Part shown: positions 1 through 64,000 of the stretch, one piece after another
Position numbering within the stretch: the stretch's first letter is position 1
Layout of the letters: each line of letters begins with the position of its first letter
The notes under the pieces: generated by a model
What the model saw: only the letters and a program-made list of their open reading frames with translations
Told to the model about the DNA's origin: nothing
Database searches by the model: none
NCBI GenBank assembly: GCA_018673485.1
Contig: JABHCP010000001.1
Coordinates: 3,512 to 67,511, forward strand
Direction of reading: 5' to 3'
Source: Candidatus Uhrbacteria bacterium
GTDB taxonomy: Bacteria; Patescibacteriota; Patescibacteriia; UBA9934
Length of the DNA: 64,000 nt
Position numbers and translations under genes: made by a program

Positions 1-31
1 CTTCGCTCCTAGCATGTTATAATTTTTACAT

Positions 32-355
32 ATGCCACCAAAGCCAAAACAAGATCAACAACTTACAGAACTAAAAAAACTTCGCGAGATGGTTGAGGAA
101 ATAAAAACTGACATCGATGAGGAGACCAATAAACCATTTTGGAAGAAAATGCTCGCAGCGTTTGCAGTCGGCGTTATGCGTGGACTGGGAATCGTAATTG
201 GTACAACTGTGGTAGTAGGAATACTGGTTTATCTCATGCAGGTGTTCATAGACTGGACAGACATTCAAATAGGACTCACCTCTTGGCTATCAGACATATT
301 AGACCAAGGCATAGCTGAGGCAATACCCGCAGGAATATCATCATTAATAAAATAA
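32..355 (+). CDS. hypothetical small membrane protein
   Basis: 107 aa ORF with a charged N-terminus followed by hydrophobic helices (AAFAVGVMRGLGIVIGTTVVVGILVYLM); no recognisable family. Confidence 0.4.
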   Translation: MPPKPKQDQQLTELKKLREMVEEIKTDIDEETNKPFWKKMLAAFAVGVMRGLGIVIGTTVVVGILVYLMQVFIDWTDIQIGLTSWLSDILDQGIAEAIPAGISSLIK

Positions 356-476
356 AAAACACCCCGGAGAAATCTGGGGGATTTTTTTGTTTAAAGTGTT
401 TTCCGTCTGTCATCCTGAGACTCCACGAAGGATCTATTTGAAAGTATCTATTATCAAAGTTCTAATCAAACCTAAC

Positions 477-566
477 GGCAACCCCCTCCAGCTCCCCCTT
501 GCCCATTCGACAAGCTCAGGGCACCCTGAGTTATATCGAAGGGTGGGAAGTGGGAGAGTCGAACTT
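477..566. repeat. composite palindromic intergenic repeat (CCCCCT/AGGGGG hairpin family plus a TTCGACAAGCTCAGGGC unit)
   Basis: Shares aaccccct...ccccctt motifs with copies at 39475, 43480, 50501 and 55361. The TTCGACAAGCTCAGGGC unit is the reverse complement of GCCCTGAGCCTGTCGAA, found at 52286 and 56328. The track ORFs 387..677 and 499..696 are translations of this repeat. Confidence 0.6.
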
Positions 567-1968
567 AGCGCACTATCAATTGAACTTCGCCGGATGCCAC
601 TGCGGTCACGTATGCGACGTGGCTCTTTTTTGTTGCGATTTTATTACGCCTCAAATATCTTTCCATTCGAAGCATGAACGTACCAGCTTCATCTGACAAC
701 ACCACTGGATGAACACCGGCACGCAAAACCATCTGCCGTGCAATCTGCCTATTCGGACAACCCATAATAATTGGCACGTTTGGACGGAATATATTTATTG
801 TAGCCGAAACCGATTTAAACGAAGATGACGTTGCGATAAAATCAATCTGTTTATTATCTGCCATCATGTGAACTGACTGCGCGATCGATTTTGGCAGCTT
901 TCCTAAATCGTGAATCTGATAAAAAGATATGTCATCGAATCTGGACTTTTCTGCCTCATCGATTATAGCTGCCATTGTCTTGACTACTGTGTAAGGATAT
1001 TCACCAGTAGCGGTCTCACCGGACAACATAACAGCATCAGTGTGGTCTATGATTGCATTAGCTACATCTGACGTCTCCGCACGCGTTGCCCTTGGATTAC
1101 TGATCATTGATTCCATCATGTGAGTTGCAACGATAACTGGCTTACCAACTTCTCGACACTGTTCGATCATCTCCTTTTGCACAATCGGAACCTGCTCAGG
1201 CTTAATCTCTACTCCCAAGTCACCACGAGCAATCATAGCTCCATCGATAACTTCTAGAATTTCAGCAAAATCCTCTACAGCCTCTGGACGTTCAATCTTG
1301 GCAATTATTTTTGGACTAATGCATCCTAATGCTCTGCACTTTGCATCAACTATCCTTCTAAGCGCTTTGATATCTTGTGCGCTTGTCACAAAAGACAAGG
1401 CGACAAAATCAACACCTTGCTCTAAACCAAACATCAAGTCCTCATGATCCTTTTGCGTCATTGCAGGCGCTGACACAACTGAGTCTGGGAGGTTGATCCC
1501 CTTATTTGAAATTACCGGGCCACCATTTACAACCTTAACCTTTACAACTTTTCCGCGCACCGACTCGACTACAGTCTCAATAAATCCATCGTTGATAAAT
1601 AACCTGTGTCCCTTTTTGACATCCTTGTGAAGATTCTTGTAAGTCACCGGTATTGGGCCATCAGGCTCATAAGAATCAACCGCAGTACTTAAATGAACCT
1701 CCTGCCCTTTGTGCAACTCTATCCCCTTCTTTGGCAAAGTACCAATACGAATCTTTGGTCCTTGCAAGTCCTGCAATACAGCCACAATCCTACCCGTCTT
1801 ATTTGCTGCTGAGCGGATGTGCTTTACCAATGCTTTATGGTCTGCATAAGAACCATGAGAAAAGTTTAAACGCGCAACATCCATTCCTGCGCGTATCATA
1901 CGAACGAGCGTGGTCACAGATGATGACGCTGGCCCGATCGTTGCTACAATTTTTGTTCGTCGCTTCAT
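565..1968 (-). CDS. pyk: pyruvate kinase
   Basis: N-terminus MKRRTKIVATIGPASSS and the full-length PK barrel; 467 aa. Confidence 0.9.
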   Translation of the reverse strand: MKRRTKIVATIGPASSSVTTLVRMIRAGMDVARLNFSHGSYADHKALVKHIRSAANKTGRIVAVLQDLQGPKIRIGTLPKKGIELHKGQEVHLSTAVDSYEPDGPIPVTYKNLHKDVKKGHRLFINDGFIETVVESVRGKVVKVKVVNGGPVISNKGINLPDSVVSAPAMTQKDHEDLMFGLEQGVDFVALSFVTSAQDIKALRRIVDAKCRALGCISPKIIAKIERPEAVEDFAEILEVIDGAMIARGDLGVEIKPEQVPIVQKEMIEQCREVGKPVIVATHMMESMISNPRATRAETSDVANAIIDHTDAVMLSGETATGEYPYTVVKTMAAIIDEAEKSRFDDISFYQIHDLGKLPKSIAQSVHMMADNKQIDFIATSSSFKSVSATINIFRPNVPIIMGCPNRQIARQMVLRAGVHPVVLSDEAGTFMLRMERYLRRNKIATKKSHVAYVTAVASGEVQLIVR

Positions 1969-1992
1969 AAGTAACGAAATTATACCATGAAA

Positions 1993-2466
1993 CTAAACTC
2001 TCTTTCGACGCTTGCGTACAAGTTTTTGCAATTCCTCCTCGAATTTTTTTAAATCTTCAAATGAATGATAGACCGACGCGAAACGGATGTACGCAACCTT
2101 ATCAAACGATCGTAAATGTTTCATGACAATGTCACCGAGCTTCAAACTAGTGATCTCACCGGTCCTCTCCTTTTGAATATCGCGCTCAATCTTTTGCACC
2201 AACGCGTGGAACTGCGCATCTGTAAACGGACGCTTCTCTAAAGCCTTGTTAAGTCCATCAACCATCTTAGAACGCAAATAAGGCTCACGCTTTGCGTCAC
2301 GCTTCACAACAGTCACGTTAACAAGGTCAACCTCTTCAACAGTAGAAAACCGATAACCACATACCGCCTTCTCACACTCACGACGACGCCGAACACCAGC
2401 TCCATCTCCCGCGAGACGTGAGTCAACAACTCTTGTAGATTTAAACCGACAAACTGGACAATGCAT
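1993..2466 (-). CDS. nrdR: transcriptional repressor NrdR
   Basis: MHCPVCRFKSTRVVDSR zinc ribbon plus ATP-cone; 157 aa. Confidence 0.9.
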   Translation of the reverse strand: MHCPVCRFKSTRVVDSRLAGDGAGVRRRRECEKAVCGYRFSTVEEVDLVNVTVVKRDAKREPYLRSKMVDGLNKALEKRPFTDAQFHALVQKIERDIQKERTGEITSLKLGDIVMKHLRSFDKVAYIRFASVYHSFEDLKKFEEELQKLVRKRRKRV

Positions 2467-2490
2467 AATATGGAAATTTAAAGTTGAAAG

Positions 2491-2997
2491 CTAAAAGTTT
2501 AAAGCTTTTTTAATAATCGCTGGACTATCGACTGAGTTTATAAACTTTAGCGAATCGATTTCAGTAAGATCGATCCATTCTGCCAGGTCGGCATATTCTT
2601 TCTCCTCTTCATCAAAATTCTCTTTTGATAACTCGCCCCCGATGCGCCTGACGATAAAGTACAGAAGTGGGCAGTTCCAAAACTCGTCTTTGTGCTTTTT
2701 TGAATGTGCGGGGTGGAAAAATGAAGACTCGCAATGAATCGGCTCACCAACTTCAACCTCAAATCCAGTCTCTTCAAAAAATTCACGAATAAGCGCTTCT
2801 TGCATAGTCTCGCCCAACTCTACTCCGCCACCCGCAAAATCATACCCATCATACTGCTTTGATAGCAAAAGCTTCCCCTCTTCGATAAGCAACCCATAAA
2901 CCGACGGTCGAAACTGTAGCTTATCGGGCTCAATATCTCGAGTATTGCCGTAAATATCATGACACGTGATTTTATTCATACGTATCAATTTTATCAC
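2491..2997 (-). CDS. NUDIX hydrolase
   Basis: Nudix box GGGVELGETMQEALIREFFEETGFEV. Confidence 0.8.
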   Translation of the reverse strand: MIKLIRMNKITCHDIYGNTRDIEPDKLQFRPSVYGLLIEEGKLLLSKQYDGYDFAGGGVELGETMQEALIREFFEETGFEVEVGEPIHCESSFFHPAHSKKHKDEFWNCPLLYFIVRRIGGELSKENFDEEEKEYADLAEWIDLTEIDSLKFINSVDSPAIIKKALNF

Positions 2998-3169
2998 AAT
3001 TTTTCATTAAGGTGCCGATCGCGACCTTAATGAAAAATTTATATGCTTTGAGACAATCGAATTAAATAGATATGAAATTCTGAGAACTTCGATCTTTCCT
3101 CGTTCTAGGATAAAACACCAATAAAACTATCAAAACGCTACAATCAACGACCTGACCCCAATATTACTT

Positions 3170-3193
3170 CAAAAGCGCCCTTGCGAGCGCTTT
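3170..3193 (-). terminator. rho-independent terminator downstream of ftsZ
   Basis: AAAAGCGCCCTTGCGAGCGCTTTT hairpin with a U-tract on the minus-strand transcript. Confidence 0.5.
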
Positions 3194-3272
3194 TGCTTTA
3201 TATTCAATATTATCAAGCTTATGATGAACCCTCCTTCGCCAAGGCTTCGGCGGGTGATTCGACGGAGTCGAA

Positions 3273-4511
3273 TCACATCATCTTCCTGCGGATAAATGCT
3301 GGAATACCGAGGTCTTCATCGTCTTGGGCTTGATCTGGTTTTGACTGCGTTCCACCAGATGTTGGCTGTGGACTAATTTTTTGTTCAAAGTTGTTCACGG
3401 GCTTTGACTGCATCGGAGTGCTTGAGACCCTATTTTGTTCAAACGGAGAATCCTTTTTTATATTCACTGCCGGTCGCTCATCGCGCTCTGGAGCCTTCCA
3501 ACTTCCTTGTGGCGCAACGTCAGTGTCTCCGGCCAAGCTTGGTGTGCTGCGTGGTTTTCTATTATCAAATCCAGTTGCTACAACCGTAATCTTAACTTCG
3601 TCTTCAAGTGTATCATCGATATTCGCACCAAAAATAACTCGCGCATCATCATCCGCTGACCCCGTGATAACCTTAGCAGCTTCAGCAACTTCGTACATTG
3701 AAAGGTCCGGGCTACCAGTAACAGTGAAGAGGATTCCCTTAGCTCCATCAATCGAAAGTTCTAGCAGTGGACTAGCGATTGCCATCTTTGCAGCTTCGAC
3801 TGCACGATTTTCTCCTGACGCTGATCCAATTCCCATCAATGCTGATCCAGCATTTTGCATAATCGCTTTAACATCGGCAAAGTCAACGTTAATGAGTCCA
3901 GGTAAAGTAATGATCTCGGAGATCCCTTGAACACCCTGTCGCAGTACATCATCGATTATCGCGAATGACTCTAAAAGTGAAGTCTTTTTGTCGATAATCT
4001 GCAAAATTCGATCATTGGGAATTGTAATGACTGTATCAACTTGTTCTACTAAATCATTATATGCGTCATCTGCAATTCGCTTTCGCTGTGCACCTTCAAA
4101 TGTGAAAGGCTTTGTAACTACAGCAACAGTCAGTGCGCCTGCCTCACGCGCAATCTTTGCTACCTCGGGCACCGCGCCACTTCCGGTTCCACCACCGAGC
4201 CCTGCGGTTAGAAAAACCATATCAGTTCCGGCGACCATATTGCGAATATCGTTTGCTCCTTCTTCTGCTGCCCGGCGACCGACCTCTGGATTCATTCCAG
4301 CTCCAAGACCACGAGTGACAGTTTTTCCAATCGCAACTTTTTCTTGAGCGGGGTTCTGATGAAGAGCTTGTACGTCGGTATTTACCGCAACAAAGCCGAC
4401 ACCTTTAATTTTCTCTTCGATCATTCGTTTTAGTGCAGCGCCTCCGCCGCCGCCAATTCCAAAAACTTTGATCTTCGCGAAAGTTTCTACTTCTGGTTTT
4501 ACTTGAACCAT
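3273..4511 (-). CDS. ftsZ: cell division protein FtsZ
   Basis: Tubulin signature GGGTGSGAAP, long C-terminal linker, C-terminal GIPAFIRRK peptide. Confidence 0.95.
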   Translation of the reverse strand: MVQVKPEVETFAKIKVFGIGGGGGAALKRMIEEKIKGVGFVAVNTDVQALHQNPAQEKVAIGKTVTRGLGAGMNPEVGRRAAEEGANDIRNMVAGTDMVFLTAGLGGGTGSGAVPEVAKIAREAGALTVAVVTKPFTFEGAQRKRIADDAYNDLVEQVDTVITIPNDRILQIIDKKTSLLESFAIIDDVLRQGVQGISEIITLPGLINVDFADVKAIMQNAGSALMGIGSASGENRAVEAAKMAIASPLLELSIDGAKGILFTVTGSPDLSMYEVAEAAKVITGSADDDARVIFGANIDDTLEDEVKITVVATGFDNRKPRSTPSLAGDTDVAPQGSWKAPERDERPAVNIKKDSPFEQNRVSSTPMQSKPVNNFEQKISPQPTSGGTQSKPDQAQDDEDLGIPAFIRRKMM

Positions 4512-4749
4512 AGCTGAACAATTATTGTGTTATATCTACCTCCTCCATGAACACTTATTGTATTCAATTAAGCTAACATTAAATACTTTTTGTATTCATA
4601 AATTACCACACCAAGTGATGTGCATAAAGCGGTGGGTGTGGATAAGACGGGGGGGAAATAGACCATACGTAATTCCAGTGGAGGGCAAGCTGAAGACTTT
4701 ACCTTGCATTATGGCCTTTGTGGATTCTGAACTACCGTTGCTGTTCTCG

Positions 4750-5030
4750 GTCTGGGGGCACTTCGTCCCCCAAACCCCCAAGACTTACTTTCTTTGTTCG
4801 CCTCAAAGAAAGTAAGCAAAGAAAGAGCGGTCGCGGGTCCCACGCCCTATATCCATTTCAATATTGGAAACCTGATTAATTTAAATAGGTATAGGGCTGC
4901 AGTCAATGTTTTTGGGTGACTATGAATGAACTGATTGCCAGCTCGGTCGGCAGGCTCCCTCTCAGACGTGGTTGTCTGACAATGAGTGAACGGAGAGCTA
5001 ACTACTGTAACATTGCCGGGGGACTTAGGT
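4750..5030. repeat. structured ~280 nt repeat element, copy 1 (candidate ncRNA or MITE)
   Basis: About 140 nt of near-identity plus conserved hairpins match the reverse complement of 57061..57340. It sits in a 710 bp spacer separating ftsA from ftsZ. Confidence 0.6.
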
Positions 5031-5222
5031 TAAAGCACATAAACCGCCTTTCGGCGGTTCATTAAACTGTTTTCTGCCTACCGCACTACTACTTATTCTG
5101 TCGTTCCTCCACAGGAATTGCGCATGATCCAAGTGCGCAGTGCTCAGGAGACAAAAAAGCCGAGCATAGACTCGACTCCCAACTGCGCACAGCGTACTGA
5201 GCACCGTGAACTAGCCCTCCAA

Positions 5223-6473
5223 TCACGGAATCAATGACTTCATCCACTTTCGTAACTGATCCGCGACCTGATTAACACCCTTGATATTTAATAAATTGAA
5301 CTTTCCACCATGAGCGCCACGTATAGCAAATCCCCAAAGTGTAAGACCGACAGCCGTCGCATAGGCACTATCTTGCACCTCATCGATAACGCTAGTAACT
5401 CCAATTGGTTTACCGATAGTTGATGGCAATCTCAGCACTCGCTTTGAAACATCAGCCACGCCCGGTAGATGCATTGTCGCACCCGTTAAAACAACCCCAA
5501 CTGGCAGCATTCCAGACCGATCAACCTTACGAAGTTCGTCATCAATATTCTCAAATAACTCCTCAATTCGAGCTTCAATAATTTCTGATACAAATCTAAC
5601 CTTTATCATCTCATCTTCAGTTGATCCAAAGTCAGCTAGTGAGAACTGAGCCTTTCTATCTACATCGTCTGGAACTGCATTACCAAACTCTCTCTTTACC
5701 TTCTCAGCGACTTCCAGTGATGTTCTAAGCCCGATAGCAATGTCATTGGTCAAATGATCCCCTCCAACAGGTAAAACCGCTGTATGGAGGATGTCACCTT
5801 CTTCAAAGACAACCATACTCGTTGAAGATGCACCGATGTCAATCACACATACTCCAAGCTCTTTTTGTCTTTGTGTGAGCACAGCCTCCGCAGTTGCTAG
5901 TGGAGTAAACACAAGATCGTCAATATCCAATCCGGTTCTATAAATTGTCTTGGTAAGATTCTTGATTTGAGATGAAAGTGTTTGAATAATCACCGCATCA
6001 ACCTCTAGTCTTATTCCACTCATGCCAACCGGGTCCTTGATTCCGTGCTGCCCGTCCACTGTGAAACTCTTTGGAATCACATGCAAAATCTCAAAATTCG
6101 ATGGTGTAGCCACGGTTCTAGCGGCCTCAATAACTCGCTCTACATCTTCTTCACGAATATCCGTATCTGCTCTGGCAATTCCAACCACTCCATGGCTCTC
6201 TTGCACAAATATATTATGCCCGGCAATTGAGACCCACGCACCATTTACTGCAACTCCTGTCATGCGCTCGGCGCGCTCTAATGCCTTTGAAACAGAAGAT
6301 ACCGCATCTTCCATAGAAGACACAGTTCCTTTATGTACGCCCTCTGATGGAACAGAAACGGCTCCGGTGATGTGTAATTGTGGTTTTCCGGTTTCATCAG
6401 GTACAACCTGACCTACAACCACACGTATTGTGGATGACCCAATATCTAACCCTGTGATGATCTCCTCTGCCAT
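5223..6473 (-). CDS. ftsA: cell division protein FtsA
   Basis: MAEEIITGLDIGSSTIRVVVGQ actin-like ATPase; 416 aa. Confidence 0.9.
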   Translation of the reverse strand: MAEEIITGLDIGSSTIRVVVGQVVPDETGKPQLHITGAVSVPSEGVHKGTVSSMEDAVSSVSKALERAERMTGVAVNGAWVSIAGHNIFVQESHGVVGIARADTDIREEDVERVIEAARTVATPSNFEILHVIPKSFTVDGQHGIKDPVGMSGIRLEVDAVIIQTLSSQIKNLTKTIYRTGLDIDDLVFTPLATAEAVLTQRQKELGVCVIDIGASSTSMVVFEEGDILHTAVLPVGGDHLTNDIAIGLRTSLEVAEKVKREFGNAVPDDVDRKAQFSLADFGSTEDEMIKVRFVSEIIEARIEELFENIDDELRKVDRSGMLPVGVVLTGATMHLPGVADVSKRVLRLPSTIGKPIGVTSVIDEVQDSAYATAVGLTLWGFAIRGAHGGKFNLLNIKGVNQVADQLRKWMKSLIP

Positions 6474-6500
6474 AGTAAAGCTATTATATCTCAGTTATGC

Positions 6501-6887
6501 TTATCCGAAAAGCTTGCCAAGCTGCGCAATGTCTTGCAGATATGGCCATAGGATCATCGCTGCAATAAGCGCTGCAGTGCAAGACGTAATAAGTACGGCA
6601 CCTGCCATCATGTCTTTTACATCCTTAACCATATCACTGAGCCTTGGCTTGAGCCCGTCTGAGAGTCTTTCAAAAATGCTATTTATTACTTCGAGTACCA
6701 ATACCGCAGCGACGAGCAACAAAAGTACAACCTGCTCCCACACATCCAGCGGTAAAAGAAAAATAACGACCAAAACAACAAGTGCGGCAACAAGCTGAAC
6801 ACGGAAGCTATGCTCCTGCTTCATCACCTGCTTAATGCCTCGCAAAGCGTACTTTAGACTTTTGAAAAACTTTCTAAGTGAGATCAT
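6501..6887 (-). CDS. dgkA: diacylglycerol/undecaprenol kinase
   Basis: 128 aa, three transmembrane helices; DgkA-like; follows ybeY with a 4 bp overlap, as in the conserved ybeY-dgkA operon. Confidence 0.75.
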   Translation of the reverse strand: MISLRKFFKSLKYALRGIKQVMKQEHSFRVQLVAALVVLVVIFLLPLDVWEQVVLLLLVAAVLVLEVINSIFERLSDGLKPRLSDMVKDVKDMMAGAVLITSCTAALIAAMILWPYLQDIAQLGKLFG

Positions 6888-7294
6888 ATTATATGTTCAA
6901 CTATTTTATCTTGTAATGAAAACATTTCCTTATCCTCCCCTGGTTTTTCATGGTCATACCCTAGCACATGCAATATACCGTGAACAACTAAGTCGACCAC
7001 CTCATGCTCGACCGATCCGCTGGCCTGGCGCACGGCCTCATCATATGAAATGGCGATGTCGCCAATATTTTCTTTATTGTCCGGATAACCAAATGACAAT
7101 ACATCGGTAACCTCATCTTTTTTGCGGTACATTCTGTTTAATCGCCTAATTTCACTGTCAGTGACAAATCTGATACTAATGTCACCGTCTGCTGATAAAT
7201 CAGAATTTACCGCTAACTCAATACGCCTGAGCAAATCATCTGACAAGCGCTGTTCTGTTTCTATAACGGATTGTTCAAAATTAAGCCCTATCAT
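6884..7294 (-). CDS. ybeY: rRNA maturation endoribonuclease YbeY
   Basis: HGILHVLGYDH metal-binding motif. Confidence 0.9.
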   Translation of the reverse strand: MIGLNFEQSVIETEQRLSDDLLRRIELAVNSDLSADGDISIRFVTDSEIRRLNRMYRKKDEVTDVLSFGYPDNKENIGDIAISYDEAVRQASGSVEHEVVDLVVHGILHVLGYDHEKPGEDKEMFSLQDKIVEHII

Positions 7295-8256
7295 TTTGCC
7301 ACAAAGCTATTGATCATCATCTGGAATGTTTGCAAATATACAATCTCCAACTCATCGGCAAGGTCGTATTCAAACACAAACACCATATCACCTGCTTCAA
7401 TGTAGGCCAGCAGCCCATCTGAACCGATATAAGCCATGTAACCTTCTTTCGTGAGGGTTACATCCAATTCACTGAAATCCTCACTTGTACGGGCACTGTC
7501 GCTATACCAATCACTAAAATCACCCTCAGCTGACTTAAAGCCAGCCAGACGTATAGTTGCAGTTGAATTTGTTCTAAATATAACATCTTGAGTTTCCTCA
7601 AACTCAGAGTCTACCTCAGTAGCCACACTCCATTGCGCCGGATAAGTCAGTGTCATCACCTCATCTTCACTCCGATATTCATCAACCGCACCGGTATCGA
7701 GCAATGTTTGTGGAGCCTCGCCCAAAGGACTGTAACGATGGAACACCTCATTACCATCGAGGAATGTGTCTCCATCGGTATCTGGATCTCTAACGTCGGT
7801 TCCATACAAAAGCTCTTCGATGTCTGAAAGCCCATCACTGTCCAAATCTGAACCCGACCTTATCTCGATTACCACATCTGGCACTATAACCTCGTCCACA
7901 GTTGTATCCGTAGGAATATCCTGCTCCACAGGCTCCACACTCTGTATTGCAAACCAACCCAAAATCGAAAGTGTGATTACTAATATTAAACCTGCCAAAC
8001 CAAGAATAAGTGGTAAGCGGGATTTTTTCTTCTTGACTGGAGTCTTTTTCGCAACTGGTTTCACCACTGGCTTGACGACTGGCTTTACAATAGGTTTTGC
8101 AACCGGCTTTGGAGCCGGCTTCTTATCTTCCTTAACAACAGTCTTTTTTTGTTTGAAAGCCTCTGGCATTACATTAATCACAAAATCACTCAGCTCATCT
8201 GATTGTTTGTTCTTTTGAGCTCCTGCTCTAGGCTTGTCTTGCGTTTTATCAAACAT
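7291..8256 (-). CDS. single-pass membrane protein with proline/lysine repeats and a thrombospondin-type-3-like calcium-binding repeat
   Basis: KPVVKPVVKPVAK repeats in a Lys-rich cytoplasmic N-terminus, transmembrane helix LPLILGLAGLILVITLSILGW, extracellular DPDTDGDTFLDGNEVFHRYSPLG. Confidence 0.6.
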   Translation of the reverse strand: MFDKTQDKPRAGAQKNKQSDELSDFVINVMPEAFKQKKTVVKEDKKPAPKPVAKPIVKPVVKPVVKPVAKKTPVKKKKSRLPLILGLAGLILVITLSILGWFAIQSVEPVEQDIPTDTTVDEVIVPDVVIEIRSGSDLDSDGLSDIEELLYGTDVRDPDTDGDTFLDGNEVFHRYSPLGEAPQTLLDTGAVDEYRSEDEVMTLTYPAQWSVATEVDSEFEETQDVIFRTNSTATIRLAGFKSAEGDFSDWYSDSARTSEDFSELDVTLTKEGYMAYIGSDGLLAYIEAGDMVFVFEYDLADELEIVYLQTFQMMINSFVAK

Positions 8257-8270
8257 AACACCACTACCTG

Positions 8271-8984
8271 CTATTTAGGTAAATCAAACAACTTCCCTTC
8301 TCCATTTGGATTGTATCCTGAGGCAACCTCTTGTCCGTCCAAATAACTATCATCATCTGTATCGGCATCAAATGGATCTGTACCATAAACCTTAACTTCC
8401 TCACGATCACCTAGCCCATCTTTATCGGTATCGACATCTAATGGATCTGTTCCTTCTGCAATCTCCTCAGCGTCGGTTAAACCATCACCGTCTGTGTCCT
8501 GCTCCTCCAATTCTTCGTCTGTAGGCTCTGTGTCATCAATAATCTCATCATCCGAAATCACATTATCAACCTCATCGGCGACATCCTCCACTGTATCGTC
8601 TTCTACTACTTCATCAATGGCGACATCCTGAGTCATTAATCTATATGCCAAATATCCCGCTGCCGCGATTATCCCGATGGCAACTATAACGATTAATATT
8701 ACTTTAAAAACATTGGAAATGTCAGACTTTGGAGGTGATGGTGGCACTGTCCCTCCTGCAGGTGCTGGTTGCTTAGTTGGTGCTTTTGGAGTTGGAGATG
8801 CAGCTGGCGCGGGTGCTTCAGGCTTTGATTCCGCTGGGGCTGGCTTTTGCTCAGGTGCTGCAACAGCACTTTCCACAGCGGCAGGGGCTACTGGTAGATT
8901 TGTAGGAACACCAGGAGCGTCAGCACTCGCAAACATATCCTCAACCTCAGGAGCATCATCTTTCTTTACTTGATCGTCAAACAT
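8271..8984 (-). CDS. single-pass membrane protein with a C-terminal TSP3-like calcium-binding repeat module
   Basis: Transmembrane helix VFKVILIVIVAIGIIAAAGY; DTDGDGLTDAEEIAEGTDPLDVDTDKDGLGDREEVKVYGTDPFDADTDDDSYLDGQEVASGYNPNG. Confidence 0.6.
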   Translation of the reverse strand: MFDDQVKKDDAPEVEDMFASADAPGVPTNLPVAPAAVESAVAAPEQKPAPAESKPEAPAPAASPTPKAPTKQPAPAGGTVPPSPPKSDISNVFKVILIVIVAIGIIAAAGYLAYRLMTQDVAIDEVVEDDTVEDVADEVDNVISDDEIIDDTEPTDEELEEQDTDGDGLTDAEEIAEGTDPLDVDTDKDGLGDREEVKVYGTDPFDADTDDDSYLDGQEVASGYNPNGEGKLFDLPK

Positions 8985-9011
8985 AAATTATTTATTTAGT
9001 ATTTGTATATT

Positions 9012-9920
9012 CTATCCTAATGGGTCGTATCCTCCAATGACCTCTGTGCCGTCATCATAACCATCGCCGTCTGAATCTGGATTTGTTGGGTCTGTTCCGT
9101 GCAAGCGAACTTCTTCATAATCTGACAAACCGTCATCATCTGAATCTGAATCTTCATCACTTGTTCCCTGATATCTTTCTTCGTCAGCGTCCAATCCATC
9201 AAAATCTTTATCACCTGGCCCCACCATTTCAAGACAGGTATATTTATATTCTCGGATCCCAACTAAATAACATTTAGTTGGGTCTTGAGCTTCAATTGCC
9301 TCAGCCATAATTGCACCATATTTACATTGCGCGTCAGATATAATCTCATTATCGCAATTGCCGTTAATGCTTGCGTTTTGAGCCCACAATGCATGACAAT
9401 TATCAACTTTTTCTGAACTAGAATACTCCTCGCAATCACTGTAGGTATAATCATCACTCATTGTTTGAGTCACTATGGCATCACCACAACTATCCCTTGT
9501 TTCTTGATCTTCAATTTTTTTACAATCATCGGCATCTAAGGATGTCAAAGCGGATAATGCTGCGCACGAATCATAATCATCACCTTCAAGCTCATCACAA
9601 TAAGCGGTGTCACCAGTTTGTTGAGCCAACCGTGGAGCAGCACTTGCAATACATTTCTCTACGTCATCAGCACTCTGACATGACTCAATATAAAGCCTTG
9701 TACTTTGCTCAATATCGTTGCTACTACTGAAAAATGAACTAATCACAAACATTAACAACCAAACAACAAGGCCGATGACAATAATCGCACCAATGACTCT
9801 CCTAATAAGCACTCGATGCATTAACAGCCTATCTCTAAGACTGATAGTCTTCTCACCTTCTTGATCAATCTCATACCAATCAACCTGCTTTTCATCAAAT
9901 TGTTTTTGTTCGTTTTTCAT
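9012..9920 (-). CDS. single-pass membrane protein, Cys-rich ectodomain plus C-terminal TSP3-like repeat module
   Basis: Transmembrane helix VIGAIIVIGLVVWLLMFVISSFF, many Cys, DSDSDDDGLSDYEEVRLHGTDPTNPDSDGDGYDDGTEVIGGYDPLG. Confidence 0.6.
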   Translation of the reverse strand: MKNEQKQFDEKQVDWYEIDQEGEKTISLRDRLLMHRVLIRRVIGAIIVIGLVVWLLMFVISSFFSSSNDIEQSTRLYIESCQSADDVEKCIASAAPRLAQQTGDTAYCDELEGDDYDSCAALSALTSLDADDCKKIEDQETRDSCGDAIVTQTMSDDYTYSDCEEYSSSEKVDNCHALWAQNASINGNCDNEIISDAQCKYGAIMAEAIEAQDPTKCYLVGIREYKYTCLEMVGPGDKDFDGLDADEERYQGTSDEDSDSDDDGLSDYEEVRLHGTDPTNPDSDGDGYDDGTEVIGGYDPLG

Positions 9921-9932
9921 ATGATTGAAAGA

Positions 9933-12900
9933 TTAATCAGTACACATATTAAGATACATATCGGACAATTCAACCGTTCCCTCTCCATTTAAAGACACTC
10001 TCAGTGTCACTGTTTGTTCACTGGACTCATCACATGCGAATGTACTTGGAAGATTGATCGACCTGCTTGATCCAGCTCCAACAGTGGAAGCCTCAGTCTC
10101 ACCATCAAATGTCAACGAAATCGTTACATTAAGAATAGCGTCAACAATTGCTTCATACATATCAGCCAATTCATTCGCTGTTGTTGCGCTGTAAGCATAC
10201 GTTGTTCCATTGTCCGGCACTACACAGTCATGATTACCTTCTGTGGTCATAACTCCACATGAACCACCACCGTCTGTATCACTAATATCTGTGCATTCCA
10301 TGCTAGACCATCGTTGCATCTGAGCGATTTGACAGTCGTTACTGCTTAATACTGCCGAGAATACCTCAACACCAGCGTCCTTGATGTCATCAAGGAGATT
10401 GCTTACTCCTCGCATATATTCATCCGTATCCATAACATCATCACCGTCTGTATCTTCTGTGTCGATATGATCAAAGTACAAACTTTCGTAATCAGTATTG
10501 TAAATGTTTCCATCAGTGAAAATAATCATATACTCATTGTCAGCATACCCAGAGAATCCCAGCGCAGCGTCCTCAATAGATTCATAAATAGGTGTTCCAG
10601 TTACACCGTCAACAACTAGGCCATCGGATATGCTCAATTGAGTATCTGACTCTGTTGTATACACGCCTGCCGAACTTGCAGCCTCCAACATCAAGAACTT
10701 ACCTTCTCCAGACGACGCATAGCTCGCCCAAGCAATTAATGGCTTAAATGAACTCATGGCTTGATCCCACAGTGACATAGATGCTAACTTTGTACCCTTT
10801 AAGCCTGGGGTGAAAACAGTTGCATCATCTGCCTCTCCAACACCATCTGTGCCAGATGTACCACTGTCACCCAATCCATCATCGGTGCTACTATCATCAT
10901 CCTCACAAAGAGCCTCACAGTCAGCCACATCTACAGCCATTTCCCCACAATCACACACAACTGGGTCTGGCTCGACCTCTTCACACTCATCACCTATTCC
11001 ATCACCATCTGTATCTGTTTGCGAAGAATTGGAATCATCTGGACAGTTATCATCTTCATCTACTATTCCATCACCATCTGTATCTACAGGAGCCGTATAA
11101 GTTTGATGTGTCCCTCCAATATACGCCCATCCGATCCCCATATTTGCTGAGGTTCCATCATACGCTTCATGTAGAGACGTAATTGCATCACTAACAGCTG
11201 ATTCCAGAACCTCGATCCTGGTACTATCCCCCAGCTCTGAACTCATTGATCCTGAAAGGTCAATAACGAACATAATTTCTACATCCGGATACTCTCTGTC
11301 ACTCTGATCAATTGAAATACTAATCCCATCAGAAACGGTACATGCTGGAATATACAATGTAACTGTGTCACCACTGACTACACTAGTTGCAGTAGCGTCA
11401 TATGGCGCCAGATCTACGGTGTAGCTTCTGCTTGCCCCAATCTGATTCGTCTGCATTGAAATGCTTTGCGCAGTGTATGTAAACGGACAAGTTGACTCGC
11501 ATGACGCGTCACAACTTGGAGCAACACATGTGCTAATGCCGTCCATGCAAAGTTCGGAAGTCGGAGAACAGTAACTACCATCACTCCAGGCAGCACCCCC
11601 TGCATCTCCACCTTCGCAAACACCAGTCGGCACACATGAACGTCCCTCATCGTCCACCAATCCATAATCGCTTGCAAGGCATGTTTCTCCAATTCCTAGG
11701 CCTGCACGCTGATATAGAGTCTCACTGTAATAATTATATAAAACATCAGTTCCATCACAAGTCTCGCTTCCGTTAATAACTCCGTCACCGCAGAAACTTC
11801 CAGATGTTGTGACATTCACACAGCTCTCATTACAATACGCACAAGTTGATCCGTATGTAGCCGAGCATATTTGACCGTTGTCGATACCCTCATCGCAATT
11901 CTCCATGCCAGCGTAAACATATCCGTCACCACAAACGTTGCTGGTGCACTCTATTGTGCAGTCGTCTGTTGAGTCGTCATTTCCATCATCACACTCTTCG
12001 CCGTCGTCAACCACTCCGTCTCCACAAGACCCTGGTGCAATACAATCTATGTCTGCCCAATCCTCTCCCCACTCGCAAACAGAGTCATCACAACTTCGTG
12101 TGCGGATTGTTTGATATTCAAATGTTGAGCAAATTCCATCCCCTCCTACGCTACTATCACAATAACTATTAACTCCACACGGCTCACCGGTCTTGCTAGC
12201 GTCTCCATCGATACACACGGTGGTATAAGGGCACTCATTGGCCGTATCTTTGGAAATATCATCAGGATCAGAGTCTCCACAGACCGCAGTGCCCGCCTCA
12301 ATCTCAGCCTCAATATCGATATCGTCGCCGTCACTTAGCCCAAAAGTACCCGATGCACAATCGCTATCTTGTTCGCATTCACCATCATTGTCCGACATTC
12401 CTGATGAACAAATCTTTCCGGAATAAGTTTCTGTGTTTCCATCGCACTCTTCTGAATCATCTGCTGTGCTATCTCCACAATATGGCGCTGGACCGGAACA
12501 ATCCCAAGCACAAGTGTCAGACGCGCTTGCACTATAAACTCCGTTCAGATATGTACACGCCCCTGCTCCATAGGCAGCTCCAGACGCTGGTGCCACAGAT
12601 CCACAGTCGCACAGCTCACCACCAGCAAGCTCTCCATCTCCGCAGTAGGTACGTGCTGAGTTAGTACAATCTGCACCACAGAATCCATAACTACCATTTA
12701 AAGATCCATCATCGCATTCCTCACCAGCTTCTAAAACTCCGTTTCCACAACTCAAAACTTCACACTCTAATGTTGCGTCATAACCTGAACACTCTGAGTT
12801 ACAATTGTTTAATATATATCCATCATTAACTCCATCTTCATCTGAATCACACGCCGCGCCTGAAGTGGTATCCCCTATTTCACAGGTCTCAGCACTTCCT

Positions 12901-15900
12901 ACTATTCCATCTCCACAAATGTCAGATGAACCCCAAACTGTTGATCCGTCACAAAAGGCTGCTCCATTTTGGAATCCGTCACCAGTACCACTGCCTCCAA
13001 TTAAAATCTGATAATCATCATAAATATTATTATCAATATCTGGCACCCAACTTCCCTGTTCAAACTCAAGCTCAGCGCCTATCACATATCCAGCATCTCC
13101 ATAAGTTCGATAGTGATATGTTCTTGAGTCAACCGGACAAAGGTACTGACCGGTGATTTCGTTTACACAAGTTTCAGAATCATAATCGCTATAACGACCG
13201 GTTCCGCAAAGTATGTATTGATTCAACGGGTCAGCTGCAACGCTTACTCCCAACTCATCTGCCAAAACATCATTCCATGAAGTCCAAACGCTTGATGTCA
13301 ATGAACGCACGAAACTTCCTGACTCAATTTGTGGAATCGTGCCACCCATGTAGCTCGCAATATCAGTAACGTCCCCCAAGCGATCCATGTCACGCATTAG
13401 CTTTGATTTTTCATCAGCGCACTCATAACCTACCGTGGTGCAATCTAAATCCGAAGTACAGCTATCGCCATAGTCCCCGTCTGTGCTGCGGTAACACATC
13501 GCTGTGTCATCAATATTATTTACCAATGACATATTCTCTATAAACATGTCGTAAATCTCTACCGCAGTGCTGCTTGCACCATAGTTGTACGAGACAATTA
13601 CAATATTTGGATACAACGAACCAGATACATAATTAGGCACGGCGACATAAATTGAACGTCCATCCACTACAGCTTGGAACCCATCGATAGTTGTTTCGGT
13701 TGGACTACCTGAGAACCCGTTCGCGTAATACCACGCAAGCGGACTTAGGTACGCCTCGTTCATAATAATCCTCATTCCAATGGCGTCGCCTGTTGGAATG
13801 TTGTCGTCATAAACATTAAAGAAATATTCCTTCAGAACATCATCAGTACCATGCTCTTGAGCCATCACTACTCGCAACTCAGGATAATCATCTGAAATTA
13901 GATCATCATCACCGTCGTCGCGACAATAATATGTTGAGAAGTTCATCCACGCTCGACCATGACGAGCCGATGTTGCAACACCTGCATGGTACCCATCGGC
14001 ACTGTCGCTAAATGGGAAATACTCCAGAGCTGGCCATAAGTTTTCACAAACCACTACTGACACGTCAGCAGTACCAGAGACAGTTGTCGCCTCACAAGTT
14101 CCAGAATCGCCACAGGCGTCCCCGGGTGTACACCCGGTAATGCTCGCGTCACTACTGCAATAGAACGACTCACCCGAGTCATCAACGGTCACAATGGCTG
14201 AGGTTGCGATGTTGGCCTGTCCTGTTATACCTGCCGCTGAATACGACCCTAAAGCAGGGCTTGCTAGATCAACAGTTTCGTCATCCAAAATCATTATTAT
14301 ATCTTCACCATTTGGCGCGCCATAGACATCAACACCGTCAGCGTCAGAACTCCAACTAACCCATCCCCATGCATAACTTGAAATTGGCTCAATTGATTGG
14401 GCTGCGCCTGTGTCATATGAATACGCTGTTGCTGAGAATTCATGAGACTCTCCGGACTCAGTAAACACATTTGGACTATCCGTTTCTCCATCGACAATAT
14501 CAACCTCGTCGAGCCCACAAATACTTTGATATGTTTCAAATATTTGTGAATGATCTCCATCCATTGCTACACCGTACCTTGTTAGCAATCCCTCGCGCGC
14601 TGTGTCGTCGAGCTCATCACCATAAACATAAATTGAATACTGAGCGTCGGGTGCCAGCGCTTCGTCGTAATGGAATACTACCTTGTAAACCTCATCCGCA
14701 CCCTCGCCTACGGTGCTCTGCGCAAAGCCAGTCATTGGCATAACACAGTCTCCACCATTTTGAGCTTGGACAATTGGAGCCAACATTCTACTAATCAAAC
14801 TAAAGGCTCGGCTCCACCAACCCTTTTGAATTTCATTCATTGCTATTGTTGAATGCGTACTTGGGCACAGTCCATCATCCGTCGTTGACACATCAAGGAT
14901 CAAAAATGCATTGTCATCAAATGATGATACGTCCATCTGCATATCAAACAATCCGTAAATCTCGGCATTTAAACATGCGCTTGAACCATTCGGGAAAAGA
15001 TCTGGATCAGGGCGTGCCATGCAACAACCAGTTGTAGCTGGGCCATAGCCCTCGTCACAGTCATCATCGTTTTCAGCTACACACGACAAGTAAAGCGAAG
15101 TGTAAGCTGAAAGTCCGTCATATGAAACCTCGATTGTTGACGTTGCAATATTTGTATCCATATCAACCTGCTCAGCTGCATCATCGATGATTTGAGCAAG
15201 CTGTACTGGGTCTGGATAACCATCAGGTCCAGCGCCATACGAGCTTTCCTCGCACACTGCCAACTCACCACTTCCTACAACTCCGTCTCCACAAACTGAA
15301 GGGTCGACGTAATAAATTGAAGAACCTGAGAGCAAGCAATCACTAGAGCACCACTCTTCCCCATCGCAATCCTCACCAGCGCCAGTGGAGCTGTCTTGAT
15401 CGAGCGACTCATCACCACAAGTTCCATAGCTTCCAGCTGAACCTTCACGCAAACAACTTGAAGAACACCCATCACCATCGATGGTGTTACCGTCGTCGCA
15501 TGTTTCATAAGGAGCATCTATATCCCAATCTCCGTCTCCACACTCAGCTGCAACTTGAGTAATAGGTGTTGTTCCTTCGTTTAAACATACTGAGGAACAT
15601 CCGTCACCTGAGGATGCATTTCCGTCGTCGCACTCTTCTCCACCTTGATCGTCCTCATGTGCCTCATCAAGATTTCCACAAGTTGCTCCGACTGACTGCG
15701 AGCCCTCGTTCAAACACGAACTTGAGCATCCGTCACCATTTCTCGAATTACTATCATCGCACTCCTCACCAGCATCCAAGTCTCCGTCTCCACAACATGA
15801 CGCGTCGTCTTGACCACAAGTTGAACTAGAATAAACACACTCTTCGTCAGACCCGCAAACTGTGCCAGAGATTGAGCAAGTGCCCTCCAGTGTTTCAGTG

Positions 15901-18900
15901 TCGCTGATCTCACAAACATCCTGACACTCCACGTCTGTACTACACGAGTCTCCAGTACTAGAGCATGAATACGTACAGGCGCTGGAACCAACATTTTGAC
16001 ATGTACTTGAACACGTAACATCGTCGGTGTCATCGCAGTCCTCACCAATCTCTACTATACCGTTACCACAAATTCCATAATATATTTCAGATCCTGTAGC
16101 AACGCACTCGGAAGTGCATCCAGACGGAATATTAGTTTGTCCGACATCAAATAGATCGCTTGAAATAGTCACCCACTGCGCGACATCCTCATCATCCACT
16201 ATTGGATCGGTCCACACCCACTCATATTCATAGCCATTCAATTCTTGTCCGGCAACTGAACAACTATCCGGATCTCCATAGGCAGTTACTTCGTAATACT
16301 GTGTGTCGCCAATGCTATCAAGTGTAATATTTTCTGGCTCCAAGCCTATGCGACCGACCAAACAAAGTGCATCGTCGTCCTTAGTCCCAAAAGTCCAAGA
16401 AAAATCATCGCCATAGTTTGTTCGTGACAGTGGAACTCCGCTTGTCGAGATAGCTGACCCCGAAACTATAACTCTATAATATTCTGCTTCTTTCAGCTCT
16501 GTGCCATATGTAGTGTCAGAAATTACCAGAGCAACCTCTGAACATCCAACAGATTCGATATCAGTTGAATCTCCAATAGAATCTGTATCGCTACAGCTTG
16601 CCACAGTTGTAATTTCTGAAAGAGTTGCGCAAAGCTCGTTCGCGCATGAATACAACGCTATATCACCAAGAACTGAATCATCCATTAGTGTATTGAAAGT
16701 TACGCTGATCGCACCGTTAATGCATGCGGTATCACAGTCTGGCAAGTAATCACTTACATAAGGATCCGCAAAGTTCACTATCACCTCGGCGTCTCCCTCT
16801 GTACCACTAGCCTGCTCTTCTGCAGTTAGCACCGTCGTACCCTCCGCTACCGCCACTGCTGACTGACAATACTCGTCGCTTATAGTCGCACAACTCGTCA
16901 GCCCAACATATGAACCAGTATCCAAATCCCAATCCCATGAGTAATCAACTGGATTTAGCACCTGGCACTCTTGAAGTGGAAGTGCATTAAACTCTGATTC
17001 ATCTCCCTGCTCGTCGATTGTCGCTGATATCGGACTAACCAAAACCTCGGATACATCACAATCCTCCTCACTTGCACCAGTTGTGAAAGTCCATGAATAT
17101 TCCTGGCTTAAGTTCTGTCCATCTTGGGACATTATTTGATCACTAACTTCTACTAAATACGAAGTGCTTGTCTTAAATTTTCCGCCATTATATGTTGAGT
17201 GTGCTGTCCATATAAACGATGTCTGAGTGGCGCTCGCGCTATCTTGCACTGAATCTGCCAAAACCTCTGCCGCGTCCTTATCGTCACCGCTTAGATCGCA
17301 ATCACTGTCCTCGCACTCATAAACTTTGATGTAGTCGCTCGTGATAGTGCTTGTATCCATTAATGTGCTGAAAGTTCCACGCACAACCGCATTAGTGCAC
17401 GCCTCTCGCGTGAAGCGATAGTTAGGCACGGCACTCACCAAAGTATCCGAACATTCAACTAAAAGTTCAGGCACTACCGGTATGGGTCCAGTTGAGAAAA
17501 ACCAGCTATACCCACCCAGCGACAATGTGGTGTCACTCGACTCTTCTGCTCCTATTTCAAAATTAAGCGTGTTACTTTCTTCTCCTCCGGCTGAAGTAAC
17601 ACTCAACGCTCCAGTCTGCGCTCCAGACGGAACATTTACAGTAATATCACTATCGCTCCAGTCACCAGAGACGACTGTAGCGCTCACACCGCTGAAAAAC
17701 TCAACTGAACCAATGTCAGAGCCAAGGTTCTCTCCATAAATAACCACGGTATCATCCACTTCGCCCATATCCGGATCAATTGCGCAAATTCCCGGCGTTG
17801 GGTCATCATTTGTTACTTCAAAATCCATAGCCTCGGAGTCAATATCGGCCTGGCTTGTTATATAAATATCATAGTCCCCTACCGTAAGACTGTCTCCGCC
17901 TGTAAATTCGTCAGGCACTATTACAGTTATTTCGGTGGTATCCCAAATTTGTCCCTCACACTCATCTGGAAACTCAATACTTCCTTGCGCTGTGTATCCG
18001 CTGGTCTGATCCTCAAACCAAACGGTGCCCAAAGAAGATCCAAAGCTTGTTCCGGAGATCGTTACATATTGACCGATCCCTCCACTATCAGGCTCAACTG
18101 AATAAATAGTTGGTACAATGTCATCTCCATAATCAACACCAAAGCTGATCTCGTTTGAAGTCACTCCATCAACTGTCACAGAAAGATCAACGTACTCACC
18201 GGCAGTGAGTGACGGAACAGTAATTGTGAGTGACGAATCTGACCACCTAGAGTAACTGCTCGTCGTGGTTGTATTAAAACTTACAAATGAATCATCTCGA
18301 CTGTCTCCAAAGCCTAGCCCAGAAAGTGACACTCCGTCTCCGACTTCAGCAGTATCAGGACTAACGTTACAAAGACTTGGTCGCTGCGTATCATTAACAT
18401 CAAAATCATCAATTAATGCACCCGAATCATCGTCGGTTGCGTCTGAATACCCTCGAGGTATCTCGATTGTAATTGGACCATCAGCTGCTCCGTCTGGTAC
18501 TTCAGCAATGATCTCCTCAGAGTTCCAACCGTCACCACATGATGGAATATCGGCCTCAACTGTGCCACCCGCACCATCTGCGAAGTAAACGGAACCAGTT
18601 GACCCAAAACCGGATCCAGAAATAGTTACATAAGTTCCAACCGCACCGTTTGAAGGTGAGACGCTACTTATTTCAGGATATGTTACACATGCCCCATCTT
18701 CACAGTCTCCACCCGAACAATCACTATCTTCAGAGCATGATTCACCATCGCAACTACCACAACTTCCACCGCAATCAACCCCCTCTTCGTCACCATCCAA
18801 TACTCTACTAAAACAATGAGCTGGCAGAATCCTAATTCGAACAGAATCAGAATCTTCATTTCCAGCAATATCGGTCACTGTAACTTCGAGCGTGTAACGT

Positions 18901-19928
18901 GCATCTTCCTCGGCGTCATCTGTGTACCAAGTGCTCTCGATTGTCACGTCAGACAAGTCTGCACCACTGGCTGCAACACTATCGAACCAATCGTCACCGG
19001 CATAAAAATCAGCAACTGATATTTCACTATCATCTGTTGCAGATATTTGAACAAGCGTTGAACTATCCGCTGGAATCATCTCACCACTATCTGGATATGT
19101 GACGCTTACATTGGGGTCCTCTGTATCAACTATGTCCCCTGTTGTGAAAGTCGATGTACAACTTACAGCCGAACAATCTAGAGAGGTTCCTGATGTGCTA
19201 TCAATATCGCTATCAACTACAACTGTGTATTGTGTATTTTCACCAAAACAGAATCGATCTTCATTAGGTTCCGGGCAAGGCTCCGATGGTGTAAACGTAA
19301 CTTTATTTCCAGAAATCTCTAATGTGCCATCAACCTCATCGCCAGTTTCTGTATTAGAAATAGTAAGATTGCCCTCAACGGTATCCTCTTGAACTCGCCG
19401 GCTAAAAGTAACATTCAAAACCACGTTTCGAATTGAAACCTCACCTTCTGGTGAATAACTGGCAACTGCAAAGCTCGAAGCCGATCCACCACCCATACCA
19501 CTGGACGCCCCTGAAGAACTTGAGCTTGAACTCGATCCTGAGCCACCCGAGCCGTCTGTTAAGGCCCCTAACACAAATGTGGTGATTGACCAGGACAAAA
19601 GTATTATTCCCAGGCCAATAAAGCCATTTAATAAAATCTTTTTCGCTTTATCCACTTTGTCAGGGTCGCCTTGGGCTGTCATCCAGACAAATCCTCCGTA
19701 CAGCACGATGACCACTGCAATAACGCCCAGCACCGTCAGAAAGGTTCTGATCAGCCTGGCGACTATGATTTGCAGACTCTCATCTTGCAAACCGCTAGTC
19801 TCACCTACAGTTTCAAGTTCATCAACTTGAGCGTACGCTGTGTGGATTGGTGCTAAAACACCTCCCGACACAGTAAATACGACTGCGAGTGCGCTTAATA
19901 GTAAAGTGAAACGTTTGAGTAATGACAT
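9933..19928 (-). CDS. giant (3331 aa) membrane-anchored surface protein with IPT/TIG repeats, Myxococcus-type cysteine-rich repeats, a vWA domain and TSP3 repeats
   Basis: N-terminal signal peptide plus a two-helix module (LGVIAVVIVLYGGFVWMTAQGDPDKVDKAKKILLNGFIGLGIILL). Repeated SPxxGxxGxYVTISGxxFG IPT-like units. At least 8 CGDGxxxxGEECDDGNxxxGDGCSxxC units. MIDAS motif DVEIMFVIDLSGSMS. DTDGDGIVDEDDNCPDDSNSSQTDTDGDGIGDEC. Confidence 0.85.
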   Translation of the reverse strand: MSLLKRFTLLLSALAVVFTVSGGVLAPIHTAYAQVDELETVGETSGLQDESLQIIVARLIRTFLTVLGVIAVVIVLYGGFVWMTAQGDPDKVDKAKKILLNGFIGLGIILLSWSITTFVLGALTDGSGGSGSSSSSSSSGASSGMGGGSASSFAVASYSPEGEVSIRNVVLNVTFSRRVQEDTVEGNLTISNTETGDEVDGTLEISGNKVTFTPSEPCPEPNEDRFCFGENTQYTVVVDSDIDSTSGTSLDCSAVSCTSTFTTGDIVDTEDPNVSVTYPDSGEMIPADSSTLVQISATDDSEISVADFYAGDDWFDSVAASGADLSDVTIESTWYTDDAEEDARYTLEVTVTDIAGNEDSDSVRIRILPAHCFSRVLDGDEEGVDCGGSCGSCDGESCSEDSDCSGGDCEDGACVTYPEISSVSPSNGAVGTYVTISGSGFGSTGSVYFADGAGGTVEADIPSCGDGWNSEEIIAEVPDGAADGPITIEIPRGYSDATDDDSGALIDDFDVNDTQRPSLCNVSPDTAEVGDGVSLSGLGFGDSRDDSFVSFNTTTTSSYSRWSDSSLTITVPSLTAGEYVDLSVTVDGVTSNEISFGVDYGDDIVPTIYSVEPDSGGIGQYVTISGTSFGSSLGTVWFEDQTSGYTAQGSIEFPDECEGQIWDTTEITVIVPDEFTGGDSLTVGDYDIYITSQADIDSEAMDFEVTNDDPTPGICAIDPDMGEVDDTVVIYGENLGSDIGSVEFFSGVSATVVSGDWSDSDITVNVPSGAQTGALSVTSAGGEESNTLNFEIGAEESSDTTLSLGGYSWFFSTGPIPVVPELLVECSDTLVSAVPNYRFTREACTNAVVRGTFSTLMDTSTITSDYIKVYECEDSDCDLSGDDKDAAEVLADSVQDSASATQTSFIWTAHSTYNGGKFKTSTSYLVEVSDQIMSQDGQNLSQEYSWTFTTGASEEDCDVSEVLVSPISATIDEQGDESEFNALPLQECQVLNPVDYSWDWDLDTGSYVGLTSCATISDEYCQSAVAVAEGTTVLTAEEQASGTEGDAEVIVNFADPYVSDYLPDCDTACINGAISVTFNTLMDDSVLGDIALYSCANELCATLSEITTVASCSDTDSIGDSTDIESVGCSEVALVISDTTYGTELKEAEYYRVIVSGSAISTSGVPLSRTNYGDDFSWTFGTKDDDALCLVGRIGLEPENITLDSIGDTQYYEVTAYGDPDSCSVAGQELNGYEYEWVWTDPIVDDEDVAQWVTISSDLFDVGQTNIPSGCTSECVATGSEIYYGICGNGIVEIGEDCDDTDDVTCSSTCQNVGSSACTYSCSSTGDSCSTDVECQDVCEISDTETLEGTCSISGTVCGSDEECVYSSSTCGQDDASCCGDGDLDAGEECDDSNSRNGDGCSSSCLNEGSQSVGATCGNLDEAHEDDQGGEECDDGNASSGDGCSSVCLNEGTTPITQVAAECGDGDWDIDAPYETCDDGNTIDGDGCSSSCLREGSAGSYGTCGDESLDQDSSTGAGEDCDGEEWCSSDCLLSGSSIYYVDPSVCGDGVVGSGELAVCEESSYGAGPDGYPDPVQLAQIIDDAAEQVDMDTNIATSTIEVSYDGLSAYTSLYLSCVAENDDDCDEGYGPATTGCCMARPDPDLFPNGSSACLNAEIYGLFDMQMDVSSFDDNAFLILDVSTTDDGLCPSTHSTIAMNEIQKGWWSRAFSLISRMLAPIVQAQNGGDCVMPMTGFAQSTVGEGADEVYKVVFHYDEALAPDAQYSIYVYGDELDDTAREGLLTRYGVAMDGDHSQIFETYQSICGLDEVDIVDGETDSPNVFTESGESHEFSATAYSYDTGAAQSIEPISSYAWGWVSWSSDADGVDVYGAPNGEDIIMILDDETVDLASPALGSYSAAGITGQANIATSAIVTVDDSGESFYCSSDASITGCTPGDACGDSGTCEATTVSGTADVSVVVCENLWPALEYFPFSDSADGYHAGVATSARHGRAWMNFSTYYCRDDGDDDLISDDYPELRVVMAQEHGTDDVLKEYFFNVYDDNIPTGDAIGMRIIMNEAYLSPLAWYYANGFSGSPTETTIDGFQAVVDGRSIYVAVPNYVSGSLYPNIVIVSYNYGASSTAVEIYDMFIENMSLVNNIDDTAMCYRSTDGDYGDSCTSDLDCTTVGYECADEKSKLMRDMDRLGDVTDIASYMGGTIPQIESGSFVRSLTSSVWTSWNDVLADELGVSVAADPLNQYILCGTGRYSDYDSETCVNEITGQYLCPVDSRTYHYRTYGDAGYVIGAELEFEQGSWVPDIDNNIYDDYQILIGGSGTGDGFQNGAAFCDGSTVWGSSDICGDGIVGSAETCEIGDTTSGAACDSDEDGVNDGYILNNCNSECSGYDATLECEVLSCGNGVLEAGEECDDGSLNGSYGFCGADCTNSARTYCGDGELAGGELCDCGSVAPASGAAYGAGACTYLNGVYSASASDTCAWDCSGPAPYCGDSTADDSEECDGNTETYSGKICSSGMSDNDGECEQDSDCASGTFGLSDGDDIDIEAEIEAGTAVCGDSDPDDISKDTANECPYTTVCIDGDASKTGEPCGVNSYCDSSVGGDGICSTFEYQTIRTRSCDDSVCEWGEDWADIDCIAPGSCGDGVVDDGEECDDGNDDSTDDCTIECTSNVCGDGYVYAGMENCDEGIDNGQICSATYGSTCAYCNESCVNVTTSGSFCGDGVINGSETCDGTDVLYNYYSETLYQRAGLGIGETCLASDYGLVDDEGRSCVPTGVCEGGDAGGAAWSDGSYCSPTSELCMDGISTCVAPSCDASCESTCPFTYTAQSISMQTNQIGASRSYTVDLAPYDATATSVVSGDTVTLYIPACTVSDGISISIDQSDREYPDVEIMFVIDLSGSMSSELGDSTRIEVLESAVSDAITSLHEAYDGTSANMGIGWAYIGGTHQTYTAPVDTDGDGIVDEDDNCPDDSNSSQTDTDGDGIGDECEEVEPDPVVCDCGEMAVDVADCEALCEDDDSSTDDGLGDSGTSGTDGVGEADDATVFTPGLKGTKLASMSLWDQAMSSFKPLIAWASYASSGEGKFLMLEAASSAGVYTTESDTQLSISDGLVVDGVTGTPIYESIEDAALGFSGYADNEYMIIFTDGNIYNTDYESLYFDHIDTEDTDGDDVMDTDEYMRGVSNLLDDIKDAGVEVFSAVLSSNDCQIAQMQRWSSMECTDISDTDGGGSCGVMTTEGNHDCVVPDNGTTYAYSATTANELADMYEAIVDAILNVTISLTFDGETEASTVGAGSSRSINLPSTFACDESSEQTVTLRVSLNGEGTVELSDMYLNMCTD

Positions 19929-19937
19929 GTAACAAGA

Positions 19938-21749
19938 TTATGAACTAAAGAAGGAACACGCGTTGTCCGATGGCGCTCCATTGCAACAATAAGGGTAATC
20001 ACTATCTGTACCACAGCTTCCTCCAGAAGTATCTGGCCCTTCTCCTGGTGCAAAACAATTTTGATACTGGTTCTTTACCCCATCCCCAACATCTGTTGTG
20101 TAATAATATGTAGCTGTATCAACACTTTCAAAAAATACTCCATGATAGATCTCTGCCTGAGTTACAACTGGGCTTAAACCAGTTTCTGACGTGTCACCAC
20201 CAAATATATCTAACGAATTTGACCAAACCGTATACCACATCTCATGCAACGGGCTTGAAGTAAGGTCGATGAAATTTTCTGTGTCGGTTGAGCTTGTAAG
20301 CGTTGACGTCATCATTATTGAATCAAAGGTAACTAGAACTGTTTGATCCAAAGCCACATCTTCTTCCAAAATATTTGGAGAAATATCGACTATCACAGGT
20401 GCGTCCAAGCTGATATCACCCGTTGTTGTAAAACTCCACACATAATCGTCACCAGCTGTACCATCGCCGTCACCATCGAGCCCGTTACCGGACGTATCAG
20501 CTATTCCGTCATAAGGAGAAATATCAACCTGCGGTGGCTCGGCCCCTATTGTCGGTGCACCAACAGTTACAGTAATTGGCTGACTGCCGGGTAAACAATA
20601 AATTGTTTGTCCGCAAGAGTTTGTGCCACAAGGGTCGTCTGACGTAAACGTGACTGTTCTATAACCATTACTAATTACATATTCACCGGCAGTTGGTGTT
20701 CCGCTATCACCCGTAACTTGGATGTTGTCAAAACCTGAATCGGTACCGCGTATACCTGTGGCACTAGTTAAGTCCACCGCTTCGCTGAAGGTTATCTCGA
20801 CCGTAATGTTTCTATCATAACTTCCAGACGCTACTGGAGTGACAGTTCTAACGCTTGGTGGAGTAAGATCAATTTCAGTTCCAACTTCAAATGACCACTC
20901 GTACCCTCCGCCATTTAATACTGTAGATCCTTCGGCGGTTTTTATACTGTCGTCGAGGAACACAGTGTATGAGGTGTCGTCAGTTGGAGAACCCAAAAGC
21001 GGCGTGTCGAATACAAATGTTTTTAAATCATCAGTGAAAGTAACACTTACCTCCGTTGATGCAAACACTGTACCGTCCTCATCTGCTGATTGATAAATGA
21101 TTATATTATCTGCGTTTAGCGCGGTGTCAACCGTGTCATCTGAAAGGTCTTCTGGAGTTCCGTTCACATCGTACCCCTCAATAAATGACTCAATGTCCAT
21201 CGCTTCTTTAAAGGTAACGAAAATTCGCGTGTTGCGAGCAACCTCGGTTGCGTTACGTGCTGGGTAATGATCGCTAAGTCCGCCCGACCCTAATGAGCCT
21301 GACAATCGCTCAGCAGATATTGTAGTCGAAGAAGACGTTGACGATGTGCCGGTGCTTGAAATTGCTCCAGTCAACGCACTAATGATAAATGCAGTAATCG
21401 CATATGCCCCCAATGTGATAATCAAACCAATGGTTGCGTTGATAAGTATTGTCTTTGCCTTGTCGACCTTGTCGCCCTCGCCACCGGCTGTCATCCAAAG
21501 GAATCCAGCATACAGAACGAGAAGTAAGAAGATGACTCCTAATGTACTTAGGAATACTTTTATAATTGTCCCGATGAGTTCTGCTAAGTCTGTATCTTGA
21601 AGTCCTGATGCATCTCCGGTAGCTTCCAGTCCTTCAGCGACTTGCGCGAATGCAGGTACTGCACTAAAAACAAAAAGCATCAGTACAAAAAAACTGACAC
21701 CTACCATCAACATACTCGCTTTGGGTAGAAGCGCTCTAAATATATTCAT
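19938..21749 (-). CDS. 603 aa surface protein sharing the N-terminal two-helix module with the giant protein; Ig-like domains
   Basis: N-terminus LGVIFLLLVLYAGFLWMTAGGEGDKVDKAKTILINATIGLIITL is paralogous to that of the 9933..19928 protein; S/T linker; Big-like domains (VTFKEAMD, ITFSEAVD). Confidence 0.8.
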   Translation of the reverse strand: MNIFRALLPKASMLMVGVSFFVLMLFVFSAVPAFAQVAEGLEATGDASGLQDTDLAELIGTIIKVFLSTLGVIFLLLVLYAGFLWMTAGGEGDKVDKAKTILINATIGLIITLGAYAITAFIISALTGAISSTGTSSTSSSTTISAERLSGSLGSGGLSDHYPARNATEVARNTRIFVTFKEAMDIESFIEGYDVNGTPEDLSDDTVDTALNADNIIIYQSADEDGTVFASTEVSVTFTDDLKTFVFDTPLLGSPTDDTSYTVFLDDSIKTAEGSTVLNGGGYEWSFEVGTEIDLTPPSVRTVTPVASGSYDRNITVEITFSEAVDLTSATGIRGTDSGFDNIQVTGDSGTPTAGEYVISNGYRTVTFTSDDPCGTNSCGQTIYCLPGSQPITVTVGAPTIGAEPPQVDISPYDGIADTSGNGLDGDGDGTAGDDYVWSFTTTGDISLDAPVIVDISPNILEEDVALDQTVLVTFDSIMMTSTLTSSTDTENFIDLTSSPLHEMWYTVWSNSLDIFGGDTSETGLSPVVTQAEIYHGVFFESVDTATYYYTTDVGDGVKNQYQNCFAPGEGPDTSGGSCGTDSDYPYCCNGAPSDNACSFFSS

Positions 21750-21841
21750 AAATATTTCTATTGTAAGTCATTACGACTAACAACATTATACCGCAAATGC
21801 ATGATATCTTCGCGATGAAATGTGGACAAAGAACAAACCAA

Positions 21842-21870
21842 AACACCACTCGATATTTTCGAGTGGTGTT
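21842..21870 (-). terminator. rho-independent terminator after the Gly-rich giant gene
   Basis: ACACCACTCGA-tatttt-TCGAGTGGTGT, an 11 bp perfect stem followed by a T-run on the minus transcript. Confidence 0.6.
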
Positions 21871-21892
21871 TATCATTTCATCTTTCAATTTT

Positions 21893-24800
21893 CTATTGAG
21901 ATAACTCTGTGCGCTTCTTCATTACCTTACCTTCAAGATCAAGATCATCGGCCTCGTCAACATCATCTCCTTGCGTAAACCTCGGAAAAAACGTTGCCTC
22001 GACATCTATGATGTATTGGTTCCAATTGTCGCCATATAGTGTGTTTGCAACCTCTTCTGAGGCTATCCAGCGGATAGTGATTCCATCTGAATCTATTGCA
22101 TAGACCTTAGGGTCAGACTGGATCTTGATGAGTACGACACCTGGATTAGGAAGCATCGGATGTCCTAAAGTTATTGTTGTCAACGTTGCGTCCGTTACTG
22201 TCTTCACGTTATCGAAGTTATCTTGGTAGGTAAAGAATGTCTGTGCATCCATGAAAGGACGTCGGACCATATCACCTGTTGAGCTATCGGTGTCGAGGTA
22301 ATAAACAGTTGAGAAGTATGAACTTCGGATGTAATCCCCTATCTCAGTTACAGATATGTCCTCAACTTCTCCTGTCACTGGTGAGTAGCCTTGTTCTCCC
22401 GTGGTTGGTTCTGTGACCTCGGAAGTTGGATCTTCGTCGATCGTATTATCGGTTGAGTCTTCTGTGCCGTCATCCGCACCGTTGAGCGCACAACTCTCGG
22501 TCTCGAAGGTGGCTGTGATCTCTGCGAGGTCTGTTCCTTCGATCTTAAACTGTAGTGTAGATCCTGCAATGTCCGCTGGTATTGTCCAAGTGTAGTTCTC
22601 TGTGTTAGTTATTGGGCCTTCAATGAGAGTATATGTTATTCCTGCGTCTGTTGAGTAATATAGATTGACGAGGTTCACAGAAGAGTTTGAAGCCCATGCA
22701 AGGGCGATGTTCTCTCCAGGGTTGAAACCTTCTTCGCATGTTCCAGATGCACTTGAGGACTCTGAGATTGAATCTACTGGATTGTCGTCTGTTCCAGAGC
22801 CAATGGATGGGTCTGGAGCGGACGATGAGACTGAGACGCCTCCAGAGGATGCTGTTGTGAATGTGGCAGGGTGGGTAACGCCAGCAATAGCACCACCGAA
22901 TGCTGTGGCGGCGGCGTCTGCCGCTACTGTCATTGTGAATGTGTAATCTGTTGAACTTTCGAATTGGTCATGTGTGACAGTTAAAACGGTATTACCTACT
23001 GTCCATGCATCTACCTTACCTCCAGGATCTGCTGATAGCGTATATGCTGCAGTGCCTGTGTTAATAGCCTCCGAGAAAGTAACTACAATATCTTCTGAGG
23101 TTGAAACGTTTGTTTCAGCGTCAGCTGGAGAAAGGACTGTAATAACAGGACCGGTTCTGTCTCCATACACAACATTTGCGAAAGCTCCGATGTCAGTGTT
23201 TGTGTTTGTTCCATCTGTTATTGAAAAGTTTACCTGTGAAAGAACAGATAGAGTACCTGAACCTTCGTTGGTATCTACTACTGTTGCCGGAGTTGCAAGC
23301 GTAATCTCAAGACTGCCGACTGTTCCCTGAACAAGATCTGTTGTGGAACCTCCAAAGGCTAGGTTGTCGAAATCTCCGTCAACGTCCACGCTCAAGTCTG
23401 CGTAACGGATGACCGAGGCGGCTGTAATGTTTTCTGAAAATCTTAGATCAAGAGTATCTACTTTACCGTCCGCATCTTGGTCGGAATAGTTTATATCTGT
23501 AATACGAGGTTTCGCGCCGTCCGTTGCTGCTTTAGAACCTGAGGTTGTTGAGTTTGCTGAGGTATCATCGATCGATCCAGCGATTGTAATAGTGGGGGTA
23601 ACAGAAGTATCTCCAATACTCTTTTCTGTAAGAACTACTGTAATTTGTGAATCAGCAGTACGTGAGGCTGACGCTACGGTGTAGCTGTCAGAGGACGTGA
23701 AGTCAGCTCCGGCGATCGTTCCAGTTTCAACGTCTTCAGTCATTGTTAAAATAACGGCGTCGATGTAACCATCTGAATCTGTGTCATCTGTGGCCGCTGA
23801 TGAGATTGATGGGCCGTAGAGGTCAACAGCAGACAACGAACCGTCTCCACCGTTAGTAGCTGCGTCTGGTCCAGTTCCTCCAGCAGAAACAGTTGAAGCG
23901 ACAAGACTGGAAAGATAATTAGACGAATCCGCACCATAGGCAACGCGAATACGCCCTCCTCCACCTCCACCACCGTTTGTGGTTGTTCCAGAAGAATCAT
24001 GTCCGTCACCTCCAATGGCTGTAATGGCTCCACTCGTACCAGAAAAAGCACCAGCTGTTACGATTTTAATGGACCCTCCAGAACCACCACCAGTTGACTC
24101 AGTCGAATCTCCATTACCAGCAGATCCATTAGCCGTTAAAGAACCACTTACAACTATGTCACCAACTGAATCAAGAATAATTAACCCACCACCACTAGCT
24201 CCAGCTTTATTAGCTGTTCCACCAGATGAAGAACCAAAAAGTATAGGATCTGTAGAAGAACCATAACTAGCTCCGTAATCGTTTGCTAAGTTTCCTCCTG
24301 CTCCATCTCCACCTGTGCCACCGTGTCCGGCACCCTGAGTGGAAAGAATTGAGTTTGCATAACCATGACCATAACCAGATCCAACCTGACTTTGACTACA
24401 GACGTTTGATCCGCTTGGTCCAAAACCATTTCCGTTACCAACCCCTGTACATCCTTTTCCATTTGCATTGATAGCCGATGTACCATCGATTGATAACGAA
24501 GCCAAGTTTTGCCAATCAACACTTCCATTGATCGTTGAGCCTGTCATGGTAACAGCGGCAGCCTCATTCAAAGTCATCGTGATTGCGGCAGGCAAGCTAA
24601 TCGTAGCCGAGCTAAACCCAACTGTTCCAGTTGATGAAAGATCGAAGTTTGTTATCGCTTCCGTGGAGCAGTCCAATACATTTATGAATGTAATATTGGT
24701 TGCAGTAAGCGATGGCGTTGCATCTATTGATGCATCACAATACATAGACACTACAGATGAATCTGTCGTCCATGTTGTTGCAGAATAATCTCCAGTAAAG

Positions 24801-25924
24801 CTGAATCCATGATACGTAGTTACCGCATTCGTTCCTGTATTTTTTGTGTAGACCGTACCGGTACCTCCCTCATCTGCATCGTCAGGTCCAGCACCTCCCG
24901 CTACAGCAAAAACACCTGATCCATAACTTGTAAAACTGTTTACACCATAGGTTAATGCAATACGTCCCCCACCACCTCCTCCACCGTCATATCCAGCACC
25001 ATCATACCCATCACCACCATCTGCAGATAATGCTCCTGTGCTTCCGGAAAGCGCTCCTGTTACAGCGATATCAACCGATCCACCGCCACCTCCTCCAACA
25101 CCTTGATTGCTGGCTCCAGGCCCATTAGCTCCATTCGCAGAGACTGAGCCATTAAAGGTAAAACCTCCGCCTATTACTAATTTAACTAAACCGCCTCCAT
25201 CACCTCCTGTGGTACTTGTGAAACCTCCAGAAGAAGAACCAAACAAAACAGGTACTGTAGAACTACCATAAGTAGATCCATTAGCATTTAGTTCATATGA
25301 TGGCCCCAGCGCAGCATCTCCATCCCCACCAGCACCTCCGTGACCAGCACCACTACCTGAACGTAGGCTAACTCCAGCCGCACCTCCACCATACCCTGCG
25401 GTATCAACTGTGCAGACATTAAATTCATTTGGCCCAAATCCATTACTACCTGAAGCTCCCTGACACCCCTTCTCATCCACATTAATCCCATTTCCTGCGT
25501 AAATTGTAAAATTACCAGATGTAGATATTAGCACTCCCTGCATATCAAACCCTGCGGTTGGATCGTTATCCCAACCCGCTCCAGCGTGAGTTAGGAATGC
25601 ATAGTCTGATCCATCTGCCAGACCATTACCAATCGTTACAGATGCTACATTTATTTCTTTATCTAAAAGACAATATCCGTCATTATTTCCATTCAAGAAA
25701 GTGACATCATCTGACGTTGTCCATGAACCCTCATCGAGCTCGGAACCACCTGGGGCGTCTGTTGGCACAACCGGAGAAGCTGCCGTACCATCACAGTATG
25801 CAGTTATGGTTGCGGCTTGTGCCTCCGGAACATTCACCATAAAGGTGAATGGAACTAAAACCATTGCAATGATGGAAGTATTGCAAATTAATAAGGCAAG
25901 TGATCTTGTCTTCATATTTTTCAT
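21893..25924 (-). CDS. large (~1343 aa) secreted glycine-rich repeat protein
   Basis: Signal peptide MKNMKTRSLALLICNTSIIAMVLVPFTFMVNVPEAQA. Two tandem ~200 aa Gly-rich repeats (GAGHGGxGGDG...GGGGGGGRIxxxYG). S/T-rich region. Big-like domain VTFSEAINTG. An upstream in-frame ATG at 25978 is also possible. Confidence 0.8.
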   Translation of the reverse strand: MKNMKTRSLALLICNTSIIAMVLVPFTFMVNVPEAQAATITAYCDGTAASPVVPTDAPGGSELDEGSWTTSDDVTFLNGNNDGYCLLDKEINVASVTIGNGLADGSDYAFLTHAGAGWDNDPTAGFDMQGVLISTSGNFTIYAGNGINVDEKGCQGASGSNGFGPNEFNVCTVDTAGYGGGAAGVSLRSGSGAGHGGAGGDGDAALGPSYELNANGSTYGSSTVPVLFGSSSGGFTSTTGGDGGGLVKLVIGGGFTFNGSVSANGANGPGASNQGVGGGGGGSVDIAVTGALSGSTGALSADGGDGYDGAGYDGGGGGGGRIALTYGVNSFTSYGSGVFAVAGGAGPDDADEGGTGTVYTKNTGTNAVTTYHGFSFTGDYSATTWTTDSSVVSMYCDASIDATPSLTATNITFINVLDCSTEAITNFDLSSTGTVGFSSATISLPAAITMTLNEAAAVTMTGSTINGSVDWQNLASLSIDGTSAINANGKGCTGVGNGNGFGPSGSNVCSQSQVGSGYGHGYANSILSTQGAGHGGTGGDGAGGNLANDYGASYGSSTDPILFGSSSGGTANKAGASGGGLIILDSVGDIVVSGSLTANGSAGNGDSTESTGGGSGGSIKIVTAGAFSGTSGAITAIGGDGHDSSGTTTNGGGGGGGRIRVAYGADSSNYLSSLVASTVSAGGTGPDAATNGGDGSLSAVDLYGPSISSAATDDTDSDGYIDAVILTMTEDVETGTIAGADFTSSDSYTVASASRTADSQITVVLTEKSIGDTSVTPTITIAGSIDDTSANSTTSGSKAATDGAKPRITDINYSDQDADGKVDTLDLRFSENITAASVIRYADLSVDVDGDFDNLAFGGSTTDLVQGTVGSLEITLATPATVVDTNEGSGTLSVLSQVNFSITDGTNTNTDIGAFANVVYGDRTGPVITVLSPADAETNVSTSEDIVVTFSEAINTGTAAYTLSADPGGKVDAWTVGNTVLTVTHDQFESSTDYTFTMTVAADAAATAFGGAIAGVTHPATFTTASSGGVSVSSSAPDPSIGSGTDDNPVDSISESSSASGTCEEGFNPGENIALAWASNSSVNLVNLYYSTDAGITYTLIEGPITNTENYTWTIPADIAGSTLQFKIEGTDLAEITATFETESCALNGADDGTEDSTDNTIDEDPTSEVTEPTTGEQGYSPVTGEVEDISVTEIGDYIRSSYFSTVYYLDTDSSTGDMVRRPFMDAQTFFTYQDNFDNVKTVTDATLTTITLGHPMLPNPGVVLIKIQSDPKVYAIDSDGITIRWIASEEVANTLYGDNWNQYIIDVEATFFPRFTQGDDVDEADDLDLEGKVMKKRTELSQ

Positions 25925-26007
25925 GTTTAAATTGTTGGCTATATTATAGCACCGCGGAGTGCTAAAAAAAACAAACATGGGGATAGAAAAAACCCCGCAT
26001 CACACCA

Positions 26008-26075
26008 CCATCCCGAGCACAGCAAGGGATCTTCTAATTAAGAAGATTTCTCCCCCGTCAGACGGGGTTCGAAAT
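26008..26075. repeat. degenerate copy of the aaRS 3'UTR-type hairpin repeat
   Basis: Shares the ATCCCGAGC, GGGATCT and CCCCGTCAGACGGGG hairpin motifs with 29190..29296 and 51745..51852. Confidence 0.4.
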
Positions 26076-26113
26076 GGGAATATGTTACGGAGATTCTAAA
26101 ATGATTCAATTGA

Positions 26114-26560
26114 TTACTCACTTAACAATCTTGCCAACATCGCTTTCACGCGTTTGCCGTCGACCTGACCCTTGAGTTCTTCCATAACTTTACCCATCGC
26201 CTTGCCCATGCCCGACATGTCACCGACTTCAAGTTCGTCAATCACTTTCTTTACCGCCTTTTCTAAATCTTCCTCTGACATCTCAGGTGGTAAATACTTT
26301 TTTAAAACCTTCATTTCAGATCGTGCCTTGTCAGCCAAGTCCTCACGCTCCCCTTTTACAAAACTCTCAAGTGAGTCTTCGATCTTTTTCACGTCAGACT
26401 TAATCACTGCAACAACGTCAGCGTCCTCAAGCTCTTCCTTTAAATCAATTACTTTATTCTTAAGTGAGGCCATGAGCATTCGCAAAACACTAAGCGTCTC
26501 GGCATCCCTTCCCTTCATCGCTACCTTGATGTCATCAGATATTTTTTCGTACAAATTCAT
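26114..26560 (-). CDS. GatB/YqeY domain protein
   Basis: 148 aa; MNLYEKISDDIKVAMKGRDAETLSVLRMLMASLKN is typical of YqeY. Confidence 0.8.
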   Translation of the reverse strand: MNLYEKISDDIKVAMKGRDAETLSVLRMLMASLKNKVIDLKEELEDADVVAVIKSDVKKIEDSLESFVKGEREDLADKARSEMKVLKKYLPPEMSEEDLEKAVKKVIDELEVGDMSGMGKAMGKVMEELKGQVDGKRVKAMLARLLSE

Positions 26561-26574
26561 ATTTTGAATATAAA

Positions 26575-26625
26575 GTTAAAAGTTGAAAGTTGAAAGTCTA
26601 AAGCTTTAAACTTTGGACTTTAGGC
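26575..26625. repeat. tandem heptamer repeats (GTTGAAA-like)
   Basis: gttaaaagttgaaagttgaaagtctaaagctttaaactttgga; a similar array lies at 2466..2500. Confidence 0.5.
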
Positions 26626-26764
26626 TTAGTTAGAAGTATACAGTAGGCGGTTATCAGTGGCTAGGCAGTGCGGGTTTAAATTGTTTAATCGCTCGGCTCC
26701 GCCATCACTTGTTTAAAATGTTTATTTCGAAGTAAACACTTTAAACAATTTAAACATCTTAAAC

Positions 26765-26793
26765 AAAAATTAGGGCGCTAGGCCCTAATTTTT
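26765..26793 (-). terminator. rpsU terminator
   Basis: TTAGGGCgctaGCCCTAA hairpin flanked by A/T runs, immediately 3' of rpsU. Confidence 0.6.
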
Positions 26794-26795
26794 AA

Positions 26796-27053
26796 TTATC
26801 GTTTTCGGTATCCACCGCGTTTGCGGTCGTCTTCATTGATCTGACCAGTTTTGATCATCCAAGCTCGCTTATCTCCGATCTTCATACCGCGCAATGCGCT
26901 GTCCTTTCGCTTGTTTTTTGTCTTATCTTTCGCGTGATATCTCTTTCCTGCAACTGTTAACTTTTTACCAGATTGCATAAATCGACGTGAAAATCGACGA
27001 TACATCGCCTCAAAACTTTCTCCTTTTTTTCGTTTGATAAATATATCTGACAT
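26796..27053 (-). CDS. rpsU: 30S ribosomal protein S21
   Basis: 85 aa, highly basic, with the S21-like RRFxRxxxxSG and KRKxK pattern. Confidence 0.65.
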   Translation of the reverse strand: MSDIFIKRKKGESFEAMYRRFSRRFMQSGKKLTVAGKRYHAKDKTKNKRKDSALRGMKIGDKRAWMIKTGQINEDDRKRGGYRKR

Positions 27054-27214
27054 GTGCTTTCACCTTCCTTTCTCTGTTTGATAAGAATTACGCACGAATA
27101 GTAGCTTATTGATGCATAAATGTCAACAGTAAGGGTTTGAGTTGTTGAAGGTGTTTAAGGTGTTTATTTTGAAGTAAACATTTTAAACATTTAAACACTT
27201 TAAACCTTCCCCAT

Positions 27215-27252
27215 AAAAGCAAAAGTCCCACCCGAGGATCGCCAAGGGTGAG
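27215..27252 (-). terminator. terminator of GC-island gene A
   Basis: CACCCttggcgatcctcGGGTG stem followed by GACTTTTGCTTTT on the minus transcript; paralogous to the hairpin at 28093. Confidence 0.5.
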
Positions 27253-27274
27253 AATCGAATTGTCTACGTTGGAC

Positions 27275-28003
27275 CTAACTGCCCCAAATCGCCCTGCGCA
27301 CAGCTTCTTGCAAGGTCTTACCCTCACCATCATGTTGCCTAGACACAAGAGCTGTATCACCACCACCGTCGAGCTTCATCATGAAGGAAAACGAGTAGGT
27401 CCCATCGTCCAAGCACGACGCGATAGCGGTACGCTCAGCGAACTGCCTCCACAGGTTGGAGGGGAGCGCGCCGAGCAAACGCTGATCCTTCAAGATCGGG
27501 AAAAACCAATCCCCCATTTGGATATGCGTTGCACACAGTGGCCCAGCGGGAACGCCAGCGGTCTTGAGCTTGAATTGACAACCAGGCTGCAAGAACTCTC
27601 CCAGAGAAACGGGCTGAGCCAGCGGCACACGCACCCACGCCCGACTGGTATTGGGAACAAAGATGGCCAGGAATTTCTCAGGACCCGGGAAGGTGTTTGG
27701 CCAGATCATTGCCTGGACTACACCGTCAGGACACTGCTCGATGATCTCGATCGCATCGATGACAATTTCGTAGGACTCAAACTTGATCCAGGAGCCACCA
27801 GCGCCCAAGCCGACCATACACGTGACCGTAATGGAGACCTGAGAGCCATCAATGGACACGAGCTCTATCTCATAGATCTTGTTGCGATCCATACGAGCGT
27901 GCCCCTCATCGTCCACATCGCAGACCTGGACCTGATACACGACCTTGCGCTGAAACTGTGAAAGGAAACTGAACATCGTACAGGCTGATTCGATCTTAGT
28001 CAT
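27275..28003 (-). CDS. hypothetical protein, GC-rich islet paralogue A
   Basis: GC above 60% in a ~40% GC genome. RBS GGAGGTG lies 6 nt upstream of the ATG at 28003. Weak similarity to the adjacent gene (KIYEIELVSIDG versus TIYRRVDLVDLGG). The track ORF extends to 28063. Confidence 0.55.
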   Translation of the reverse strand: MTKIESACTMFSFLSQFQRKVVYQVQVCDVDDEGHARMDRNKIYEIELVSIDGSQVSITVTCMVGLGAGGSWIKFESYEIVIDAIEIIEQCPDGVVQAMIWPNTFPGPEKFLAIFVPNTSRAWVRVPLAQPVSLGEFLQPGCQFKLKTAGVPAGPLCATHIQMGDWFFPILKDQRLLGALPSNLWRQFAERTAIASCLDDGTYSFSFMMKLDGGGDTALVSRQHDGEGKTLQEAVRRAIWGS

Positions 28004-28092
28004 TAGCACCTCCAGGCAACTTGACCAGATGAGTTCTCCTAAACGGAGAAAGCACCTTAACAAACAATCGACTTTGCGTCAATCTTAGCCCT

Positions 28093-28129
28093 AAAAGCAA
28101 AAGTCCCCACCCGGCGATCCCGGGTGGAG
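28093..28129 (-). terminator. terminator of GC-island gene B
   Basis: CACCCGGcgatcCCGGGTG stem followed by GGACTTTTGCTTTT. Confidence 0.6.
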
Positions 28130-28167
28130 TTAGACGCTGACCTTGCGGTCTAGATTGTGAGCTCGAG

Positions 28168-29022
28168 CTACTCGTCGGCCTGCTCGAAGAGATGTCGGTA
28201 CTGCTCGACCCGAAAGAGGATGTCGGGAACGGTCAGATGAGCCCGGAGACGCTGCATGATAGTGACAGCCATGGGATCTCCACAGAGATACCCAGCGACA
28301 TCGATAGGTATGAAAATGATGTCTCGTGCGCCCTGAACGCCAGGAAGTCCCTCCTCGACATCGAACGAAAGCCGGAACTTGAAGCCACCTTCGCCAGTGC
28401 CGTCGAGGTGGTCCCAGTCCACGTTCGCGACCAAGGAGCCAACTCCCTCGCCGATACGAACGTTCGCAGCTACGAAACCACGGTTCATGCACATGCCAGT
28501 GGTGCCGGGAAGCTCGAAGATCACAGGAATCGGACAATTGTCTTCACCGCCGCCAGCGCACTGGGCCAACTCGGCCTGAGCTGCCGTCACGGCGCTATCT
28601 TCCCGACTCATCTCCGGACGCCAGTACGTACCACCGGCGACCAGCTCCATATATCCACCCATGGCAACCTGACGACGCCTCAGCAAGCCCACGTAGATCT
28701 CGCCGCTCGGGGACTTGGTGTAGAGAAGTAGCGCTGGGCCACCACCACCGGGCTCCCGATAAAGGATACCTGCGTAGCCACCCAGATCGACCAGGTCGAC
28801 GCGTCGGTAGATCGTCTTCTCAGGACTGACGAGCACGAAGCAGGCACGCCCCACGCTCCCATCCGGGTAACGCTTGACGTGAACCTCCCAGTCGCACATC
28901 CCCGACGGGATGTCAGCCATCAGATCGAGCTGCCAGGCGGGAAGCCCTGCCACGAACGGATCAGGGTGCTGCCAAAGCTCCAACTCGCTCACACCATCAG
29001 TCTGCGTAGTGTCATTGCACAT
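28168..29022 (-). CDS. hypothetical protein, GC-rich islet paralogue B
   Basis: 284 aa, about 65% GC, RBS GGAGAAAGG; unknown family. Confidence 0.55.
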   Translation of the reverse strand: MCNDTTQTDGVSELELWQHPDPFVAGLPAWQLDLMADIPSGMCDWEVHVKRYPDGSVGRACFVLVSPEKTIYRRVDLVDLGGYAGILYREPGGGGPALLLYTKSPSGEIYVGLLRRRQVAMGGYMELVAGGTYWRPEMSREDSAVTAAQAELAQCAGGGEDNCPIPVIFELPGTTGMCMNRGFVAANVRIGEGVGSLVANVDWDHLDGTGEGGFKFRLSFDVEEGLPGVQGARDIIFIPIDVAGYLCGDPMAVTIMQRLRAHLTVPDILFRVEQYRHLFEQADE

Positions 29023-29034
29023 ACCTTTCTCCGA

Positions 29035-29063
29035 TGTTCACTACGGTGAACACAGTGCTGTTC
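29035..29063. promoter_or_regulatory. operator-like overlapping palindromes upstream of GC-islet gene B
   Basis: TGTTCACtacgGTGAACAcagtgcTGTTCA: three alternating TGTTCA/TGAACA half-sites between the putative promoter and the RBS. Confidence 0.4.
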
Positions 29064-29189
29064 ATTTGATAGACCATGCTCCCTTATGGAAGTACCAGCT
29101 TTCTACCAAATATTAGCCACTTTGTCAACCCAAAAACCCGCCGTTTCCGACGGGTTTTTAAATTATTGTACTTCTATCCCCTCTTCGAC

Positions 29190-29296
29190 CGACATCTGGG
29201 TTCTGAATTATTGAGATCCCTCGGCTTCGACCCGTCTGACGGGTCTTCGCTCGGGATGACGGCTTCTGGAGTGCTGTTATCCGCTGCCGTCACTTA
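29190..29296 (-). repeat. conserved structured 3'UTR element abutting the hisS stop codon
   Basis: On the RNA sense strand it begins at the UGA stop: UGACGGCAGCG..GCCGUCAUCCCGAGCGAAGACCCGUCAGACGGGUCGAAG..GAGGGAUCU. It is homologous to the element after aspS. Confidence 0.6.
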
Positions 29297-30612
29297 CCTC
29301 CCAATTGCTTCTGAACAAGATCAACGACTTTGTCCATGTTCACAATCTCTTGTCCGCCGGATTCCATATCGCGAATGATAATTGTGCCGTCGAGAACTTC
29401 TTTTTGTCCAAGAATGAGTGCTATCTTTGATTTTCGTTTATCTGCCATCTCGAGCTGAGTTTTCAGTGAGCCCTTTCCAAAAGCCTCGGCGATCTTTACG
29501 CCTGCTGTACGGAACTCCTCAAACACTACCAACCCTTTACGCCGAGCAGCGTCGCCCAACTGACAGAAGAACACATCAATCTCTCGATCCTTTGGCAAGA
29601 CAACACCCTGGTTTTTCATTGCTCGGATAATTCGCTCAACGCCCATGGCAAGCCCTATCGCGTGAGTATCCTCACGTCCACCAAGCTGTTCAATCAATGT
29701 GTCATATCGTCCACCGCCACCTAGAGCGTTCTGAGACTTCACGCCTTCATCGTCAACCTGCACGATCTCAAATACTGTGCGTGTGTAGTAGTCCAAACCT
29801 CGTACCAAAAACGGATCAAGTTCATATGGCACTTCAGCTTCGTCAAGATATTCAATCACTGTCATGAAGTGCTGCTTTGAGTCTTCATCAAGCCAGTCTA
29901 AAATCTGTGGAGCGTCAGCTTTAAGCTCGGCCATTCCCTCTTCTTTTGAATCAAGTAAACGCAATGGATTTTTTGTAAGACGTTTCTTATCAACGTCAGA
30001 CAACTTTTTGCGAAACTGCTTAAAGTAACTTACCAACTCCATAATATACTCACGACGAGAATCCTCTGTTCCGATTGAGTTGATTAGGAACTTTGACTTC
30101 ACTCCCAAGCCTTGCAACATGCGGTGCGCCATAATAATCATCTGCGCGTCCAAGATAGGGTCAGCTGACCCAATTGCCTCCAATCCAAATTGATGAAATT
30201 GACGATATCGACCAGCCTGCGGTCGGTCGTGTCTAAACATCTGACCAAAGTACCACATCTTTACTGGCTGTGGCTTATTAAGCATTCCGTGCTCAATATA
30301 CGCACGCGCAACTGAAGCTGTAGCCTCAGGTCGCATTGTAACTCTAGCCTCACTCGGATCCTTGAACGTATACATTTCTTTTTCAACAATGTCTGTCGCT
30401 TTTCCAACCGATCGTTCAAACAAAGTTGTTGGCTCCAAAATCGGCAAACGAATTCTGCCAAAACTATAATCAGTCGCAACATTGCGCGCTGCGTCCTCAA
30501 CAGCGTTCCAATACGCCTCGTGCTCAGGTACAACATCCTTAAACCCACGCAAACTTTGTGGAGTCTTAATCTTTTTCTTTACCACCTCCTCTTTATCGCT
30601 CTGTGCATTCAT
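29290..30612 (-). CDS. hisS: histidine--tRNA ligase
   Basis: Class II motifs, GGGGRYDTLIEQLGG, 440 aa. Confidence 0.95.
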   Translation of the reverse strand: MNAQSDKEEVVKKKIKTPQSLRGFKDVVPEHEAYWNAVEDAARNVATDYSFGRIRLPILEPTTLFERSVGKATDIVEKEMYTFKDPSEARVTMRPEATASVARAYIEHGMLNKPQPVKMWYFGQMFRHDRPQAGRYRQFHQFGLEAIGSADPILDAQMIIMAHRMLQGLGVKSKFLINSIGTEDSRREYIMELVSYFKQFRKKLSDVDKKRLTKNPLRLLDSKEEGMAELKADAPQILDWLDEDSKQHFMTVIEYLDEAEVPYELDPFLVRGLDYYTRTVFEIVQVDDEGVKSQNALGGGGRYDTLIEQLGGREDTHAIGLAMGVERIIRAMKNQGVVLPKDREIDVFFCQLGDAARRKGLVVFEEFRTAGVKIAEAFGKGSLKTQLEMADKRKSKIALILGQKEVLDGTIIIRDMESGGQEIVNMDKVVDLVQKQLGGK

Positions 30613-30613
30613 A

Positions 30614-31222
30614 CTAATAGGTTAAATCATAATCAGGTGCAGAAATAACACCCGCTTTACTAAATGGTAATCCACGAACCCAGACTCGTCCCACAATATT
30701 ATCCTGTGGAATTGGTCCGATCGCCCTTGAGTCTAAACTCATATCGCGATTGTCTCCCATAACAAAGTACTCACTATCACTTAAAACAACATATTCCTCT
30801 CCGTGTGTAAACTCATCTATATACTCTTCATCAATTGCAACTCCATTTGGAAACTCACTATTGTAAACACTGATTGTTCCATCCTTAATCTCCACAGTCT
30901 CGCCCGGTAAACCAATTACGCGCTTGATGTAATACTGATCAACTCCCGTTGGTGGCTCAAATACAATGATCTCTCCTCTACTGATATCACGGAATCGATA
31001 AGAAAGCTCATCAATGATCAGGTATTCATTCTCCTGAAAATTCGGCTCCATTGAAGCACCCTTCACTATGAAAGGCTGAATCAAAAAGTAACGAATCGGA
31101 ATAATAATTGCCGCAGCGATTATTACGACTTGCAAAACCTCCAGAACAAATACTACAACGCCGCCAAGCGTTGCACCAAAGACCTGAAAGATAGCTGAGT
31201 CTTTTTTCTCCTTAAAAGACAT
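30614..31222 (-). CDS. lepB: signal peptidase I
   Basis: N-terminal transmembrane helix; KGASMEP Ser box; GDNRDMSLDSR box E. Confidence 0.9.
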   Translation of the reverse strand: MSFKEKKDSAIFQVFGATLGGVVVFVLEVLQVVIIAAAIIIPIRYFLIQPFIVKGASMEPNFQENEYLIIDELSYRFRDISRGEIIVFEPPTGVDQYYIKRVIGLPGETVEIKDGTISVYNSEFPNGVAIDEEYIDEFTHGEEYVVLSDSEYFVMGDNRDMSLDSRAIGPIPQDNIVGRVWVRGLPFSKAGVISAPDYDLTY

Positions 31223-31371
31223 GTAAATCGTTTAAAATTGGCTTAAATCCTGCTTAGGATAGCACGTTTTTTAAGTGTACGCAAGAATCATTATAACAGC
31301 TTTTGACTAAAGTTGGATCTCTAAACTTGCCAATTCCCAATTCCCCCACAATCTGCTAGAATGACATCGCT

Positions 31372-32853
31372 ATGAGCGACGAGCACAGTGTTGATTTTCT
31401 GAAAAAGAAGTACCAGATGGTGCCTACTCAAAAGAGCACCAAGCGTAAACGTAAGGCCCTCAAAATATTTGGGGCACTTTTTGTTGCAGTTGCAATCTGT
31501 GGTGTGTTGTTTTCATACAATCTATCTAAAGAATATAGCGATGACGTTGTTGAGTACGAAAGTTTTTCATTATTTTCATCCCTACGCAATTTGGTCGGCG
31601 CTGGTGAAAAAGAATTAACTGGCGAGGATGATGATCGTATTAACTTCCTTTTGCTGGGAGTTGGTGGGACTGGTCATGATGGCCCAGAGCTTTCCGACAC
31701 AATAATGTTTGCCAGCTACAAGCCGTCAACCGGCGACATTGGAATGCTCTCAATTCCTCGCGATCTTGCTGTTCCGATTCCAGGATATGGATATCAAAAA
31801 ATAAATAGTATAAATGCATACGCTGAAATGGATGACGCAGGATCAGGGCCCGCTTGGACATCCGAAGTTGTAGGCGATCTTCTCGATCAAGAAATTCATT
31901 ATTACGTAAAAGTGGACTTTAATGGCTTTGTTGATTTAATCGATGCCATCGGTGGAATTGATGTATACGTTGATCAATCCTTCACTGACTACACCTACCC
32001 TACTGAAGATGACTTGGTGCAAACCGTTGCCTTTGAATCTGGGTGGACCTACATGGACGGAGAAACTGCTCTGCAGTTTGCGCGATCACGACACGGTGAC
32101 AATGGTGAGGGCTCTGACTTTGCACGTGCTGAGCGTCAGCAAAAAATATTACTTGCCGTGAAAGACGACTTGCTCTCAGCGTCAACATTTTTGAACCCTT
32201 CAAAACTTAATAATCTAGTAGAAACTTTTCAAGACAATGTAGAAACAAACATGTCATTTTGGGAACTAATGAAAATGATCCGCTATGTTCCTGAAATTGA
32301 CACAGAGAATATTCACACAACCGTCCTTGATACTGGCTACGATAGCCACCTGTACTCAACCATGATCAACGGCGCCTACGTACTTCTGCCAAAGAAAGAT
32401 GACTGGACACCAATTCAGGAGATGGCGCAAAACATCTTCGAGCAAGACTCTAGTGCGAATTATGCCGCACAAAGCACTGATGACGAGAGTGACGTGCAGA
32501 TGGACCAAACAATAGTCGAGATTCAAAATGGGACGAGTGCTGTAGGGCTAGCTTTCCAAACTTCACAAATGCTTGCAGGAACCAACTTCTCTGTAGCAGA
32601 AATCAGTAATGCTGACTCACAAGATTACGAAACAACAATTATTTACGATCTCTCAGGTGGCGAAAAACCTGATGAGCTTGAAACCTTACAAAACTTCTTC
32701 GAAGCAGAGGTCGCCATGACCACATCTGGCTGGATTTTTTCAGAAACTGTTATTCCTCGTGAGCTAACCATCGACACCCCTGAGGAAACAGACGAAAGCA
32801 TTGACTTTTTAATCATTTTGGGGCAAAATGCCACGAATCTTGTCTTGCAATAA
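31372..32853 (+). CDS. LytR-CpsA-Psr (LCP) family cell-envelope phosphotransferase
   Basis: Transmembrane anchor; LLLGVGGTGHDGPELSDTIMFASYKPSTGDIGMLSIPRDL LCP core; C-terminal LytR_C-like domain. Confidence 0.85.
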   Translation: MSDEHSVDFLKKKYQMVPTQKSTKRKRKALKIFGALFVAVAICGVLFSYNLSKEYSDDVVEYESFSLFSSLRNLVGAGEKELTGEDDDRINFLLLGVGGTGHDGPELSDTIMFASYKPSTGDIGMLSIPRDLAVPIPGYGYQKINSINAYAEMDDAGSGPAWTSEVVGDLLDQEIHYYVKVDFNGFVDLIDAIGGIDVYVDQSFTDYTYPTEDDLVQTVAFESGWTYMDGETALQFARSRHGDNGEGSDFARAERQQKILLAVKDDLLSASTFLNPSKLNNLVETFQDNVETNMSFWELMKMIRYVPEIDTENIHTTVLDTGYDSHLYSTMINGAYVLLPKKDDWTPIQEMAQNIFEQDSSANYAAQSTDDESDVQMDQTIVEIQNGTSAVGLAFQTSQMLAGTNFSVAEISNADSQDYETTIIYDLSGGEKPDELETLQNFFEAEVAMTTSGWIFSETVIPRELTIDTPEETDESIDFLIILGQNATNLVLQ

Positions 32854-32877
32854 CAGACCCCAACCCCTAAGCATTTT

Positions 32878-34248
32878 ATGACCGCTATCGCCCCAAAAGT
32901 CGCCATTGTTGGCCGCTCTAACGTTGGAAAATCAACACTATTTAATAAACTCATTGAAGAGCAGAAGTCTTTAGTTTCAGCAATTCCAGGAACGACTCGT
33001 GATAGATATGAAGGTGACTGTATTTGGCGAGCAAAGATCGTACGTCTAATAGATACTGGGGGGCTCGATAGAAACCAAACAGATGAAATAGATGTAGAAA
33101 TCGGCAAACAGGCGCGCGCCGCCATCAAAGAAGCTGACCTTGTTATTTTTATGGTCGACTTACAAGTCGGACTCCAAGATGAAGACCGACTTTTAGAGCG
33201 CGAGCTGCAAAAACTAAAAAAGCCAATATTGCTCATTGGAAACAAAGCCGACAACACAAAACTTGTTCAATCAGTGAACGATGAATGCTGGCACAAATGG
33301 AGCTCTGGTACACCGATGGCGGTAAGTGCCAAGCGTGGAACAGGAACAGGTGACTTGCTTGACATCATATTTGAAGAACTAGCCAAGATCGGTAAAGATC
33401 CAATCTCTGTCTCTGACGCAACAGCAATGCGAGTTTCTGTGATTGGAAGACCAAACGTTGGTAAATCATCACTTCTTAACGCAGCGCTTGGACAGAATAG
33501 ATTTATCGCCTCATCTCGTGAACATACAACGCGAGAACCAAACGACACTCCGGTAACAATCGATGGTCGCGACTACATATTGGTCGACACAGCCGGTATT
33601 AGAAAAATGGCACGCGTACACAAAGGAAAATCAAAACTAGAAAAAGAAGGCGTGGAGCGCACAATTTGCGCCATGAAAACATCAGATGTCTGTTTGCTAG
33701 TAATTGATATTTCAAGAAACATTCAAGCCCAAGATAAACATCTTGCTGGTGAGCTTCAAAAATCAGGAGCAAGTGTAATTATCATTGCCAACAAATGGGA
33801 CCTTATTCCAGACAAAGACGCGGTAACTATTGATAAGTACGAACACTATATTCGCGCCAACCTTCCATCACTGGATTGGGCACCAATTTTGTTCACATCA
33901 GCGCAAACTGGAAAACGAGTACAAAACCTATTCGAATTAGTGGATAAAGTTTTCGAACATCGATTCACGCAACTCAGTGACTCCCAAACAAACGATTTCA
34001 TTAGTCGTGCGATTGTAAAACACAAGCCAAGTCGTGGAAAAGGAATCTCTCATCCTAAAATCTTTAAATTCCGACAATCTGGAACAAATCCTCCAGAGTT
34101 CCTGTTGTTCATCAAACAAAGTCGAACAGACTCGCTAAACGTTTCTTACGTGCGATTCTTGGAGAACCTGCTGCGCAAGTACCACTCATTTGAGGGAACT
34201 CCAATAACTATTAAAGTGAAGTGCCGTAAAAAGTCACATACAACGTAG
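32878..34248 (+). CDS. der: ribosome-associated GTPase Der (EngA)
   Basis: Two tandem GTPase domains (GRSNVGKST, GRPNVGKSS) plus a KH-like C-terminus. Confidence 0.95.
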   Translation: MTAIAPKVAIVGRSNVGKSTLFNKLIEEQKSLVSAIPGTTRDRYEGDCIWRAKIVRLIDTGGLDRNQTDEIDVEIGKQARAAIKEADLVIFMVDLQVGLQDEDRLLERELQKLKKPILLIGNKADNTKLVQSVNDECWHKWSSGTPMAVSAKRGTGTGDLLDIIFEELAKIGKDPISVSDATAMRVSVIGRPNVGKSSLLNAALGQNRFIASSREHTTREPNDTPVTIDGRDYILVDTAGIRKMARVHKGKSKLEKEGVERTICAMKTSDVCLLVIDISRNIQAQDKHLAGELQKSGASVIIIANKWDLIPDKDAVTIDKYEHYIRANLPSLDWAPILFTSAQTGKRVQNLFELVDKVFEHRFTQLSDSQTNDFISRAIVKHKPSRGKGISHPKIFKFRQSGTNPPEFLLFIKQSRTDSLNVSYVRFLENLLRKYHSFEGTPITIKVKCRKKSHTT

Positions 34249-34351
34249 CAGACTTCAGAACCCAGGCGTCAGACTACAGTCGAAGAAAAAGTGGTTTACC
34301 CAGCCTACTTCCTACTAGCTACTATCTACTTTCTGCAATATAATCAAAACT

Positions 34352-34912
34352 ATGAAACTCATCATTGGTCTTGGAAATCCAGGTAAAAAATACGAGCAAA
34401 CCCGACACAATGTCGGTTTTATGGTTCTTAACGCAATTGCAAACGAACTGAAAGCTTCGTTTTCAGAAAAGTCCGACCTTCACAGTGAGGTGGCAGAATT
34501 AAATCTTGAAGGAGATAAACTGATTCTTGCAAAGCCAACAACATTCATGAACAAGTCAGGTGACGCATTGCAAGCCATAGTGAAAAAATATAAAGTAAAC
34601 GTCGATGATGTTTGGGTTGTTTACGATGACGCATCACTGGACCTTGGAACTATCAGAATTCGACAAGAAGGATCAGCTGGTGGTCACAACGGAGTAAAAT
34701 CGATAATTGACACCATTGATTCACAAACATTCTGGAGATTCAAAGTCGGTGTCGGTTCCCCACCAGAGAACTTTCCGCTTGAGGACTGGGTACTATCAAA
34801 GTTCGCGGAAGATCAGATTGAAATGCAAAATAAAATAATTGAACTTACTAAAGAGTCGATTCTCAACGCTCTGCAAACCGAGCCGACGGATGAAAGCTTG
34901 TCACTCAACTAA
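34352..34912 (+). CDS. pth: peptidyl-tRNA hydrolase
   Basis: MKLIIGLGNPGKKYEQTRHNVGF. Confidence 0.95.
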   Translation: MKLIIGLGNPGKKYEQTRHNVGFMVLNAIANELKASFSEKSDLHSEVAELNLEGDKLILAKPTTFMNKSGDALQAIVKKYKVNVDDVWVVYDDASLDLGTIRIRQEGSAGGHNGVKSIIDTIDSQTFWRFKVGVGSPPENFPLEDWVLSKFAEDQIEMQNKIIELTKESILNALQTEPTDESLSLN

Positions 34913-34917
34913 AAAAT

Positions 34918-34958
34918 GTGTCACCCCTGGCTACGACCAGGGTCCCATCAACTATCGA
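34918..34958. repeat. TGTCACCCCTGGCTACGACCAGGG hairpin repeat unit
   Basis: Same unit as at 48856 and 53365; translates as VTPGYDQGPI in track ORFs. Confidence 0.6.
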
Positions 34959-34965
34959 TCTTATC

Positions 34966-35660
34966 ATATGAAAAAACTCGCACTGCTCACACTCGCCTCT
35001 TTACTCCTTGTTGGATTTGGTTGCACGACCGATATGTCAGTCACGGAGCAAACCGATACATCAGATGAACAACTAGAAGATATAATCGATACAACTCCAG
35101 AGGTTTCAACGATCGACTCAGACAGTGACGGAATCACAGACTACGATGAGATTGAAATGTACCAGACAGACCCTAACGATACCGACAGTGATGATGACGG
35201 ATACTCAGACGGTGAAGAGGTCTCCGCTGGCTACGATCCAAACGAACCGGCAATTACAACAATTGTTGAAGAACGTGCCAACTACCAGGATACTCAAACA
35301 CAAGACGGTATGACACTAAATACAGATATAACAGTCGACCTTACAACAACAATTGACTGTGGAGCTGAAGCATCATGTTTTGATGAAAAATTTGCATTAT
35401 GTGAACCCTCAACAATGACAAGCGATGCAAGTGGATGGGTTGCCGTTAGTTATGAAATTACTGGCCCTGCAGATGAGGGCTGCGCGGTTACAATGATCTA
35501 CACAACAAATCCAAACCCTGTATGGCAAGACAAGCCACTTCACTGTGTTTATGACAATACTAAAGACTTTGAAGTAGCGATGATGGAAGCATTCGAATCT
35601 GCAATGGAAATAGATGGATACTGTTCTGGACCACTCAACGACGTATTCCACGCTGAATAA
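34966..35660 (+). CDS. lipoprotein with a TSP3-like calcium-binding repeat module
   Basis: MKKLALLTLASLLLVGFGC lipobox; DSDSDGITDYDEIEMYQTDPNDTDSDDDGYSDGEEVSAGYDPNEP. The track ORF begins at 34839 inside pth. Confidence 0.65.
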
Positions 35661-35767
35661 TTTATTCAATAATGTTTCACTAAAGGGCCGATCGGCACCT
35701 TAATGAAACATTCTGCAAAAAAGGGCCTAAATTGGCTCTTTTTTGGTTAAAATTAGCTAAATATAGG

Positions 35768-35796
35768 TTGACAAAACCCTTTTTTTATGCTATATT
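35768..35796 (+). promoter_or_regulatory. consensus sigma70-type promoter of the GC-rich cassette
   Basis: TTGACA, 17 nt spacer, TATATT; followed by a ~180 nt GC-rich structured leader (gtctcaccacccaaggaatgaccatgagac, ctaggggctcgccccctag). Confidence 0.6.
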
Positions 35797-35987
35797 TCAA
35801 TGTCTCACCACCCAAGGAATGACCATGAGACTTCCCCGCGACGGACTCCTAGGCTAGGGGCTCGCCCCCTAGTACCACATCGATGAGATCTTCTTCCTCG
35901 ACGGCTACTCGGAGATGAAGGGGCGAGCCCGCAACGGCACGCCGTCGCTTTACCGCAACTTCACCTTCACACTCTCAGGAGACCGTC

Positions 35988-36446
35988 ATGTCCTTCAACA
36001 ACCCATACGACCACAGCAGCTACTCTCGTCGCCCAAACCAGACCACCCTCTTCTTCGAGGGAGCCCTCAACCCGAGCGACGACATGCTCGAGGCCCTCGA
36101 GCGCAATGGGATCAAAGTGACGCGCTTCTTCCGGCCAGCCATCCGGCACAACCGGATCCGGTACCACAACATCGAGATCATCGCGCATCACTGGCTCTAC
36201 GGCGATGACGTGAGGCATGAGCTCGGATTCCCGTGCATACCCATGGTCCAGCTACGAGATGGCACCTGGCTCAAGCTCAACATCTACAGCGGCGCCGCCT
36301 GCGTGTGCGACCCAAATGAAGAGCTGCGAGCGTGGTACATGCGCCGCCGTGCCCTGTGCAAGGCTGGTGGCCAAATCAAGCTACCAGACTACCACGAGCC
36401 CCCACCACTGGTGCGCGAACAGCAGAGCGTAGTGTGCACCCCCTGA
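35988..36446 (+). CDS. hypothetical protein encoded by a GC-rich (~62%) horizontally acquired cassette
   Basis: 152 aa, no recognisable family; GC-rich region 35800..36510 in a ~40% GC context. Confidence 0.55.
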   Translation: MSFNNPYDHSSYSRRPNQTTLFFEGALNPSDDMLEALERNGIKVTRFFRPAIRHNRIRYHNIEIIAHHWLYGDDVRHELGFPCIPMVQLRDGTWLKLNIYSGAACVCDPNEELRAWYMRRRALCKAGGQIKLPDYHEPPPLVREQQSVVCTP

Positions 36447-36472
36447 CCCCTCCCTCACCCTCACCCCAAGGA

Positions 36473-36507
36473 CCCCCAACTTGTGGCGTGGGGGTTCTTC
36501 TTTTTTA
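36473..36507 (+). terminator. rho-independent terminator of the GC-rich cassette
   Basis: ACCCCCAacttgtggcgTGGGGGT followed by TCTTCTTTTTT. Confidence 0.65.
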
Positions 36508-36567
36508 CACAACACCCCTTGACATGCTCTCAAAAATCCAAATTTTCGTGCGTGATAAAATATATGT

Positions 36568-37665
36568 ATGATCGGAGAAGAGAATTTAGCGTGCTTAATT
36601 GCCCTTAATGAATTTCCTAAATTTGGTCCGCGCAGAATGCAGCGGTTGTTTAAGGTATTTGATACATCTCGATCGATCTTTGAATCAAACGCGACAGAAC
36701 TTCGAAATGCCGGCATTCCAGAAACTGTCGCTAAAGAGTTTATCGAATTTCGAAAGACAATTAATCTCGTCGAACTTCTTGAGCTTGTCCAAACAAATGA
36801 CATGACAGTTATTTCAATCTTCGATGAGAACTTCCCTACCCTGCTCAAAGAAATATATGACCCACCGACGTTGCTATATATAAAAGGTGAACTTCCCGAT
36901 CTATCTAATCGAAAACTGCTTGGAATCGTTGGCTCGCGTAAAGCCAGTCCGTATGGCGCGCAGGTCGCTAAAGATCTAACACAGGATATTGCCCGCGCTG
37001 GAATCATAACAGTCAGCGGGCTTGCCTATGGAATCGATGGCATCGCACACAAAGCCACAATTGATGCGAAAGGACAAACCATCGCCGTCTTAGGCTTTGG
37101 AATTCTACACGAACCAAGCTCACGAGAACAAGTAATCCAGAATCATATAATTGAAAATGGCGGGTGCATCATCAGTGAGTTCCCTCTCATGATGCACGGA
37201 GCTAAACAAAACTTCCCAATTCGAAATAGAATTATCTCAGGGATTAGTCACGGAACACTTGTAGTCGAGGCAGCAATAAAATCTGGATCGCTAATCACAG
37301 CTCGCTCTGCAATGGAACAAAACCGCGAAGTCTTTGCAGTACCCGGTCCAATAAACTCACAAACATCAGAAGGAACTAATCAGCTCATCAAAGACGGTGC
37401 ACACATGGTGACCAAGATTGAAGATATTCTCGGGCCACTCGAAATCGATCGGATAGTTGCAAGAGCCAAAACAAAAACCACCCCCCAGGGTGACACTCCA
37501 CAAGAAGATCAAATTCTCTCAATACTATCAAAACAACCAACCCACATCGACGACATCACCCGCACCACAAACCTCCCCGCCCCAACAGTCGCCAGCACAA
37601 TCTCCATCCTAGAATTAAAAAGCCTGGTACAAAATGTCGGAGGTGAGAGGTATTATTTGAATTAA
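36568..37665 (+). CDS. dprA: DNA processing protein DprA (Smf)
   Basis: LLGIVGSRKASPYGAQVAKDL Rossmann-like core and C-terminal wHTH; 365 aa. Confidence 0.9.
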   Translation: MIGEENLACLIALNEFPKFGPRRMQRLFKVFDTSRSIFESNATELRNAGIPETVAKEFIEFRKTINLVELLELVQTNDMTVISIFDENFPTLLKEIYDPPTLLYIKGELPDLSNRKLLGIVGSRKASPYGAQVAKDLTQDIARAGIITVSGLAYGIDGIAHKATIDAKGQTIAVLGFGILHEPSSREQVIQNHIIENGGCIISEFPLMMHGAKQNFPIRNRIISGISHGTLVVEAAIKSGSLITARSAMEQNREVFAVPGPINSQTSEGTNQLIKDGAHMVTKIEDILGPLEIDRIVARAKTKTTPQGDTPQEDQILSILSKQPTHIDDITRTTNLPAPTVASTISILELKSLVQNVGGERYYLN

Positions 37666-37687
37666 TAATTTAAACTTCATCCCCGTC

Positions 37688-37756
37688 TCATCATCCCCAC
37701 CTCGACGTCCCATCCCCCACTCGACGTCTCATCCCCACCCCGACGTAAGGAGGGGC
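37688..37756. repeat. three tandem ~18 bp direct repeats ending in an inverted-repeat arm upstream of the GIY-YIG gene
   Basis: tcatccccacctcgacgtc / catcccccactcgacgtc / catccccaccccgacgtaaggaggggcc. The arm CCCGACGTAAGGAGGG reappears inverted at 38094..38112. Confidence 0.6.
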
Positions 37757-37768
37757 CTCGGCTGTCTC

Positions 37769-38086
37769 ATGAAACTATCGGTCAGCCGTGAAACTCAAAC
37801 TATGCACTTCATCTATATAACAACAAACAAAAACAATTCCGTAATATACACTGGCACCACCAGTGAATTGAAACAAAGAATATATCAACATAAAGAAAAA
37901 ATGGTGGATGGATTTACGAAAAAATACAATGTCGATAAGCTAGTATACTATGAAGCAATTGAAGATCGGAATTCAGCGCTAGCTCGAGAAAAACAAATCA
38001 AAGGCTGGCGGCGAGAGAAAAAAATGCACATAGTTCTATCAATGAACCCAAATTTATTTGATTTGTACGAAACTTTAGATCAATAA
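37769..38086 (+). CDS. GIY-YIG nuclease superfamily protein (small stand-alone)
   Basis: FIYITTNKNNSVIYTGTTSELKQRIYQH GIY-YIG motif. The start could instead be the ATG at 37802 (MHFIYI). Confidence 0.8.
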   Translation: MKLSVSRETQTMHFIYITTNKNNSVIYTGTTSELKQRIYQHKEKMVDGFTKKYNVDKLVYYEAIEDRNSALAREKQIKGWRREKKMHIVLSMNPNLFDLYETLDQ

Positions 38087-38189
38087 GTTTTTAGGTCCCT
38101 CCTTACGTCGGGATGGGTAACTGCTAATACCACTAAGCATTGTGAACTACCTACTGCATTCCTTCACAATATGATACATTGTAAATCCT

Positions 38190-39476
38190 ATGATCCCACA
38201 GTATAACGAAACCTACGAAAAGTTTTTATCGCTTACGAATCTTTGCGAAAAGGTATTTTCGGATTCGACGGCAGAGCTTAAGAAGTCTATGAAGCGCACT
38301 GAGCAATTTATGGAAGCTCTTGGTAGTCCGCACAAAAAGCTCAAGATTATTCACATTGCCGGCACCAGTGGTAAAGGATCAACCGCGTACATGGTTCATC
38401 AAATGCTTACAGCTGATAAGCAAAATGTTGGAACGTATCTATCTCCTCACACAACAACCTTTCTGGAACGCTTTCAATATAACGACAAGCTTTTGAGCGC
38501 TGACGATCTTGTGAGTTCGATGAATGAGCTCATGGATACTTATCAAAAACATCTGGCAAAAACTAATACTCCACTTTCATTTTTTGAGCTATCGACTTGC
38601 CTTTCACTTTTTGCTTTTCAAAAAGCTGGTGCAAGGTGGTGCGTACTTGAGACAGGATGCGGAGGTCGATGGGATGCTACAAATGTAATTCCGACTCCGG
38701 AGGTTGCGATTATCACAAATATCGATAAGGACCATACAGAACTTCTAGGTAACTCACTTGCACAAATCGCATTTGAAAAAGCAGGAATTATTAAAAAGAA
38801 TGGAACAATATTCTGTGGTGAAGTCAGACCAAATATAAAAAAGGTGTTCATGAAGGAAGCGATAAAAAATAATGCAGCGCTTTTCTTTATTCACCCACCA
38901 TTTGAAAACATCATTAACGCTGAGCATGGAGAGCATCAACAACACAATGCGTCACTTGCGATTGCTGCAGCGAAGGAGATAAACATCAAAGATAATGCGA
39001 TCGAGCAAACGCTTGATAATCTTAAGCGACTTCCCTGCCGATTTGAGACAATGCAACAGTCACCACAGATAATTCTCGATGGCGCCCACTCCCCTGCAAA
39101 GATCGCGGCCACTGTTAAAAAAATCAAAGAACTCAAAAAACCAATTCATCTAATCTTTGGATGTGCGGCAAATAAGGATGCACCGCAAATGCTCAAGCAA
39201 CTCATCCCTCACGTTGATAAAGTAACTACAACACGGTTCCAAATGGGCATGCGTAAGGCTGCGGTTCCATCTGAACTCCTGAAGGTTGCACCAAAAGCAA
39301 AGCGCGCAGGTTCATTCTTGGACCACAGTGAAGCGCTTGATCACGCAAAAAAACAAAGTAAGAATGACGAGGTAATAATCGCCACCGGCTCTCTCTTCTT
39401 AACCGGCGAGTTGAGAGCTAATTGGATAAGTGAGGATCAAATCGTTAAAAGCTCGAATTCATTCTCACACATATAA
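38190..39476 (+). CDS. folC: folylpolyglutamate synthase / Mur ligase family
   Basis: IHIAGTSGKGST P-loop, Mur ligase middle and C-terminal domains. Confidence 0.8.
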   Translation: MIPQYNETYEKFLSLTNLCEKVFSDSTAELKKSMKRTEQFMEALGSPHKKLKIIHIAGTSGKGSTAYMVHQMLTADKQNVGTYLSPHTTTFLERFQYNDKLLSADDLVSSMNELMDTYQKHLAKTNTPLSFFELSTCLSLFAFQKAGARWCVLETGCGGRWDATNVIPTPEVAIITNIDKDHTELLGNSLAQIAFEKAGIIKKNGTIFCGEVRPNIKKVFMKEAIKNNAALFFIHPPFENIINAEHGEHQQHNASLAIAAAKEINIKDNAIEQTLDNLKRLPCRFETMQQSPQIILDGAHSPAKIAATVKKIKELKKPIHLIFGCAANKDAPQMLKQLIPHVDKVTTTRFQMGMRKAAVPSELLKVAPKAKRAGSFLDHSEALDHAKKQSKNDEVIIATGSLFLTGELRANWISEDQIVKSSNSFSHI

Positions 39477-39556
39477 CCACCCCTATCCCCTCCTTAAAAA
39501 GTAGGGGGACCAAGATCTCGACCCTCCCCCTTTTTAAGGGGGAGCTGGAGGGGGTT
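39475..39556. repeat. palindromic MITE-like repeat (CCCCCT/AGGGGG family)
   Basis: aaccacccctatcccctccttaaaaagtagggggaccaagatctcgaccctccccctttttaagggggagctggagggggtt. Confidence 0.7.
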
Positions 39557-39629
39557 AAATCTTACGTCATTTGACATACTCCCTTATTTACTGCATTATT
39601 GCTACGTAAATACTACATTTTAGCCAACT

Positions 39630-41933
39630 ATGGGTACAAAATTATTGATCGTTGAGTCGCCAACCAAGGCTCGAACAATTACAAAATTCTTAGGCGCACC
39701 TTATGAGGTGCTTTCTTCATATGGCCACATTCGTGATCTTCCAAGAAAGGAAATGGGAGTTGATACTGAGAAAAACTTCACACCTAAATATGTTGTACCG
39801 ACTGACAAAAAGAAACGAGTCAGCGAACTAAAGGCAGCAGCAAAGAAAGCAGATGAAATTTACCTGGCGTCTGATGAAGACCGAGAAGGAGAAGCGATTG
39901 CCTGGCACATTGCTGAAATTTTAGGACTTAAAGAAAATGAAATAAAACGAATTGCATTTCACGAAATTACAAAGCACGCAATTGAAGAGGCTCTAAAGGA
40001 ACCAAGAAAATTATCAATGGACTTGGTCGATGCTCAACAAACCCGCAGAATCCTGGACCGCCTTGTAGGTTACGAACTCTCTCCGTTCCTGTGGAAAAAA
40101 GTCCAACGTGGGCTTTCAGCTGGACGAGTACAGTCTGTTGCACTGCGTCTAATTGTTGAACGCGAGCGCGAACGTAATGCATTTAATACAGATGAATACT
40201 GGACGATTGAAGGACTATTTGAAAAAGACGCAACTGAGTTTGAGGGCAAGCTATCAAAGATCGATGGTAAGACTGTAAAAAAGTTACAAATTCAAACTGA
40301 GGCTGACGCACAAAAAATCAAAGACGATGTAGCTGGAGTTGAGTTTACAGTTTCTTCAATGGAGAAAAAGCACGCAACACGTAAACCGCCAGTGCCACTA
40401 ACAACGTCATCATTGCAACAAGAAGCTAACAGCAAACTGGGGTTCGGAGCAAAGCAAACCATGACAATTGCGCAAAAGTTATACGAGACAGGTATGATCA
40501 CGTACATGCGTACTGACTCTCTCAACCTAGCTGACAAGTTTTTGGGTGAAGCGCAGGCATACATTCAAAGCAGTCTTGGAAGCGATTACGCAACAGGACA
40601 ACAGGTTTACAAAACAAAAAAGAAAGGGGCACAAGAAGCCCACGAAGCCATTCGTCCAACAGATGTCACAGCAAGCCCAGAGGACCTACGACAGAAACTC
40701 AGCGATGAAGGTCAATGGAAATTATACGACCTAATCTGGCGTCGAACACTAGCAACCCAACTTCCACCAGCAAAGCTCGAGCAAACCGGAATCAACTTGG
40801 AGGCAAAAAACTACACGTTCCGAGCTAGTGGAAGCATCATAGTATTTGATGGCTTCATGAAAGTTTACCGCGCAGCTAAGCAGACCATTCTTCCAGAGGT
40901 AAAAGAGGGTGATAAAGTGCTCGACAAGGGAGTGGATGCTAAACAACACTTTACAGAGCCACCAGCACGATTCTCTGATGCAACTTTGGTTAAAGTGATG
41001 GAAGAGCATGGAATTGGACGACCATCCACCTATGCCCCAACAATCGGAACAATAATCGACCGTGGATATGTTGAGCGCGATGAACGAAAGAAGCTCGCTC
41101 CAACAAATACAGCCTTGATTGTAACTGATCTATTAGTGGAGCACTTCCCAGACATTGTTGATTATGAGTTCACTGCGACGATGGAGAAAACGCTCGATGA
41201 AATTGCCGAAGGAAAAATCGAATGGGAACCAATGCTTGAAGCTTTTTACAGACCATTTCATAAGAACTTAGAAGAAAAAGCCGACGCACTCACAAGAGCA
41301 GACGTGATGCATGAGCGTGAGCTAGGAGTTGATAAGAAATCTGGAAAGATGGTATATCTAAAAACCGGACGATTCGGACCTTTCGTACAGCTTGGTGAGT
41401 ATCACAAAGAAGACAAAGAGGCACCGAAGCCAAAAAGTTCGTCACTACTCAAAGGCATGAACATGGACACTGTAAAGCTTGAGGAGGTTATGCCACTGTT
41501 CGATCTTCCCCGCACTGTTGGAGAAACTGAGGGTGGAGAAAAAATCACATCTCAACTTGGACCTTATGGACCATATCTAAAAGCTGGAAAACTCAATGCT
41601 TCCCTGCCAGAAGACATCAGCGTATTGGAAGTCGATGAGGCTACAGCGCGCGTAATCATCGAGACAACACGTGCTGAGAAGAAAGCTATGGCCGAGCCAC
41701 TTGCCAAGCTCGGCGAGGATCCAGAAAGCAAAGGTGAGATTCTTGTAAAGGTTGGGCGCTTTGGACCATACATATCAGACGGTACAACAAACGTATCAAT
41801 CCCGAAAAAGTTTGAGCCAACAGAAGTTAGCAGAGAACAAGCGATCGAGATGCTAATAAAGAAACGTGCCAAGAAAGGATATAAAAAAACACCAGCCAAG
41901 AAAAAACCTGCAAAGAAAACAAAAAAGAAATAG
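39630..41933 (+). CDS. topA: DNA topoisomerase I
   Basis: Toprim N-terminus MGTKLLIVESPTKARTI, GRFGPF/GRFGPY C-terminal repeats, Lys-rich tail. Confidence 0.95.
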   Translation: MGTKLLIVESPTKARTITKFLGAPYEVLSSYGHIRDLPRKEMGVDTEKNFTPKYVVPTDKKKRVSELKAAAKKADEIYLASDEDREGEAIAWHIAEILGLKENEIKRIAFHEITKHAIEEALKEPRKLSMDLVDAQQTRRILDRLVGYELSPFLWKKVQRGLSAGRVQSVALRLIVERERERNAFNTDEYWTIEGLFEKDATEFEGKLSKIDGKTVKKLQIQTEADAQKIKDDVAGVEFTVSSMEKKHATRKPPVPLTTSSLQQEANSKLGFGAKQTMTIAQKLYETGMITYMRTDSLNLADKFLGEAQAYIQSSLGSDYATGQQVYKTKKKGAQEAHEAIRPTDVTASPEDLRQKLSDEGQWKLYDLIWRRTLATQLPPAKLEQTGINLEAKNYTFRASGSIIVFDGFMKVYRAAKQTILPEVKEGDKVLDKGVDAKQHFTEPPARFSDATLVKVMEEHGIGRPSTYAPTIGTIIDRGYVERDERKKLAPTNTALIVTDLLVEHFPDIVDYEFTATMEKTLDEIAEGKIEWEPMLEAFYRPFHKNLEEKADALTRADVMHERELGVDKKSGKMVYLKTGRFGPFVQLGEYHKEDKEAPKPKSSSLLKGMNMDTVKLEEVMPLFDLPRTVGETEGGEKITSQLGPYGPYLKAGKLNASLPEDISVLEVDEATARVIIETTRAEKKAMAEPLAKLGEDPESKGEILVKVGRFGPYISDGTTNVSIPKKFEPTEVSREQAIEMLIKKRAKKGYKKTPAKKKPAKKTKKK

Positions 41934-41963
41934 GCTCCCAAGCCTATTTCTTTTTTTAACTAC

Positions 41964-43370
41964 TTACTCAGCTTCTGCCTGCGCTTTCTCTGCAGCGGCT
42001 AAGTCTTTCTCAAGCTTCTCTTTTCGTTTTTTCAACTCCTCGATCTTTTTCTCTACCTTTTCTAGTTTTTTCTGAAGTGCCTCTTTGTCCACATCAGACA
42101 AACCTTCAGCATCAAGTTGAGTTTCTAGATCTTTTCTTTGATCTACGAATGAGCCTTCATCTACATAGATCTGCTCAGCCGTATCACTGAGCTCTTTTTG
42201 CTTATCCGCGTCTTTGATACCTTCAATCCTTTTATCAAACTTTTCCTGCTCTGACGCACTTTCTTTGGCCTTTTCTTTATCTCTTTTATTCCGACCAATT
42301 TTTTTAACAACTTCAGATTTCTTTTTATCACGCTCGTCCAACCACTTATCCAAATTTTTGGTTGACTCACTTGCCTCACCAAACTTTAGGTCCTCTTGAC
42401 CGATCATCTGCTTGGCAAATCCCCAAGCCCCAACCGCCATTCTTGGCAATGTTGGCAATGATCCTTGAATTGGCTTAAGACCGAACGCAAACTTACCAGC
42501 AAGCCCCACCGGACCAATAGCCGCAGCTGCCGCAGTCCACTTCACTTTATCCACCTTATTTTTGTGCGCCTTTTCTTGATCTGCTTTGGCCTTCGCTGCA
42601 TCAAACTCAGCCTGTTCCTCTTCTTGCCTAGCCTGTTCTGCCAACTGATCTGCAGTCTGTTGCTCTTGTTTCTCGGTCTCAACTCTAGCTTCGCGTTGCT
42701 CTCTCTTAGTCTCATCTCTACCAAAACCTAATTCACTTGCCGCTACTACCCCAGCTACTAATCCTAGCTCGGCCATAGCTTTTTGCGTATCTTGGACTTG
42801 TTGACCTATCCTCACCTTCTCATCTTCATCAGTGGCATTAGCCATTTGCTCACCAAGGCGTTGAAATTCAGCATTAAACCAATCCCTGTCCCATTTTTCC
42901 TTATCCCATTTTTCTTTGCCTGCCTCAATTTGTTCTTGCGACTGAACCTTTTTCTCCTCCAGTTCTTTTAGTTCATTATTAATAGCAATCTCATGTTTAC
43001 CAGGGCGAGCAAGTTCACTATTTAATTCTTCACTTCGTTCTTTTAAAGTCTTCAATTCAGCACTTTCCGACCGGTCTTCGGCCTCAGCTCGTTCTTGTCT
43101 TGAATCAAACTCAACATATATATCTTCAAAATCCTGACCATCTTCAAGATCGCGAATGATACTCATCCAGATCTCTGCATCCTCAAGTTCATCTGCATGC
43201 CTTGCCTCCTCTTCTGCATGCCTAGCCTCTTCTGCTTGTTCTAAGGCTTTCTCCTGCTTCTCTCTTTCTGCTTGTTGCTCAGGAGACTCTACGCCCTTTT
43301 CTTTTCCACCTTCAACCGCTGCCCCCTCCGCAGCCTTACTTTTATCTAATTCTTTGTCTGCTTTTGTCAT
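41964..43370 (-). CDS. highly charged coiled-coil protein
   Basis: E/K/Q-rich heptad-like sequence of about 469 aa, with a hydrophobic segment AAAIGPVGLAGKFAFGL. Confidence 0.5.
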   Translation of the reverse strand: MTKADKELDKSKAAEGAAVEGGKEKGVESPEQQAEREKQEKALEQAEEARHAEEEARHADELEDAEIWMSIIRDLEDGQDFEDIYVEFDSRQERAEAEDRSESAELKTLKERSEELNSELARPGKHEIAINNELKELEEKKVQSQEQIEAGKEKWDKEKWDRDWFNAEFQRLGEQMANATDEDEKVRIGQQVQDTQKAMAELGLVAGVVAASELGFGRDETKREQREARVETEKQEQQTADQLAEQARQEEEQAEFDAAKAKADQEKAHKNKVDKVKWTAAAAAIGPVGLAGKFAFGLKPIQGSLPTLPRMAVGAWGFAKQMIGQEDLKFGEASESTKNLDKWLDERDKKKSEVVKKIGRNKRDKEKAKESASEQEKFDKRIEGIKDADKQKELSDTAEQIYVDEGSFVDQRKDLETQLDAEGLSDVDKEALQKKLEKVEKKIEELKKRKEKLEKDLAAAEKAQAEAE

Positions 43371-43479
43371 ATGTCTATATGATATCAAAATCTTGCTTTT
43401 CGTGGTATTGCACGCTAGTGTATACTGTAGGGTAGAAGATAGTCGACAGCACAAAGCCTAAAGCTTAAAGTAGAATTAC

Positions 43480-43530
43480 GGCAACCCCCTGTCGTCCCCC
43501 TTGGGAAGGGGGGACACGAGAGTCTCGACT
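43480..43530. repeat. truncated copy of the CCCCCT/AGGGGG palindromic repeat
   Basis: ggcaaccccctgtcgtcccccttgggaaggggggacacgagagtctcgac. Confidence 0.6.
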
Positions 43531-43564
43531 GGGTTCTGGCATCTGTAGTCTGTATTCTGAACAT

Positions 43565-45034
43565 ATGAAAATAGCTTTTGAAACAATTAAAGAAGTTCTC
43601 ACACCTGATCGGTATACGTCCGATGATATTGAGATTGCCAAAAAAGCATTCAACATGGCTAATCAGGCGCATGAGGGTCAGGTTCGTAAAACTGGAGAGC
43701 CGTACTTTATTCATCCGATGATTACCTGCATGAAGCTTGCGGAGATGAAGCTTCCTATTGAAGTTGTCATTGCTGGGCTATTGCATGACGTGCCGGAAGA
43801 TACAGAGGTGGAGCTTGATGAGATTCGCAATGCTTTTGGTGATGACGTTGCCAACATGGTTAATGGAGTTACAAAACTTGGACACGTTCAGTACCGTGGT
43901 ATTGATCGCTACGTAGAGAATCTGCGCAAGATGTTTTTGGCGATGGCCCAAGACGTTCGCGTGGTATTCATTAAATTCGCCGACAGAATGCACAACATGG
44001 AAACGCTCTATGTTATTCCAGAACACAAGCGCCGGCGCATTGCAAAAGAAGTAATGGAAATCTACGCCCCTATTGCCAACCGACTTGGAATGGGAGAATA
44101 TCGTGGGCTTTTTGAAGACTACGCATTTAGGTACCTTGAACCAAAAGAATACAACTGGACAAAACATTTGCTAGAGCAACGCGTAAAAAAAGCAGGGCCC
44201 GCGATGGAACGCGCTATGAAAAATGTAGAGTCAGATTTGCAAAAGCACAACATTCAAATATTAAACGTCCATGGAAGAATTAAGTACTGTCATTCGCTTT
44301 ACAAGAAACTTAGGCGTTACAATGACGATATTTCCAAAGTGTATGACATCATGGCACTGCGCATTCTTGTAAACGACGTGAGTGAATGCTATGCAGCGCT
44401 CGGAATTTTGCATGGTCTTTACACACCACTCTCTGGACGGATTAAAGACTACATCTCGCAACCTAAACCAAACGGATATCAATCACTGCATACAACCGTT
44501 TTTGATGACCAAGGGCATATTCTTGAATTCCAAATCCGAACCACAGAAATGCATGAAGAAGCTGAATACGGTATTGCGGCACACTGGAGGTATAAAGAAA
44601 ATCCTAATCAAAAAGACCGTGAAGTATCCTGGATGAATGAGTTGGTGAAAATTCAAAAAGAGCTCGACGAAGAAGATTTCATGGATCGCCTTGATGAGCT
44701 AAAGCTCGACATGTTCCAAGATAGAATCTTTGTGTTCTCACCAAACGGAGATGTTTTTGACCTCCCTTCTGGTTCAACACCAATTGATTTTGCATACAAT
44801 GTTCATACTGACATCGGGAACAAAGCAAGTGGCGCCAAGATAAATCATCAAATGGCGAACTTAAATACTCCACTTCGCTCAGGGGATATGTGCGAAATTC
44901 TTGTTGATAAAAATAGACAAAGTCCGAATGCTGATTGGCTCAAGTTTGTAAAAACACATCATGCGCGAACCAAGATTCGTGACGCACTAAAGAAATCAAA
45001 AAAGTCATTCTTCCAAGGTTTTATAAATAGGTAG
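43565..45034 (+). CDS. RelA/SpoT-family (p)ppGpp synthetase/hydrolase (short form)
   Basis: HD domain (HDVPEDT), synthetase domain, TGS domain (IFVFSPNGDVFDLPSGSTPIDFAY); 489 aa, no ACT domain. Confidence 0.9.
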   Translation: MKIAFETIKEVLTPDRYTSDDIEIAKKAFNMANQAHEGQVRKTGEPYFIHPMITCMKLAEMKLPIEVVIAGLLHDVPEDTEVELDEIRNAFGDDVANMVNGVTKLGHVQYRGIDRYVENLRKMFLAMAQDVRVVFIKFADRMHNMETLYVIPEHKRRRIAKEVMEIYAPIANRLGMGEYRGLFEDYAFRYLEPKEYNWTKHLLEQRVKKAGPAMERAMKNVESDLQKHNIQILNVHGRIKYCHSLYKKLRRYNDDISKVYDIMALRILVNDVSECYAALGILHGLYTPLSGRIKDYISQPKPNGYQSLHTTVFDDQGHILEFQIRTTEMHEEAEYGIAAHWRYKENPNQKDREVSWMNELVKIQKELDEEDFMDRLDELKLDMFQDRIFVFSPNGDVFDLPSGSTPIDFAYNVHTDIGNKASGAKINHQMANLNTPLRSGDMCEILVDKNRQSPNADWLKFVKTHHARTKIRDALKKSKKSFFQGFINR

Positions 45035-45035
45035 T

Positions 45036-45431
45036 ATGGAAAATATTGCAATTGGAATTGTTCGAAACAGGCAAGGGCAAGTGCTTATTATACGAAGAAA
45101 AAATCCAGAAGAAAGTCCACACCTCACAAAATTATTCTGGGCATTTCCAGGAGGCAGGCCAGAACAAGGTGAGTCGCTTGAAGAAACTGTAATTCGTGAA
45201 ATAAAAGAAGAAACAGACATTGATGTTAAAATCAATCACCTACTTTCTACGCGCCTGCATCCCGAGTTCCCAGTTCACGCAACTTATTTTGCTTGCCACC
45301 CTATCAATCAAGCTCAGAAACCAGTGCCAGATAATAAAGAAACGATCGATGCGAGATGGGTGATTCCAGATCAATTAGAAAAATACTTTACAACAAATCT
45401 CAGTCCTGACGTCATCGCATATCTGCGATAG
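45036..45431 (+). CDS. NUDIX hydrolase
   Basis: GGRPEQGESLEETVIREIKEETDIDV Nudix box; its start is 2 bp after the rel stop. Confidence 0.8.
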   Translation: MENIAIGIVRNRQGQVLIIRRKNPEESPHLTKLFWAFPGGRPEQGESLEETVIREIKEETDIDVKINHLLSTRLHPEFPVHATYFACHPINQAQKPVPDNKETIDARWVIPDQLEKYFTTNLSPDVIAYLR

Positions 45432-45433
45432 TA

Positions 45434-45458
45434 AAAAGACCGGCTTAGCCGGTCTTTT
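45434..45458. terminator. bidirectional terminator between the Nudix gene and parB
   Basis: AAAAGACCGGCttaGCCGGTCTTTT. Confidence 0.7.
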
Positions 45459-45466
45459 GAATATTC

Positions 45467-46354
45467 CTATTCTACAATCTTTTTTATAAAATCTTTCAGC
45501 TCCTCGCGCGAGAAAAAACTAATTGTGACTTTGCTCGACGCTCCCTTCACATTAAGTGCTACCTTGGTTCCCAGCGCCTCTCTGAGCTCTGCCTCGATGG
45601 CAGCGATGTTTGGATCTTTTTCAGATGTCTTTCGCGGCGTTGTAGCACGAGCCTCTGCCTCACGCACGCTCATTCCGCCTCCAAGCATTTGCTTGAACAA
45701 TTCGTTTCGACGAATAGGATCCGATTCTGACAATAATGTTCGAGCGTGTGAGCGAGTAATCTTTTTCTCCATCAAAGCCTGTTGAACCTCATCGTCCAAA
45801 TCCATCAGACGCATTGTGTTGGCAACATAGCTCCGGCTCTTCCCTACTCTCTTTCCGATCTCATCTTGTTTTAAATTAAACAGCTCAACAAAAGAATTAA
45901 ATGCTCTGGCCTCTTCAATAGCATTCAAGTTTGATCGCTGAATATTCTCGATAAGTGCTAGCTCAAGTTTTTGCTGATCGGTCGCAGTTCTGACAACTGC
46001 CGGTACTGACTTCATTCCTAGCATCTTTGCACATCGAAATCGACGCTCACCAGCAATAAGCTCATATCTGCCATCATCAGTTCTAGTAACCAATAAGGGC
46101 TGCAAAATTCCATGCTCCTTAATTGATTGCAAAAGATCCTCCAAATCTGATGGAGAAAAATGCACTCGCGGCTGATGTGGATTCTCGACAATACTTTCCA
46201 CTGGAATCTCTGACTCAACAGTATGTTTTATCACATCTGCTGCCTCGGTGCCGGGCTGTGGTGCTATTTTTGGTGGAATCAATGAACTAAGTCCACGACC
46301 TAATCCTCCCTTAGGTGTTACCATATAAAACTTCTTTGGTTGCGTTATCTTCAC
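45467..46354 (-). CDS. parB: chromosome partitioning protein ParB
   Basis: GERRFRCAKMLGMKSVPAVV ParB box; HTH. Confidence 0.9.
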   Translation of the reverse strand: MKITQPKKFYMVTPKGGLGRGLSSLIPPKIAPQPGTEAADVIKHTVESEIPVESIVENPHQPRVHFSPSDLEDLLQSIKEHGILQPLLVTRTDDGRYELIAGERRFRCAKMLGMKSVPAVVRTATDQQKLELALIENIQRSNLNAIEEARAFNSFVELFNLKQDEIGKRVGKSRSYVANTMRLMDLDDEVQQALMEKKITRSHARTLLSESDPIRRNELFKQMLGGGMSVREAEARATTPRKTSEKDPNIAAIEAELREALGTKVALNVKGASSKVTISFFSREELKDFIKKIVE

Positions 46355-47105
46355 GCGTTAAAAATTCTTTTGCTAATCGCTCGTACGAACGTGCTGCCTT
46401 TGACTTTGGATCATAATGCGCAATTGATTGACCAAAACTTGGTGCCTCTGCCAGTCGTACACTGCGCGGAATTACTGACCGGAAAATCTTTTCTGGGAAA
46501 TGCTTGTACAGCTCTTCTAAAACTTGATTTGATAATTTTGTTCGAGAATCAAACATTGTGATAACCGCCCCCATAACTTGCAACTCCGGCTTAAGTGATT
46601 GCTTGACCATGTTGATGGTTTGCATGAGCTGACCCAATCCTTCAAGAGCGTAGTACTCGGCTTGCACTGGAATCAATACACTGTCCGCTGCAACAAGTCC
46701 GTTGATAGTTAGCAATCCAAGTGTTGGTGGATTATCGATGAGAACATAATCATAGTCATTGCGAACTTCCAAAAGTGCCTGATGCAACTTACGCTCACGA
46801 CCAAATTCATTTACTAGCTCAACTGACGCCGCTGCCAAATTAGCATGCCCTGGCAATATGTGAAGACCTTCGTGCGCAGTCTTTACTAAAAGTTCACGCG
46901 CTGGGTGAAGCCCTGCGAGCGCCTCATAAGTTCCTTTGGTGTCAGAGATGTCATGCCCCAATCCACTCGATGCGTTTGCCTGTGGGTCCAAATCTACCAA
47001 CAAAACATACTTTCCCATGTCCGCCAAATACGCAGCCAGATTCACTGCTGTTGTGGATTTACCAACTCCTCCCTTTTGATTTACAACTGAAACAATATGC
47101 GCCAT
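46311..47105 (-). CDS. parA: chromosome partitioning ATPase ParA/Soj
   Basis: NQKGGVGKSTTAVNLAAYLA deviant Walker A. Confidence 0.9.
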   Translation of the reverse strand: MAHIVSVVNQKGGVGKSTTAVNLAAYLADMGKYVLLVDLDPQANASSGLGHDISDTKGTYEALAGLHPARELLVKTAHEGLHILPGHANLAAASVELVNEFGRERKLHQALLEVRNDYDYVLIDNPPTLGLLTINGLVAADSVLIPVQAEYYALEGLGQLMQTINMVKQSLKPELQVMGAVITMFDSRTKLSNQVLEELYKHFPEKIFRSVIPRSVRLAEAPSFGQSIAHYDPKSKAARSYERLAKEFLTREDNATKEVLYGNT

Positions 47106-47176
47106 AACGCAATTATTATATCAGTTAAGTAAGTGTTGAGCAAAACAAAAAGACCCGTCCTGAGGACCGGTATTCT

Positions 47177-47253
<77 letters not shown>

Positions 47254-47332
47254 CGAAGATACTACAAGTTTTAGCTCATTTTGTCAAACATAAGGGATAC
47301 AAAAAAATCTCTACATTTCTGTAAAGACTTTT

Positions 47333-47419
47333 TGGTGGGCAAGGCGGGGATCGAACCCGCACGGTATTGCTACCACGGGATTTTGAGTCCCGCGCGTCTA
47401 CCAGTTCCGCCACTCGCCC
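47333..47419 (-). tRNA. tRNA-Leu (CAA)
   Basis: 87 nt with a long variable arm, anticodon loop CUCAAAA, acceptor GGGCGAG/CTTGCCC, encoded CCA. Confidence 0.85.
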
Positions 47420-47661
47420 GTAGTGGTTTTAACGGGGAAATAGTATCAAAAATGGTTAAAATAGTCAATCCAAGGCCTTGCAAAAATACGATTATTTTGA
47501 TATAGTCTTGGCGCAGAACAAGACATCTGTACTAAGTAAACGAAGAAATTTCAGTGTAATATCAGTGCACATCGAGCATACAGAAAGACGTATAGATAAT
47601 ACGTCGTTGAGGAGCGGAGGTGTAAGCTGATAGTGCGCAAAATTTCAAAGTGAACAAATAA

Positions 47662-47738
47662 GGCTGGGTAGCTCAATTGGTTAGAGCGCAGGACTCATAA
47701 GCCTGAGGTTGTGGGTTCAATTCCCACCCCAGCTACCA
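47662..47738 (+). tRNA. tRNA-Met or tRNA-Ile2 (CAT)
   Basis: GGCTGGGTAGCTCAATTGGTTAGAGCGCAGGACTCATAAGCCTG...CCCAGCTACCA; anticodon CAT; lysidine-Ile cannot be excluded. Confidence 0.8.
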
Positions 47739-47768
47739 AAAAAGTTTGAGCTAGTCTCGAACTTTTTT
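47739..47768 (+). terminator. terminator after the tRNA
   Basis: GTTTGAGctagtCTCGAAC hairpin followed by TTTTTT. Confidence 0.6.
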
Positions 47769-48258
47769 GATACATCGTGATATAATGATTCTCGTTATGA
47801 CAATTAGTACACATACAGCGATAGGTGCCGCAATTGGATTTGCGGTTGGAAATCCCATTCTGGGTTTTATAATTGGATTCACCTCTCACTTTATCTTGGA
47901 TACGATTCCGCATGGCGACAGCAAGATCAGTGATAATCTACGAGTACACAAAAAGAAAAAAGGTGCGTTCACTTATGGAACAATAGATGGCGTTGTAGCG
48001 ATCTACATAATCCTGCTCTTAACTCCAATTTCAAAAGAAACATCAGAGCTCGCCTTCAGCGCCGCAATCGCTGGAAGCATATTGCCGGATCTGCTCGTAG
48101 GACTTCACGACCTCACAAAGTCCAAATTTCTTAAACCAATCAACGACCTACACTTTTTCTTCCACGACTTTTTTGTAAAAAAACATGGAGATATAAAACT
48201 CCCCACCGCTCTCCTGGGCCAAGTAGTGCTCATCGCTATCATCATGACCCAAATTTAA
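47767..48258 (+). CDS. hypothetical polytopic membrane protein (possibly YdjM/DUF457-like metal hydrolase)
   Basis: His-rich transmembrane segments (FTSHFILDTIPHGD); an extended -10 TGATATAAT lies at ~47778, so the true start is probably an internal Met. Confidence 0.45.
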   Translation: MIHRDIMILVMTISTHTAIGAAIGFAVGNPILGFIIGFTSHFILDTIPHGDSKISDNLRVHKKKKGAFTYGTIDGVVAIYIILLLTPISKETSELAFSAAIAGSILPDLLVGLHDLTKSKFLKPINDLHFFFHDFFVKKHGDIKLPTALLGQVVLIAIIMTQI

Positions 48259-48272
48259 AACGACGCTCTACA

Positions 48273-48333
48273 TTGTCATCCCGAGCATAGTCGAGGGATC
48301 TCTCGACTCACTCCGTTCGCTCGAGATGACGAT
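48273..48333. repeat. palindromic repeat (GTCATCCCGAGC...GCTCGAGATGAC)
   Basis: Inverted arms flanking a GTCGAGggatctCTCGAC hairpin. Confidence 0.6.
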
Positions 48334-48353
48334 AATTGTGGCGATTTTTTTAT

Positions 48354-48845
48354 TTAAAACAACACATCCGCGCTCACGCTTAAGATTGTCACAATGATTC
48401 CTGCGGTTAGTATTCCTGGGATAATTCCCATGATTGCGTACTTGAATGGTATCTTGAGTGCTACCGCTGCAAGCGTTGCAGTCCAAAGACCAGTAAGTGG
48501 CAGAGGTAAGGCTGTGAACAAAAACAAAGCCAAGGCCCCGTACTTTGCGTACTTATCGCGCACTCTACGTTCAGCTCGGTCAACCGATTTATCTATCACT
48601 TTCGTCATCCATGGAGCGATCTTTTCTGTAATCGATCGAAGCCAATTAAGGCCAAAGTATAGCGGAATGAGCGGAATCAAGTTCCCCACTATTGCATATC
48701 CCAGTGCATCAAGGGGTGAGAGAAGCCATGTATGCATTGCAATCGGAACAGCCAAGCGAAGCTCGGTGATTGGCAGGGTCGCCAAAATAACAGTCGCAAG
48801 CTCGCGTGGAAACGAATCAAGAAATTGTACAATTGTGTCGATCAT
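48354..48845 (-). CDS. hypothetical membrane protein (COG2426 small-export-protein-like)
   Basis: 163 aa, four transmembrane helices, ITELRLAVPIA motif. Confidence 0.45.
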   Translation of the reverse strand: MIDTIVQFLDSFPRELATVILATLPITELRLAVPIAMHTWLLSPLDALGYAIVGNLIPLIPLYFGLNWLRSITEKIAPWMTKVIDKSVDRAERRVRDKYAKYGALALFLFTALPLPLTGLWTATLAAVALKIPFKYAIMGIIPGILTAGIIVTILSVSADVLF

Positions 48846-48855
48846 AATTTTTTAT

Positions 48856-48941
48856 GTGTCACCCCTGGCCACGACCAGGGGTCTATCACTCTTGCGAATT
48901 CGATAGTCGATGGATCCCGGCTCTACGGCCGGGATGACAGA
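48856..48941. repeat. composite hairpin repeat (TGTCACCCCTGGCCACGACCAGGGG + TCGATGGATCCCGGCTCnnnGGCCGGGATGACA)
   Basis: The same two units recur at 53360..53440 and 53500..53555. Confidence 0.7.
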
Positions 48942-48948
48942 ATGGGAA

Positions 48949-49917
48949 CTACTCAGGCCACTGGTAAGTTTTGAATGCCCAGTACGCTAGACCTTTTGCC
49001 TCACTGACTCGTGCGTCTTTGGACTCAGCGCCCATCACAATCACATGTACCTTATCACCTTCATACTCAACGGTTGTTGCTAGCACATATCCGGCCTGTG
49101 GTAGGTATCCCGTTTTACCGCCTGAGATTGAATAAGGGTACTCGTTCATGAAAGTAGTTAAAAGTGTGTTTGTGTTTTCTACTGTCACGCTTCGACCCGA
49201 TGCCTGCGTAATCGTTATGAATGGTTGGGTTGTGTAATATGCGATGATCTCGTTTTGCTCGGCCGTCTGCAGTAGTATTACAAGCTCACGAGCAGTCGAC
49301 ATATTTCGCGCATCGAGCCCTGTCGCGTCATAAAACTCGGTCTGGTCCATTCCAAGCTCATCAGCCTTAGTATTCATACGCGCCATGAAGTCCGCTGATG
49401 ACAATCCGGAGAATCTAATTAAAGATTGCGTAGCAGTATTGTCCGACCCCACTAAACTCGCGGCTAAAACATCGCTTAACAATAAACCATTGAAGTAGCC
49501 AAGATATAATCGTCCGCCGCCAACATAGTCAAGATCTGGATCAAGAGTGACAGTCTGGCTTAAGTCTGGATTTTGTTCCAAAAATACTAAAGCAGCCATT
49601 AACTTTGTCACGCTTCCGATTGATCGCAATGCATCTGGATGTTTTTGAAAAAGCACAGCGCCACTACTGTCGTCAATCACCACAGCGCTCCACGCGGTCG
49701 TCACAATTCCATATGAGTCCAGATCAACCTTTACTGGATAATCCCGACTATCTGCCTCAGGCAGCACTGAATAAGCAACCTCGAGCTCTGCAGCGCTCAT
49801 AATGGTCTGCTCAAAGTCCCCTTCCCCAACTTGATATTCAAAAACAGAGGCATCGGTTGGGAAAACCTGCACCAGAGATGCGGCAACTAAGATTTGTCCA
49901 ATAACTTTCAAAATCAT
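48949..49917 (-). CDS. D-alanyl-D-alanine carboxypeptidase (serine-type)
   Basis: SVTKLM (SxxK), GSDNTA (SxN), GKTGY (KTG), N-terminal signal peptide. The track ORF extends to 50097 and overlaps scpB. Confidence 0.85.
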   Translation of the reverse strand: MILKVIGQILVAASLVQVFPTDASVFEYQVGEGDFEQTIMSAAELEVAYSVLPEADSRDYPVKVDLDSYGIVTTAWSAVVIDDSSGAVLFQKHPDALRSIGSVTKLMAALVFLEQNPDLSQTVTLDPDLDYVGGGRLYLGYFNGLLLSDVLAASLVGSDNTATQSLIRFSGLSSADFMARMNTKADELGMDQTEFYDATGLDARNMSTARELVILLQTAEQNEIIAYYTTQPFITITQASGRSVTVENTNTLLTTFMNEYPYSISGGKTGYLPQAGYVLATTVEYEGDKVHVIVMGAESKDARVSEAKGLAYWAFKTYQWPE

Positions 49918-49924
49918 ATATCTC

Positions 49925-50479
49925 CTACTCTTCGATCGAACTAAGTGATTCAAGCAACTGATCGATCTTTGCATTTTCGTGCAGTTCATTAAAGTCCGGA
50001 AGCTCCTCCACGCCGTGGATGCCCAAATGTCGCAGCATCTTTGATGACAAAGTATACACAGGCTGAAGCTTGACCTTATCTTCACGCTCTTCCACAAGTC
50101 CTCGCATTAAAAGATTACGCAAAATAATACTACAATTAACTCCGCGAATATGCTCAATCTCTGCCTTTGTAATCGGAGCACGGTACGCGATAATGGTGAG
50201 CGCCTCAAGCTGCGGTCGAGTGAGCTCAGACTGCATATCATCCTTAGTGAGATCTGATAGTTCCTGGGCTAAATCTGGATTGGTTGCAAGTGTGGCTGCG
50301 TCTTGTGAAATCACCAAATGCATACCCCTCTCATCAAGATTCATCTGGGTAGCTATCTCTTTTAACGCTGATTCGATATCAGACACTTTTACCTTAAGCA
50401 TTTTCGCCAGACGTTTAAACGTCATCGGCTTTGTGCTTAGAAATAGTAGTGCTTCAATTTTTGGTTTGATGGAATTCAT
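49925..50479 (-). CDS. scpB: segregation and condensation protein B
   Basis: Tandem winged-helix; IEALLFLSTKPMTFKRLAKML. Confidence 0.9.
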   Translation of the reverse strand: MNSIKPKIEALLFLSTKPMTFKRLAKMLKVKVSDIESALKEIATQMNLDERGMHLVISQDAATLATNPDLAQELSDLTKDDMQSELTRPQLEALTIIAYRAPITKAEIEHIRGVNCSIILRNLLMRGLVEEREDKVKLQPVYTLSSKMLRHLGIHGVEELPDFNELHENAKIDQLLESLSSIEE

Positions 50480-50500
50480 ATCTATAGTTTATTGAGAACC

Positions 50501-50593
50501 GCCGGCAACCCCCTCTATCTCCCCCTTGGGAAGGGGGAGGATCTTAGTCTCGACCCCCCCCTCCTTCCCAAGGAGGGGCTGGGGGTGGTTGCC
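50501..50593. repeat. palindromic MITE-like repeat (CCCCCT/AGGGGG family), full copy
   Basis: gccggcaaccccctctatctcccccttgggaagggggagg...ccctccttcccaaggaggggctgggggtggttgccg: an outer inverted repeat enclosing two internal hairpins. Confidence 0.75.
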
Positions 50594-50594
50594 G

Positions 50595-51302
50595 TTATAT
50601 CCGCTCAATTATAATCTCGCTATCTTTTTGTTTAACTTTTACAATTTGCCTTCGCATCATCTCAAGGAGTGCTAGAAAACTTACCACGACTTCCACTTTG
50701 CTTTTTGCACCCGCAACCACATCTTTAAAACTCATCTTTGCGCGAGTACTTATCGCCCCCTTGAGCTCATCGAGTCGTTCCTCAACTGACTTCACTCTTT
50801 CCATTGATATTTCTCGTAGAGCAAAGAACGGTTCCATTCGTTTTAGCAGTGATCGAAAAGCTTGGTGCAAATTTATAAGTGTGATGTTATCTGCCGGATA
50901 AAAAGCATCTTCTGTTTCGATAATCTTCCTCGTGTAAGGTCTTAGATGAGACTTTTTTGGACTTGTAAATTGCTCCTCCAATCGATCGGCTGCTTCTTTA
51001 AACAATCGATACAAACGCAACTGATCTTCCAAGTCCTCGATTTTATCCTCCTCATCATCAATGCGTAAATATGGCAAAAGCTCGCGACTTTTTATATATA
51101 TCAAACGCGATGCAATAACCAAAAAATCAGCCATTTCCTCAGGCAACACCTGCTCACTATCAAGCCGTTGCAGATACTCGTCAGCAACTTCGGCAAGGTT
51201 CACATCCTTAATTTCCAACTCACGCTTATCGAGCAATTCCAAAAGAAGCCCCAAGGGACCAGCAAACGCCTCCTGCTTGATTTCGAACTGCATCATACTC
51301 AC
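50595..51302 (-). CDS. scpA: segregation and condensation protein A
   Basis: 235 aa, kleisin ScpA family N-terminus. Confidence 0.9.
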   Translation of the reverse strand: MSMMQFEIKQEAFAGPLGLLLELLDKRELEIKDVNLAEVADEYLQRLDSEQVLPEEMADFLVIASRLIYIKSRELLPYLRIDDEEDKIEDLEDQLRLYRLFKEAADRLEEQFTSPKKSHLRPYTRKIIETEDAFYPADNITLINLHQAFRSLLKRMEPFFALREISMERVKSVEERLDELKGAISTRAKMSFKDVVAGAKSKVEVVVSFLALLEMMRRQIVKVKQKDSEIIIERI

Positions 51303-51744
51303 ATTATAGCAAAGGGATTGAGGGTATTAAAGGGATTGAGGGGACTATTTGCACAAAGACTGCGAACATGATGAAATAGACTCGCTTGCCCCTTTTTCTC
51401 TGCACACGGAGTTCAGCATGATCATGCACCAAAAAACGATCGTTGAGATCGCAGCTACGGTTGCCGTATGGCTCGGTGCACTAGCAGCTGCACCCACTTG
51501 CATCGCATGCGAAATCTCTGGATACGCCGCGCCAATCTTGGAACTGCTCATACTAGCGATTATTTCGTTTTTGATCGCTGTGCGCATCTGTACGTTCAAG
51601 ATCGAAATCTACCTCGAAGCCGTCAATCTCGAAACGCGCTACTTGTTCGACCTCGCGCGAAGCGGCGCACCCCTACCCCAGGATTCAGTCCTGGGGTGAT
51701 TTGCATCTAAAACAAAAGAACCGATCGTGTGACCGGCTCTTTCC

Positions 51745-51852
51745 TGAACTCTGTAATCAGTAGATCCTTCGACTCCCTTCGACCCGTAAGACGGGTCTTC
51801 GGTCACTCAGGATGACGGTTTCTGGAATGCAACTATTCGCTACCGTCACTTT
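51745..51852 (-). repeat. conserved structured 3'UTR element abutting the aspS stop codon
   Basis: On the RNA sense strand: UGACGGUAGCG..ACCGUCAUCCUGAGUGACCGAAGACCCGUCUUACGGGUCGAAG..GAAGGAUCU. Homologous to the element after hisS, with compensatory base changes. Confidence 0.6.
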
Positions 51853-53267
51853 TTAATCTCAATATTCGCCTCGCTCAGTGCTTTCTCGGAAAGTGCGGAT
51901 GGGGCGTCCATCATGAGGTCTCGGGCGCTTCCGTCTTTTGGAAATGCTATAACTTCTCGGATGTTTGGCTCGTTTTGCAAAATCGCCATGATCCTATCCA
52001 TTCCAAGTGCTAATCCACCATGCGGTGGTGCTCCGTATTCAAATGCTTGCAGCATGGTGCCAAATTGAGCTTCGATCTGCTCCCCCTCAAATCCCATAAT
52101 CTCCAGCGCCGCTTTCAATAACTCCGGCTTGTGATTACGGATACTCCCTCCACCGACTTCAAATCCATTCAATATAATATCGAACTGAGGAGCGATGATA
52201 TTCTCGACGTTCTTCTTTTCAAGTAAATCACTTTCAAACTCTGGCTTTGCCGCAGAGAATGGATTGTGAGTAAATGTCCAACTCTGCCCTGAGCCTGTCG
52301 AAGGGCCGCCATTATCGTCTTTTTCAAAGAATGGGAAATCGACCACCCAACAAAACGCGAGCAAATTCGGATCATCTTTATCCTCACGAAGATCGGGCCT
52401 ATCATTGCCATACTTCTCCATAGCTTCTGCATAACTCATTCGCGGAAATGGCTTTTGCTGAATTTTCTTTTCAGGATAATTATTCTCAACTACCTTTATC
52501 ATCATCTCCTCGATCAATCCTATTACATCCTCCTCTTGCACAAAGCTCATCTCAAGATCCATCTGTGTAAATTCTGGCTGTCTGTCACCACGTTGATCTT
52601 CATCACGGAAACACTTTGCCATCTGGAAATACCGCTCAACACCAGACGTCATCAAAAGCTGCTTAAACTGCTGCGGCGCCTGTGGTAACACATAAAAATT
52701 CTCAGGATGAAGACGTGACGGAACAATGAATTCTCTTGAACCCTCTGGAGTTCCCTTTGTAAGCTGTGGCGTTTCAATTTCGATAAAATCTTTATCACTC
52801 AAAAATTGTCGCATTGCCTGAAATACTTTGTTTCGATTTCGAATGTTTGTAGCCATTCGTTCAGATCGCAAATCAAGGTATCGATATTTAAGTCGAACGT
52901 CCTCACCTACTGCCGATGTGTCTTTATCTAATTCAAACGGTGGAGTCTTTGCTTCGTTTAGAACTGTAATCTTTTTTGCCAAAAGCTCAACTGTTCCGGT
53001 TGGGATCTTGTTGTTAATCTGACGTTCACCTCGCTTTTGAACTACGCCTTCAATCTCTACAACCCACTCAGGTCGAAGAGTCTCGGCAATCTTTGTTCCT
53101 TCTTCTCCCAAATCAGCTGGAACTCCCACAATTTGCAAAAGACCGTCCTTATCACGAAGATCAAAAAACATGATCTTACCCATGTCGCGTCGCGCATGAA
53201 TCCATCCGGCTACTTTTACAGTCTCCTCTGCCTTGCCGACAGTTTCTGAAGTAAATATTCGTTTCAT
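51846..53267 (-). CDS. aspS: aspartate--tRNA ligase (compact, lacks the GAD insertion)
   Basis: OB-fold N-terminus, motif 2 CFRDEDQRGDRQPEFTQMDLEMSF, motif 3 GGLALGMDRIMAIL; 473 aa. Carries a repeat-derived in-frame insertion GGPSTGSGQSW. Confidence 0.9.
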   Translation of the reverse strand: MKRIFTSETVGKAEETVKVAGWIHARRDMGKIMFFDLRDKDGLLQIVGVPADLGEEGTKIAETLRPEWVVEIEGVVQKRGERQINNKIPTGTVELLAKKITVLNEAKTPPFELDKDTSAVGEDVRLKYRYLDLRSERMATNIRNRNKVFQAMRQFLSDKDFIEIETPQLTKGTPEGSREFIVPSRLHPENFYVLPQAPQQFKQLLMTSGVERYFQMAKCFRDEDQRGDRQPEFTQMDLEMSFVQEEDVIGLIEEMMIKVVENNYPEKKIQQKPFPRMSYAEAMEKYGNDRPDLREDKDDPNLLAFCWVVDFPFFEKDDNGGPSTGSGQSWTFTHNPFSAAKPEFESDLLEKKNVENIIAPQFDIILNGFEVGGGSIRNHKPELLKAALEIMGFEGEQIEAQFGTMLQAFEYGAPPHGGLALGMDRIMAILQNEPNIREVIAFPKDGSARDLMMDAPSALSEKALSEANIEIKK

Positions 53268-53269
53268 AT

Positions 53270-53560
53270 GAATGTTTAAAGTGTTTAAGTGTCTAAAATG
53301 TTTAAATGTTTATGGGGTTTAGTTTACCTGTTTGCAGTAATTTGCTCAAGATCGTCACCATTTGTCACCCCTGGCTACGACCAGGGGCCCATCAATAAAT
53401 CGAACTCGATAATCGATGGATCCCGGCTCGAAGGCCGGGATGACACAGGCACAATTTATGTGTCATTCCTGCGAAAGCAGGAACCCATCATTACCGTGAG
53501 CTCGATCGAATTTCGATAATCGATGGATCCCGGCTCGGGGGCCGGGATGACAGATTATAC
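53270..53560. repeat. repeat-dense intergenic block (GTTTAAA repeats, TGTCACCCCTGG hairpin unit, two GGATCCCGGCTC..GGCCGGGATGACA units, one GTCATTCCTGCGAAAGCAGGAAC unit)
   Basis: Units match 48856..48941 and 34918..34958. Track ORF 53289..53519 is a repeat translation containing the SFLRKQEP motif. Confidence 0.7.
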
Positions 53561-54331
53561 AGCTAGCCCTCGCCAGAAAGGTGTGGAAGTATCCATTGGT
53601 AAATGGTATTGCATCAGATCATGGACGATGCGTGAGAAATCTTCCACATGAGCGCGCTCGAAGTTTGTGCTCACGATGTCTTCATAGGCTGCCTCGCGTG
53701 CAAAGCGCAGAACCTTCACTGCTTCTTCCTCAATTGTGCGCGCGGCAAACCACTCTTGCCCGTCCTTATGAACGCAGTCACTACACACAAGCCCTCCCTT
53801 GCCACCATGCCACCTAAAAGCAAGCGGCATAATCCTTTCCTTGCAAGCAATACAATCGGCAAGTGCCACCTCGTACCCTAGCTGCTGCATGAGTCGCAAC
53901 ATGAATGATCCGAGTAATAAAACCTGCTGTTTCTTTTCAATGCTCTCCTGATTGTCTACAAAGTTCATCCAATCAAGTACAAGATGATAAAGAATCTCAT
54001 CGTGATCGTATTCTTTTAGATGTTTATCAATGAGTGACAATGATGCCTGAGTGAGAATGCGACGATCAAGGTCCTGCATTAAAGATCTAAACGCATGCTG
54101 ACGCTCGACTGAAATTACAGTCACCGATCTTCTACCGCGAATGATCTCTAAGTCGACAATTGCATAAGGCTCAAGGTGTGCAGCTAATTTTGCCTTACCC
54201 TTACGCGCTCCGCGACCCGTAAACACGACCTTGCCAAAATCACGAGTTAGCGCAGAATAACGACGATCCGCTTCCCTAAACGGAGCGGATGTCATTATTA
54301 TTGCCTCAGTTTTTATAGCAGACCATGCCAT
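53555..54331 (-). CDS. recO: DNA repair protein RecO
   Basis: OB-fold N-terminus plus a CxxC...CxxC zinc finger (CIACKE...CSDC); start taken at MAWSAIK. Confidence 0.85.
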   Translation of the reverse strand: MAWSAIKTEAIIMTSAPFREADRRYSALTRDFGKVVFTGRGARKGKAKLAAHLEPYAIVDLEIIRGRRSVTVISVERQHAFRSLMQDLDRRILTQASLSLIDKHLKEYDHDEILYHLVLDWMNFVDNQESIEKKQQVLLLGSFMLRLMQQLGYEVALADCIACKERIMPLAFRWHGGKGGLVCSDCVHKDGQEWFAARTIEEEAVKVLRFAREAAYEDIVSTNFERAHVEDFSRIVHDLMQYHLPMDTSTPFWRGLAV

Positions 54332-54350
54332 ACTTATTTTCCACTTCGAC

Positions 54351-54495
54351 GTACCGTCGTGAGACCCCGAGCACATCGAGGGGGAGAAGTCTTCTTGAGA
54401 CTAGATGGAACTTAGAAGATCTCTCCCGTTGGTCGAGATGGGGACTAAATACTCACCACTTCGACACATCGGAGAAGTCTTCTCGAGATGGTACG
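54351..54495. repeat. ~145 bp inverted-repeat element with internal duplication
   Basis: CGTACCGTCGTGAGA...TCTCGAGATGGTACG termini; internal duplicated GAGAAGTCTTCTYGAGA units. Confidence 0.55.
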
Positions 54496-54500
54496 ATTAG

Positions 54501-54890
54501 TTACATTAAATCCAAAAATGATTGCAAGATTAACATTGCGGCCAAAGAGTCCTCCGGGGCCCTAGACCCTTCTTCTTTTTGCAATCTCTTACTTTCAGCT
54601 GTAGTAAAACTCTCATCGACCTCGTGAACCTCGATGCCGAGCTTTGATCGCAGCTCTGCTGAAAACTCCTGCGTAATCCTTAACTGTTCACCGTCGTGGA
54701 ACTTCCCCACCTCAAGTGGAGCCCCAATCACGATCTGATCAACCCCCTCTTTCTTTACAAGCTCAGCCAACTCGTCAAAAATCATTTCCGTATTCACGAC
54801 TGTTTCAATCGGGCTTGAGATTTTTGTTTCCGAATCACCAAGCGCTAATCCTATCTTCTTAAGTCCAAAATCAATTCCTAAATATCGCAT
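54501..54890 (-). CDS. ruvX: Holliday junction resolvase-like RuvX/YqgF
   Basis: MRYLGIDFGLKKIGLALGD RNase H-like fold. Confidence 0.85.
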   Translation of the reverse strand: MRYLGIDFGLKKIGLALGDSETKISSPIETVVNTEMIFDELAELVKKEGVDQIVIGAPLEVGKFHDGEQLRITQEFSAELRSKLGIEVHEVDESFTTAESKRLQKEEGSRAPEDSLAAMLILQSFLDLM

Positions 54891-54891
54891 A

Positions 54892-55338
54892 CTACTGGTT
54901 ATCATTTTCAATCGAACGCGCGTCGAAACTTGGTCGCACTACCTCACCCTCAACCATTGCCGCATGATCATCGCGAAGACTGAACCGATCATCACCATCG
55001 TCAACGTGCAAAATTGTAATATACGTTAAACCTGGAATCATAATTTTATCAAGTGCAATTGTTATTTGATGCTCCCCTTCAATAAAATAATCAGATACTC
55101 CAATAGTCTCGCCTGGTGCCTCACCCATGGACCCATAGATCGCAACAAACCCCGGTTCTGAACTTTCAACCTCAAGATACACTTGATCCAATTCATATTG
55201 ATCATCGACCGTGATCGACCCACTCTCGATCTCCACTGGGCCAAAATTTGGAACATATTCTTCAGAAGTAATAAAATATGTGCCAATGATAGCCAAAATA
55301 ATTATAATCAAAATTAAACTCCAATATTCTTTTTTCAT
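54892..55338 (-). CDS. hypothetical secreted/membrane-anchored protein
   Basis: N-terminal transmembrane helix MKKEYWSLILIIIILAIIGTYFI and an acidic ectodomain. Confidence 0.5.
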   Translation of the reverse strand: MKKEYWSLILIIIILAIIGTYFITSEEYVPNFGPVEIESGSITVDDQYELDQVYLEVESSEPGFVAIYGSMGEAPGETIGVSDYFIEGEHQITIALDKIMIPGLTYITILHVDDGDDRFSLRDDHAAMVEGEVVRPSFDARSIENDNQ

Positions 55339-55360
55339 ATAAATAACTTTATCATCTCAT

Positions 55361-55494
55361 AACCCCCTCCAGCCGTCGCTCTTTCAGAGCTATGGCCGGC
55401 ACAGCCATCTCCCCCTTAAAAATGGGGAGGGTCCAAGTCTAGACCTCGACTCCCCTCCTTTTTAAGGAGGGGCTAGGGGTGGTTATGTGAAAGA
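55361..55494. repeat. palindromic MITE-like repeat (CCCCCT/AGGGGG family), longest copy
   Basis: aaccccctccagcc...tcccccttaaaaatggggagg...ccctcctttttaaggaggggctaggggtggtt. Confidence 0.75.
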
Positions 55495-55505
55495 AATTAA
55501 CTTCC

Positions 55506-56282
55506 TTAAATATTAATCTTAGGCTGAGGAGTGATAATCTCCGGACCATCCTCGGTTACCACTACTGTAACCTCAAAATGCGCCGCATCAGACTCGTCCT
55601 GCGTACGGATTGACCAACCGTCGTCATCTGTTTTAATTTTATAATCACCAGCAGTTAGCATCGGCTCAAGCGCCAAACACATTCCCTGCTTAATTTTTAC
55701 AATGGGAAAATCACCACTGGTAAAATTTGGAATAGACGGCTTCTCATGCACCGCGTGTCCAACACCATGCCCGGTCAATGATTGTACGATACCGTAGTCT
55801 GTCCCCTCTACAACCTCCTCAACTGCCTTAGCGATATCTTGAATGACATCACCTTCTTTGCAAGCCTCCACTGCACGCTCAAGCGCAAGTCGAGTTGTTC
55901 GAAGTAAAGCTTTACGCTCATCGCTAATTGATCCCACCGGAACAGTCACCGCCATGTCAGTACAAAGTCCTTTGTACCAACAACCGATATCGAGCCCAAC
56001 AATGTCCCCTTCTTTAAGTTCAATGTCACGATCTCCGCAACCATGCACGATCTCATCGTTTGCAGAAATACACAGCGTAGACGGAAATGGAATATCGTCA
56101 CCATAACCTTTAAACGACGGCTTTGCACCCTCATCAAGCAACGCCTGCTCTGCAATTTGATCGATCTCTGACATCAAAACACCAGGCTTGATTGCATCAA
56201 CCGCCTTTTGCAATGCGCTTGCTAGAATCTTCCCACCCTCGCGCATGATCTGAATTTCTTCTTGTGTTTTTATGAGTGACAT
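55506..56282 (-). CDS. map: methionine aminopeptidase type I
   Basis: 258 aa pita-bread fold with metal ligands (D, D, H, E, E). Confidence 0.9.
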   Translation of the reverse strand: MSLIKTQEEIQIMREGGKILASALQKAVDAIKPGVLMSEIDQIAEQALLDEGAKPSFKGYGDDIPFPSTLCISANDEIVHGCGDRDIELKEGDIVGLDIGCWYKGLCTDMAVTVPVGSISDERKALLRTTRLALERAVEACKEGDVIQDIAKAVEEVVEGTDYGIVQSLTGHGVGHAVHEKPSIPNFTSGDFPIVKIKQGMCLALEPMLTAGDYKIKTDDDGWSIRTQDESDAAHFEVTVVVTEDGPEIITPQPKINI

Positions 56283-56327
56283 ATCTTTATTAATATCTTA
56301 AACCACTATACAACTACCCACTCAGAG

Positions 56328-56348
56328 CCCTGAGCCTGTCGAAGGGCG
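56328..56348. repeat. GCCCTGAGCCTGTCGAAGGGC repeat unit
   Basis: 21 nt identical to 52286..52306 inside aspS, and reverse-complement related to 506..522. Confidence 0.7.
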
Positions 56349-56432
56349 AAGAGTCCCGTTGTTTACGTCTACGTTCGATCGTTGACGCACGGGATCCTTC
56401 GTCGCCTTTAGGCTCCTCTGGATGGGGGTAGA

Positions 56433-56987
56433 CTACAAACTAAGTGCTTGAACAATCCGCTGTGTTACTTCCTCGATACTTCCAACTCCATCAACCTCAA
56501 GCGCAATTCCAAGAGCTTTATACTTCTCGATAATCGGCTCTGTGTCATTATGGTAAATATCCAAACGCTTCATAATGGTCTCCTTGTTGTCGTCCATTCT
56601 GCACTCAATCTCCGCACGCTTTAGTAAACGACCCAAAGTCTCTTCTTTTGGAATAGTAACCACAACTACCTTAGTTGGAACATCAAAGTTTCTAAACGTA
56701 TTGTACTGCGCAATATTGCGCGGATATCCATCCAAAATATATCCATTCTCCGCATCCTCTTTCTGCAATCGCAATTTTAAAACATCGAGCGCCGTGTCGT
56801 CCGAAACCAACTCACCAAGATTAATAATGTCATCAATCTTATTTCCCAAAATACTCCCCGACTTAACCTCATCTCGAAGCAACTCACCCATCGACAAAGC
56901 CGGAATACCAAGCCTCTCCGACAAAATCTTCGCCTGAGTTCCCTTCCCACTCCCCTGCGGACCCAACACCAATATTTTATGTTTCAT
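56433..56987 (-). CDS. adk: adenylate kinase
   Basis: ILVLGPQGSGKGTQAK P-loop, short-lid form, 184 aa. Confidence 0.95.
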   Translation of the reverse strand: MKHKILVLGPQGSGKGTQAKILSERLGIPALSMGELLRDEVKSGSILGNKIDDIINLGELVSDDTALDVLKLRLQKEDAENGYILDGYPRNIAQYNTFRNFDVPTKVVVVTIPKEETLGRLLKRAEIECRMDDNKETIMKRLDIYHNDTEPIIEKYKALGIALEVDGVGSIEEVTQRIVQALSL

Positions 56988-57060
56988 AGTAATCGTTGAA
57001 ATTGTTTAATCGCTCGGCTTCACCTCGCTTGTCTAAAATGTTTATTATTATCTTCACTCA

Positions 57061-57340
57061 CCTGAGTCCCCCGGCAATGTTTAAGTAGTTACCCCCCGTC
57101 CATTCATTGTCAGACAACCCCGTCTGAGAGGGAGCCTGCCGACCGAACTGGCAATCAGTCCATTCATAGTTACCCAAAAACATTGACTGCAGGCCGAGGC
57201 ATTCTTTGCGGCCGTGGGACTACTCTGAAAAGGCTTTTTTCCGGCGGAGCCGGACCTGGCTCCGCCATGGCTTTGCATACTTTCTTTGAGCCAACAAAGA
57301 AAGTATGTCTGGGGGTTACAGGGGGATGAAATACCCCCTG
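57061..57340. repeat. structured ~280 nt repeat element, copy 2
   Basis: Reverse complement of 4750..5030. Conserved core of ~140 nt, conserved hairpin TACTTTCTTTG..CAAAGAAAGTA, compensatory stem CAGGGGG/CCCCCTG versus GGGGG/CCCCC. Confidence 0.6.
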
Positions 57341-57345
57341 CTTAG

Positions 57346-57573
57346 CTAAACCTCAAATGTCTTCTTCAAAGCCCTCTCGTTATCATTGCTAGAGATCAAA
57401 TGCGCCCTCTCAAGGTGCTTAAACAGCTCCCTAACGCGCTCTTCGTCCAAAGACCCATATTTCCTCATATAGATCTGCAAAGCCACCTCCACAAGGCTCC
57501 TTTCCCTAGAATCCAACCCCATACTACGAGAAAGCTTATGGATCCCATCATCGCTCAATTTAACTTCAGTCAT
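57346..57573 (-). CDS. hypothetical small helical protein
   Basis: 75 aa with no family match; occupies the position where infA would normally sit but is not IF-1. Confidence 0.35.
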   Translation of the reverse strand: MTEVKLSDDGIHKLSRSMGLDSRERSLVEVALQIYMRKYGSLDEERVRELFKHLERAHLISSNDNERALKKTFEV

Positions 57574-57667
57574 ATATTTATTATTGATCTTACCACCCCA
57601 TTTTAGCGTGTTTGGAGGGTGAGTTCAACCATATCTAACTATTCTATAAAGAAAGAAGTAATTTTAG

Positions 57668-58276
57668 TTGTATCATTATTATTTAAATGCTATTTTTAGA
57701 TATATGCATATTAAAACACACAAAGTAGAAGTATTTAGCGAACCATGTTCTTTAGAATTAATGCACTTCGATGATACTGATCGAGTTAAATGGAAACAAT
57801 TATTTGATCAATGGAAATCTTTAAAAATGGGAATGAGAGAATACAAATCCAGAGAACCAAATTTTCCAGAGGGCTTATCAGAAGTAGCCTTTTGTCTTCA
57901 CTCAGGTTCTGGTAGATTCATTAAACTTAAGGGAAATAGCAAAGCATCGTTCGATACCTTCGACCTACAAGACAATCGATCAGAACAAATAAAGGCCTGT
58001 AGCGTAGAGTACGATCTCACATCCTTCGGTCCGAAATCCGTTTGGGACGACATCTATTTTCTGGACTTTTTCAATGAAGGTTTGCTGGATGGTAGATTTG
58101 ATATTTATCAGATACCAACAGATCTGATCTTGAATATGAAAGTAAATAAAGATCAAACTGTAGCTGATCAGCAAAATCAAGGTAGGAGACCAAGATTTAG
58201 TATCAAAAGGAAAATTATAAAAGAATTAAACATCAAACCCATCGCTACAAAAGTGACGGTTTGGAAGAAAGACTAG
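57668..58276 (+). CDS. hypothetical protein, candidate restriction endonuclease partner of the adjacent methyltransferase
   Basis: 202 aa, AT-rich; convergent and overlapping by 4 bp with the 3' end of the C5-MTase gene; the start may be the ATG at 57706. Confidence 0.4.
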   Translation: MYHYYLNAIFRYMHIKTHKVEVFSEPCSLELMHFDDTDRVKWKQLFDQWKSLKMGMREYKSREPNFPEGLSEVAFCLHSGSGRFIKLKGNSKASFDTFDLQDNRSEQIKACSVEYDLTSFGPKSVWDDIYFLDFFNEGLLDGRFDIYQIPTDLILNMKVNKDQTVADQQNQGRRPRFSIKRKIIKELNIKPIATKVTVWKKD

Positions 58277-59868
58277 GAATTCAAAGCAAACTTCATTTTC
58301 TTCGCGATCGCTCTTAGAACTGGAACTGAAACTGAATTTCCAAATTGTTTATATAAAGCAGAGTCAGCCAAATGCTCAGGAATAATATACGAATCAGGAA
58401 AACCCTGAATTCTTGCACATTCACGAGGCGTCAACTTTCTAATACCATTCTCATCTTTTATTATAGGAACATTGTGTCCGCCTGTACCCATATTGGCAGT
58501 TAAAGTTGGGCAGACGCCTTTTTTATTTTCCCTTACATATTTTCGCCTCCACTGATACACTTTCCCGAATTCCTTTACGTCATCTTTAATTTTCTCATAA
58601 AGTGGCTTACCGTTATAATAATACTTATCGTCTACCTTGGATTCCAAAATGTCTGTTATTTTTACTTTCAACTCTACAGGATCTGGAAAGCTGAAATTAT
58701 TCAAATGATCAGCATTCAAAAAACCTACAATATAAATTCTCTCACGATTTTGCGGGACATTGCCATAATCCATGGTGTTTAAAACCTTGGAGGAGACGGA
58801 GTACCCCAGACTCTGCAATGTCTCTTTGATGATTTTGAATGTTTTTCCTTGATCATGTCCTTGAAGATTTTTAACATTCTCTAGTAGAAAGGCCTTTGGC
58901 TTTCGAGTTTCTAATATTCTCGCTACATCAAAAAATAAGTTCCCTCTTTCTTTCTTGTCATCAAATCCCTGCCTATATCCAGCGATAGAAAATGCCTGAC
59001 ATGGAAAACCACCCAATAATATATCAAAGTCCGGCAAATCATTTTCATGGATATTTCGAATATCCTCAACAACTAATTTTGAAGTTCTAAAATTTAAATC
59101 ATAAGTATCTTTACACTTTGGCTCATAGTCGTTTGCAAAGACTGTCTCAAAACCTTCCGCCTCGAATCCCAATCTAACACCACCCACACCAGCGAATAAA
59201 TCTACTGTCTTAAATGAATTGGTCACCTCCATACTATCTTTATTATTTTTATCTTTTGAAAAATTTCTTATAACTCTAATTACAACGCCTCTAACCTCCA
59301 GTTCCTTTACGAAAATAGGTAAAATATTCTGATTAGCTGGTTGCAATCTATAACCATCTTTTAACCTATATATTTTCTTTAATGTACAAGTGTCATCTTC
59401 TAGAATAGCTACCACTGTTTGTCCATTCTCAGGAGATATTTGTGGTTTTATGATAACGATATCGCCATCAAAAATTCCATCGTCTATCATGCTGTCCCCC
59501 TTCACCCTCAAGGCATAACAATCTTCACGCCCCGACAATAGACTACTAGGAACCTCTATCAAATCGGTTTCATCTTCCAAGACTTCAATGGGCTTCCCGG
59601 CAGCTATACTACCTTTAACTGGAATTAATATTGTATTTGTATCTACCTTCAACGATATTGATCTTGGTATATGGTTGGATCCTTCAATATAACCCTTCTT
59701 CACTAAAGCCTGTACATGCTGATGTATCGTGGAATTCGATTTTAATCCTACCAGCCCCCTAAGCTGATTTATTGTTGGAGGAATGCCGTCCTCTTCAATA
59801 CCACTTTTGATAAATTCTAGGATTTCGCTTTGCCTATTTGTTAAACGTTCATTCACCATATAAAGCAA
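58273..59868 (-). CDS. LexA (HTH + S24 autopeptidase) fused to DNA cytosine-5 methyltransferase
   Basis: N-terminus with LexA wHTH (INQLRGLVGLKSNSTIHQHVQALVKKGYI), AAG cleavage site, GDSM Ser and TLKK Lys of the S24 dyad. C-terminus with C5-MTase motifs I DLFAGVGGVRLGF, IV GGFPCQAFSIAG, ENV, QNRERIYIVG and GNSV. Confidence 0.85.
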   Translation of the reverse strand: MLYMVNERLTNRQSEILEFIKSGIEEDGIPPTINQLRGLVGLKSNSTIHQHVQALVKKGYIEGSNHIPRSISLKVDTNTILIPVKGSIAAGKPIEVLEDETDLIEVPSSLLSGREDCYALRVKGDSMIDDGIFDGDIVIIKPQISPENGQTVVAILEDDTCTLKKIYRLKDGYRLQPANQNILPIFVKELEVRGVVIRVIRNFSKDKNNKDSMEVTNSFKTVDLFAGVGGVRLGFEAEGFETVFANDYEPKCKDTYDLNFRTSKLVVEDIRNIHENDLPDFDILLGGFPCQAFSIAGYRQGFDDKKERGNLFFDVARILETRKPKAFLLENVKNLQGHDQGKTFKIIKETLQSLGYSVSSKVLNTMDYGNVPQNRERIYIVGFLNADHLNNFSFPDPVELKVKITDILESKVDDKYYYNGKPLYEKIKDDVKEFGKVYQWRRKYVRENKKGVCPTLTANMGTGGHNVPIIKDENGIRKLTPRECARIQGFPDSYIIPEHLADSALYKQFGNSVSVPVLRAIAKKMKFALNS

Positions 59869-59917
59869 TTATATCACGAAAAGATACCGAACATGTCAGC
59901 AATAATGTGCATAACTT

Positions 59918-59948
59918 AAAACGAGGCCATCCAAAGCCTCGTCTTTTT
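59918..59948. terminator. bidirectional terminator between the protease and the LexA-MTase gene
   Basis: AAAACGAGGCcatccaaaGCCTCGTCTTTTT. Confidence 0.65.
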
Positions 59949-59997
59949 AGCTGACTACCCTATTTTATCTATTTAGTGAATTACTGTAATTTTACTC

Positions 59998-60828
59998 TCA
60001 TGAACCATTTTCAATAACACGCCTTTCAGATTCTTGGATTGCCTCATCAATCGCGTCAACTGTTACTATCTTAGAAAGACCTAAATGACCTTCCAATATT
60101 TGCACCTGTTTATTGGTTAGCGCATCACGCTCCTCACCCATTGATAAAAAACTAATAACAATGCCTAATAAATATGCTTTCTTTACCGGCACAGTTCCTT
60201 CAATAGCCACAAACTGTGGCTTTATAAAAACTGGACCACCACTATTACCAGGAAATACGGGCGCATCTAAATATATCAGATTGTTACTAAGAGTTTCGTC
60301 ATCTACTCTAGCGATAGAACCGCTACGACACATAGCATAATTTTTTTCAGCTCCTTTTAAACCAAGCGGAAAGCCTAAGTAAAAAACTCCATCACCATTT
60401 GATACCCCCGCCTCTTCATATTTGTTTGAATGAAGCGCAGTATCTGTATCAATAATTTGAACATAGTCAATTCCAGCTTCTTTGAGAATATTGCCATTAA
60501 TTGGTATCACAGCCACATCGCACTCCCCTAAAGTTGAGCTAAATACAGCCAAACCATCAACATATAACGATAATTCAAATACTTGAACATTTTCCCCTAA
60601 AGAATCGAACCGAAGAAATACTTTTTGCCTCTGTTTGCCTCTACTCAAACCAGCTTTATATAAAACATGCTTAGCTGTCACTAAATAATTCATTGCTCGG
60701 AACTGATCACCCTTCTTTTCTAGTACTTTTGCATATATAAAACCTGTACCTATAGTTTTAAGGTTTCCATCTTCATAATCCTCGATGGATACAACTGATT
60801 TTAAATATCCTGGTGGTAATAGTGCCAT
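59998..60828 (-). CDS. cytoplasmic trypsin-like (chymotrypsin-fold) serine protease
   Basis: His in VTAKHVL, Asp in ECDVAVI, Ser in PGNSGGPVF; no signal peptide or PDZ domain. Confidence 0.7.
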   Translation of the reverse strand: MALLPPGYLKSVVSIEDYEDGNLKTIGTGFIYAKVLEKKGDQFRAMNYLVTAKHVLYKAGLSRGKQRQKVFLRFDSLGENVQVFELSLYVDGLAVFSSTLGECDVAVIPINGNILKEAGIDYVQIIDTDTALHSNKYEEAGVSNGDGVFYLGFPLGLKGAEKNYAMCRSGSIARVDDETLSNNLIYLDAPVFPGNSGGPVFIKPQFVAIEGTVPVKKAYLLGIVISFLSMGEERDALTNKQVQILEGHLGLSKIVTVDAIDEAIQESERRVIENGS

Positions 60829-60874
60829 AATTTTTTATCAAAAACAGAGCCTTGCGGCCCCGTTTTTTAAATAT

Positions 60875-62149
60875 CTATTTAACGTCGTAGTTTCTCATCT
60901 GGATCTGGGATTCGACTTGTTTTACCATGTCGATTACTACCGAGACTACGATTAGGATTGATGCACCACCTACTACTAAGTTCGGGCTGCCGGTGATTCC
61001 TTGGACTATAACTGGCAAGAGCGCGATTATTGCTAGGAAGCTGGCACCACCGAATAGGATTCTGTTTCGTACCCACCCTAGATAATTCTCCGTTGGCATT
61101 CCTGGACGTACTCCTGGAATAAATCCACCTTGCTTTTGCAAGTTCTCCGCTACTTGATCTGGTCGGAAAACAACTGTTGCGTAGAAGAAGGTGAATCCAA
61201 ATACTAGTGTGAAGTAGATGATTCCGTAGAACCAGTTATTGGCAAAGGCTTCGATTACGAATGTTGCCAAGTCTCTAATCACCTGCGTTTTTGCTTCTAC
61301 AAAGAACTGAGCAATGAGCGGTGGGAATACGATTATTGATATTGCGAAAATGATCGGGATCATTCCTCCCAAGTTAACACGCATTGGCAGGTGTGACTGC
61401 ACCTTTCGTGATGCTCCTCCACGTACCCCTCGGGCGTATTGAACTGGAATATTTCGCTGTCCCTCGTTGACGACTACTACTGCTAGAATAGTTACTACAG
61501 TAAGCACCAGGAATAGTATTAAGTTAAACAAATCAGCCTGTGTGTATGTTGCTGCAACTTGCTGCAAGAATCCAGGGAATCCAGCTACAATACCGGCTAA
61601 GATTAGGATTGAAATTCCGTTACCAACATTCTTTTCAGTCATTAGCTCACCCAGCCACATAAGGAATATTGTTCCGGCTGACATGGTGATTAGGGCTGCA
61701 ATTAGTGCAAATCCTTCAATGGCGAATCCACTTCCCAACTGTCCACCCTGCTGTCCGATTAGAGACACTAGAGCAAAACTTTGAACTAGTGCAAGTGGGG
61801 CTGTTGCCCAACGAGTCCACCTGTTAATCTTTTCACGTCCTGTCGCTTCCTTTTGCATGTCTTCCATTTGCGGGAAGATCATTCCCAAAAGCTGGAAGAT
61901 AATTGATGAGGTAATGTATGGAGAGATTCCAAGGGCAACGATTGAGAAATTCTCAAGCGTTCCACCAGAGAACATGTTCAGTAGTCCTAGGAATTGGTTT
62001 GAGTTTAGAAAAGTATCTAATCCTGCTGCATCAATCCCTGGAACAGTAATATGTGCAGCAACTCGGAAGATGCTGATACATAGAACCAAAAACAGCAGGC
62101 TGTTACGCAGCTGTTTTATTTTCCAAATTCTTCGTACTGTCTCCCACAT
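60875..62149 (-). CDS. secY: preprotein translocase subunit SecY
   Basis: 424 aa, 10 transmembrane helices, conserved plug/TM2 region. Confidence 0.95.
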   Translation of the reverse strand: MWETVRRIWKIKQLRNSLLFLVLCISIFRVAAHITVPGIDAAGLDTFLNSNQFLGLLNMFSGGTLENFSIVALGISPYITSSIIFQLLGMIFPQMEDMQKEATGREKINRWTRWATAPLALVQSFALVSLIGQQGGQLGSGFAIEGFALIAALITMSAGTIFLMWLGELMTEKNVGNGISILILAGIVAGFPGFLQQVAATYTQADLFNLILFLVLTVVTILAVVVVNEGQRNIPVQYARGVRGGASRKVQSHLPMRVNLGGMIPIIFAISIIVFPPLIAQFFVEAKTQVIRDLATFVIEAFANNWFYGIIYFTLVFGFTFFYATVVFRPDQVAENLQKQGGFIPGVRPGMPTENYLGWVRNRILFGGASFLAIIALLPVIVQGITGSPNLVVGGASILIVVSVVIDMVKQVESQIQMRNYDVK

Positions 62150-62164
62150 AAAATATTGTTATGC

Positions 62165-62602
62165 TTATATCTTACCACCTGCTGCAATAATTTTCTCTGC
62201 CGCTGTCTTTGATACTGAACAACTCTTTACAGTTACTGCCTTTGCAATTTCACCGTTTGCAAGAATCTTTACCGGCTTATTCGGATATCGCACCAAACCT
62301 TTGCTTGCCAAAGTTTTTGGAGTAACAACCTCTTTTGCGATATAGCTTGCATCAATTTGTGAAACATTTACAGTTTGCGGCTTCTCGTTTGGTGAATTAA
62401 AACCACGCAACTTTGGAGTAGAAAGCATAAGACGTCGCATTCCGCGTCTTTTATGTCCTGAGCTACCTGCTCTGGATTTCTGTCCCTTCATTCCACGTCC
62501 TACAGTGTGTCCACCTTTTCCTGATCCGTATCCACGACCAAGACGCTTCTTTGTTTTCTTTGTTCCCTTTGATTTCTCAAGGGTGTGCAGTGAAAGTGTC
62601 AT
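62165..62602 (-). CDS. rplO: 50S ribosomal protein L15
   Basis: GRGYGSGKGGHTVGRGMKGQKSRAG. Confidence 0.9.
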   Translation of the reverse strand: MTLSLHTLEKSKGTKKTKKRLGRGYGSGKGGHTVGRGMKGQKSRAGSSGHKRRGMRRLMLSTPKLRGFNSPNEKPQTVNVSQIDASYIAKEVVTPKTLASKGLVRYPNKPVKILANGEIAKAVTVKSCSVSKTAAEKIIAAGGKI

Positions 62603-62615
62603 ACAAAATTATTTA

Positions 62616-63239
62616 TCAGCCTTTTTTTTCAGCTGGCTTTGCTTTTGGAGCGCTCTTATCTGCGTCGGTCGCTTCTTCTGCCTTTACAACCTTTTTGACC
62701 TTTTTCGCAGGCTTCTTTTCCGCTACCTCTTTTAGCTGGCTAAGGGCTTTAAAAGCTGCTTTTGCATTATTGATTTTATTGTTTGTTCCTAGAATCTTTG
62801 AAACTGCGTTTGGAACTCCGGCAAGTGTTAGTACCATTCGAACAGCACCACCTGACTTAAGTCCAGTTCCCTTTGGAGCAGGCTTAATGATAACCTTGGC
62901 TGCACCAAACTTGGCAGAAACGTCATATGGAATTGACTCCTTTGCCATTGGAACAGTGATTACATTCTTTTTTGCCTGTCGGTAAGCCTTTTCAATTGAG
63001 ATCTGAACATCAGCTCCTTTGGCAACTCCCACACCAACTCTTCCCTTTCGATCTCCAATAAGCAAACATGTACGGAAACGCATTCGTTTTCCACCTTTAG
63101 TAACACGAGTTACGCGTGTAAGCTCAAGAATCTTCTGCTCGAATTCACGTTGTTCGCGCTGCTGTGGACGACGTCGTCGTCGTGGCTTGCGAGCATCTCG
63201 CTGTCCGCCTGGCTTATTTGTTTTTTGATTTTCAGTCAT
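62616..63239 (-). CDS. rpsE: 30S ribosomal protein S5 with a Lys/Ala-rich C-terminal extension
   Basis: dsRBD plus S5 C-terminal domain (RVTKGGKRMRFRTCLLIGDRKGRVGVG), then a ~60 aa KA-rich tail. There is no rpmD (L30) gene between S5 and L15. Confidence 0.9.
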   Translation of the reverse strand: MTENQKTNKPGGQRDARKPRRRRRPQQREQREFEQKILELTRVTRVTKGGKRMRFRTCLLIGDRKGRVGVGVAKGADVQISIEKAYRQAKKNVITVPMAKESIPYDVSAKFGAAKVIIKPAPKGTGLKSGGAVRMVLTLAGVPNAVSKILGTNNKINNAKAAFKALSQLKEVAEKKPAKKVKKVVKAEEATDADKSAPKAKPAEKKG

Positions 63240-63243
63240 ACAA

Positions 63244-63603
63244 TTAAAATTCAAGTCCGTTCTCGCGAGCAGCATCTGCTAACGCTTTTACGCGACCGTG
63301 ATACAAGTAAGGTCCGCGATCAAATACAACCTTTGTTATTCCTGCGTCCTTTGCTCGCTTTGCAACCTCAGCTCCAACAAGTGCTGCGATCTCAACTTTT
63401 TTCTTATCTTTTGAATCAACATGAGCGTCAGCTGTAAAAGCAAGTACCTTACCAGTTTCATCATTGATAACCTGGGCAGACATATGCTTTGATGACCTAA
63501 ATACGCTCAAACGTGGTCGATCTTGAGTTCCGCGAATACGGCTGCGAGTTCTGTGTGCTCGTCGCAACTTTTGTAATTGCTTTTTCTTTATTAAGTCCTT
63601 CAT
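63244..63603 (-). CDS. rplR: 50S ribosomal protein L18
   Basis: RPRLSVFRSSKHMSAQVIND... Confidence 0.9.
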   Translation of the reverse strand: MKDLIKKKQLQKLRRAHRTRSRIRGTQDRPRLSVFRSSKHMSAQVINDETGKVLAFTADAHVDSKDKKKVEIAALVGAEVAKRAKDAGITKVVFDRGPYLYHGRVKALADAARENGLEF

Positions 63604-63606
63604 ATG

Positions 63607-64000
63607 CTATTCGGTCTTAGCTGCCTTACCAGCTTTACGTCTAACAATCTCATCAGTGTATCTAAATCCTTTACCTTTATACGGTTCAGGCTTTTTAAAT
63701 GCACGAATCTCAGCTGTAACCTGTCCTACAAGTTGCTTGCTGATTCCTGAAATTGTCAAAACATTATTCTCAATAGTGGCCTCGATTCCTTCGGGTAGAT
63801 CGTATTCAATTAAGTGAGAAAAACCAAGTCTCATCTCAACTTTTCGCCCCTTAACCTCCATCTTGAAACCAACACCATGCAATTCCAGAGCTCGGGTCCA
63901 ACCCTCTGACACTCCCTTAACTACGTTTGCAACGTTTGCTCGTGTTGTTCCCCAAATGGCACTGTCAAGTGCTTTATCTACTGGTGTGATAGCTATTGTC
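63607..64000 (-). CDS. rplF: 50S ribosomal protein L6 (5' end beyond the window edge)
   Basis: C-terminal L6 domain; the reading frame stays open to position 64000. Confidence 0.85.
   Translation of the reverse strand, partial: TIAITPVDKALDSAIWGTTRANVANVVKGVSEGWTRALELHGVGFKMEVKGRKVEMRLGFSHLIEYDLPEGIEATIENNVLTISGISKQLVGQVTAEIRAFKKPEPYKGKGFRYTDEIVRRKAGKAAKTE

Follow-up and report, generated by a model that had tools for sequence, protein, structure and literature searches.

The window, a 64,000-nucleotide stretch of DNA from an ultra-small Candidatus Uhrbacteria known from an uncultured MAG, carries a single open reading frame for a protein of 3331 residues (Table 1). The gene is encoded on the minus strand, a point that the preliminary description left out. 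Its start is the first possible ATG, three codons past the upstream stop, and re-inspection for frameshifts found no interruption, so that the single giant ORF first described stands intact. It takes up about 1.4% of a genome of roughly 0.7 Mb; that a reduced genome spends so much on one gene argues for an important role. The composition of the product is extreme, with Ser, Asp, and Gly making up 35% of residues and Lys and Arg 2.4% (78 residues in total). The protein has 152 Cys residues, 127 of them conserved in seven of seven orthologues. Extreme acidity, with a pI of about 4, marks the secreted proteins of the cluster. Halophily of the "salt-in" type was considered as the cause of this acidity and dropped because the cytoplasmic proteins have ordinary pI values.

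Spacing in the cluster is operon-like (9, 12, 27, 14, and -4 nt). The upstream gene encodes p603, a partner whose paralogous pilin module is 47% identical to that of the giant protein over 124 residues. The p603 gene ends 9 nt ahead of the giant's ATG, and a strong terminator-like hairpin separates the pair from a gene for a 1361-residue protein. On the other side are three genes, spaced 12-27 nt, for bitopic membrane proteins, each with a cytoplasmic N-terminal tail, one transmembrane helix, and an acidic ectodomain; Pfam recognizes bacterial TSP3 repeats in those of 302 and 237 residues. These genes are conserved downstream of the giant gene in loci L001-L007, L010, and L016. The full order, lepB-hisS-rpsU-yqeY, the p603-giant pair, the small TSP3 membrane proteins, ybeY, and ftsA-ftsZ, is a fixed syntenic arrangement seen in Uhrbacteria and in other Patescibacteria. 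A homologous partner with a pilin module (570-1,077 residues) lies directly upstream of the giant gene in all related loci.

Table 1. Features of the giant gene and its neighbors, in window positions, with residue ranges and the basis of each assignment.
Feature	Residues	Positions	Strand	Basis or remark
Giant ORF	3331 aa	9933..19928	-	Deposited as MBT3231116.1, "hypothetical protein / cysteine-rich repeat protein", Ca. Uhrbacteria
Signal peptide, AYA|Q cleavage-type site	1-33	19830..19928	-	Sequence and hydropathy
VirB2-like T4SS_pilin module, two hydrophobic helices and Lys-rich loop (DKVDKAKK)	34-124	19557..19829	-	PF18895 profile, hydropathy
Ser/Gly-rich linker	125-152	19473..19556	-	S+G+T fraction 0.71
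Big_5 and Big_7 Ig-like domains	153-365	18834..19472	-	Pfam profiles
Small Cys-dense module (CGGSCGSC...)	366-414	18687..18833	-	Every Cys conserved in orthologues
Four IPT/TIG domains	415-800	17529..18686	-	PF01833
Ig-like (Big_5-like) block	801-1280	16089..17528	-	Big_5 23.1 bits, slightly below cut-off
Cys-rich acidic repeat block 1	1281-1600	15129..16088	-	TIGR02232 / DUF4215-like
Tandem Ig-like beta-sandwich block 2	1601-1940	14109..15128	-	AF2 model, pLDDT 85.9
Family-defining core domain	1941-2340	12909..14108	-	AF2 model, pLDDT 90.2, pTM 0.90
Cys-rich repeat block 2	2336-2860	11349..12923	-	Motif and orthologue Cys alignment
vWA, N-terminal part with MIDAS DLSGS	2861-2947	11088..11348	-	Sub-threshold VWA_2, orthologues, motif
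Lineage-specific insertion within vWA: two TSP3 motifs and acidic low-complexity stretch	2948-3094	10647..11087	-	Motif, profile
vWA, C-terminal part (GTP..., FTDG)	3095-3240	10209..10646	-	Motif and orthologues; most variable region of the protein
Conserved C-terminal domain of about 90 aa	3241-3331	9936..10208	-	Conservation; no LPXTG, no TM helix
Partner p603: signal peptide, pilin module, Big_5, Cys-rich C-terminus	603 aa	19938..21749	-	Profile and alignment
Three co-directional bitopic membrane proteins	302, 237, 321 aa	7291..9920	-	Hydropathy, Pfam
Terminator-like hairpin, 13-bp stem		21841..21871	-	Parts 1361-aa gene from p603-giant unit

The giant protein belongs to a large, conserved, uncharacterised family. 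In a HMMER library search its central domain matches 1,159 clusters at 50% identity, mostly proteins of 3,000-4,500 residues with the same collinear architecture, and all named members come from Patescibacteria. Literature searches returned no description of this giant-protein family. An ORF of 3.1-3.5 thousand codons is intact and collinear in seven independent MAGs, with identity between genomes of about 50% over some 3,000 residues. The pilin module, the TIG block, and the core are each kept in 86-90 of 92 full-length representatives. The architecture had been called unusual for a small low-GC genome, a view we abandon because the collinear family is strongly conserved at a fixed syntenic locus; moreover, at 42-48% the GC content cannot be called low.

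Absent from the preliminary description is the part of the protein that tells most about mechanism, the signal peptide together with the pilin hairpin that follows it. An AxA-like cleavage site is found in 80 of the 92 family members. Model PF18895 (T4SS_pilin) scores 37.4 bits against the whole protein and 48.6 bits against residues 1-130, above its cut-off of 26.6; NF045849 scores 36.7 bits, and the classical TrbC model PF04956 only 9.8 bits. The architecture is that of a pilin: the signal peptide precedes a pair of hydrophobic helices joined by a basic loop, with hydropathy peaks at residues 1-19, 51-69, and 97-115. The 12-residue loop between the helices holds four of the 78 Lys and Arg residues. 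Few parts of the protein are as well conserved as this module, which shares 43-60% identity with free-standing PF18895 pilins (97-205 residues) from Patescibacteria; a sequence search of PDB with it gave no match. Known pilins of the VirB2/TrbC type, however, measure about 100-200 residues and end soon after the second helix, whereas here some 3,200 residues follow. The giant protein has no hydrophobic segment past residue 130, no RTX GGxGxD nonapeptide motif as in T1SS giant adhesins of the LapA and SiiE type, and no LPXTG or LPxT[GAS] sortase signal anywhere as in Gram-positive pilus or MSCRAMM adhesins, its C-terminus (...DMYLNMCTD) lacking a hydrophobic stretch. The pilin hairpin is therefore the sole membrane anchor, and a module taken over from conjugative (VirB2-type) pilins probably retains the protein in the membrane. 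The poly-Ser/Gly linker noted earlier follows directly, and recurs as a conserved feature across the family.

The Ig-like and Cys-rich repeats of the preliminary description are borne out by profile searches. PF01833 finds the IPT/TIG domains in four stretches across residues 418-800, at 69 bits against a cut-off of 20.9 (77.4 bits on a sub-segment), and TIGR02232 finds the Cys-rich repeats in five stretches, at 59.5 bits against 20.8 (E-value 2e-16). The repeats share with TIGR02232 and DUF4215 ("Myxococcus-type") proteins the four-Cys unit CG(D/N)G-x-E-x-CDDGN-x-GDGCS-x-C, but differ in that they form two of about twelve modules and that many units are divergent. By motif there are 14 units beginning CG[DN], spread over the two blocks; about seven of the 14 are canonical, and the divergent ones contain 2, 5, 6, 9, or 11 Cys residues. 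In the second block, all 51 Cys residues are conserved in at least five of seven orthologues. The Ig-like block at residues 801-1280 is kept in 74 of 92 family members. For the model of the second Ig-like block, Foldseek matches in PDB are to generic Ig domains, the S-layer protein SbsC, and AgI/II.

Between this block and the second Cys-rich block lies the core, the most conserved region of the protein, which the preliminary description missed and which has no known family or fold. It is present in 148 of the 150 best family hits. Foldseek output for a 740-residue model was mostly generic Ig, and the core was re-modeled alone. The separate model gave no significant match in PDB or in BFVD (viral), the 400 residues have no Pfam match, and the sequence of the central domain finds none in PDB. 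Against an index of 5.8 billion proteins it returned 8,000 word-sharing candidates, none of them significant.

The distal end had been described as a MIDAS-containing vWA domain followed by thrombospondin type-3 repeats. In this copy the vWA domain stays below Pfam threshold: VWA_2 (PF13519), with a cut-off of 27, scores 15.7 bits on the whole protein and 20.4 on the C-terminal segment, and its match is confined to residues 2885-2920, corresponding to profile positions 1-36 only. The TSP3 insert was examined as the cause of the low score and rejected, as its deletion leaves the score, at 21.9 bits, still under threshold. The MIDAS residues (DxSxS...T...D) are nonetheless present, as DLSGS at 2890, GTP at 3111, and FTDG at 3137, and align with the family consensus VxDxSGSM / GTPT / LLSDG. 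Three other family members, compared through locally excised C-termini, exceed the PF00092 cut-off of 23.8 at 40.2, 44.3, and 53.8 bits. The C-terminal part of the domain has the lowest conservation, with identity of 0.19-0.30 and many gaps as against about 0.5 for the stalk, and phmmer detects it in only 4 of 92 family members. A strict DxSxS occurs in 38 of 92 full-length members and a relaxed form in 47 of 92, and so MIDAS-dependent binding cannot be a universal function of the family. As to TSP3, two motifs are indeed there, but PF02412 falls short of threshold, reaching 22.3 bits (E-value 1e-4, two stretches) against a cut-off of 25 on the insert segment alone; PF18884 gives 13.5 bits, also with a cut-off of 25. 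One motif, DTDGDGIVDEDD at residue 2949, is a strict copy of the calcium-binding pattern DxDxDGxxDxxD, while the other, DTDGDGIGDE at residue 2972, fits only the looser D.[DN].D[GN]. Just one family representative in 150 has the 147-residue insertion, and since the TSP3 repeats are located within it, they are not a feature of the family. The earlier inventory of domains is thus essentially right, with PF01833 and TIGR02232 above curated thresholds and PF00092 and PF02412 below.

That two of four named families miss their thresholds in this sequence could, together with the extreme composition, point to a compositional artefact, an over-long or mis-assembled frame that is acidic, Cys-rich, of low complexity, and without coherent function. 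We consider this extremely improbable. The same ORF is intact and collinear not only in the seven MAGs but in the 92 full-length cluster representatives, AF2 models reach pLDDT 86-90, and TIG, TIGR02232, Big_5, and PF18895 all match at curated thresholds; comparison of the orthologues refutes the artefact.

A surface or attachment role is, judging from sequence, the most plausible reading of the giant protein. In the form that we favor, with a probability of roughly 60%, it would be a giant membrane-anchored extracellular fibre, an attachment organelle of the Ca. Uhrbacteria cell. Export would be through Sec, with cleavage of the signal peptide after AYA. The hairpin, homologous to VirB2-type pilins, would stay in the membrane, its Lys-rich loop predicted by the positive-inside rule to be cytoplasmic and both of its ends outside, which would make the following 3,200 or so residues extracellular. 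The Ser/Gly linker may cross the wall. Beyond it, about a dozen Ig-like domains (Big_5, Big_7, four TIG, and beta-sandwiches), the two Cys-rich blocks, presumably disulfide-locked, and the core would form a stalk, probably rod-like. The tip would consist of the vWA domain with its complete MIDAS and lineage-specific TSP3 insertion, followed by the small conserved C-terminal domain, and may bind a partner or host surface in a metal-dependent manner; its variability, the highest in the family, matches expectation for a ligand-contacting end. Through the common pilin module, p603 probably co-assembles with the giant protein in the membrane.

Conservation over the full length exceeds that typical of host-range adhesins, and a structural role is therefore possible. 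The protein would then be a constitutive scaffold of the envelope whose fibres form a matrix, S-layer-like or spanning the wall, perhaps in coordination with division, rather than a partner-specific adhesin. Collinearity with the orthologues, a nearly invariant Cys pattern, and the fixed architecture of a very large family are consistent with such a role, as are the conserved chromosomal place beside ybeY-ftsA-ftsZ, the conserved cytoplasmic N-terminal motifs of the three co-operonic bitopic proteins, and the structural matches of Big_5/SbsA-type Ig domains to SbsC. These last matches, however, have TM scores of only about 0.1, and profile searches found no SLH or other wall-binding module in the giant protein. 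In one distant member, moreover, linkage to ftsA/ftsZ is lost while the pairing with the pilin partner is retained, and the linkage may therefore be mere gene-order inertia. Given also that the variable vWA tip resembles a ligand-binding end, we judge an envelope scaffold improbable.

Somewhat less improbable, though still unlikely in our estimation, is that the pilin module polymerises as well as anchors, so that the giant protein and p603 are minor or decorated subunits (at the tip, at the base, or sparsely along the sides) of a T4SS-type pilus whose machinery is encoded at another place in the genome. In F- and T-pilus structures both pilin termini point outward, and a C-terminal passenger is therefore sterically conceivable, but a passenger of 3,200 residues on each subunit is impossible. 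Identity of 0.61 among orthologues over residues 51-100 goes beyond what a generic transmembrane anchor needs, and the close likeness to free PF18895 pilins speaks for polymerisation too. Those pilins occur in tandem arrays, some of whose members are already extended to 232-551 residues; the giant gene and p603 likewise stand in tandem, as a two-gene array, and in locus L015 a free 129-residue pilin gene between partner and giant makes it three. VirB2-type pilins (PF18895) share with the N-terminal 124 residues a signal peptide, two helices, and a basic loop. Arrays of them occur widely across Patescibacteria, and in one species in culture, an epibiotic Saccharibacterium, they are essential (PMC12102498, PMC10633639, PMC12857230). 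On the other hand, a small major pilin gene is missing from most related loci, and genes for VirB4, VirB6, and T4CP are found neither within the 64-kb window nor, by Pfam listings, in the 8-10 kb flanks of loci L009-L011, L015, and L016; the giant's locus thus differs from known VirB2/TrbC loci in not adjoining virB4 or other T4SS genes. Pilus formation by any Patescibacteria VirB2-like protein is, furthermore, unproven (PMC12857230).

The membrane-anchored attachment fibre that we favor has likenesses elsewhere. Distal vWA domains with DxSxS...T...D on an Ig-like stalk are shared with adhesins such as the Gram-positive pilus tip proteins RrgA and GBS104, and CglB of Myxococcus; by analogy, the combination of Cys-rich repeats, vWA, and Ig-like domains resembles the logic of the integrin ectodomain. 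The giant protein differs from these adhesins in having an N-terminal pilin-hairpin anchor in place of an LPXTG/sortase signal, and a vWA domain that is sub-threshold and split by its insert. PDB searches with the central domain and the pilin module revealed no sequence relation to them. Vampirococcus lugosii has giant multi-domain membrane proteins of 1,392-4,163 residues, and host attachment is the role proposed for giant membrane proteins in CPR bacteria (PMC8080830). The likeness, drawn by description, is of very large, membrane-associated proteins with many domains for interaction and adhesion, encoded in the reduced genome of an ultra-small bacterium and with a presumed part in host recognition and attachment. 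The Vampirococcus proteins, however, have a different set of domains (WD40, PKD, saposin, DUF11, and others; PMC8080830), whereas in the present family the architecture is fixed and collinear, the anchor is of pilin type, and the syntenic locus is conserved.

The way in which ultra-small Patescibacteria attach to their partners is a matter of central interest, and this giant family bears on it. By fusing a VirB2-type module to a giant conserved adhesin-like ectodomain, the family ties attachment to the question of pilin arrays. A survey of T4SS components in Patescibacteria found no adhesins such as PrgB (PMC12102498). It admitted hits by how much of the HMM profile, rather than of the protein, they covered (PMC12102498), and giant fusions may therefore have been counted as pilins, their size unremarked. 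As a tentative extension, Patescibacteria might have co-opted the VirB2 fold as a general N-terminal "loading module" that places passengers of up to about 4,500 residues on a pilus derived from a T4SS or on a membrane platform built of pilins; p603 and the giant protein would then make up an adhesin-displaying fibre of conjugative type in a monoderm, encoded at a fixed locus by the divisome genes and including a 400-residue core fold unseen in PDB. The family provides a defined protein to seek at the cell surface or pilus, a variable vWA tip suited to binding assays, and a confident model of a 400-residue domain without an assigned family.

The 3331-residue protein of the preliminary description is encoded by an intact minus-strand reading frame with no frameshift, its ATG lying three codons after an upstream in-frame stop, and the ORF is no artefact. 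An identical sequence is on deposit for a Candidatus Uhrbacteria MAG (MBT3231116.1 / MBT7716763.1, 'hypothetical protein HN358_05075 / cysteine-rich repeat protein'). It is rich in Ser (12%), Asp (12%), and Gly (11%), contains 152 Cys, and has a pI of about 4, with 18.8% Asp plus Glu versus 2.4% Lys plus Arg. HisRS, TopA, Pyk, and Der, cytoplasmic proteins encoded in the window, have unremarkable pI values; the acidity is therefore a trait of secreted proteins rather than of the proteome. Groundwater orthologues are far less acidic (Asp plus Glu 9-13%).

The N-terminus, absent from the preliminary description, comprises a signal peptide (cleavage-type site AYA-Q) and a VirB2-like pilin module. 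Model T4SS_pilin (Pfam accession PF18895, cut-off 26.6) scores 37.4 bits against the whole protein and 48.6 bits against the module alone, and NF045849, a model of Mycoplasma ICE pilin-like proteins, gives 36.7 bits. The module consists of two hydrophobic helices with a Lys-rich loop, DKVDKAKK, between them. Because the rest of the protein has neither a further hydrophobic segment nor an LPXTG or RTX motif, this hairpin is the sole anchor. Free-standing Patescibacteria PF18895 pilins of 97-205 residues share 43-60% identity with the module; they occur in tandem arrays of 6-7 genes, among which are already longer members of 232-551 residues. Since the protein agrees with these pilins in profile and topology but not in size or linkage to a type IV secretion system (T4SS), and shows no sortase or RTX features, we classify it as a known kind of protein in a new fusion architecture.

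The ectodomain families proposed earlier stand, two of them by way of motifs and orthologues. IPT/TIG domains (PF01833) score 69 bits (cut-off 20.9), and Myxococcus-type repeats (TIGR02232), found in five stretches, score 59.5 bits (cut-off 20.8); DUF4215 profile matches are weak. Where at least eight Cys-rich repeats had been claimed, a motif count gives 14 units beginning CG(D/N), about seven of which have the canonical four Cys. The vWA domain is supported by motifs and orthologues but has no threshold profile match in this copy: VWA_2 reaches 15.7-21.9 bits (cut-off 27) over only its first 36 positions, and stays sub-threshold with the insert described below deleted. Its MIDAS residues, DLSGS (2890), GTP (3111), and FTDG (3137), align with the family consensus, and PF00092 scores 40-54 bits on the corresponding C-terminal region in three family members. 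The thrombospondin type-3 repeats are likewise supported by motifs and orthologues but sub-threshold here, the two DTDGDG motifs (2949 and 2972) scoring 22.3 bits against PF02412 (cut-off 25). Both motifs sit within an acidic insertion of 147 residues, which interrupts the vWA domain and is shared by only one of 150 family representatives.

Residues 1601-2340, overlooked in the preliminary description, form a region that is conserved yet without annotation; no Pfam family was found there. An AlphaFold2 model from a 47-sequence alignment has pLDDT 85.9 and pTM 0.81, and structure comparison shows its first ~340 residues to be tandem Ig-like sandwiches. The 400-residue core (1941-2340), modeled alone, reaches pLDDT 90.2 and pTM 0.90. 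It has no significant match in the PDB (best E 8e-3, query TM at most 0.2) or in BFVD; one sub-domain shows only weak PsbP/Mog1/LpqN-like resemblance in the PDB search. No other part of the family is as widely detectable as this core.

Rather than the unusual architecture first supposed, the protein belongs to a conserved family. At E<=1e-3 the central domain (residues 1700-2330) matches the representatives of 1,159 clusters built at 50% identity; at E<=1e-30 it matches 252. Full-length matches are mostly 3,000-4,550 residues long, with the central domain at equal relative position; among 92 full-length representatives, the pilin module and the core each occur in 90, the TIG block in 86, and the second Cys block in 82. 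Seven orthologues from GTDB species genomes are collinear throughout at about 50% identity, and 127 of the 152 Cys are kept in all seven. The vWA part is least conserved (identity 0.19-0.30, many gaps), with a strict DxSxS in only 38 of the 92. Members carry non-specific names in the source records (cysteine-rich repeat, DUF4215, VWA, IPT/TIG, Ig-like, LamG-like, or hypothetical), and the named organisms, from 20 look-ups across the 1,159 clusters, are all Uhrbacteria or 'Patescibacteria group'. Four related loci (L001, L003, L004, L008) come from TPA assemblies titled 'uncultured Gammaproteobacteria bacterium'; gene content and synteny at the locus are of Patescibacteria type, so the titles are probably a taxonomic mislabel.

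Coordinates of features in the giant protein (aa) and in the window (nt)
Feature	Position	Strand	Remark
Giant protein gene	9933..19928	-	3331 aa
Pilin module	aa 34-124
IPT/TIG (PF01833)	aa 418-800		four stretches
CG(D/N) Cys-repeat blocks	aa 1281-1600 and 2336-2860		motif
p302, p237, p321, small bitopic proteins	7291..9920	-	orthologues in L001-L007
p603, upstream partner	19938..21749		47% identity to giant over first 124 aa, E 4e-28
Strong terminator	21871..21841		after 1361-aa gene
1361-aa secreted Gly-rich protein	21893..25978	-	one Big_5 domain; between yqeY and p603-giant pair
rpsU	26796..27053	-
GC-rich (~0.53) 2.2-kb segment	27100..29290		between rpsU and hisS
284-aa ORF	28168..29022	-	inside GC-rich segment
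273-aa protein	34839..35660	+	bacterial TSP3 repeats, PF18884 34.8 bits
Bsp6I-family endonuclease	57668..58276	+
531-aa fusion	58273..59868	-	LexA DNA-binding, S24 peptidase, C-5 cytosine methyltransferase

The gene directly upstream always encodes a protein of 570-1,077 residues that combines this pilin module with Big_5 domains; in loci with called genes the gap is 3-36 nt. Downstream of the giant, the window and the loci most closely related to it encode three small bitopic membrane proteins whose ectodomains are acidic; two of these have bacterial TSP3 repeats by Pfam. Next come ybeY, ftsA, and ftsZ. Two more distant loci have only two small proteins downstream, and in one distant member the partner is present but the ftsA/ftsZ linkage is gone. 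Gaps along p603-giant-p302-p237-p321-ybeY are 9, 12, 27, 14, and -4 nt, a terminator with a 13-bp stem precedes p603, and the order LCP-lepB-hisS-rpsU-yqeY is conserved upstream. The window has only two pilin modules. Adjacency to divisome genes, together with the unusually strong collinear conservation, would suit a constitutive envelope scaffold, a reading we consider improbable as nothing specific speaks in its favor.

The principal competing explanation, in which the module would additionally build the protein into a T4SS-type pilus, draws on its homology to pilin arrays and on locus L015, where an extra free 129-residue pilin between partner and giant makes a three-gene array. However, no VirB4, VirB6, or T4CP gene was found in the 64-kb window or the annotated flanks of related loci, and most loci lack a small major pilin; we judge it unlikely, though less so than the scaffold.

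Short cytoplasmic N-terminal motifs are strongly conserved in p302 (QFYEL), p237 (MFDDQ...EDMFA), and p321 ((I/N)HVMPxxF), which suggests that these proteins may have a common cytoplasmic binding partner. Bacterial TSP3 ectodomains seem a recurrent surface module in this genome, given the 273-residue protein elsewhere in the window. The gene of the 1361-residue protein is missing at this position in most relatives, with related fragments in L001. The GC-rich segment is probably a lineage-specific insertion; it is absent from two relatives checked, whose hisS-to-rpsU gap is about 25-85 nt, and its ORF matches nothing in Pfam or NCBIfam. What looks like a type II restriction-modification pair occupies 57668..59868, where the GC content of the window is lowest (0.36); its two genes face each other, and the 531-residue product is an unusual LexA-Dcm fusion.

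VirB2-like pilin arrays are known in Patescibacteria and essential in Southlakia epibionticum, and may or may not build a pilus (PMC12102498, PMC10633639, PMC12857230). A PF18895-based T4SS survey of Patescibacteria reported no adhesins such as PrgB and makes no mention of pilin modules fused to large ectodomains (PMC12102498). Giant membrane proteins of CPR bacteria, as in Vampirococcus, are presumed attachment mediators (PMC8080830), and a survey of giant genes in predatory bacteria deals with different lineages and secretion contexts. Our literature searches found no paper on this family. A CPR giant surface protein and a VirB2-like module are known already; what appears to be new is their widely conserved fusion, without earlier description, including a core without assigned family.

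The analysis shows a signal peptide, a VirB2-type hairpin as single anchor, and a long run of modules that are Ig-like or rich in disulfides. It also shows a core conserved in the family, a vWA end that varies but has the MIDAS residues in this copy, and a paralogue paired with the giant. We read it, with a probability of roughly 60%, as a pilin-anchored attachment fibre. Sec would export it, and the hairpin would be retained in the membrane N-out, loop-in, and C-out, as the positive-inside rule predicts from the four of 78 Lys and Arg residues in the loop. The Ser/Gly linker would cross the wall, and an extended stalk, stiffened by disulfides and calcium, would present a cation-dependent binding tip; p603 and the giant may co-assemble through their common pilin module. 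We saw neither a VKOR nor a Dsb gene in the window; in a distant member a gene of the VKOR family (L009, 3671..4069) lies close to the giant locus, which bears on how 130-180 extracellular Cys could be oxidized.

Follow-up and report, generated by a model that had tools for sequence, protein, structure and literature searches.

In streamlined genomes, flexible genomic islets occupy fixed sites between core genes, carry variable cargo and lack mobility genes, and strains with closely similar flanks can differ by the presence or absence of an islet. Integron cassettes and CALIN arrays are made of serial units, each an ORF plus a hairpin, with variable content, and the attC site is an imperfect palindrome of 57–141 nt with R''/R' cores. 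Proteins of the Nudix superfamily (PF00293; ADP-sugar or nucleotide-sugar pyrophosphatase type) are recognized by the Nudix box, whose consensus is GX5EX7REUXEEXGU with metal-binding glutamates; variant boxes occur in some Nudix-fold enzymes, and NrtR regulators use non-catalytic Nudix domains as ligand sensors. In the NUDT9-H domain of human TRPM2, hydrolysis has been lost via Nudix-box mutations and ADP-ribose activates the channel through this domain, as described in two reports (PMC4974056, PMC6461439).

Here we describe a locus of a Candidatus Uhrbacteria bacterium, lying in a window of 64 kb (the whole stretch of DNA that was analyzed), between the conserved upstream flank hisS (29290..30612, minus strand) and the conserved downstream flank rpsU (26796..27053, minus strand), the latter with its own promoter at 27098-27126. 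It resembles flexible genomic islets in its fixed core-gene site, its variable cargo, its lack of mobility genes and its presence or absence among strains with nearly identical flanks, but it is very small (1–3 kb, one to two genes) and has a recurrent anchor gene, duplicated terminators and lastingly GC-rich cargo. With integron cassettes and CALIN arrays it shares the serial ORF-plus-hairpin units and the variable content; however, IntI, attI and sites of attC length are absent from the islet, and its hairpins look like ordinary intrinsic terminators. The anchor, gene 2, is homologous to the Nudix superfamily via a family profile, yet it misses the Pfam model and departs from the superfamily in its A-E-L-A-Q-C box, its C-terminal tail and its inserts. 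As in TRPM2 NUDT9-H and NrtR, the Nudix fold (predicted in gene 2) would be kept while the box is mutated, with a shift from hydrolysis to putative binding, although gene 2 has neither a fused channel nor a winged-helix domain, and what they have in common is the principle and not the family. A literature search on Uhrbacteria or CPR together with Nudix or variable islands found no relevant match. We consider it probable that the locus is an old, strain-variable accessory islet at a hisS|rpsU hotspot, composed of a Nudix-derived anchor and a swappable slot, and free of mobility genes.

Anatomy of the islet

Both islet genes are encoded on the minus strand, the strand of hisS and rpsU. Gene 2 (28168..29022) has 284 aa and a GC content of 60.1%, and belongs to a Nudix-fold family with a degenerate Nudix box. 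Gene 1 (27275..28003; 54.5% GC) is an ORFan in the variable second slot and is predicted to be coding. A sequence-only reading of this DNA had given the two ORFs as 284 and 243 aa; the first length is correct, while the second gene starts with the ATG at 28003 and therefore has 242 aa, in agreement with the JGI and ENA calls (the NCBI call is 205 aa). An assembly chimera was ruled out, as the islet junctions are identical at 99.97–100% across four independent metagenome assemblies, and all metagenome copies of the window's islet are identical.

The two genes are independently signalled, as had been proposed. A promoter-like site of gene 2 lies at 29100..29128 (minus strand; -35 TTGACA at 29123-29128, 17-nt spacer, -10 TAGAAA at 29100-29105), and one of gene 1 lies at 28054..28082 (minus strand; TTGACG at 28077-28082, 17-nt spacer, TAAGGT at 28054-28059). 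Among the relatives, the gene 2 promoter of L005 has identical hexamers and spacing, and that of L015 reads TTGACG-17-TAAGGT. The site before gene 1 might be the counterpart of the ancestral rpsU -35 joint of L015, and both sites are presumably used as promoters. Gene 2 is preceded by the Shine-Dalgarno sequence GGAGAAAGG (29024..29032, minus strand) and gene 1 by GGAGGTG (28007..28013, minus strand). Strong Shine-Dalgarno sequences were found in only three of 47 long ORFs of the window, that of rpsU also being strong, whereas TGnTAnnnT ends 6–10 nt before the ATG in 11 of 48 genes against 0.7 expected, an excess that marks leaderless mRNAs. The previously noted contrast of the islet's Shine-Dalgarno sequences with the rest of the window is therefore genuine, in a genome that is largely leaderless.

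Each gene is followed by the same terminator, as first noticed from the sequence alone. T2, after gene 2 (28093..28129, minus strand), consists of CCACCCGGGATCGCCGGGTGG and then GACTTTTGCTTTT, and forms 10 pairs, eight of them GC, followed by ACUUUUGCUU (-24.5 kcal/mol, z = -3.0). T1, after gene 1 (27215..27253, minus strand), has the 3' arm, U-tract and tail of T2 with a degraded 5' arm, and its stem is weaker (-15.4 kcal/mol, z = -1.1). Both show the GC-rich hairpin and subsequent U-tract on the coding strand that define intrinsic (Rho-independent) terminators, and termination is predicted at both. In the 64-kb window, AAAAGCAAAAGTCCC(C)ACCCG occurs at 27215 and 28093 only, with 0 occurrences expected; the similarity between T1 and T2 spans ~50 nt, and the hairpin is absent elsewhere in the window. 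The upstream border of the islet is formed by the hisS terminator (29132..29159), a bidirectional hairpin AAAAACCCG..CGGGTTTTT; at this border, GGCGGGTTTTTGGGTTGAC does not vary between the window, L005 and L015.

The shared terminators had been taken to suggest a duplicated gene-plus-terminator cassette holding two paralogous genes. This interpretation does not stand, since the genes are unrelated (BLASTP E = 0.82; probability of 0.2% by hhalign of gene 1 versus the gene 2 family) and the duplication is confined to the joint that links the terminator with the -35 element. Gene 1 has no homologues detectable by direct family scans or by a word-indexed protein search, and searches of viral contigs and of phage and plasmid records gave nothing for it. 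Its antisense strand holds an ORF of 237 aa that is equally gene-like in GC by codon position; therefore, the translation and strand of gene 1 rest on its Shine-Dalgarno sequence, its promoter, the orientation of its terminator and the gene callers, from which we infer that it is translated.

Within its predicted 5' leader, gene 2 carries TGTTCAC-N4-GTGAACA-N6-TGTTCA (29035..29064), a triple half-site made of two overlapping perfect palindromes, the chance of which is ~0.005 in the 268-nt spacer, although ~7 distinct sites of the window (12 overlapping hits) pass the same test. The element is present as originally described, but its interpretation as the operator of a repressor gains no support: it is absent from the leaders of L005 and L015, related sites do not occur above chance elsewhere in the 64-kb window, and no HTH or DNA-binding protein was detected in the islet by Pfam and family scans. 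A riboswitch or attenuator of alternative hairpins in this leader was dropped as well, because the leader folds no better than shuffled sequences (z = -0.76). A search of the islet with Rfam returned 0 families at the gathering score, and the sub-threshold matches (mir-3613, BsrG, HrrF, rnk leader) were chance matches to AT-rich repeats.

Gene 2 and its degenerate Nudix box

A direct Pfam scan of gene 2 gave no match at E <= 1, NUDIX included; scans of both proteins with Pfam, NCBIfam, PADLOC and PHROGs and phmmer against the PDB yielded nothing usable, and each protein retrieved itself alone in a word-indexed search of 5.8 billion protein clusters. The claim that neither protein has a recognizable family thus holds for these direct searches, but not for gene 2 when a full HMMER scan is used. 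With phmmer, 30 relatives were found among 1.84 billion representatives (E = 6e-58 for P0003 and 1e-11 to 1e-3 for the remaining ones), and the word-indexed search, when repeated with the family alignment, returned at least 7 matches. PF00293 is matched by 18 of the 29 aligned family members, the family profile matches solved Nudix proteins and ADP-sugar pyrophosphatases (PDB chains, E down to 1e-5), and an HMM built from the members with an intact box matches gene 2 at E = 5e-29. The relationship of gene 2 to the Nudix superfamily is therefore indirect, established through the profile of its family.

The relatives conserve the motif GGFxxPGExHxxxxxRExxEExG. In the HMM alignment, gene 2 has A150-E151-L-A-Q154-C155 at the position of R-E-x-x-E-E and D142 at that of the GX5E glutamate; the MAFFT register is slightly different, and at most one of the four key Nudix residues is retained. 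The box of P0003 reads E-A-A-R-D-E, i.e., the degenerate box differs even between the two closest homologues. Given the A-E-L-A-Q-C box, as read from the alignments, canonical hydrolysis by the gene 2 product has probably been lost; the product most likely keeps the Nudix fold and would bind a nucleoside-diphosphate-X ligand without hydrolyzing it in the canonical way. Single-sequence AlphaFold2 models had a pLDDT of 37.6 for gene 2 (38–39 for both proteins), values that do not permit a search by fold. The family conserves a beta-rich extension at the N-terminus and a helix at the C-terminus, a C-terminal tail of ~20 aa is common to the gene 2 product and P0003 alone, and gene 2 falls into a subfamily confined to CPR bacteria and marked by additional inserts (IYR and GN.Y segments). 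Most family members with an intact box belong to gene clusters for nucleotide sugars and glycans in other bacteria, and members in sugar clusters lie on the strand opposite to the neighboring genes. A protein that is hypothetical in every public record is thereby placed in a family, and its catalytic activity has likely been lost.

Age and strain variation of the hisS|rpsU site

Six further Uhrbacteria lineages (L005, L015, L007, L022/L023, L031, and L044) have a homologue of gene 2 between their hisS and rpsU genes, with 28–41% identity to gene 2 where HisS is 73–89% identical. The Nudix-like protein diverges far more than its neighbors: between the window and L015, HisS is 86% and the Nudix-like protein 28% identical; between the window and L005, RpsU is 87%, YqeY 81% and the Nudix-like protein 41% identical; and between L007 and L022, the values are 89% for HisS and ~70% for the Nudix-like protein. 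The similarities of the Nudix-like gene are compatible with the HisS tree, although the L015 protein is nearer to the L007 group than to the window protein, which counts against simple vertical descent. At 4-fold sites, the flanking genes are near saturation (identity of 0.30–0.46, random ~0.27), and divergence is just as high in the Nudix-like gene of L031, L007 and L022 (0.34–0.46). Taken together with the promoter and terminator modules conserved in the nearest relatives L005 and L015, these data indicate that the islet predates the splits between these lineages. They speak against the recent acquisition that the sequence-only reading had proposed, and in view of the tree congruence we favor vertical descent with acceleration of the Nudix-like gene.

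L006, L008-L010 and L012 lack an islet at this site. L031, whose flanks are 97.7–98.8% identical to those of L006 and L028, has 1032 nt in place of their 117 nt, and the L031/L006 difference is a replaced tract and no clean insertion. The locus therefore combines two features of genomic islands, namely atypical composition (see below) and patchy presence among close relatives. Others are missing: no integrase or transposase was found in the islet neighborhood, where the flanking genes are all core; neither a tRNA target nor direct repeats at both ends were found, the only repeats being the internal terminator copies; and searches revealed no identifiable donor and no near-identical copies elsewhere. 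It had been allowed for that homologues might turn out to be widespread core genes of low-GC relatives; many relatives do carry the gene, but as an accessory and not a core gene. The same-site homologues, the conserved modules, the empty sites and the polymorphism between ~98% identical flanks thus argue for an old, strain-variable islet and against a recent transfer from a host.

The content of the second slot is different in every genome and mutually unrelated. L015 shows the single-copy state, in which the hairpin leads directly into the rpsU promoter, and in L005 the two hairpin copies are identical. We propose that the hisS|rpsU junction might act as a fixed recombination hotspot in one Candidatus Uhrbacteria clade, the islet being assembled from units with signals of their own, in which an ORF is accompanied by a promoter-like site, a Shine-Dalgarno sequence and a hairpin terminator. 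Gene 2, the anchor, derives from a rare Nudix hydrolase family; in the window lineage it has evolved very fast and lost the R and both E of the EE pair of RExxEE. The variable slot that now holds gene 1 probably arose when the joint between terminator and -35 element was duplicated, and the two hairpin repeats flanking this slot could, together with the hisS and rpsU flanks, supply homology for recombination. Gain, loss and replacement would then take place by recombination between related strains, with no integrase or transposase involved.

Composition and competing explanations

The GC content of the islet (27215-29075) is 56.4%, compared with 44.0% in the remaining window, which is the highest value among windows of the same size in the 64 kb (+4.2 SD; the runner-up has 50%). 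The jump reported from the letters alone is real, although its size (~40% to ~65%) was overstated, since 300-nt peaks within the islet reach 0.61–0.62 and never 0.65. GC3 is 0.65–0.68 in the islet genes vs. 0.36–0.44 in the neighbors, and their third codon positions are A-poor as in high-GC genomes, so that the islet is compositionally foreign, as claimed. An analysis of trimer depletion showed the usual avoidance of TAG, TAA and TTA alone and no toxin-site avoidance. High GC is a property of the gene 2 family, whose members have 53–70% GC, GC3 of 0.5–0.95 (0.95 in L044 and 0.57 in L022) and A-poor third positions in host genomes of 30–57% GC, and exceed the GC of the host genome in 11 of 12 contexts (e.g., 62% in a 30% genome).

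Alternatively, the islet might serve in conflict, as a module of phage defense, counter-defense or host interaction, in which the degenerate Nudix protein would bind or sequester a nucleotide-derived signal with gene 1 as a partner. The very fast evolution of the gene 2 product relative to the flanks, the variable presence at the strain level, the partner genes that are ORFans differing between genomes, and the retention of a full-length ORF after loss of the catalytic residues would all fit such a role. However, neither PADLOC nor PHROGs gave matches, there is no cyclase, TIR, SIR2 or nuclease to serve as a partner, the relatives with an intact box go with glycan synthesis and not with defense islands, and the second gene is not conserved, which means that there is no fixed two-gene system. 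We therefore regard this role as unlikely.

It is also conceivable that a hairpin-bounded mobile cassette, akin to integron cassettes or CALIN arrays, has been drawn repeatedly from a GC-rich pool and inserted site-specifically at hisS|rpsU, each lineage having acquired its allele independently. The conserved CCCACCC..GGGTGGG hairpin after each ORF, with its identical copies in L005, the differing cassettes between genomes, the high GC of the family whatever the host, and the orientation opposite to the neighbors in sugar clusters point in this direction. Nevertheless, the hairpins measure 21–25 nt, end in U-tracts and lack R'/R'' cores of attC, and no GTTRRRY core was visible at the islet junctions when inspected by eye; the hairpin motif is absent from L022 and L025; the promoter and terminator framework occurs in two types that track the host clades; and neither the replaced tract of L031 nor the missing integrase and transposase fits such insertion, which we consider distinctly unlikely.

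Equally, gene 2 might be a functionless, decaying Nudix remnant and gene 1 a spurious ORF opened by high GC, as might be read from a box that varies between closest homologues, a frameshift in the L007 copy, the loss of the islet in some strains, and the lack of homologues and the gene-like antisense ORF of gene 1. Yet the window and L005 proteins, at 41% identity, can be aligned over their full lengths (277 columns; 284 and 280 aa) without any stop, the promoter, Shine-Dalgarno sequence and terminator are conserved, and a neutral 242-codon ORF at 54% GC with a well-spaced Shine-Dalgarno sequence and a terminator is improbable, making decay very unlikely.

Finally, recent horizontal transfer of genes plus terminators from a donor of high GC content, perhaps an episymbiont's host, with composition not yet ameliorated, would account for the GC3 contrast, the atypical translation signals, an excess of GC>AT over AT>GC among polarized third-position changes of three relatives (76 vs. 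27, a count confounded by saturation and parsimony, with controls of 1.0–1.65 towards the rarer base) and GC3 values between L044 and L022 that can be read as stages of decay, but it is hardly credible given the same-site genes in six other lineages, the regulatory modules shared by the nearest of them (L005 and L015), the equally diverged 4-fold sites, and the absence of a donor among 15 billion proteins; outside the clade, the nearest relatives are ~30% identical and come from metagenomic contigs of 30–57% GC. Its "recent" part is largely refuted.

Returning to the old accessory islet, the lasting GC-richness of the gene 2 family is not a consequence of this model. The family keeps its high GC despite apparent co-divergence with its neighbors past synonymous saturation, and we tentatively suggest, as a possibility that is less probable than its opposite, a gene-specific force that maintains GC; in the window lineage, the gene would at the same time have turned into a rapidly evolving Nudix protein without catalysis, located at a strain-variable CPR hotspot. 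Selection for a certain nucleic-acid composition of this gene might exert such a force, as might a targeted conversion or mutation process. Unless transfers that were both recent and repeated account for the GC-richness, the usual view of GC islands as new imports undergoing amelioration is called into question.

For CPR biology, the islet provides a repeatable example of strain variation in tiny, integrase-free genomes, in which a fixed hotspot between two core genes combines a recurrent anchor gene with a swappable slot bracketed by terminator repeats, and its Shine-Dalgarno-led genes in a largely leaderless genome offer a natural probe of translation initiation.

Composition and expression signals of the islet

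In this Candidatus Uhrbacteria (CPR) genome, the islet between hisS and rpsU (27215–29075) has a GC content of 56.4%, versus 44.0% in the rest of the window, and is the most GC-rich stretch of its size there (+4.2 SD; the runner-up reaches 50%). The GC-rich patch recognized in the sequence-only reading is real, but the level of about 65% given for it was too high, as maxima in 300-nt windows are 0.61–0.62. Its two ORFs, gene 2 (28168–29022, 284 aa, 60.1% GC) and gene 1 (27275–28003, 242 aa from the ATG, 54.5% GC), lie on the minus strand, co-oriented with the flanking hisS (29290–30612) and rpsU (26796–27053). GC at third codon positions (GC3) is 0.65–0.68 in the islet vs. 0.36–0.44 in neighboring genes, and third-position A is 0.06–0.07 vs. 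0.25 in hisS. An assembly chimera is ruled out, since four independent metagenome assemblies share these junctions at 99.97–100% identity.

Along the minus strand, the hisS terminator (29132–29159) adjoins a promoter-like site of gene 2 (TTGACA-17-TAGAAA, 29100–29128), followed by a leader of ~75 nt enclosing a triple half-site (29035–29064), the Shine-Dalgarno (SD) sequence GGAGAAAGG, gene 2 and its hairpin terminator T2 (28093–28129), and then by a TTGACG-17-TAAGGT site (28054–28082), the SD GGAGGTG, gene 1, hairpin T1 (27215–27253), a GTTTAAA-repeat element and the rpsU promoter. The duplicated terminator proposed earlier is borne out: the string common to T1 and T2 has only these two sites in 64 kb (0 expected), and their similarity extends over ~50 nt. 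T2 is strong (−24.5 kcal/mol, z = −3.0), and T1 weaker (z = −1.1). Equally correct, and informative, was the contrast drawn in SD usage, as only 3 of 47 long ORFs in the window have a strong SD, while 11 of 48 genes (0.7 expected) have an extended −10 (TGnTAnnnT) ending 6–10 nt 5′ of the ATG, which is the signature of leaderless mRNAs (e.g., ORFs starting at 1968(−), 2979(−), 6473(−), 31372(+), 34352(+), 36568(+), 47105(−), 51296(−), and 59859(−)). Leaderless mRNAs thus seem to prevail in this genome, with rpsU as another SD-led exception. The triple half-site, previously read as an operator, is real (chance in the gene 2 spacer ~0.005). However, no related sites were found elsewhere in the window, and the motif is absent from the orthologous leaders of two related loci (L005 and L015); an operator role is possible, for which the palindrome itself is the sole support. 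Folding of the leader is not unusual (z = −0.76).

Several other elements occur nearby. The 130 nt from the hisS stop codon to the terminator (29160–29290) contain a long hairpin, CCCGAGCGAAGACCCGTCAGACGGGTCGAAGCCGAGGG, whose core CCCGTCAGACGGG recurs at 26054–26066, downstream of yqeY. An AT-rich repeat, GTTTAAANNGTTTAAA, has 15 matches in the window (0.86 expected), including 26674–26764 and 27135–27206 on either side of rpsU, where it forms 55-nt palindromic elements with the core GTTTAYTTYGAAGTAAAC, and 53274–53306, 31221–31236, and 56995–57010. Every copy is upstream of a gene, and the repeat, absent at the corresponding position of L005 and L015, could represent a small MITE, an UP-like element, or a site for a native regulator. 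A hairpin family with the pattern CCCCC-TTnnAA-GGGGG, frequently with CTCGAC ahead of it, recurs between genes at 39517–39560, 43496–43540, 50520–50560, and 55445–55490. Just downstream of yqeY, genes on the minus strand (21893–25978 and 9933–19928) encode giant Gly/Ser/Thr-rich surface-type proteins of 1361 and 3331 aa, with Big_5 and T4SS-pilin Pfam matches in public gene calls.

A Nudix-family gene and its unrelated partner

In public records, both proteins are "hypothetical protein [Candidatus Uhrbacteria bacterium]". Direct scans against Pfam, NCBIfam, PADLOC, PHROGs, and PDB gave no match, and in a word-indexed search of 5.8 billion clusters each protein matched only itself, in line with the earlier impression of no recognizable family. 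For gene 2, however, this impression does not hold, since a full phmmer scan of 1.84 billion representatives linked it to Nudix proteins through 30 relatives, the closest of which (P0003) is 42% identical (E = 6e-58) and the others ~30%. A clean Nudix box (GGFxxPGExHxxxxxRExxEExG) stands out in their alignment, PF00293 is matched by 18 of the 29 aligned members, and the family profile matches solved Nudix and ADP-sugar pyrophosphatases. Single-sequence AlphaFold2 models of both proteins have a pLDDT of 38–39, so it is from homology only that we infer a Nudix fold for gene 2.

An HMM built from intact-box members only aligns gene 2 at E = 5e-29, with A150-E151-L-A-Q154-C155 at the R-E-x-x-E-E position, where P0003 has E-A-A-R-D-E. 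Among members of the CPR subfamily, P0018, P0021, P0031, and the proteins of loci L007 and L031 retain an intact box, which is partly lost in P0004, P0009, P0015 (a member at another locus in another CPR genome), and P0026, and almost gone in P0003 and the window protein. Glu residues of this box bind the catalytic metals in the Nudix superfamily, and canonical hydrolysis has therefore probably been lost by the gene 2 protein. A precedent is documented in human TRPM2, which has a Nudix domain inactivated via Nudix-box mutations, and it is through this domain that ADP-ribose activates the channel (PMC4974056, PMC6461439).

Contrary to what had been proposed, gene 1 is not a paralogue of gene 2 (BLASTP E = 0.82; hhalign probability against the gene 2 family 0.2%), and no relative was found in 5.8 billion protein clusters, viral contigs, or phage and plasmid records. 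Its antisense ORF (237 aa) has an equally gene-like codon-position GC pattern, so its assignment to the minus strand is based on its SD and promoter-like site, on how its terminator is oriented, and on the calls of three independent gene finders.

Turnover and age of the hisS–rpsU site

The comparative context is the decisive evidence on the islet. The ancestral gene order is lepB-hisS-rpsU-yqeY, and the hisS-to-rpsU gap is just 110–340 nt in L006 (UBA12070), L008–L010, and L012. Six lineages besides the window carry a Nudix-like gene in exactly this gap: L005 (P0003 and an unrelated 121-aa ORF), L015 (a 709-kb contig; a 232-aa acidic ORF, then P0004), L007, L022/L023 (P0018 and a 63-aa ORF), L031, and L044 (P0021 and a 694-aa surface-type gene on the opposite strand). 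The framework of the islet is conserved: 5′ of the Nudix-like gene, the string GGCGGGTTTTTGGGTTGAC (terminator and −35) does not vary among the window, L005, and L015, and a CCCACCC..GGGTGGG hairpin follows the gene in these and in L031; in L015, the hairpin and GACTTTTGCTTTT lead directly into the rpsU promoter. The hairpin-to-−35 joint occurs twice in the window and L005, flanking a second gene that differs between them. Therefore, the duplicated unit is the joint, creating a variable slot, rather than a gene-plus-terminator cassette as first thought, and gene duplication is excluded.

The clearest evidence of turnover comes from L031, where 1032 nt (promoter, 251-aa Nudix-like gene, hairpin, and its own rpsU promoter) stand in place of 117 nt in L006/L028, within flanks that are 97.7–98.8% identical. 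A clean insertion is rejected, as sequence is replaced and the tract ends lie inside the hisS 3′ end and the rpsU leader, the pattern expected if alleles were replaced by homologous recombination.

Two local features were also observed. The L007 gene is frameshifted at ~7700–7720 in a run of eight G (GGCGAGGGGGGGGATC), and one G fewer gives an ORF of 250 aa whose RELREE box is intact, so that the shift is due to an assembly error or else the tract is phase-variable. L015 (8900–9075) and L022 (5754–5945) share a conserved segment (..GGAGAAATCGAGGCTTTTGCGAAACGTAC..) that is absent from the window and may be an rpsU leader element; gene callers annotate it as short ORFs (41 and 63 aa).

Core proteins are 73–92% identical among the compared genomes, and the Nudix-like proteins have drifted much further apart: 28% vs. 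86% for HisS (window and L015), 41% vs. 87% for RpsU and 81% for YqeY (window and L005), and ~70% vs. 89% for HisS (L007 and L022). The protein of L044, the HisS outgroup, is 42–46% identical to the L007 group and just 28% to the window protein. An accelerated window/L005/L015 branch, the one on which the box decays, would reconcile this pattern with the HisS tree. Fourfold sites of hisS and yqeY are near saturation among all these genomes (identity 0.30–0.46; random ~0.27), and those of the Nudix-like gene in L031, L007, and L022 are equally diverged (0.34–0.46), so the islet is old. Recent acquisition from a high-GC donor, as initially proposed, is contradicted by this divergence, and no such donor was found in the databases searched. 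Most of the original observation stands, except for the GC level and paralogy, and its interpretation has to be revised: the islet is old and strain-variable and occupies a hotspot between hisS and rpsU in a clade of Uhrbacteria. Its anchor is a Nudix-family gene that evolves fast and has a degenerate box, and beside this gene is a second slot with exchangeable content and terminator repeats on both sides.

Possible role and persistent GC-richness

Intact-box relatives occur in glycosyltransferase and nucleotide-sugar clusters in L018, L019, and L042 and near a ManC gene in L040; those of L018 and L019 are encoded on the strand opposite to all neighbors. These settings suggest that the ancestral protein was a pyrophosphatase acting on nucleotide sugars or ADP-sugars. 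The lost box, full-length ORF, and conserved expression signals of the window gene point to a Nudix-fold protein that binds a ligand without the usual hydrolysis. A role in conflict or surface variation would also fit the fast evolution, strain-level presence/absence, and ORFan partners, but there is no PADLOC match and the neighborhood is without partner enzymes.

The gene 2 family exceeds its host genome in GC in 11 of 12 contexts (host and gene, respectively: L040, 30 and 62%; L022, 37 and 56%; L015, 42 and 60%; window, 44 and 60%; L018, 46 and 61%; L044, 51.5 and 69.5%; L021, 53 and 63%; L019, 57 and 62.5%; likewise L005, L007, L031, and L025), the sole exception being L042 (52 and 53%). 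The most extreme contrast is that of P0037 (L040 6001–6651, on the 1.05-Mb contig ERZ1757541; Pfam NUDIX, 62% GC, GC3 0.76), in a stretch of 30% GC. In L044 (5001–5732), GC3 is 0.95, with third-position A of 0.01 and T of 0.04, and the composition of the 694-aa neighbor matches the 51.5% GC host. Since other cassettes are not always GC-rich (GC3 0.31 in the 232-aa gene of L015), high GC is specific to the Nudix-like gene, not to the locus. Third-position changes among L031, L007, and L022 (76 GC>AT vs. 27 AT>GC) hint at GC decay, although the count is unreliable owing to saturation and the bias of parsimony. The high GC of the family would reflect either the continued arrival of divergent alleles from a GC-rich pool that has not been sampled or some process that keeps GC high within the gene. 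In other respects, the islet resembles Nudix pseudo-enzymes and flexible genomic islets already known, and this persistent GC-richness is its truly odd property.

Follow-up and report, generated by a model that had tools for sequence, protein, structure and literature searches.

Two tRNA synthetase genes end in copies of a composite hairpin element

The window, by which we mean the whole 64-kb stretch of DNA analysed, carries hisS and aspS on its minus strand. Both genes terminate in AAG-TGA (stop codons at 29292-29290 and 51848-51846, respectively) and each is followed directly by one copy of a composite element, copy A after hisS and copy B after aspS (Table 1). The two copies share a layout in which a 5' hairpin (hairpin 1) precedes a repeat unit of the form GTCATCCyGAG...GArGGATCT with a nested GACCCGU/ACGGGUC hairpin (hairpin 2), and both lie in the sense orientation of their gene, between stop codon and terminator. 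They are 81% identical over 75 nt (E=9e-5, within the window), and the hairpin-2 pattern has two matches in the window against 0.09 expected. No further composite copy was found in 13.4 kb added to the window (77 kb in total), so that the only two composites in 77 kb follow the only two aminoacyl-tRNA synthetase (aaRS) genes found there, a coincidence whose probability, estimated post hoc for random placement among ~60 genes, is about 6e-4.

A sequence-only reading of this DNA had proposed a homologous structured element of about 107 nt beginning at the UGA stops of both genes. Its homology is confirmed on the minus strand, and its length is reduced because the last ~24 nt align poorly: the copies correspond over 80 nt in A and 88 nt in B, starting at the final base of the Lys codon and extending through GGATCT. 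RNAalifold recovers the compensatory change that had been noted in stem 1 (C-G in A, U-A in B) and adds a second one in the outer stem of the unit (AUCCC/GGGAU versus AUCCU/AGGAU), with 20 pairs in common and none broken. Hairpin 2 is identical except for its loop (CAG in A, CTT in B) and each copy is followed by a separate terminator, both as had been described; the terminator after copy A is homologous to the one directly after hisS in a relative (L008). Folded singly as RNA, copies A and B give z=-2.8 and -3.0, and as single-stranded DNA the composites fold on either strand, the complementary strand equally well.

Table 1. Genes, composite copies, repeat units and terminators in the window
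Feature	Position	Strand	Sequence or description
Simple unit, TGTC tag	407..434	+	TGTCATCCTGAGACTCCACGAAGGATCT; 53 nt past stop of ORF 32..355(+)
Degenerate unit pair after ORF 26114..26560(-)	26008..26075	.	26075->26038(-) CCCATTTCGAAC-CCCGTCTGACGGGG-GAGAAATCT; 26008-26030(+) CCATCCCGAG..GGGATCT
Bidirectional intrinsic terminator, downstream of copy A	29132..29161 (29161->29132)	.	AAAAACCCGTCGGAAACGGCGGGTTTTT
Composite copy A, directly after hisS	29214..29293 (29293->29214)	-	G-UGACGGC / 22-nt loop / GCCGUCA-U, then unit GTCATCCCGAG..GAGGGATCT with nested hairpin
Copy A unit proper	29214..29260	-	GTC tag, stem ATCCC, GAGC, apical insert, CCGA, stem' GGGAT, C-T
Copy A hairpin 2 (apical insert)	29229..29245	-	GACCCGT-CAG-ACGGGTC, inside invariant core GAAGACCCGTNNNACGGGTCGAAG
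Copy A hairpin 1	29256..29293	-	5' arm GTGACGGC (29293-29286), 3' arm GCCGTCAT (29263-29256)
hisS	29290..30612	-	TIGR00442, E=1e-135
Four tandem partial repeats and left arm of 25-nt inverted repeat (37734-37758)	37677..37758	+	TCATCCCCACCYCGACGT (partial repeats)
Single-domain GIY-YIG nuclease gene, 94 aa	37802..38086	+	Pfam PF01541, E=5e-19
Right arm of inverted repeat around GIY-YIG gene	38093..38117	-	CCCATCCCGACGTAAGGAGGGACCT on minus strand
Tail-to-tail unit pair between convergent genes	48275..48330	.	48275-48300(+) GTCATCCCGAG..GGGATCT; 48330->48297(-) GTCATCTCGAG..GAGATCC
Intrinsic terminator, downstream of copy B	51714..51743 (51743->51714)	-	
Composite copy B, directly after aspS	51762..51849 (51849->51762)	-	
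Copy B unit proper	51762..51816	-	GTCATCCTGAG..GAAGGATCT
Copy B hairpin 2	51781..51797	-	GACCCGT-CTT-ACGGGTC
Copy B hairpin 1	51812..51849	-	GTGACGGT (51849-51842) pairs with ACCGTCAT (51819-51812)
aspS	51846..53267	-	NF001750, E=4e-188
Further unit-like repeat	54414..54442	-	CCCATCTCGACCAACGGGAGAGATCTTCT

What had been called stem 1 is an inverted tag (TGACGGy) pairing with the real tag (rCCGTCA). In copy A, the 5' arm is this inverted copy and includes the hisS stop codon, while the 3' arm includes the CGTC tag (29261-29258); a head-to-head tag junction in locus L019 is comparable to these arms. Hairpin 1 is not the leftover of a complete inverted unit, because conserved coding sequence lies upstream of TGACGG. 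We also rejected readthrough or a SECIS at the UGA: the C-termini of hisS and aspS coincide with those of their relatives, and two codons past the aspS TGA copy B contains another stop, TAG, in frame (in copy A, the frame stays open for 46 codons past the hisS TGA). A plus-strand ORF at 29076..29378 was rejected as a real gene, since it overlaps both the terminator and the 3' end of hisS and only some assemblies call it. Rfam, at gathering and at permissive thresholds, returned no family for the element, only tRNAs and terminator look-alikes; a scan of viral contigs anchored on hairpin 1 gave chance matches only, inside high-GC coding sequence; and a literature search with the sequence strings of the repeat gave nothing beyond primer coincidences.

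The composites contain units of a dispersed palindromic repeat

The unit consensus consists of a (C/T)GTC tag, a stem starting A-T, GAGC, an apical part, CGA, the complementary stem and a C. At least seven unit loci are present in the 64-kb window, 16-53 nt from stops, and inverted dimers occur at 48275-48330 and 26008-26075; these dimers are the degenerate relatives that the sequence-only reading had pointed out, and they proved to be real unit pairs. At 48275-48330, each unit is sense to the gene before it, 16 and 23 nt past the stop, and the minus-strand unit of the other dimer is of the same type as those of L139 and L140. The tag reads CGTC in A, B and 48330(-), and TGTC at 407 and 48273. 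GTC directly precedes the palindrome and C directly follows it in copy A (CCGTC-ATCCC...GGGAT-C) and copy B (CCGTC-ATCCT...AGGAT-C), a rule that also holds at 409, 48275 and 48330 and in L134, L147, L148 and L151. Every unit has A-T followed by T-A as its first two stem pairs, and the stem itself varies (ATCCT 23, ATCCC 16, ATTCT 9, ATTCC 4, plus others). Two G.A pairs occur in the nine-position stem, loops or inserts measure 3-34 nt (26-34 nt for the apical inserts of A and B), and the tails are CTC, CTA or CTN. Isolated simple units are thermodynamically unremarkable hairpins (z~+0.5).

We scanned a genome collection with a generic pattern (GTCATCCYGAG-N3-14-GACCCGT), for which the matches listed come from phyla other than that of the source lineage. 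Among the matches listed, the unit forms inverted pairs and tandem arrays in many phyla. Both the unit and the hairpin-2 core stand behind unrelated genes. The hairpin-2 core was found in 20 metagenome loci, nested in outer stems that differ from one another yet remain complementary. Because MAFFT and RNAalifold set the stems of 17 hairpin-2 copies out of register, we compared the pairing energy of own and swapped flanks, a measure independent of alignment register, and found that the own flanks of each copy pair better (permutation p~1e-4). At L141, the last four codons and the stop of an L7/L12-like gene make up a 15-bp hairpin that continues into a unit. Counting units no more than 120 nt past an ORF stop gave 21 sense-only and 4 antisense-only cases, with 12 at convergent ends; these counts derive from crude ORF calling and are inflated by tandem copies.

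Orthologous loci lack the element

Four hisS lineages (79-92% protein identity) and three aspS lineages (75-84%) are without the element at the corresponding position, and the stop codon at these seven loci is TAG or TAA. Among the hisS relatives, L008 (85%) ends in ...GGK-TAG, followed by a spacer of ~50 nt and the homologous terminator; L007 (92%) carries a canonical Ssn-related motif (SRM) instead, 7 nt past its TAA; and L010-13 (79-80%) have nothing at the position of the element. The aspS gene of L153 (84%) ends in ...IEK-TAG and is followed by a terminator, and L155 and L156 (75-76%) are without the composite. Because none of the seven orthologous loci carries the element and all have TAG or TAA as their stop, sequence comparison identifies copies A and B as lineage-specific insertions. 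Both insertions swapped the native stop for TGA to the base and kept the C-terminal Lys; for this to happen twice, the probability is ~1e-4 if all positions in a 50-100 nt spacer are equally acceptable. No target-site duplication or TIR was recognised at A or B, where the 3' insertion boundary is not definable from the alignments.

Small GIY-YIG nuclease genes lie beside the repeats

The unit family is associated with GIY-YIG genes. Within the window, the 94-aa gene is bracketed by an inverted repeat whose arms are 92% complementary and made of unit-like hairpins, these flanking repeats being of a sister type and not of the exact A/B type. A second GIY-YIG gene, which encodes a protein of 87 aa, adjoins the tmRNA gene, 7 kb beyond the window. 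In L147, 36 nt separate the end of a unit with the hairpin-2 core from the GIY-YIG homologue (47% identity) downstream of it, and in L073, L119 and L071 such homologues have A/B-type units on both sides; these four loci were fetched independently, by DNA pattern alone. We propose the product of the in-window gene as a candidate Ssn-like partner of the repeat family, its family assignment being that of Pfam PF01541 alone. NCBIfam gave no match for this protein, and the nearest PDB entries to the GIY-YIG proteins are the UPF0213 proteins 1zg2 and 1ywl.

The units resemble Ssn-related motifs and CGTC-tagged REPs

The SRM type is the Neisseria NTS (CGTCATTCCCGCGMAVGCGGGAATCYRG), which contains dRS3 and whose partners are single-domain GIY-YIG ssDNA nucleases (Chenal et al. 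2025, PMC11893778). Cleavage by SsnA is governed by the 3 nt upstream of the palindrome, and the key base for its binding is the C after the palindrome; the loop of the substrate is dispensable and extensible, ssn genes are flanked by their own motifs, and the SsnA-type nuclease binds DNA, not RNA (PMC11893778). The units described here share with SRM/NTS the CGTCAT start, a palindromic stem starting A-T, the conserved C directly after it, asymmetric flanks that give an orientation, a variable or extended apex or loop, many dispersed copies and the bracketing of ~90-aa single-domain GIY-YIG genes (in the window and in L147, L073, L119 and L071). The published SRM pattern, HGTCWYN(0-2)YYVSBRHN(0-5)WNVSBRGN(0-2)RNCYNB (PMC11893778), has 0 matches in the window on both strands, while the nearest relatives, L007 and L153, carry canonical SRMs that it matches (L007 at +1795, L153 at -9916 and -6460), with an NTS/dRS3-like TGTCATTCCCGCGAAGGCGGGAATCCAT among those of L153. 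Units A and B differ in having an apical insert of 26-34 nt in place of the 0-5 nt loop of the published pattern and an additional 5' hairpin in which the tag is paired, and the window stem (ATCCY, a tandem G.A and a GC pair) differs from the GC-rich, 7-9 bp stem of the SRM. The host here is a member of the CPR/Patescibacteria, a group unmentioned in that paper's text, and the role of the nuclease here is a predicted one.

The CGTC-tagged REP superfamily, which includes Neisseria dRS3 and Rickettsia RPE-4/RPE-6 (Di Nocera et al. 2013, PMC3733652), is defined by a terminal CGTC tag, with TGTC and CCTC as variants, that lies outside the stem; its stems measure 8-9 bp and its loops 4-5 nt, the unpaired tail of three bases is CCA-like, and no dedicated transposase is reported for it (PMC3733652). 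The likeness extends to the terminal CGTC/TGTC tag, stems that open with A-T, a short unpaired tail, a frequent arrangement in inverted dimers, a location mostly just downstream of ORFs, termini that can supply a stop codon, sporadic occurrence in tRNA synthetase genes and the lack of a dedicated transposase. However, the window stem is interrupted by G.A pairs, loops and inserts are of greater length, and the tail reads CT(N) instead of CCA, which is the tail of the L007 unit and both L153 units; moreover, the tag of A and B is sequestered in hairpin 1 rather than unpaired, and the window holds a tail-to-tail pair, which is rare among CGTC REPs. Compared with REP/BIME and with REPINs and their RAYT (PMC3116915), the units are likewise short extragenic palindromes found in 3' UTRs and between convergent genes, with lineage-specific positions, inverted doublets and covarying stems, but those systems have a GTAG tag and a Y1 (HUH) transposase where we find CGTC/TGTC and a GIY-YIG nuclease. 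Taken together, these sequence features place the units in a family of the CGTC-tagged REP/SRM kind.

Discussion

Copies A and B are, in our assessment, probably lineage-specific insertions of a REP-like hairpin DNA repeat of the CGTC-tagged REP/SRM kind and not an aaRS-specific regulator. The sequence-only reading had offered a selfish mobile palindromic repeat favouring stop contexts as its alternative, which our findings support and sharpen to this kind. By analogy with SsnA and NTS in Neisseria, the tagged strand would fold once single-stranded; the base of the hairpin would be the conserved, recognised part, leaving the apex free, here with an extra hairpin. A small single-domain GIY-YIG nuclease may then bind the folded unit and perhaps nick it a few bases 5' of its tag; the genome holds two candidates for this nuclease, one of them in the window and bracketed by sister repeats. 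Units would gather in the short spacer between stop and terminator, where insertions would be tolerated. The composite, which starts with the inverted tag (TGACGGy), would have landed on a native TAG so that its own TGA became the stop with the Lys intact, and the compensatory changes would reflect either hairpin-preserving selection or copying. The element is transcribed upstream of the terminators; its RNA would likewise be folded, placing the stop codon inside a stem. We infer nuclease recognition and cleavage, the route of spread and any effect on the hisS and aspS mRNAs. The Ssn model explains neither the spread of the units nor stop replacement to the base.

A rather unlikely alternative is a generic REP-like function in RNA, in which hairpins at mRNA 3' ends block 3'-5' exonucleases or modulate translation termination, whatever the gene. 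Liang, Rudd and Deutscher are said to have described, in 2015, a base-paired stop codon with E. coli REPs close to stops. The sense bias of 21 versus 4 would also fit selection on RNA, but it comes from the crude, tandem-inflated count; at convergent pairs (48275-48330 and L141) each gene is followed by its own sense unit, and A and B lie between stop codon and terminator. Although many REPs have been argued to act as RNA (PMC3733652), the asymmetric tag and trailing C match the determinants of a nuclease that binds DNA and not RNA, and units flank GIY-YIG genes. The element is not conserved among close relatives, and therefore any benefit is dispensable.

Less likely still is that the 5' hairpin is itself a selected feature and that the family has a specific interaction with the ends of genes, perhaps favouring aaRS genes. 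In A and B the inverted tag, and in L141 the last codons of the gene, pair with the GTC tag, which would hide the predicted DNA cut site and, at the mRNA level, the stop codon. The hairpin could act as a "safety catch" that makes copies beside essential genes uncleavable, or it could reflect insertion targeted exactly at stop codons (T|AG).

Very unlikely, in our view, is a miniature transposon whose transposase prefers stop contexts, for example by single-strand "peel and paste" 3' of AAGT (AAG-T|AG), with the GIY-YIG association being secondary. Such an activity would match the change from TAG to TGA to the base in two independent insertions with the C-terminal Lys kept, and it would suit the lack of a visible target-site duplication; but these are two events only, and their 3' boundary is not definable. 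Like IS200/IS605 and REP/RAYT (PMC3116915, PMC3733652), the element has hairpins at its ends or close to them, yet none of the 16 window ORFs tested proved to be a transposase gene, and CGTC-type REPs are reported to lack a dedicated one.

An aaRS-specific cis-regulatory or synthetase-binding 3' UTR RNA controlling hisS and aspS, as the sequence-only reading had put forward, is largely refuted by the sequences at orthologous loci and appears extremely improbable: the position of both known composites behind the only two aaRS genes in 77 kb, their sense orientation upstream of terminators and their RNA folding, with 20 common pairs, would suit it, but the element is missing from seven of seven relatives, including those at 92% and 84% identity, has no Rfam match, recurs as a stop-in-hairpin plus unit behind the L7/L12-like gene of L141 and as unit and hairpin-2 core behind unrelated genes in many phyla (among the matches listed for the generic unit and the metagenome loci with the core), folds equally well on the complementary DNA strand and shows no mimicry of tRNA-His or tRNA-Asp, the same GUG and GUC strings being present in A and B and their differences not being gene-specific.

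Reading A and B as insertions of a hairpin DNA repeat removes a tempting false lead, that of a regulatory RNA common to two tRNA synthetases. The composites raise small questions of their own, through two base-exact stop replacements and a hairpin that sequesters the tag. Our findings also tie GIY-YIG genes to the widespread "GTCATCCTGAGCGAAG...GGATC" repeat, a frequent origin of spurious short ORFs. Units such as those in the window are missed by the published SRM pattern, and current censuses therefore probably undercount the family. The element is thereby placed in a recently explained class, hairpin repeats partnered with small GIY-YIG single-strand DNA nucleases, and this class is extended to a lineage of the Candidate Phyla Radiation with a small genome.

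Two homologous structured elements begin at the stop codons of hisS and aspS

The minus-strand regions downstream of hisS and aspS are homologous from the G before TGA to GGATCT (copy A, 29293->29214; copy B, 51849->51762), with 81% identity over 75 nt in a within-window search (E=9e-5). RNAalifold predicts 20 common pairs: an 8-bp stem 1, GUGACGGy/rCCGUCAU, which holds the stop codon, the outer stem AUCCy/rGGAU of a simple repeat unit ((C/T)GTC tag, stem starting A-T, free apex, complementary stem, C), and a nested 7-bp hairpin 2 (GACCCGU/ACGGGUC). Between the copies two pairs are altered on both sides with pairing maintained and none is broken, the fold z-scores of the single sequences are -2.8 and -3.0, and the hairpin-2 pattern matches twice in the window against 0.09 expected. 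With a distinct terminator downstream of each, we confirm what a sequence-only reading had noticed: two structured copies opening at UGA, a compensatory change in stem 1, and separate terminators. An Rfam search of the element gave no family match even at E<=10; folding energies discriminated neither RNA from DNA nor strand from strand, and isolated simple units are not thermodynamically notable.

A 100-aa antisense ORF (29076-29378, +) extends from the 3' end of hisS over copy A and the terminator, and some assemblies (L003, L004) annotate it as a gene, with the repeat translated as ...SLGMT...; it is a typical spurious "hypothetical protein" produced by the repeat family. The loop of hairpin 1 in copy A (29274-29284, -; AGCGGATAACA) matches the E. 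coli lac operator core over 11 nt, a likeness considered coincidental because copy B does not share it (AGCGAATAGTT).

Genes, repeat units and inverted repeats discussed in the text
Feature	Position	Strand	Description
hisS	29290..30612	-	TIGR00442, E=1e-135; end AAG-TGA
aspS	51846..53267	-	NF001750, E=4e-188; end AAG-TGA; AspRS 473 aa
Simple unit	407-434		
Further simple units	26008-26075		
Tail-to-tail unit pair	48275-48330		each unit sense to one of two convergent genes
Further simple unit	54414-54442		
GIY-YIG gene	37802-38086		94 aa, single domain; PF01541, E=5e-19
25-nt inverted repeat bracketing GIY-YIG gene	37734-37758 + 38093-38117		arms 92% complementary
Second GIY-YIG gene	L157:17291-17554	-	87 aa; source contig, some 7 kb beyond the low-coordinate end of the window

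Both copies are insertions absent from orthologous loci

By its HisS and AspS homologues the window falls into Candidatus Uhrbacteria (Patescibacteria/CPR), on contig JABGPN010000017.1 of MAG GCA_018644925.1. Orthologous hisS and aspS loci were fetched at graded distances from the window (percentages are protein identities). The hisS gene of an 85% relative (L008) ends in ...LGGK-TAG, followed by a simple spacer of ~50 nt and a terminator homologous to that of the window, with no element. That of a 92% relative (L007) ends in ...SGK-TAA with a different repeat, TGTCATCCCCGACTTGATCGGGGATCCAG, 7 nt later, and loci at 79-80% (L010-L013) show nothing comparable to the element. At aspS, an 84% relative (L153) ends in ...IEK-TAG with a terminator directly behind, and relatives at 75-76% (L155, L156) are without the composite. 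The C-terminal lysine is native in both genes and the stop codon alone differs, TAG or TAA in relatives and TGA in the window. Given these empty sites, the native lysine and the stop-only change, comparison of orthologous sequences indicates that both copies were inserted in the source lineage and do not represent conserved 3'UTRs. There is no conserved readthrough product across the UGA, since copy B carries an in-frame TAG two codons past its TGA.

In hisS as in aspS, the insertion substituted the stop codon with single-base precision. Were any position in a 50-100 nt spacer acceptable, this outcome would have a probability of about 1e-4; it suggests that a particular target is preferred, or that hiding the stop codon or the tag is favoured by selection.

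At these loci we also observed, in the 79% relatives L012 and L013, a long perfect palindrome (TTCACCCACTTTGGGCCGATCGGCCCAAAGTGGGTGAA) beyond the hisS terminator, about 70-120 nt after the stop, where the inserted sequence is of another type. AspRS (465 aa in relatives) aligns in two segments to the 590-aa profile of bacterial AspRS and thus appears to be without the bacterial insertion domain.

The element is not specific to aminoacyl-tRNA synthetase genes

The sequence-only reading proposed a structured 3'UTR element shared specifically by two aminoacyl-tRNA synthetase (aaRS) genes. The two composites, the only ones in 77 kb, do lie behind the only two aaRS genes found there, for which the probability, assessed post hoc, is about 6e-4 if composites are placed at random among ~60 genes. 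Repeats of the Ssn-related motif (SRM) type also occur near hisS in L007, and upstream (L153) or about 60 nt downstream (L156) of aspS; at relatives' hisS/aspS 3' flanks they number 2/7, window excluded, with roughly 0.13 per gene as background, which is not significant. The aaRS-regulator interpretation is not supported: orthologous loci carry no copy, and in metagenome locus L141 an L7/L12-like ORF ends in ...GAKVTLK-TAA, its last four codons and stop forming the 5' arm of a ~15-bp hairpin (TGACCCTAAAGTAACC/GGTTACTTCAGGGTCA) whose 3' arm continues directly into a unit, GTCATCCCGAGCCAGGTCGAGGGATCT. Units in Breoghania (L019) stand head to head (...CTCAGGATGACG-spacer-CGTCATCCTGAG...), with the TGAC...GTCA junction geometry of stem 1 in copies A and B. 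Stem 1 is thus an inverted tag paired with the tag. Among all structurally detected units lying <=120 nt downstream of an ORF stop, 21 were sense-only, 4 antisense-only and 12 at convergent ends, counts based on crude ORF calling and inflated by tandem copies.

A dispersed family of tagged hairpin units

Simple window units follow the form GTCATCCYGAG-N-GArGGATCT, and the degenerate relatives noted earlier at 26008..26075 and 48273..48333 are real: both sites contain units. In a genome-collection scan, the generic unit GTCATCCYGAGCGAAGCGArGGAyC occurred, among the matches listed, in Acidobacteriota, Verrucomicrobiota, Chloroflexota, Armatimonadota, Bacteroidota, Parcubacteria and others, often as long inverted pairs or tandem arrays. 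The hairpin-2 core GAAGACCCGTNNNACGGGTCGAAG as sole query retrieved 20 metagenome loci, where it is invariant inside outer stems that differ in sequence and keep complementarity (ATCCT/AGGAT, ATCTC/GAGAT, ATTCC/GGAAT, GCCCT/AGGGC, ATTTC/GAAAT, CCGCT/AGCGG and others). In a test independent of alignment register, 5' flanks paired better with their own 3' flanks than with those of other copies (-7.9 vs -5.6 kcal/mol, permutation p~1e-4). Other apical inserts are also seen in the same basal frame; the hairpin base is thus conserved in form (tag, trailing C) and the apex free. Hairpin 1 is carried only by the source organism's own contig (L142), with no further copy in the window, 13.4 kb of added flank or viral contigs.

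In three high-GC metagenome contigs (L133, L144, L149) the invariant core GAAGACCCGTCNGACGGGTCGAAG lacks the GTCAT-type base and sits in other surroundings, which are homologous among the three (...gcgccgttacc...tcagc-core-agctggatgtgggaggcgtcga...); here the core may be intragenic or part of another structured element. L136 has two tRNA-Ser-like 5' halves (GGAGGGGTGGCTGAGTG...; 4975-5100 and 5460-5585), and behind each of them lies a unit that has the hairpin-2 core and stem GCCCT/AGGGC. ARAGORN's sole call there is a normal tRNA-Ser further on (5643-5733), and the halves may be tRNA pseudogenes or a tRNA-linked repeat.

CGTC-tagged REPs, short palindromic repeats defined by Di Nocera et al. 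(PMC3733652), have a CGTC/TGTC tag, stems starting A-T and a 3-nt tail, occur mostly as inverted dimers, predominantly just 3' of ORFs and often <20 bp away, and have no dedicated transposase; their termini sometimes supply the stop codon, occasional copies lie within tRNA synthetase genes, and Neisseria dRS3 and Rickettsia RPE-4/6 are members (PMC3733652). The Neisseria repeat NTS, CGTCATTCCCGCGMAVGCGGGAATCYRG, is the target of SsnA, a 94-aa single-domain GIY-YIG nuclease that binds it exclusively in single-stranded DNA form (neither dsDNA nor RNA is bound) and cleaves a few nucleotides upstream of it. Cleavage depends on the three bases that precede the palindrome, the C that follows it is the most important base for binding, and the loop tolerates extensions, its identity being dispensable; SRMs lie near 71% of ssn homologues (Chenal et al., PMC11893778). 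Window units share these determinants: GTC, a palindrome A...T, then C, and a free apex. Nothing in the window fits the degenerate SRM pattern as published, so the units are not SRMs by that definition. The pattern does fit the L007 repeat located 7 nt beyond hisS, and two sites in L153, indicating that the clade carries the canonical family too; one of the latter (9889-9916, -; TGTCATTCCCGCGAAGGCGGGAATCCAT), in the recO-aspS spacer of this CPR genome (GCA_964452565.1), is nearly identical to Neisseria NTS/dRS3.

GIY-YIG genes are flanked by related repeats

The inverted-repeat arms around the window GIY-YIG gene are unit-like (CCCAyCCCGACGTAAGGAGGGrCC) and four tandem partial repeat copies lie upstream, a repeat-gene-repeat layout as described for ssn genes. 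Of 139 loci (0.99 Mb) retrieved solely by DNA pattern, five encode a GIY-YIG homologue. The homologue in L147 shares 47% identity, and 36 nt before its gene ends a unit that contains the hairpin-2 core and is almost the same as those of copies A and B; units flank the homologue on both sides in L073 (identical units, 103 and 200 nt away), L119 (74 and 306 nt away) and L071 (arrays). These four flanked homologues are the strongest evidence that the A/B-type unit is the partner motif of this GIY-YIG clade.

The second GIY-YIG protein is UPF0213-like (PDB 1zg2, E=3e-14); it is encoded downstream of smpB and of the tmRNA gene (L157 17713-18098), 159 nt from the latter, and the interval contains degenerate unit-like sequences, e.g. 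GTCCTGAGCGCACGAAGTAAGTCGAAGGGC. The 3' ends of tmRNA genes are classic integration sites, and this gene may be a small inserted module. Elsewhere in the window (58273-59868, -), a fusion of LexA-like DNA-binding, peptidase S24 and DNA methylase domains adjoins a Bsp6I-type restriction endonuclease gene (annotated in L158), an unusual restriction-modification architecture.

A model for the origin of the two copies

The alternative already raised from sequence, a selfish mobile palindromic repeat at stop-codon contexts, is supported, and the element can be assigned to the CGTC-REP/SRM kind as a variant in a CPR bacterium. In the best-supported account, units would be REP-like, strand-oriented hairpin motifs acting as single-stranded DNA and, by analogy with SsnA, recognized by an Ssn-like GIY-YIG nuclease of the same genome, accumulating in spacers from stop codon to terminator. 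A composite variant, inverted tag first, would have inserted at the TAG of each gene, hisS and aspS, and provided the TGA. Lying upstream of the terminators, the element would also be transcribed, and in the folded mRNA stem 1 would enclose the stop codon; like other REPs, the element may act there as an exonuclease barrier or affect termination.
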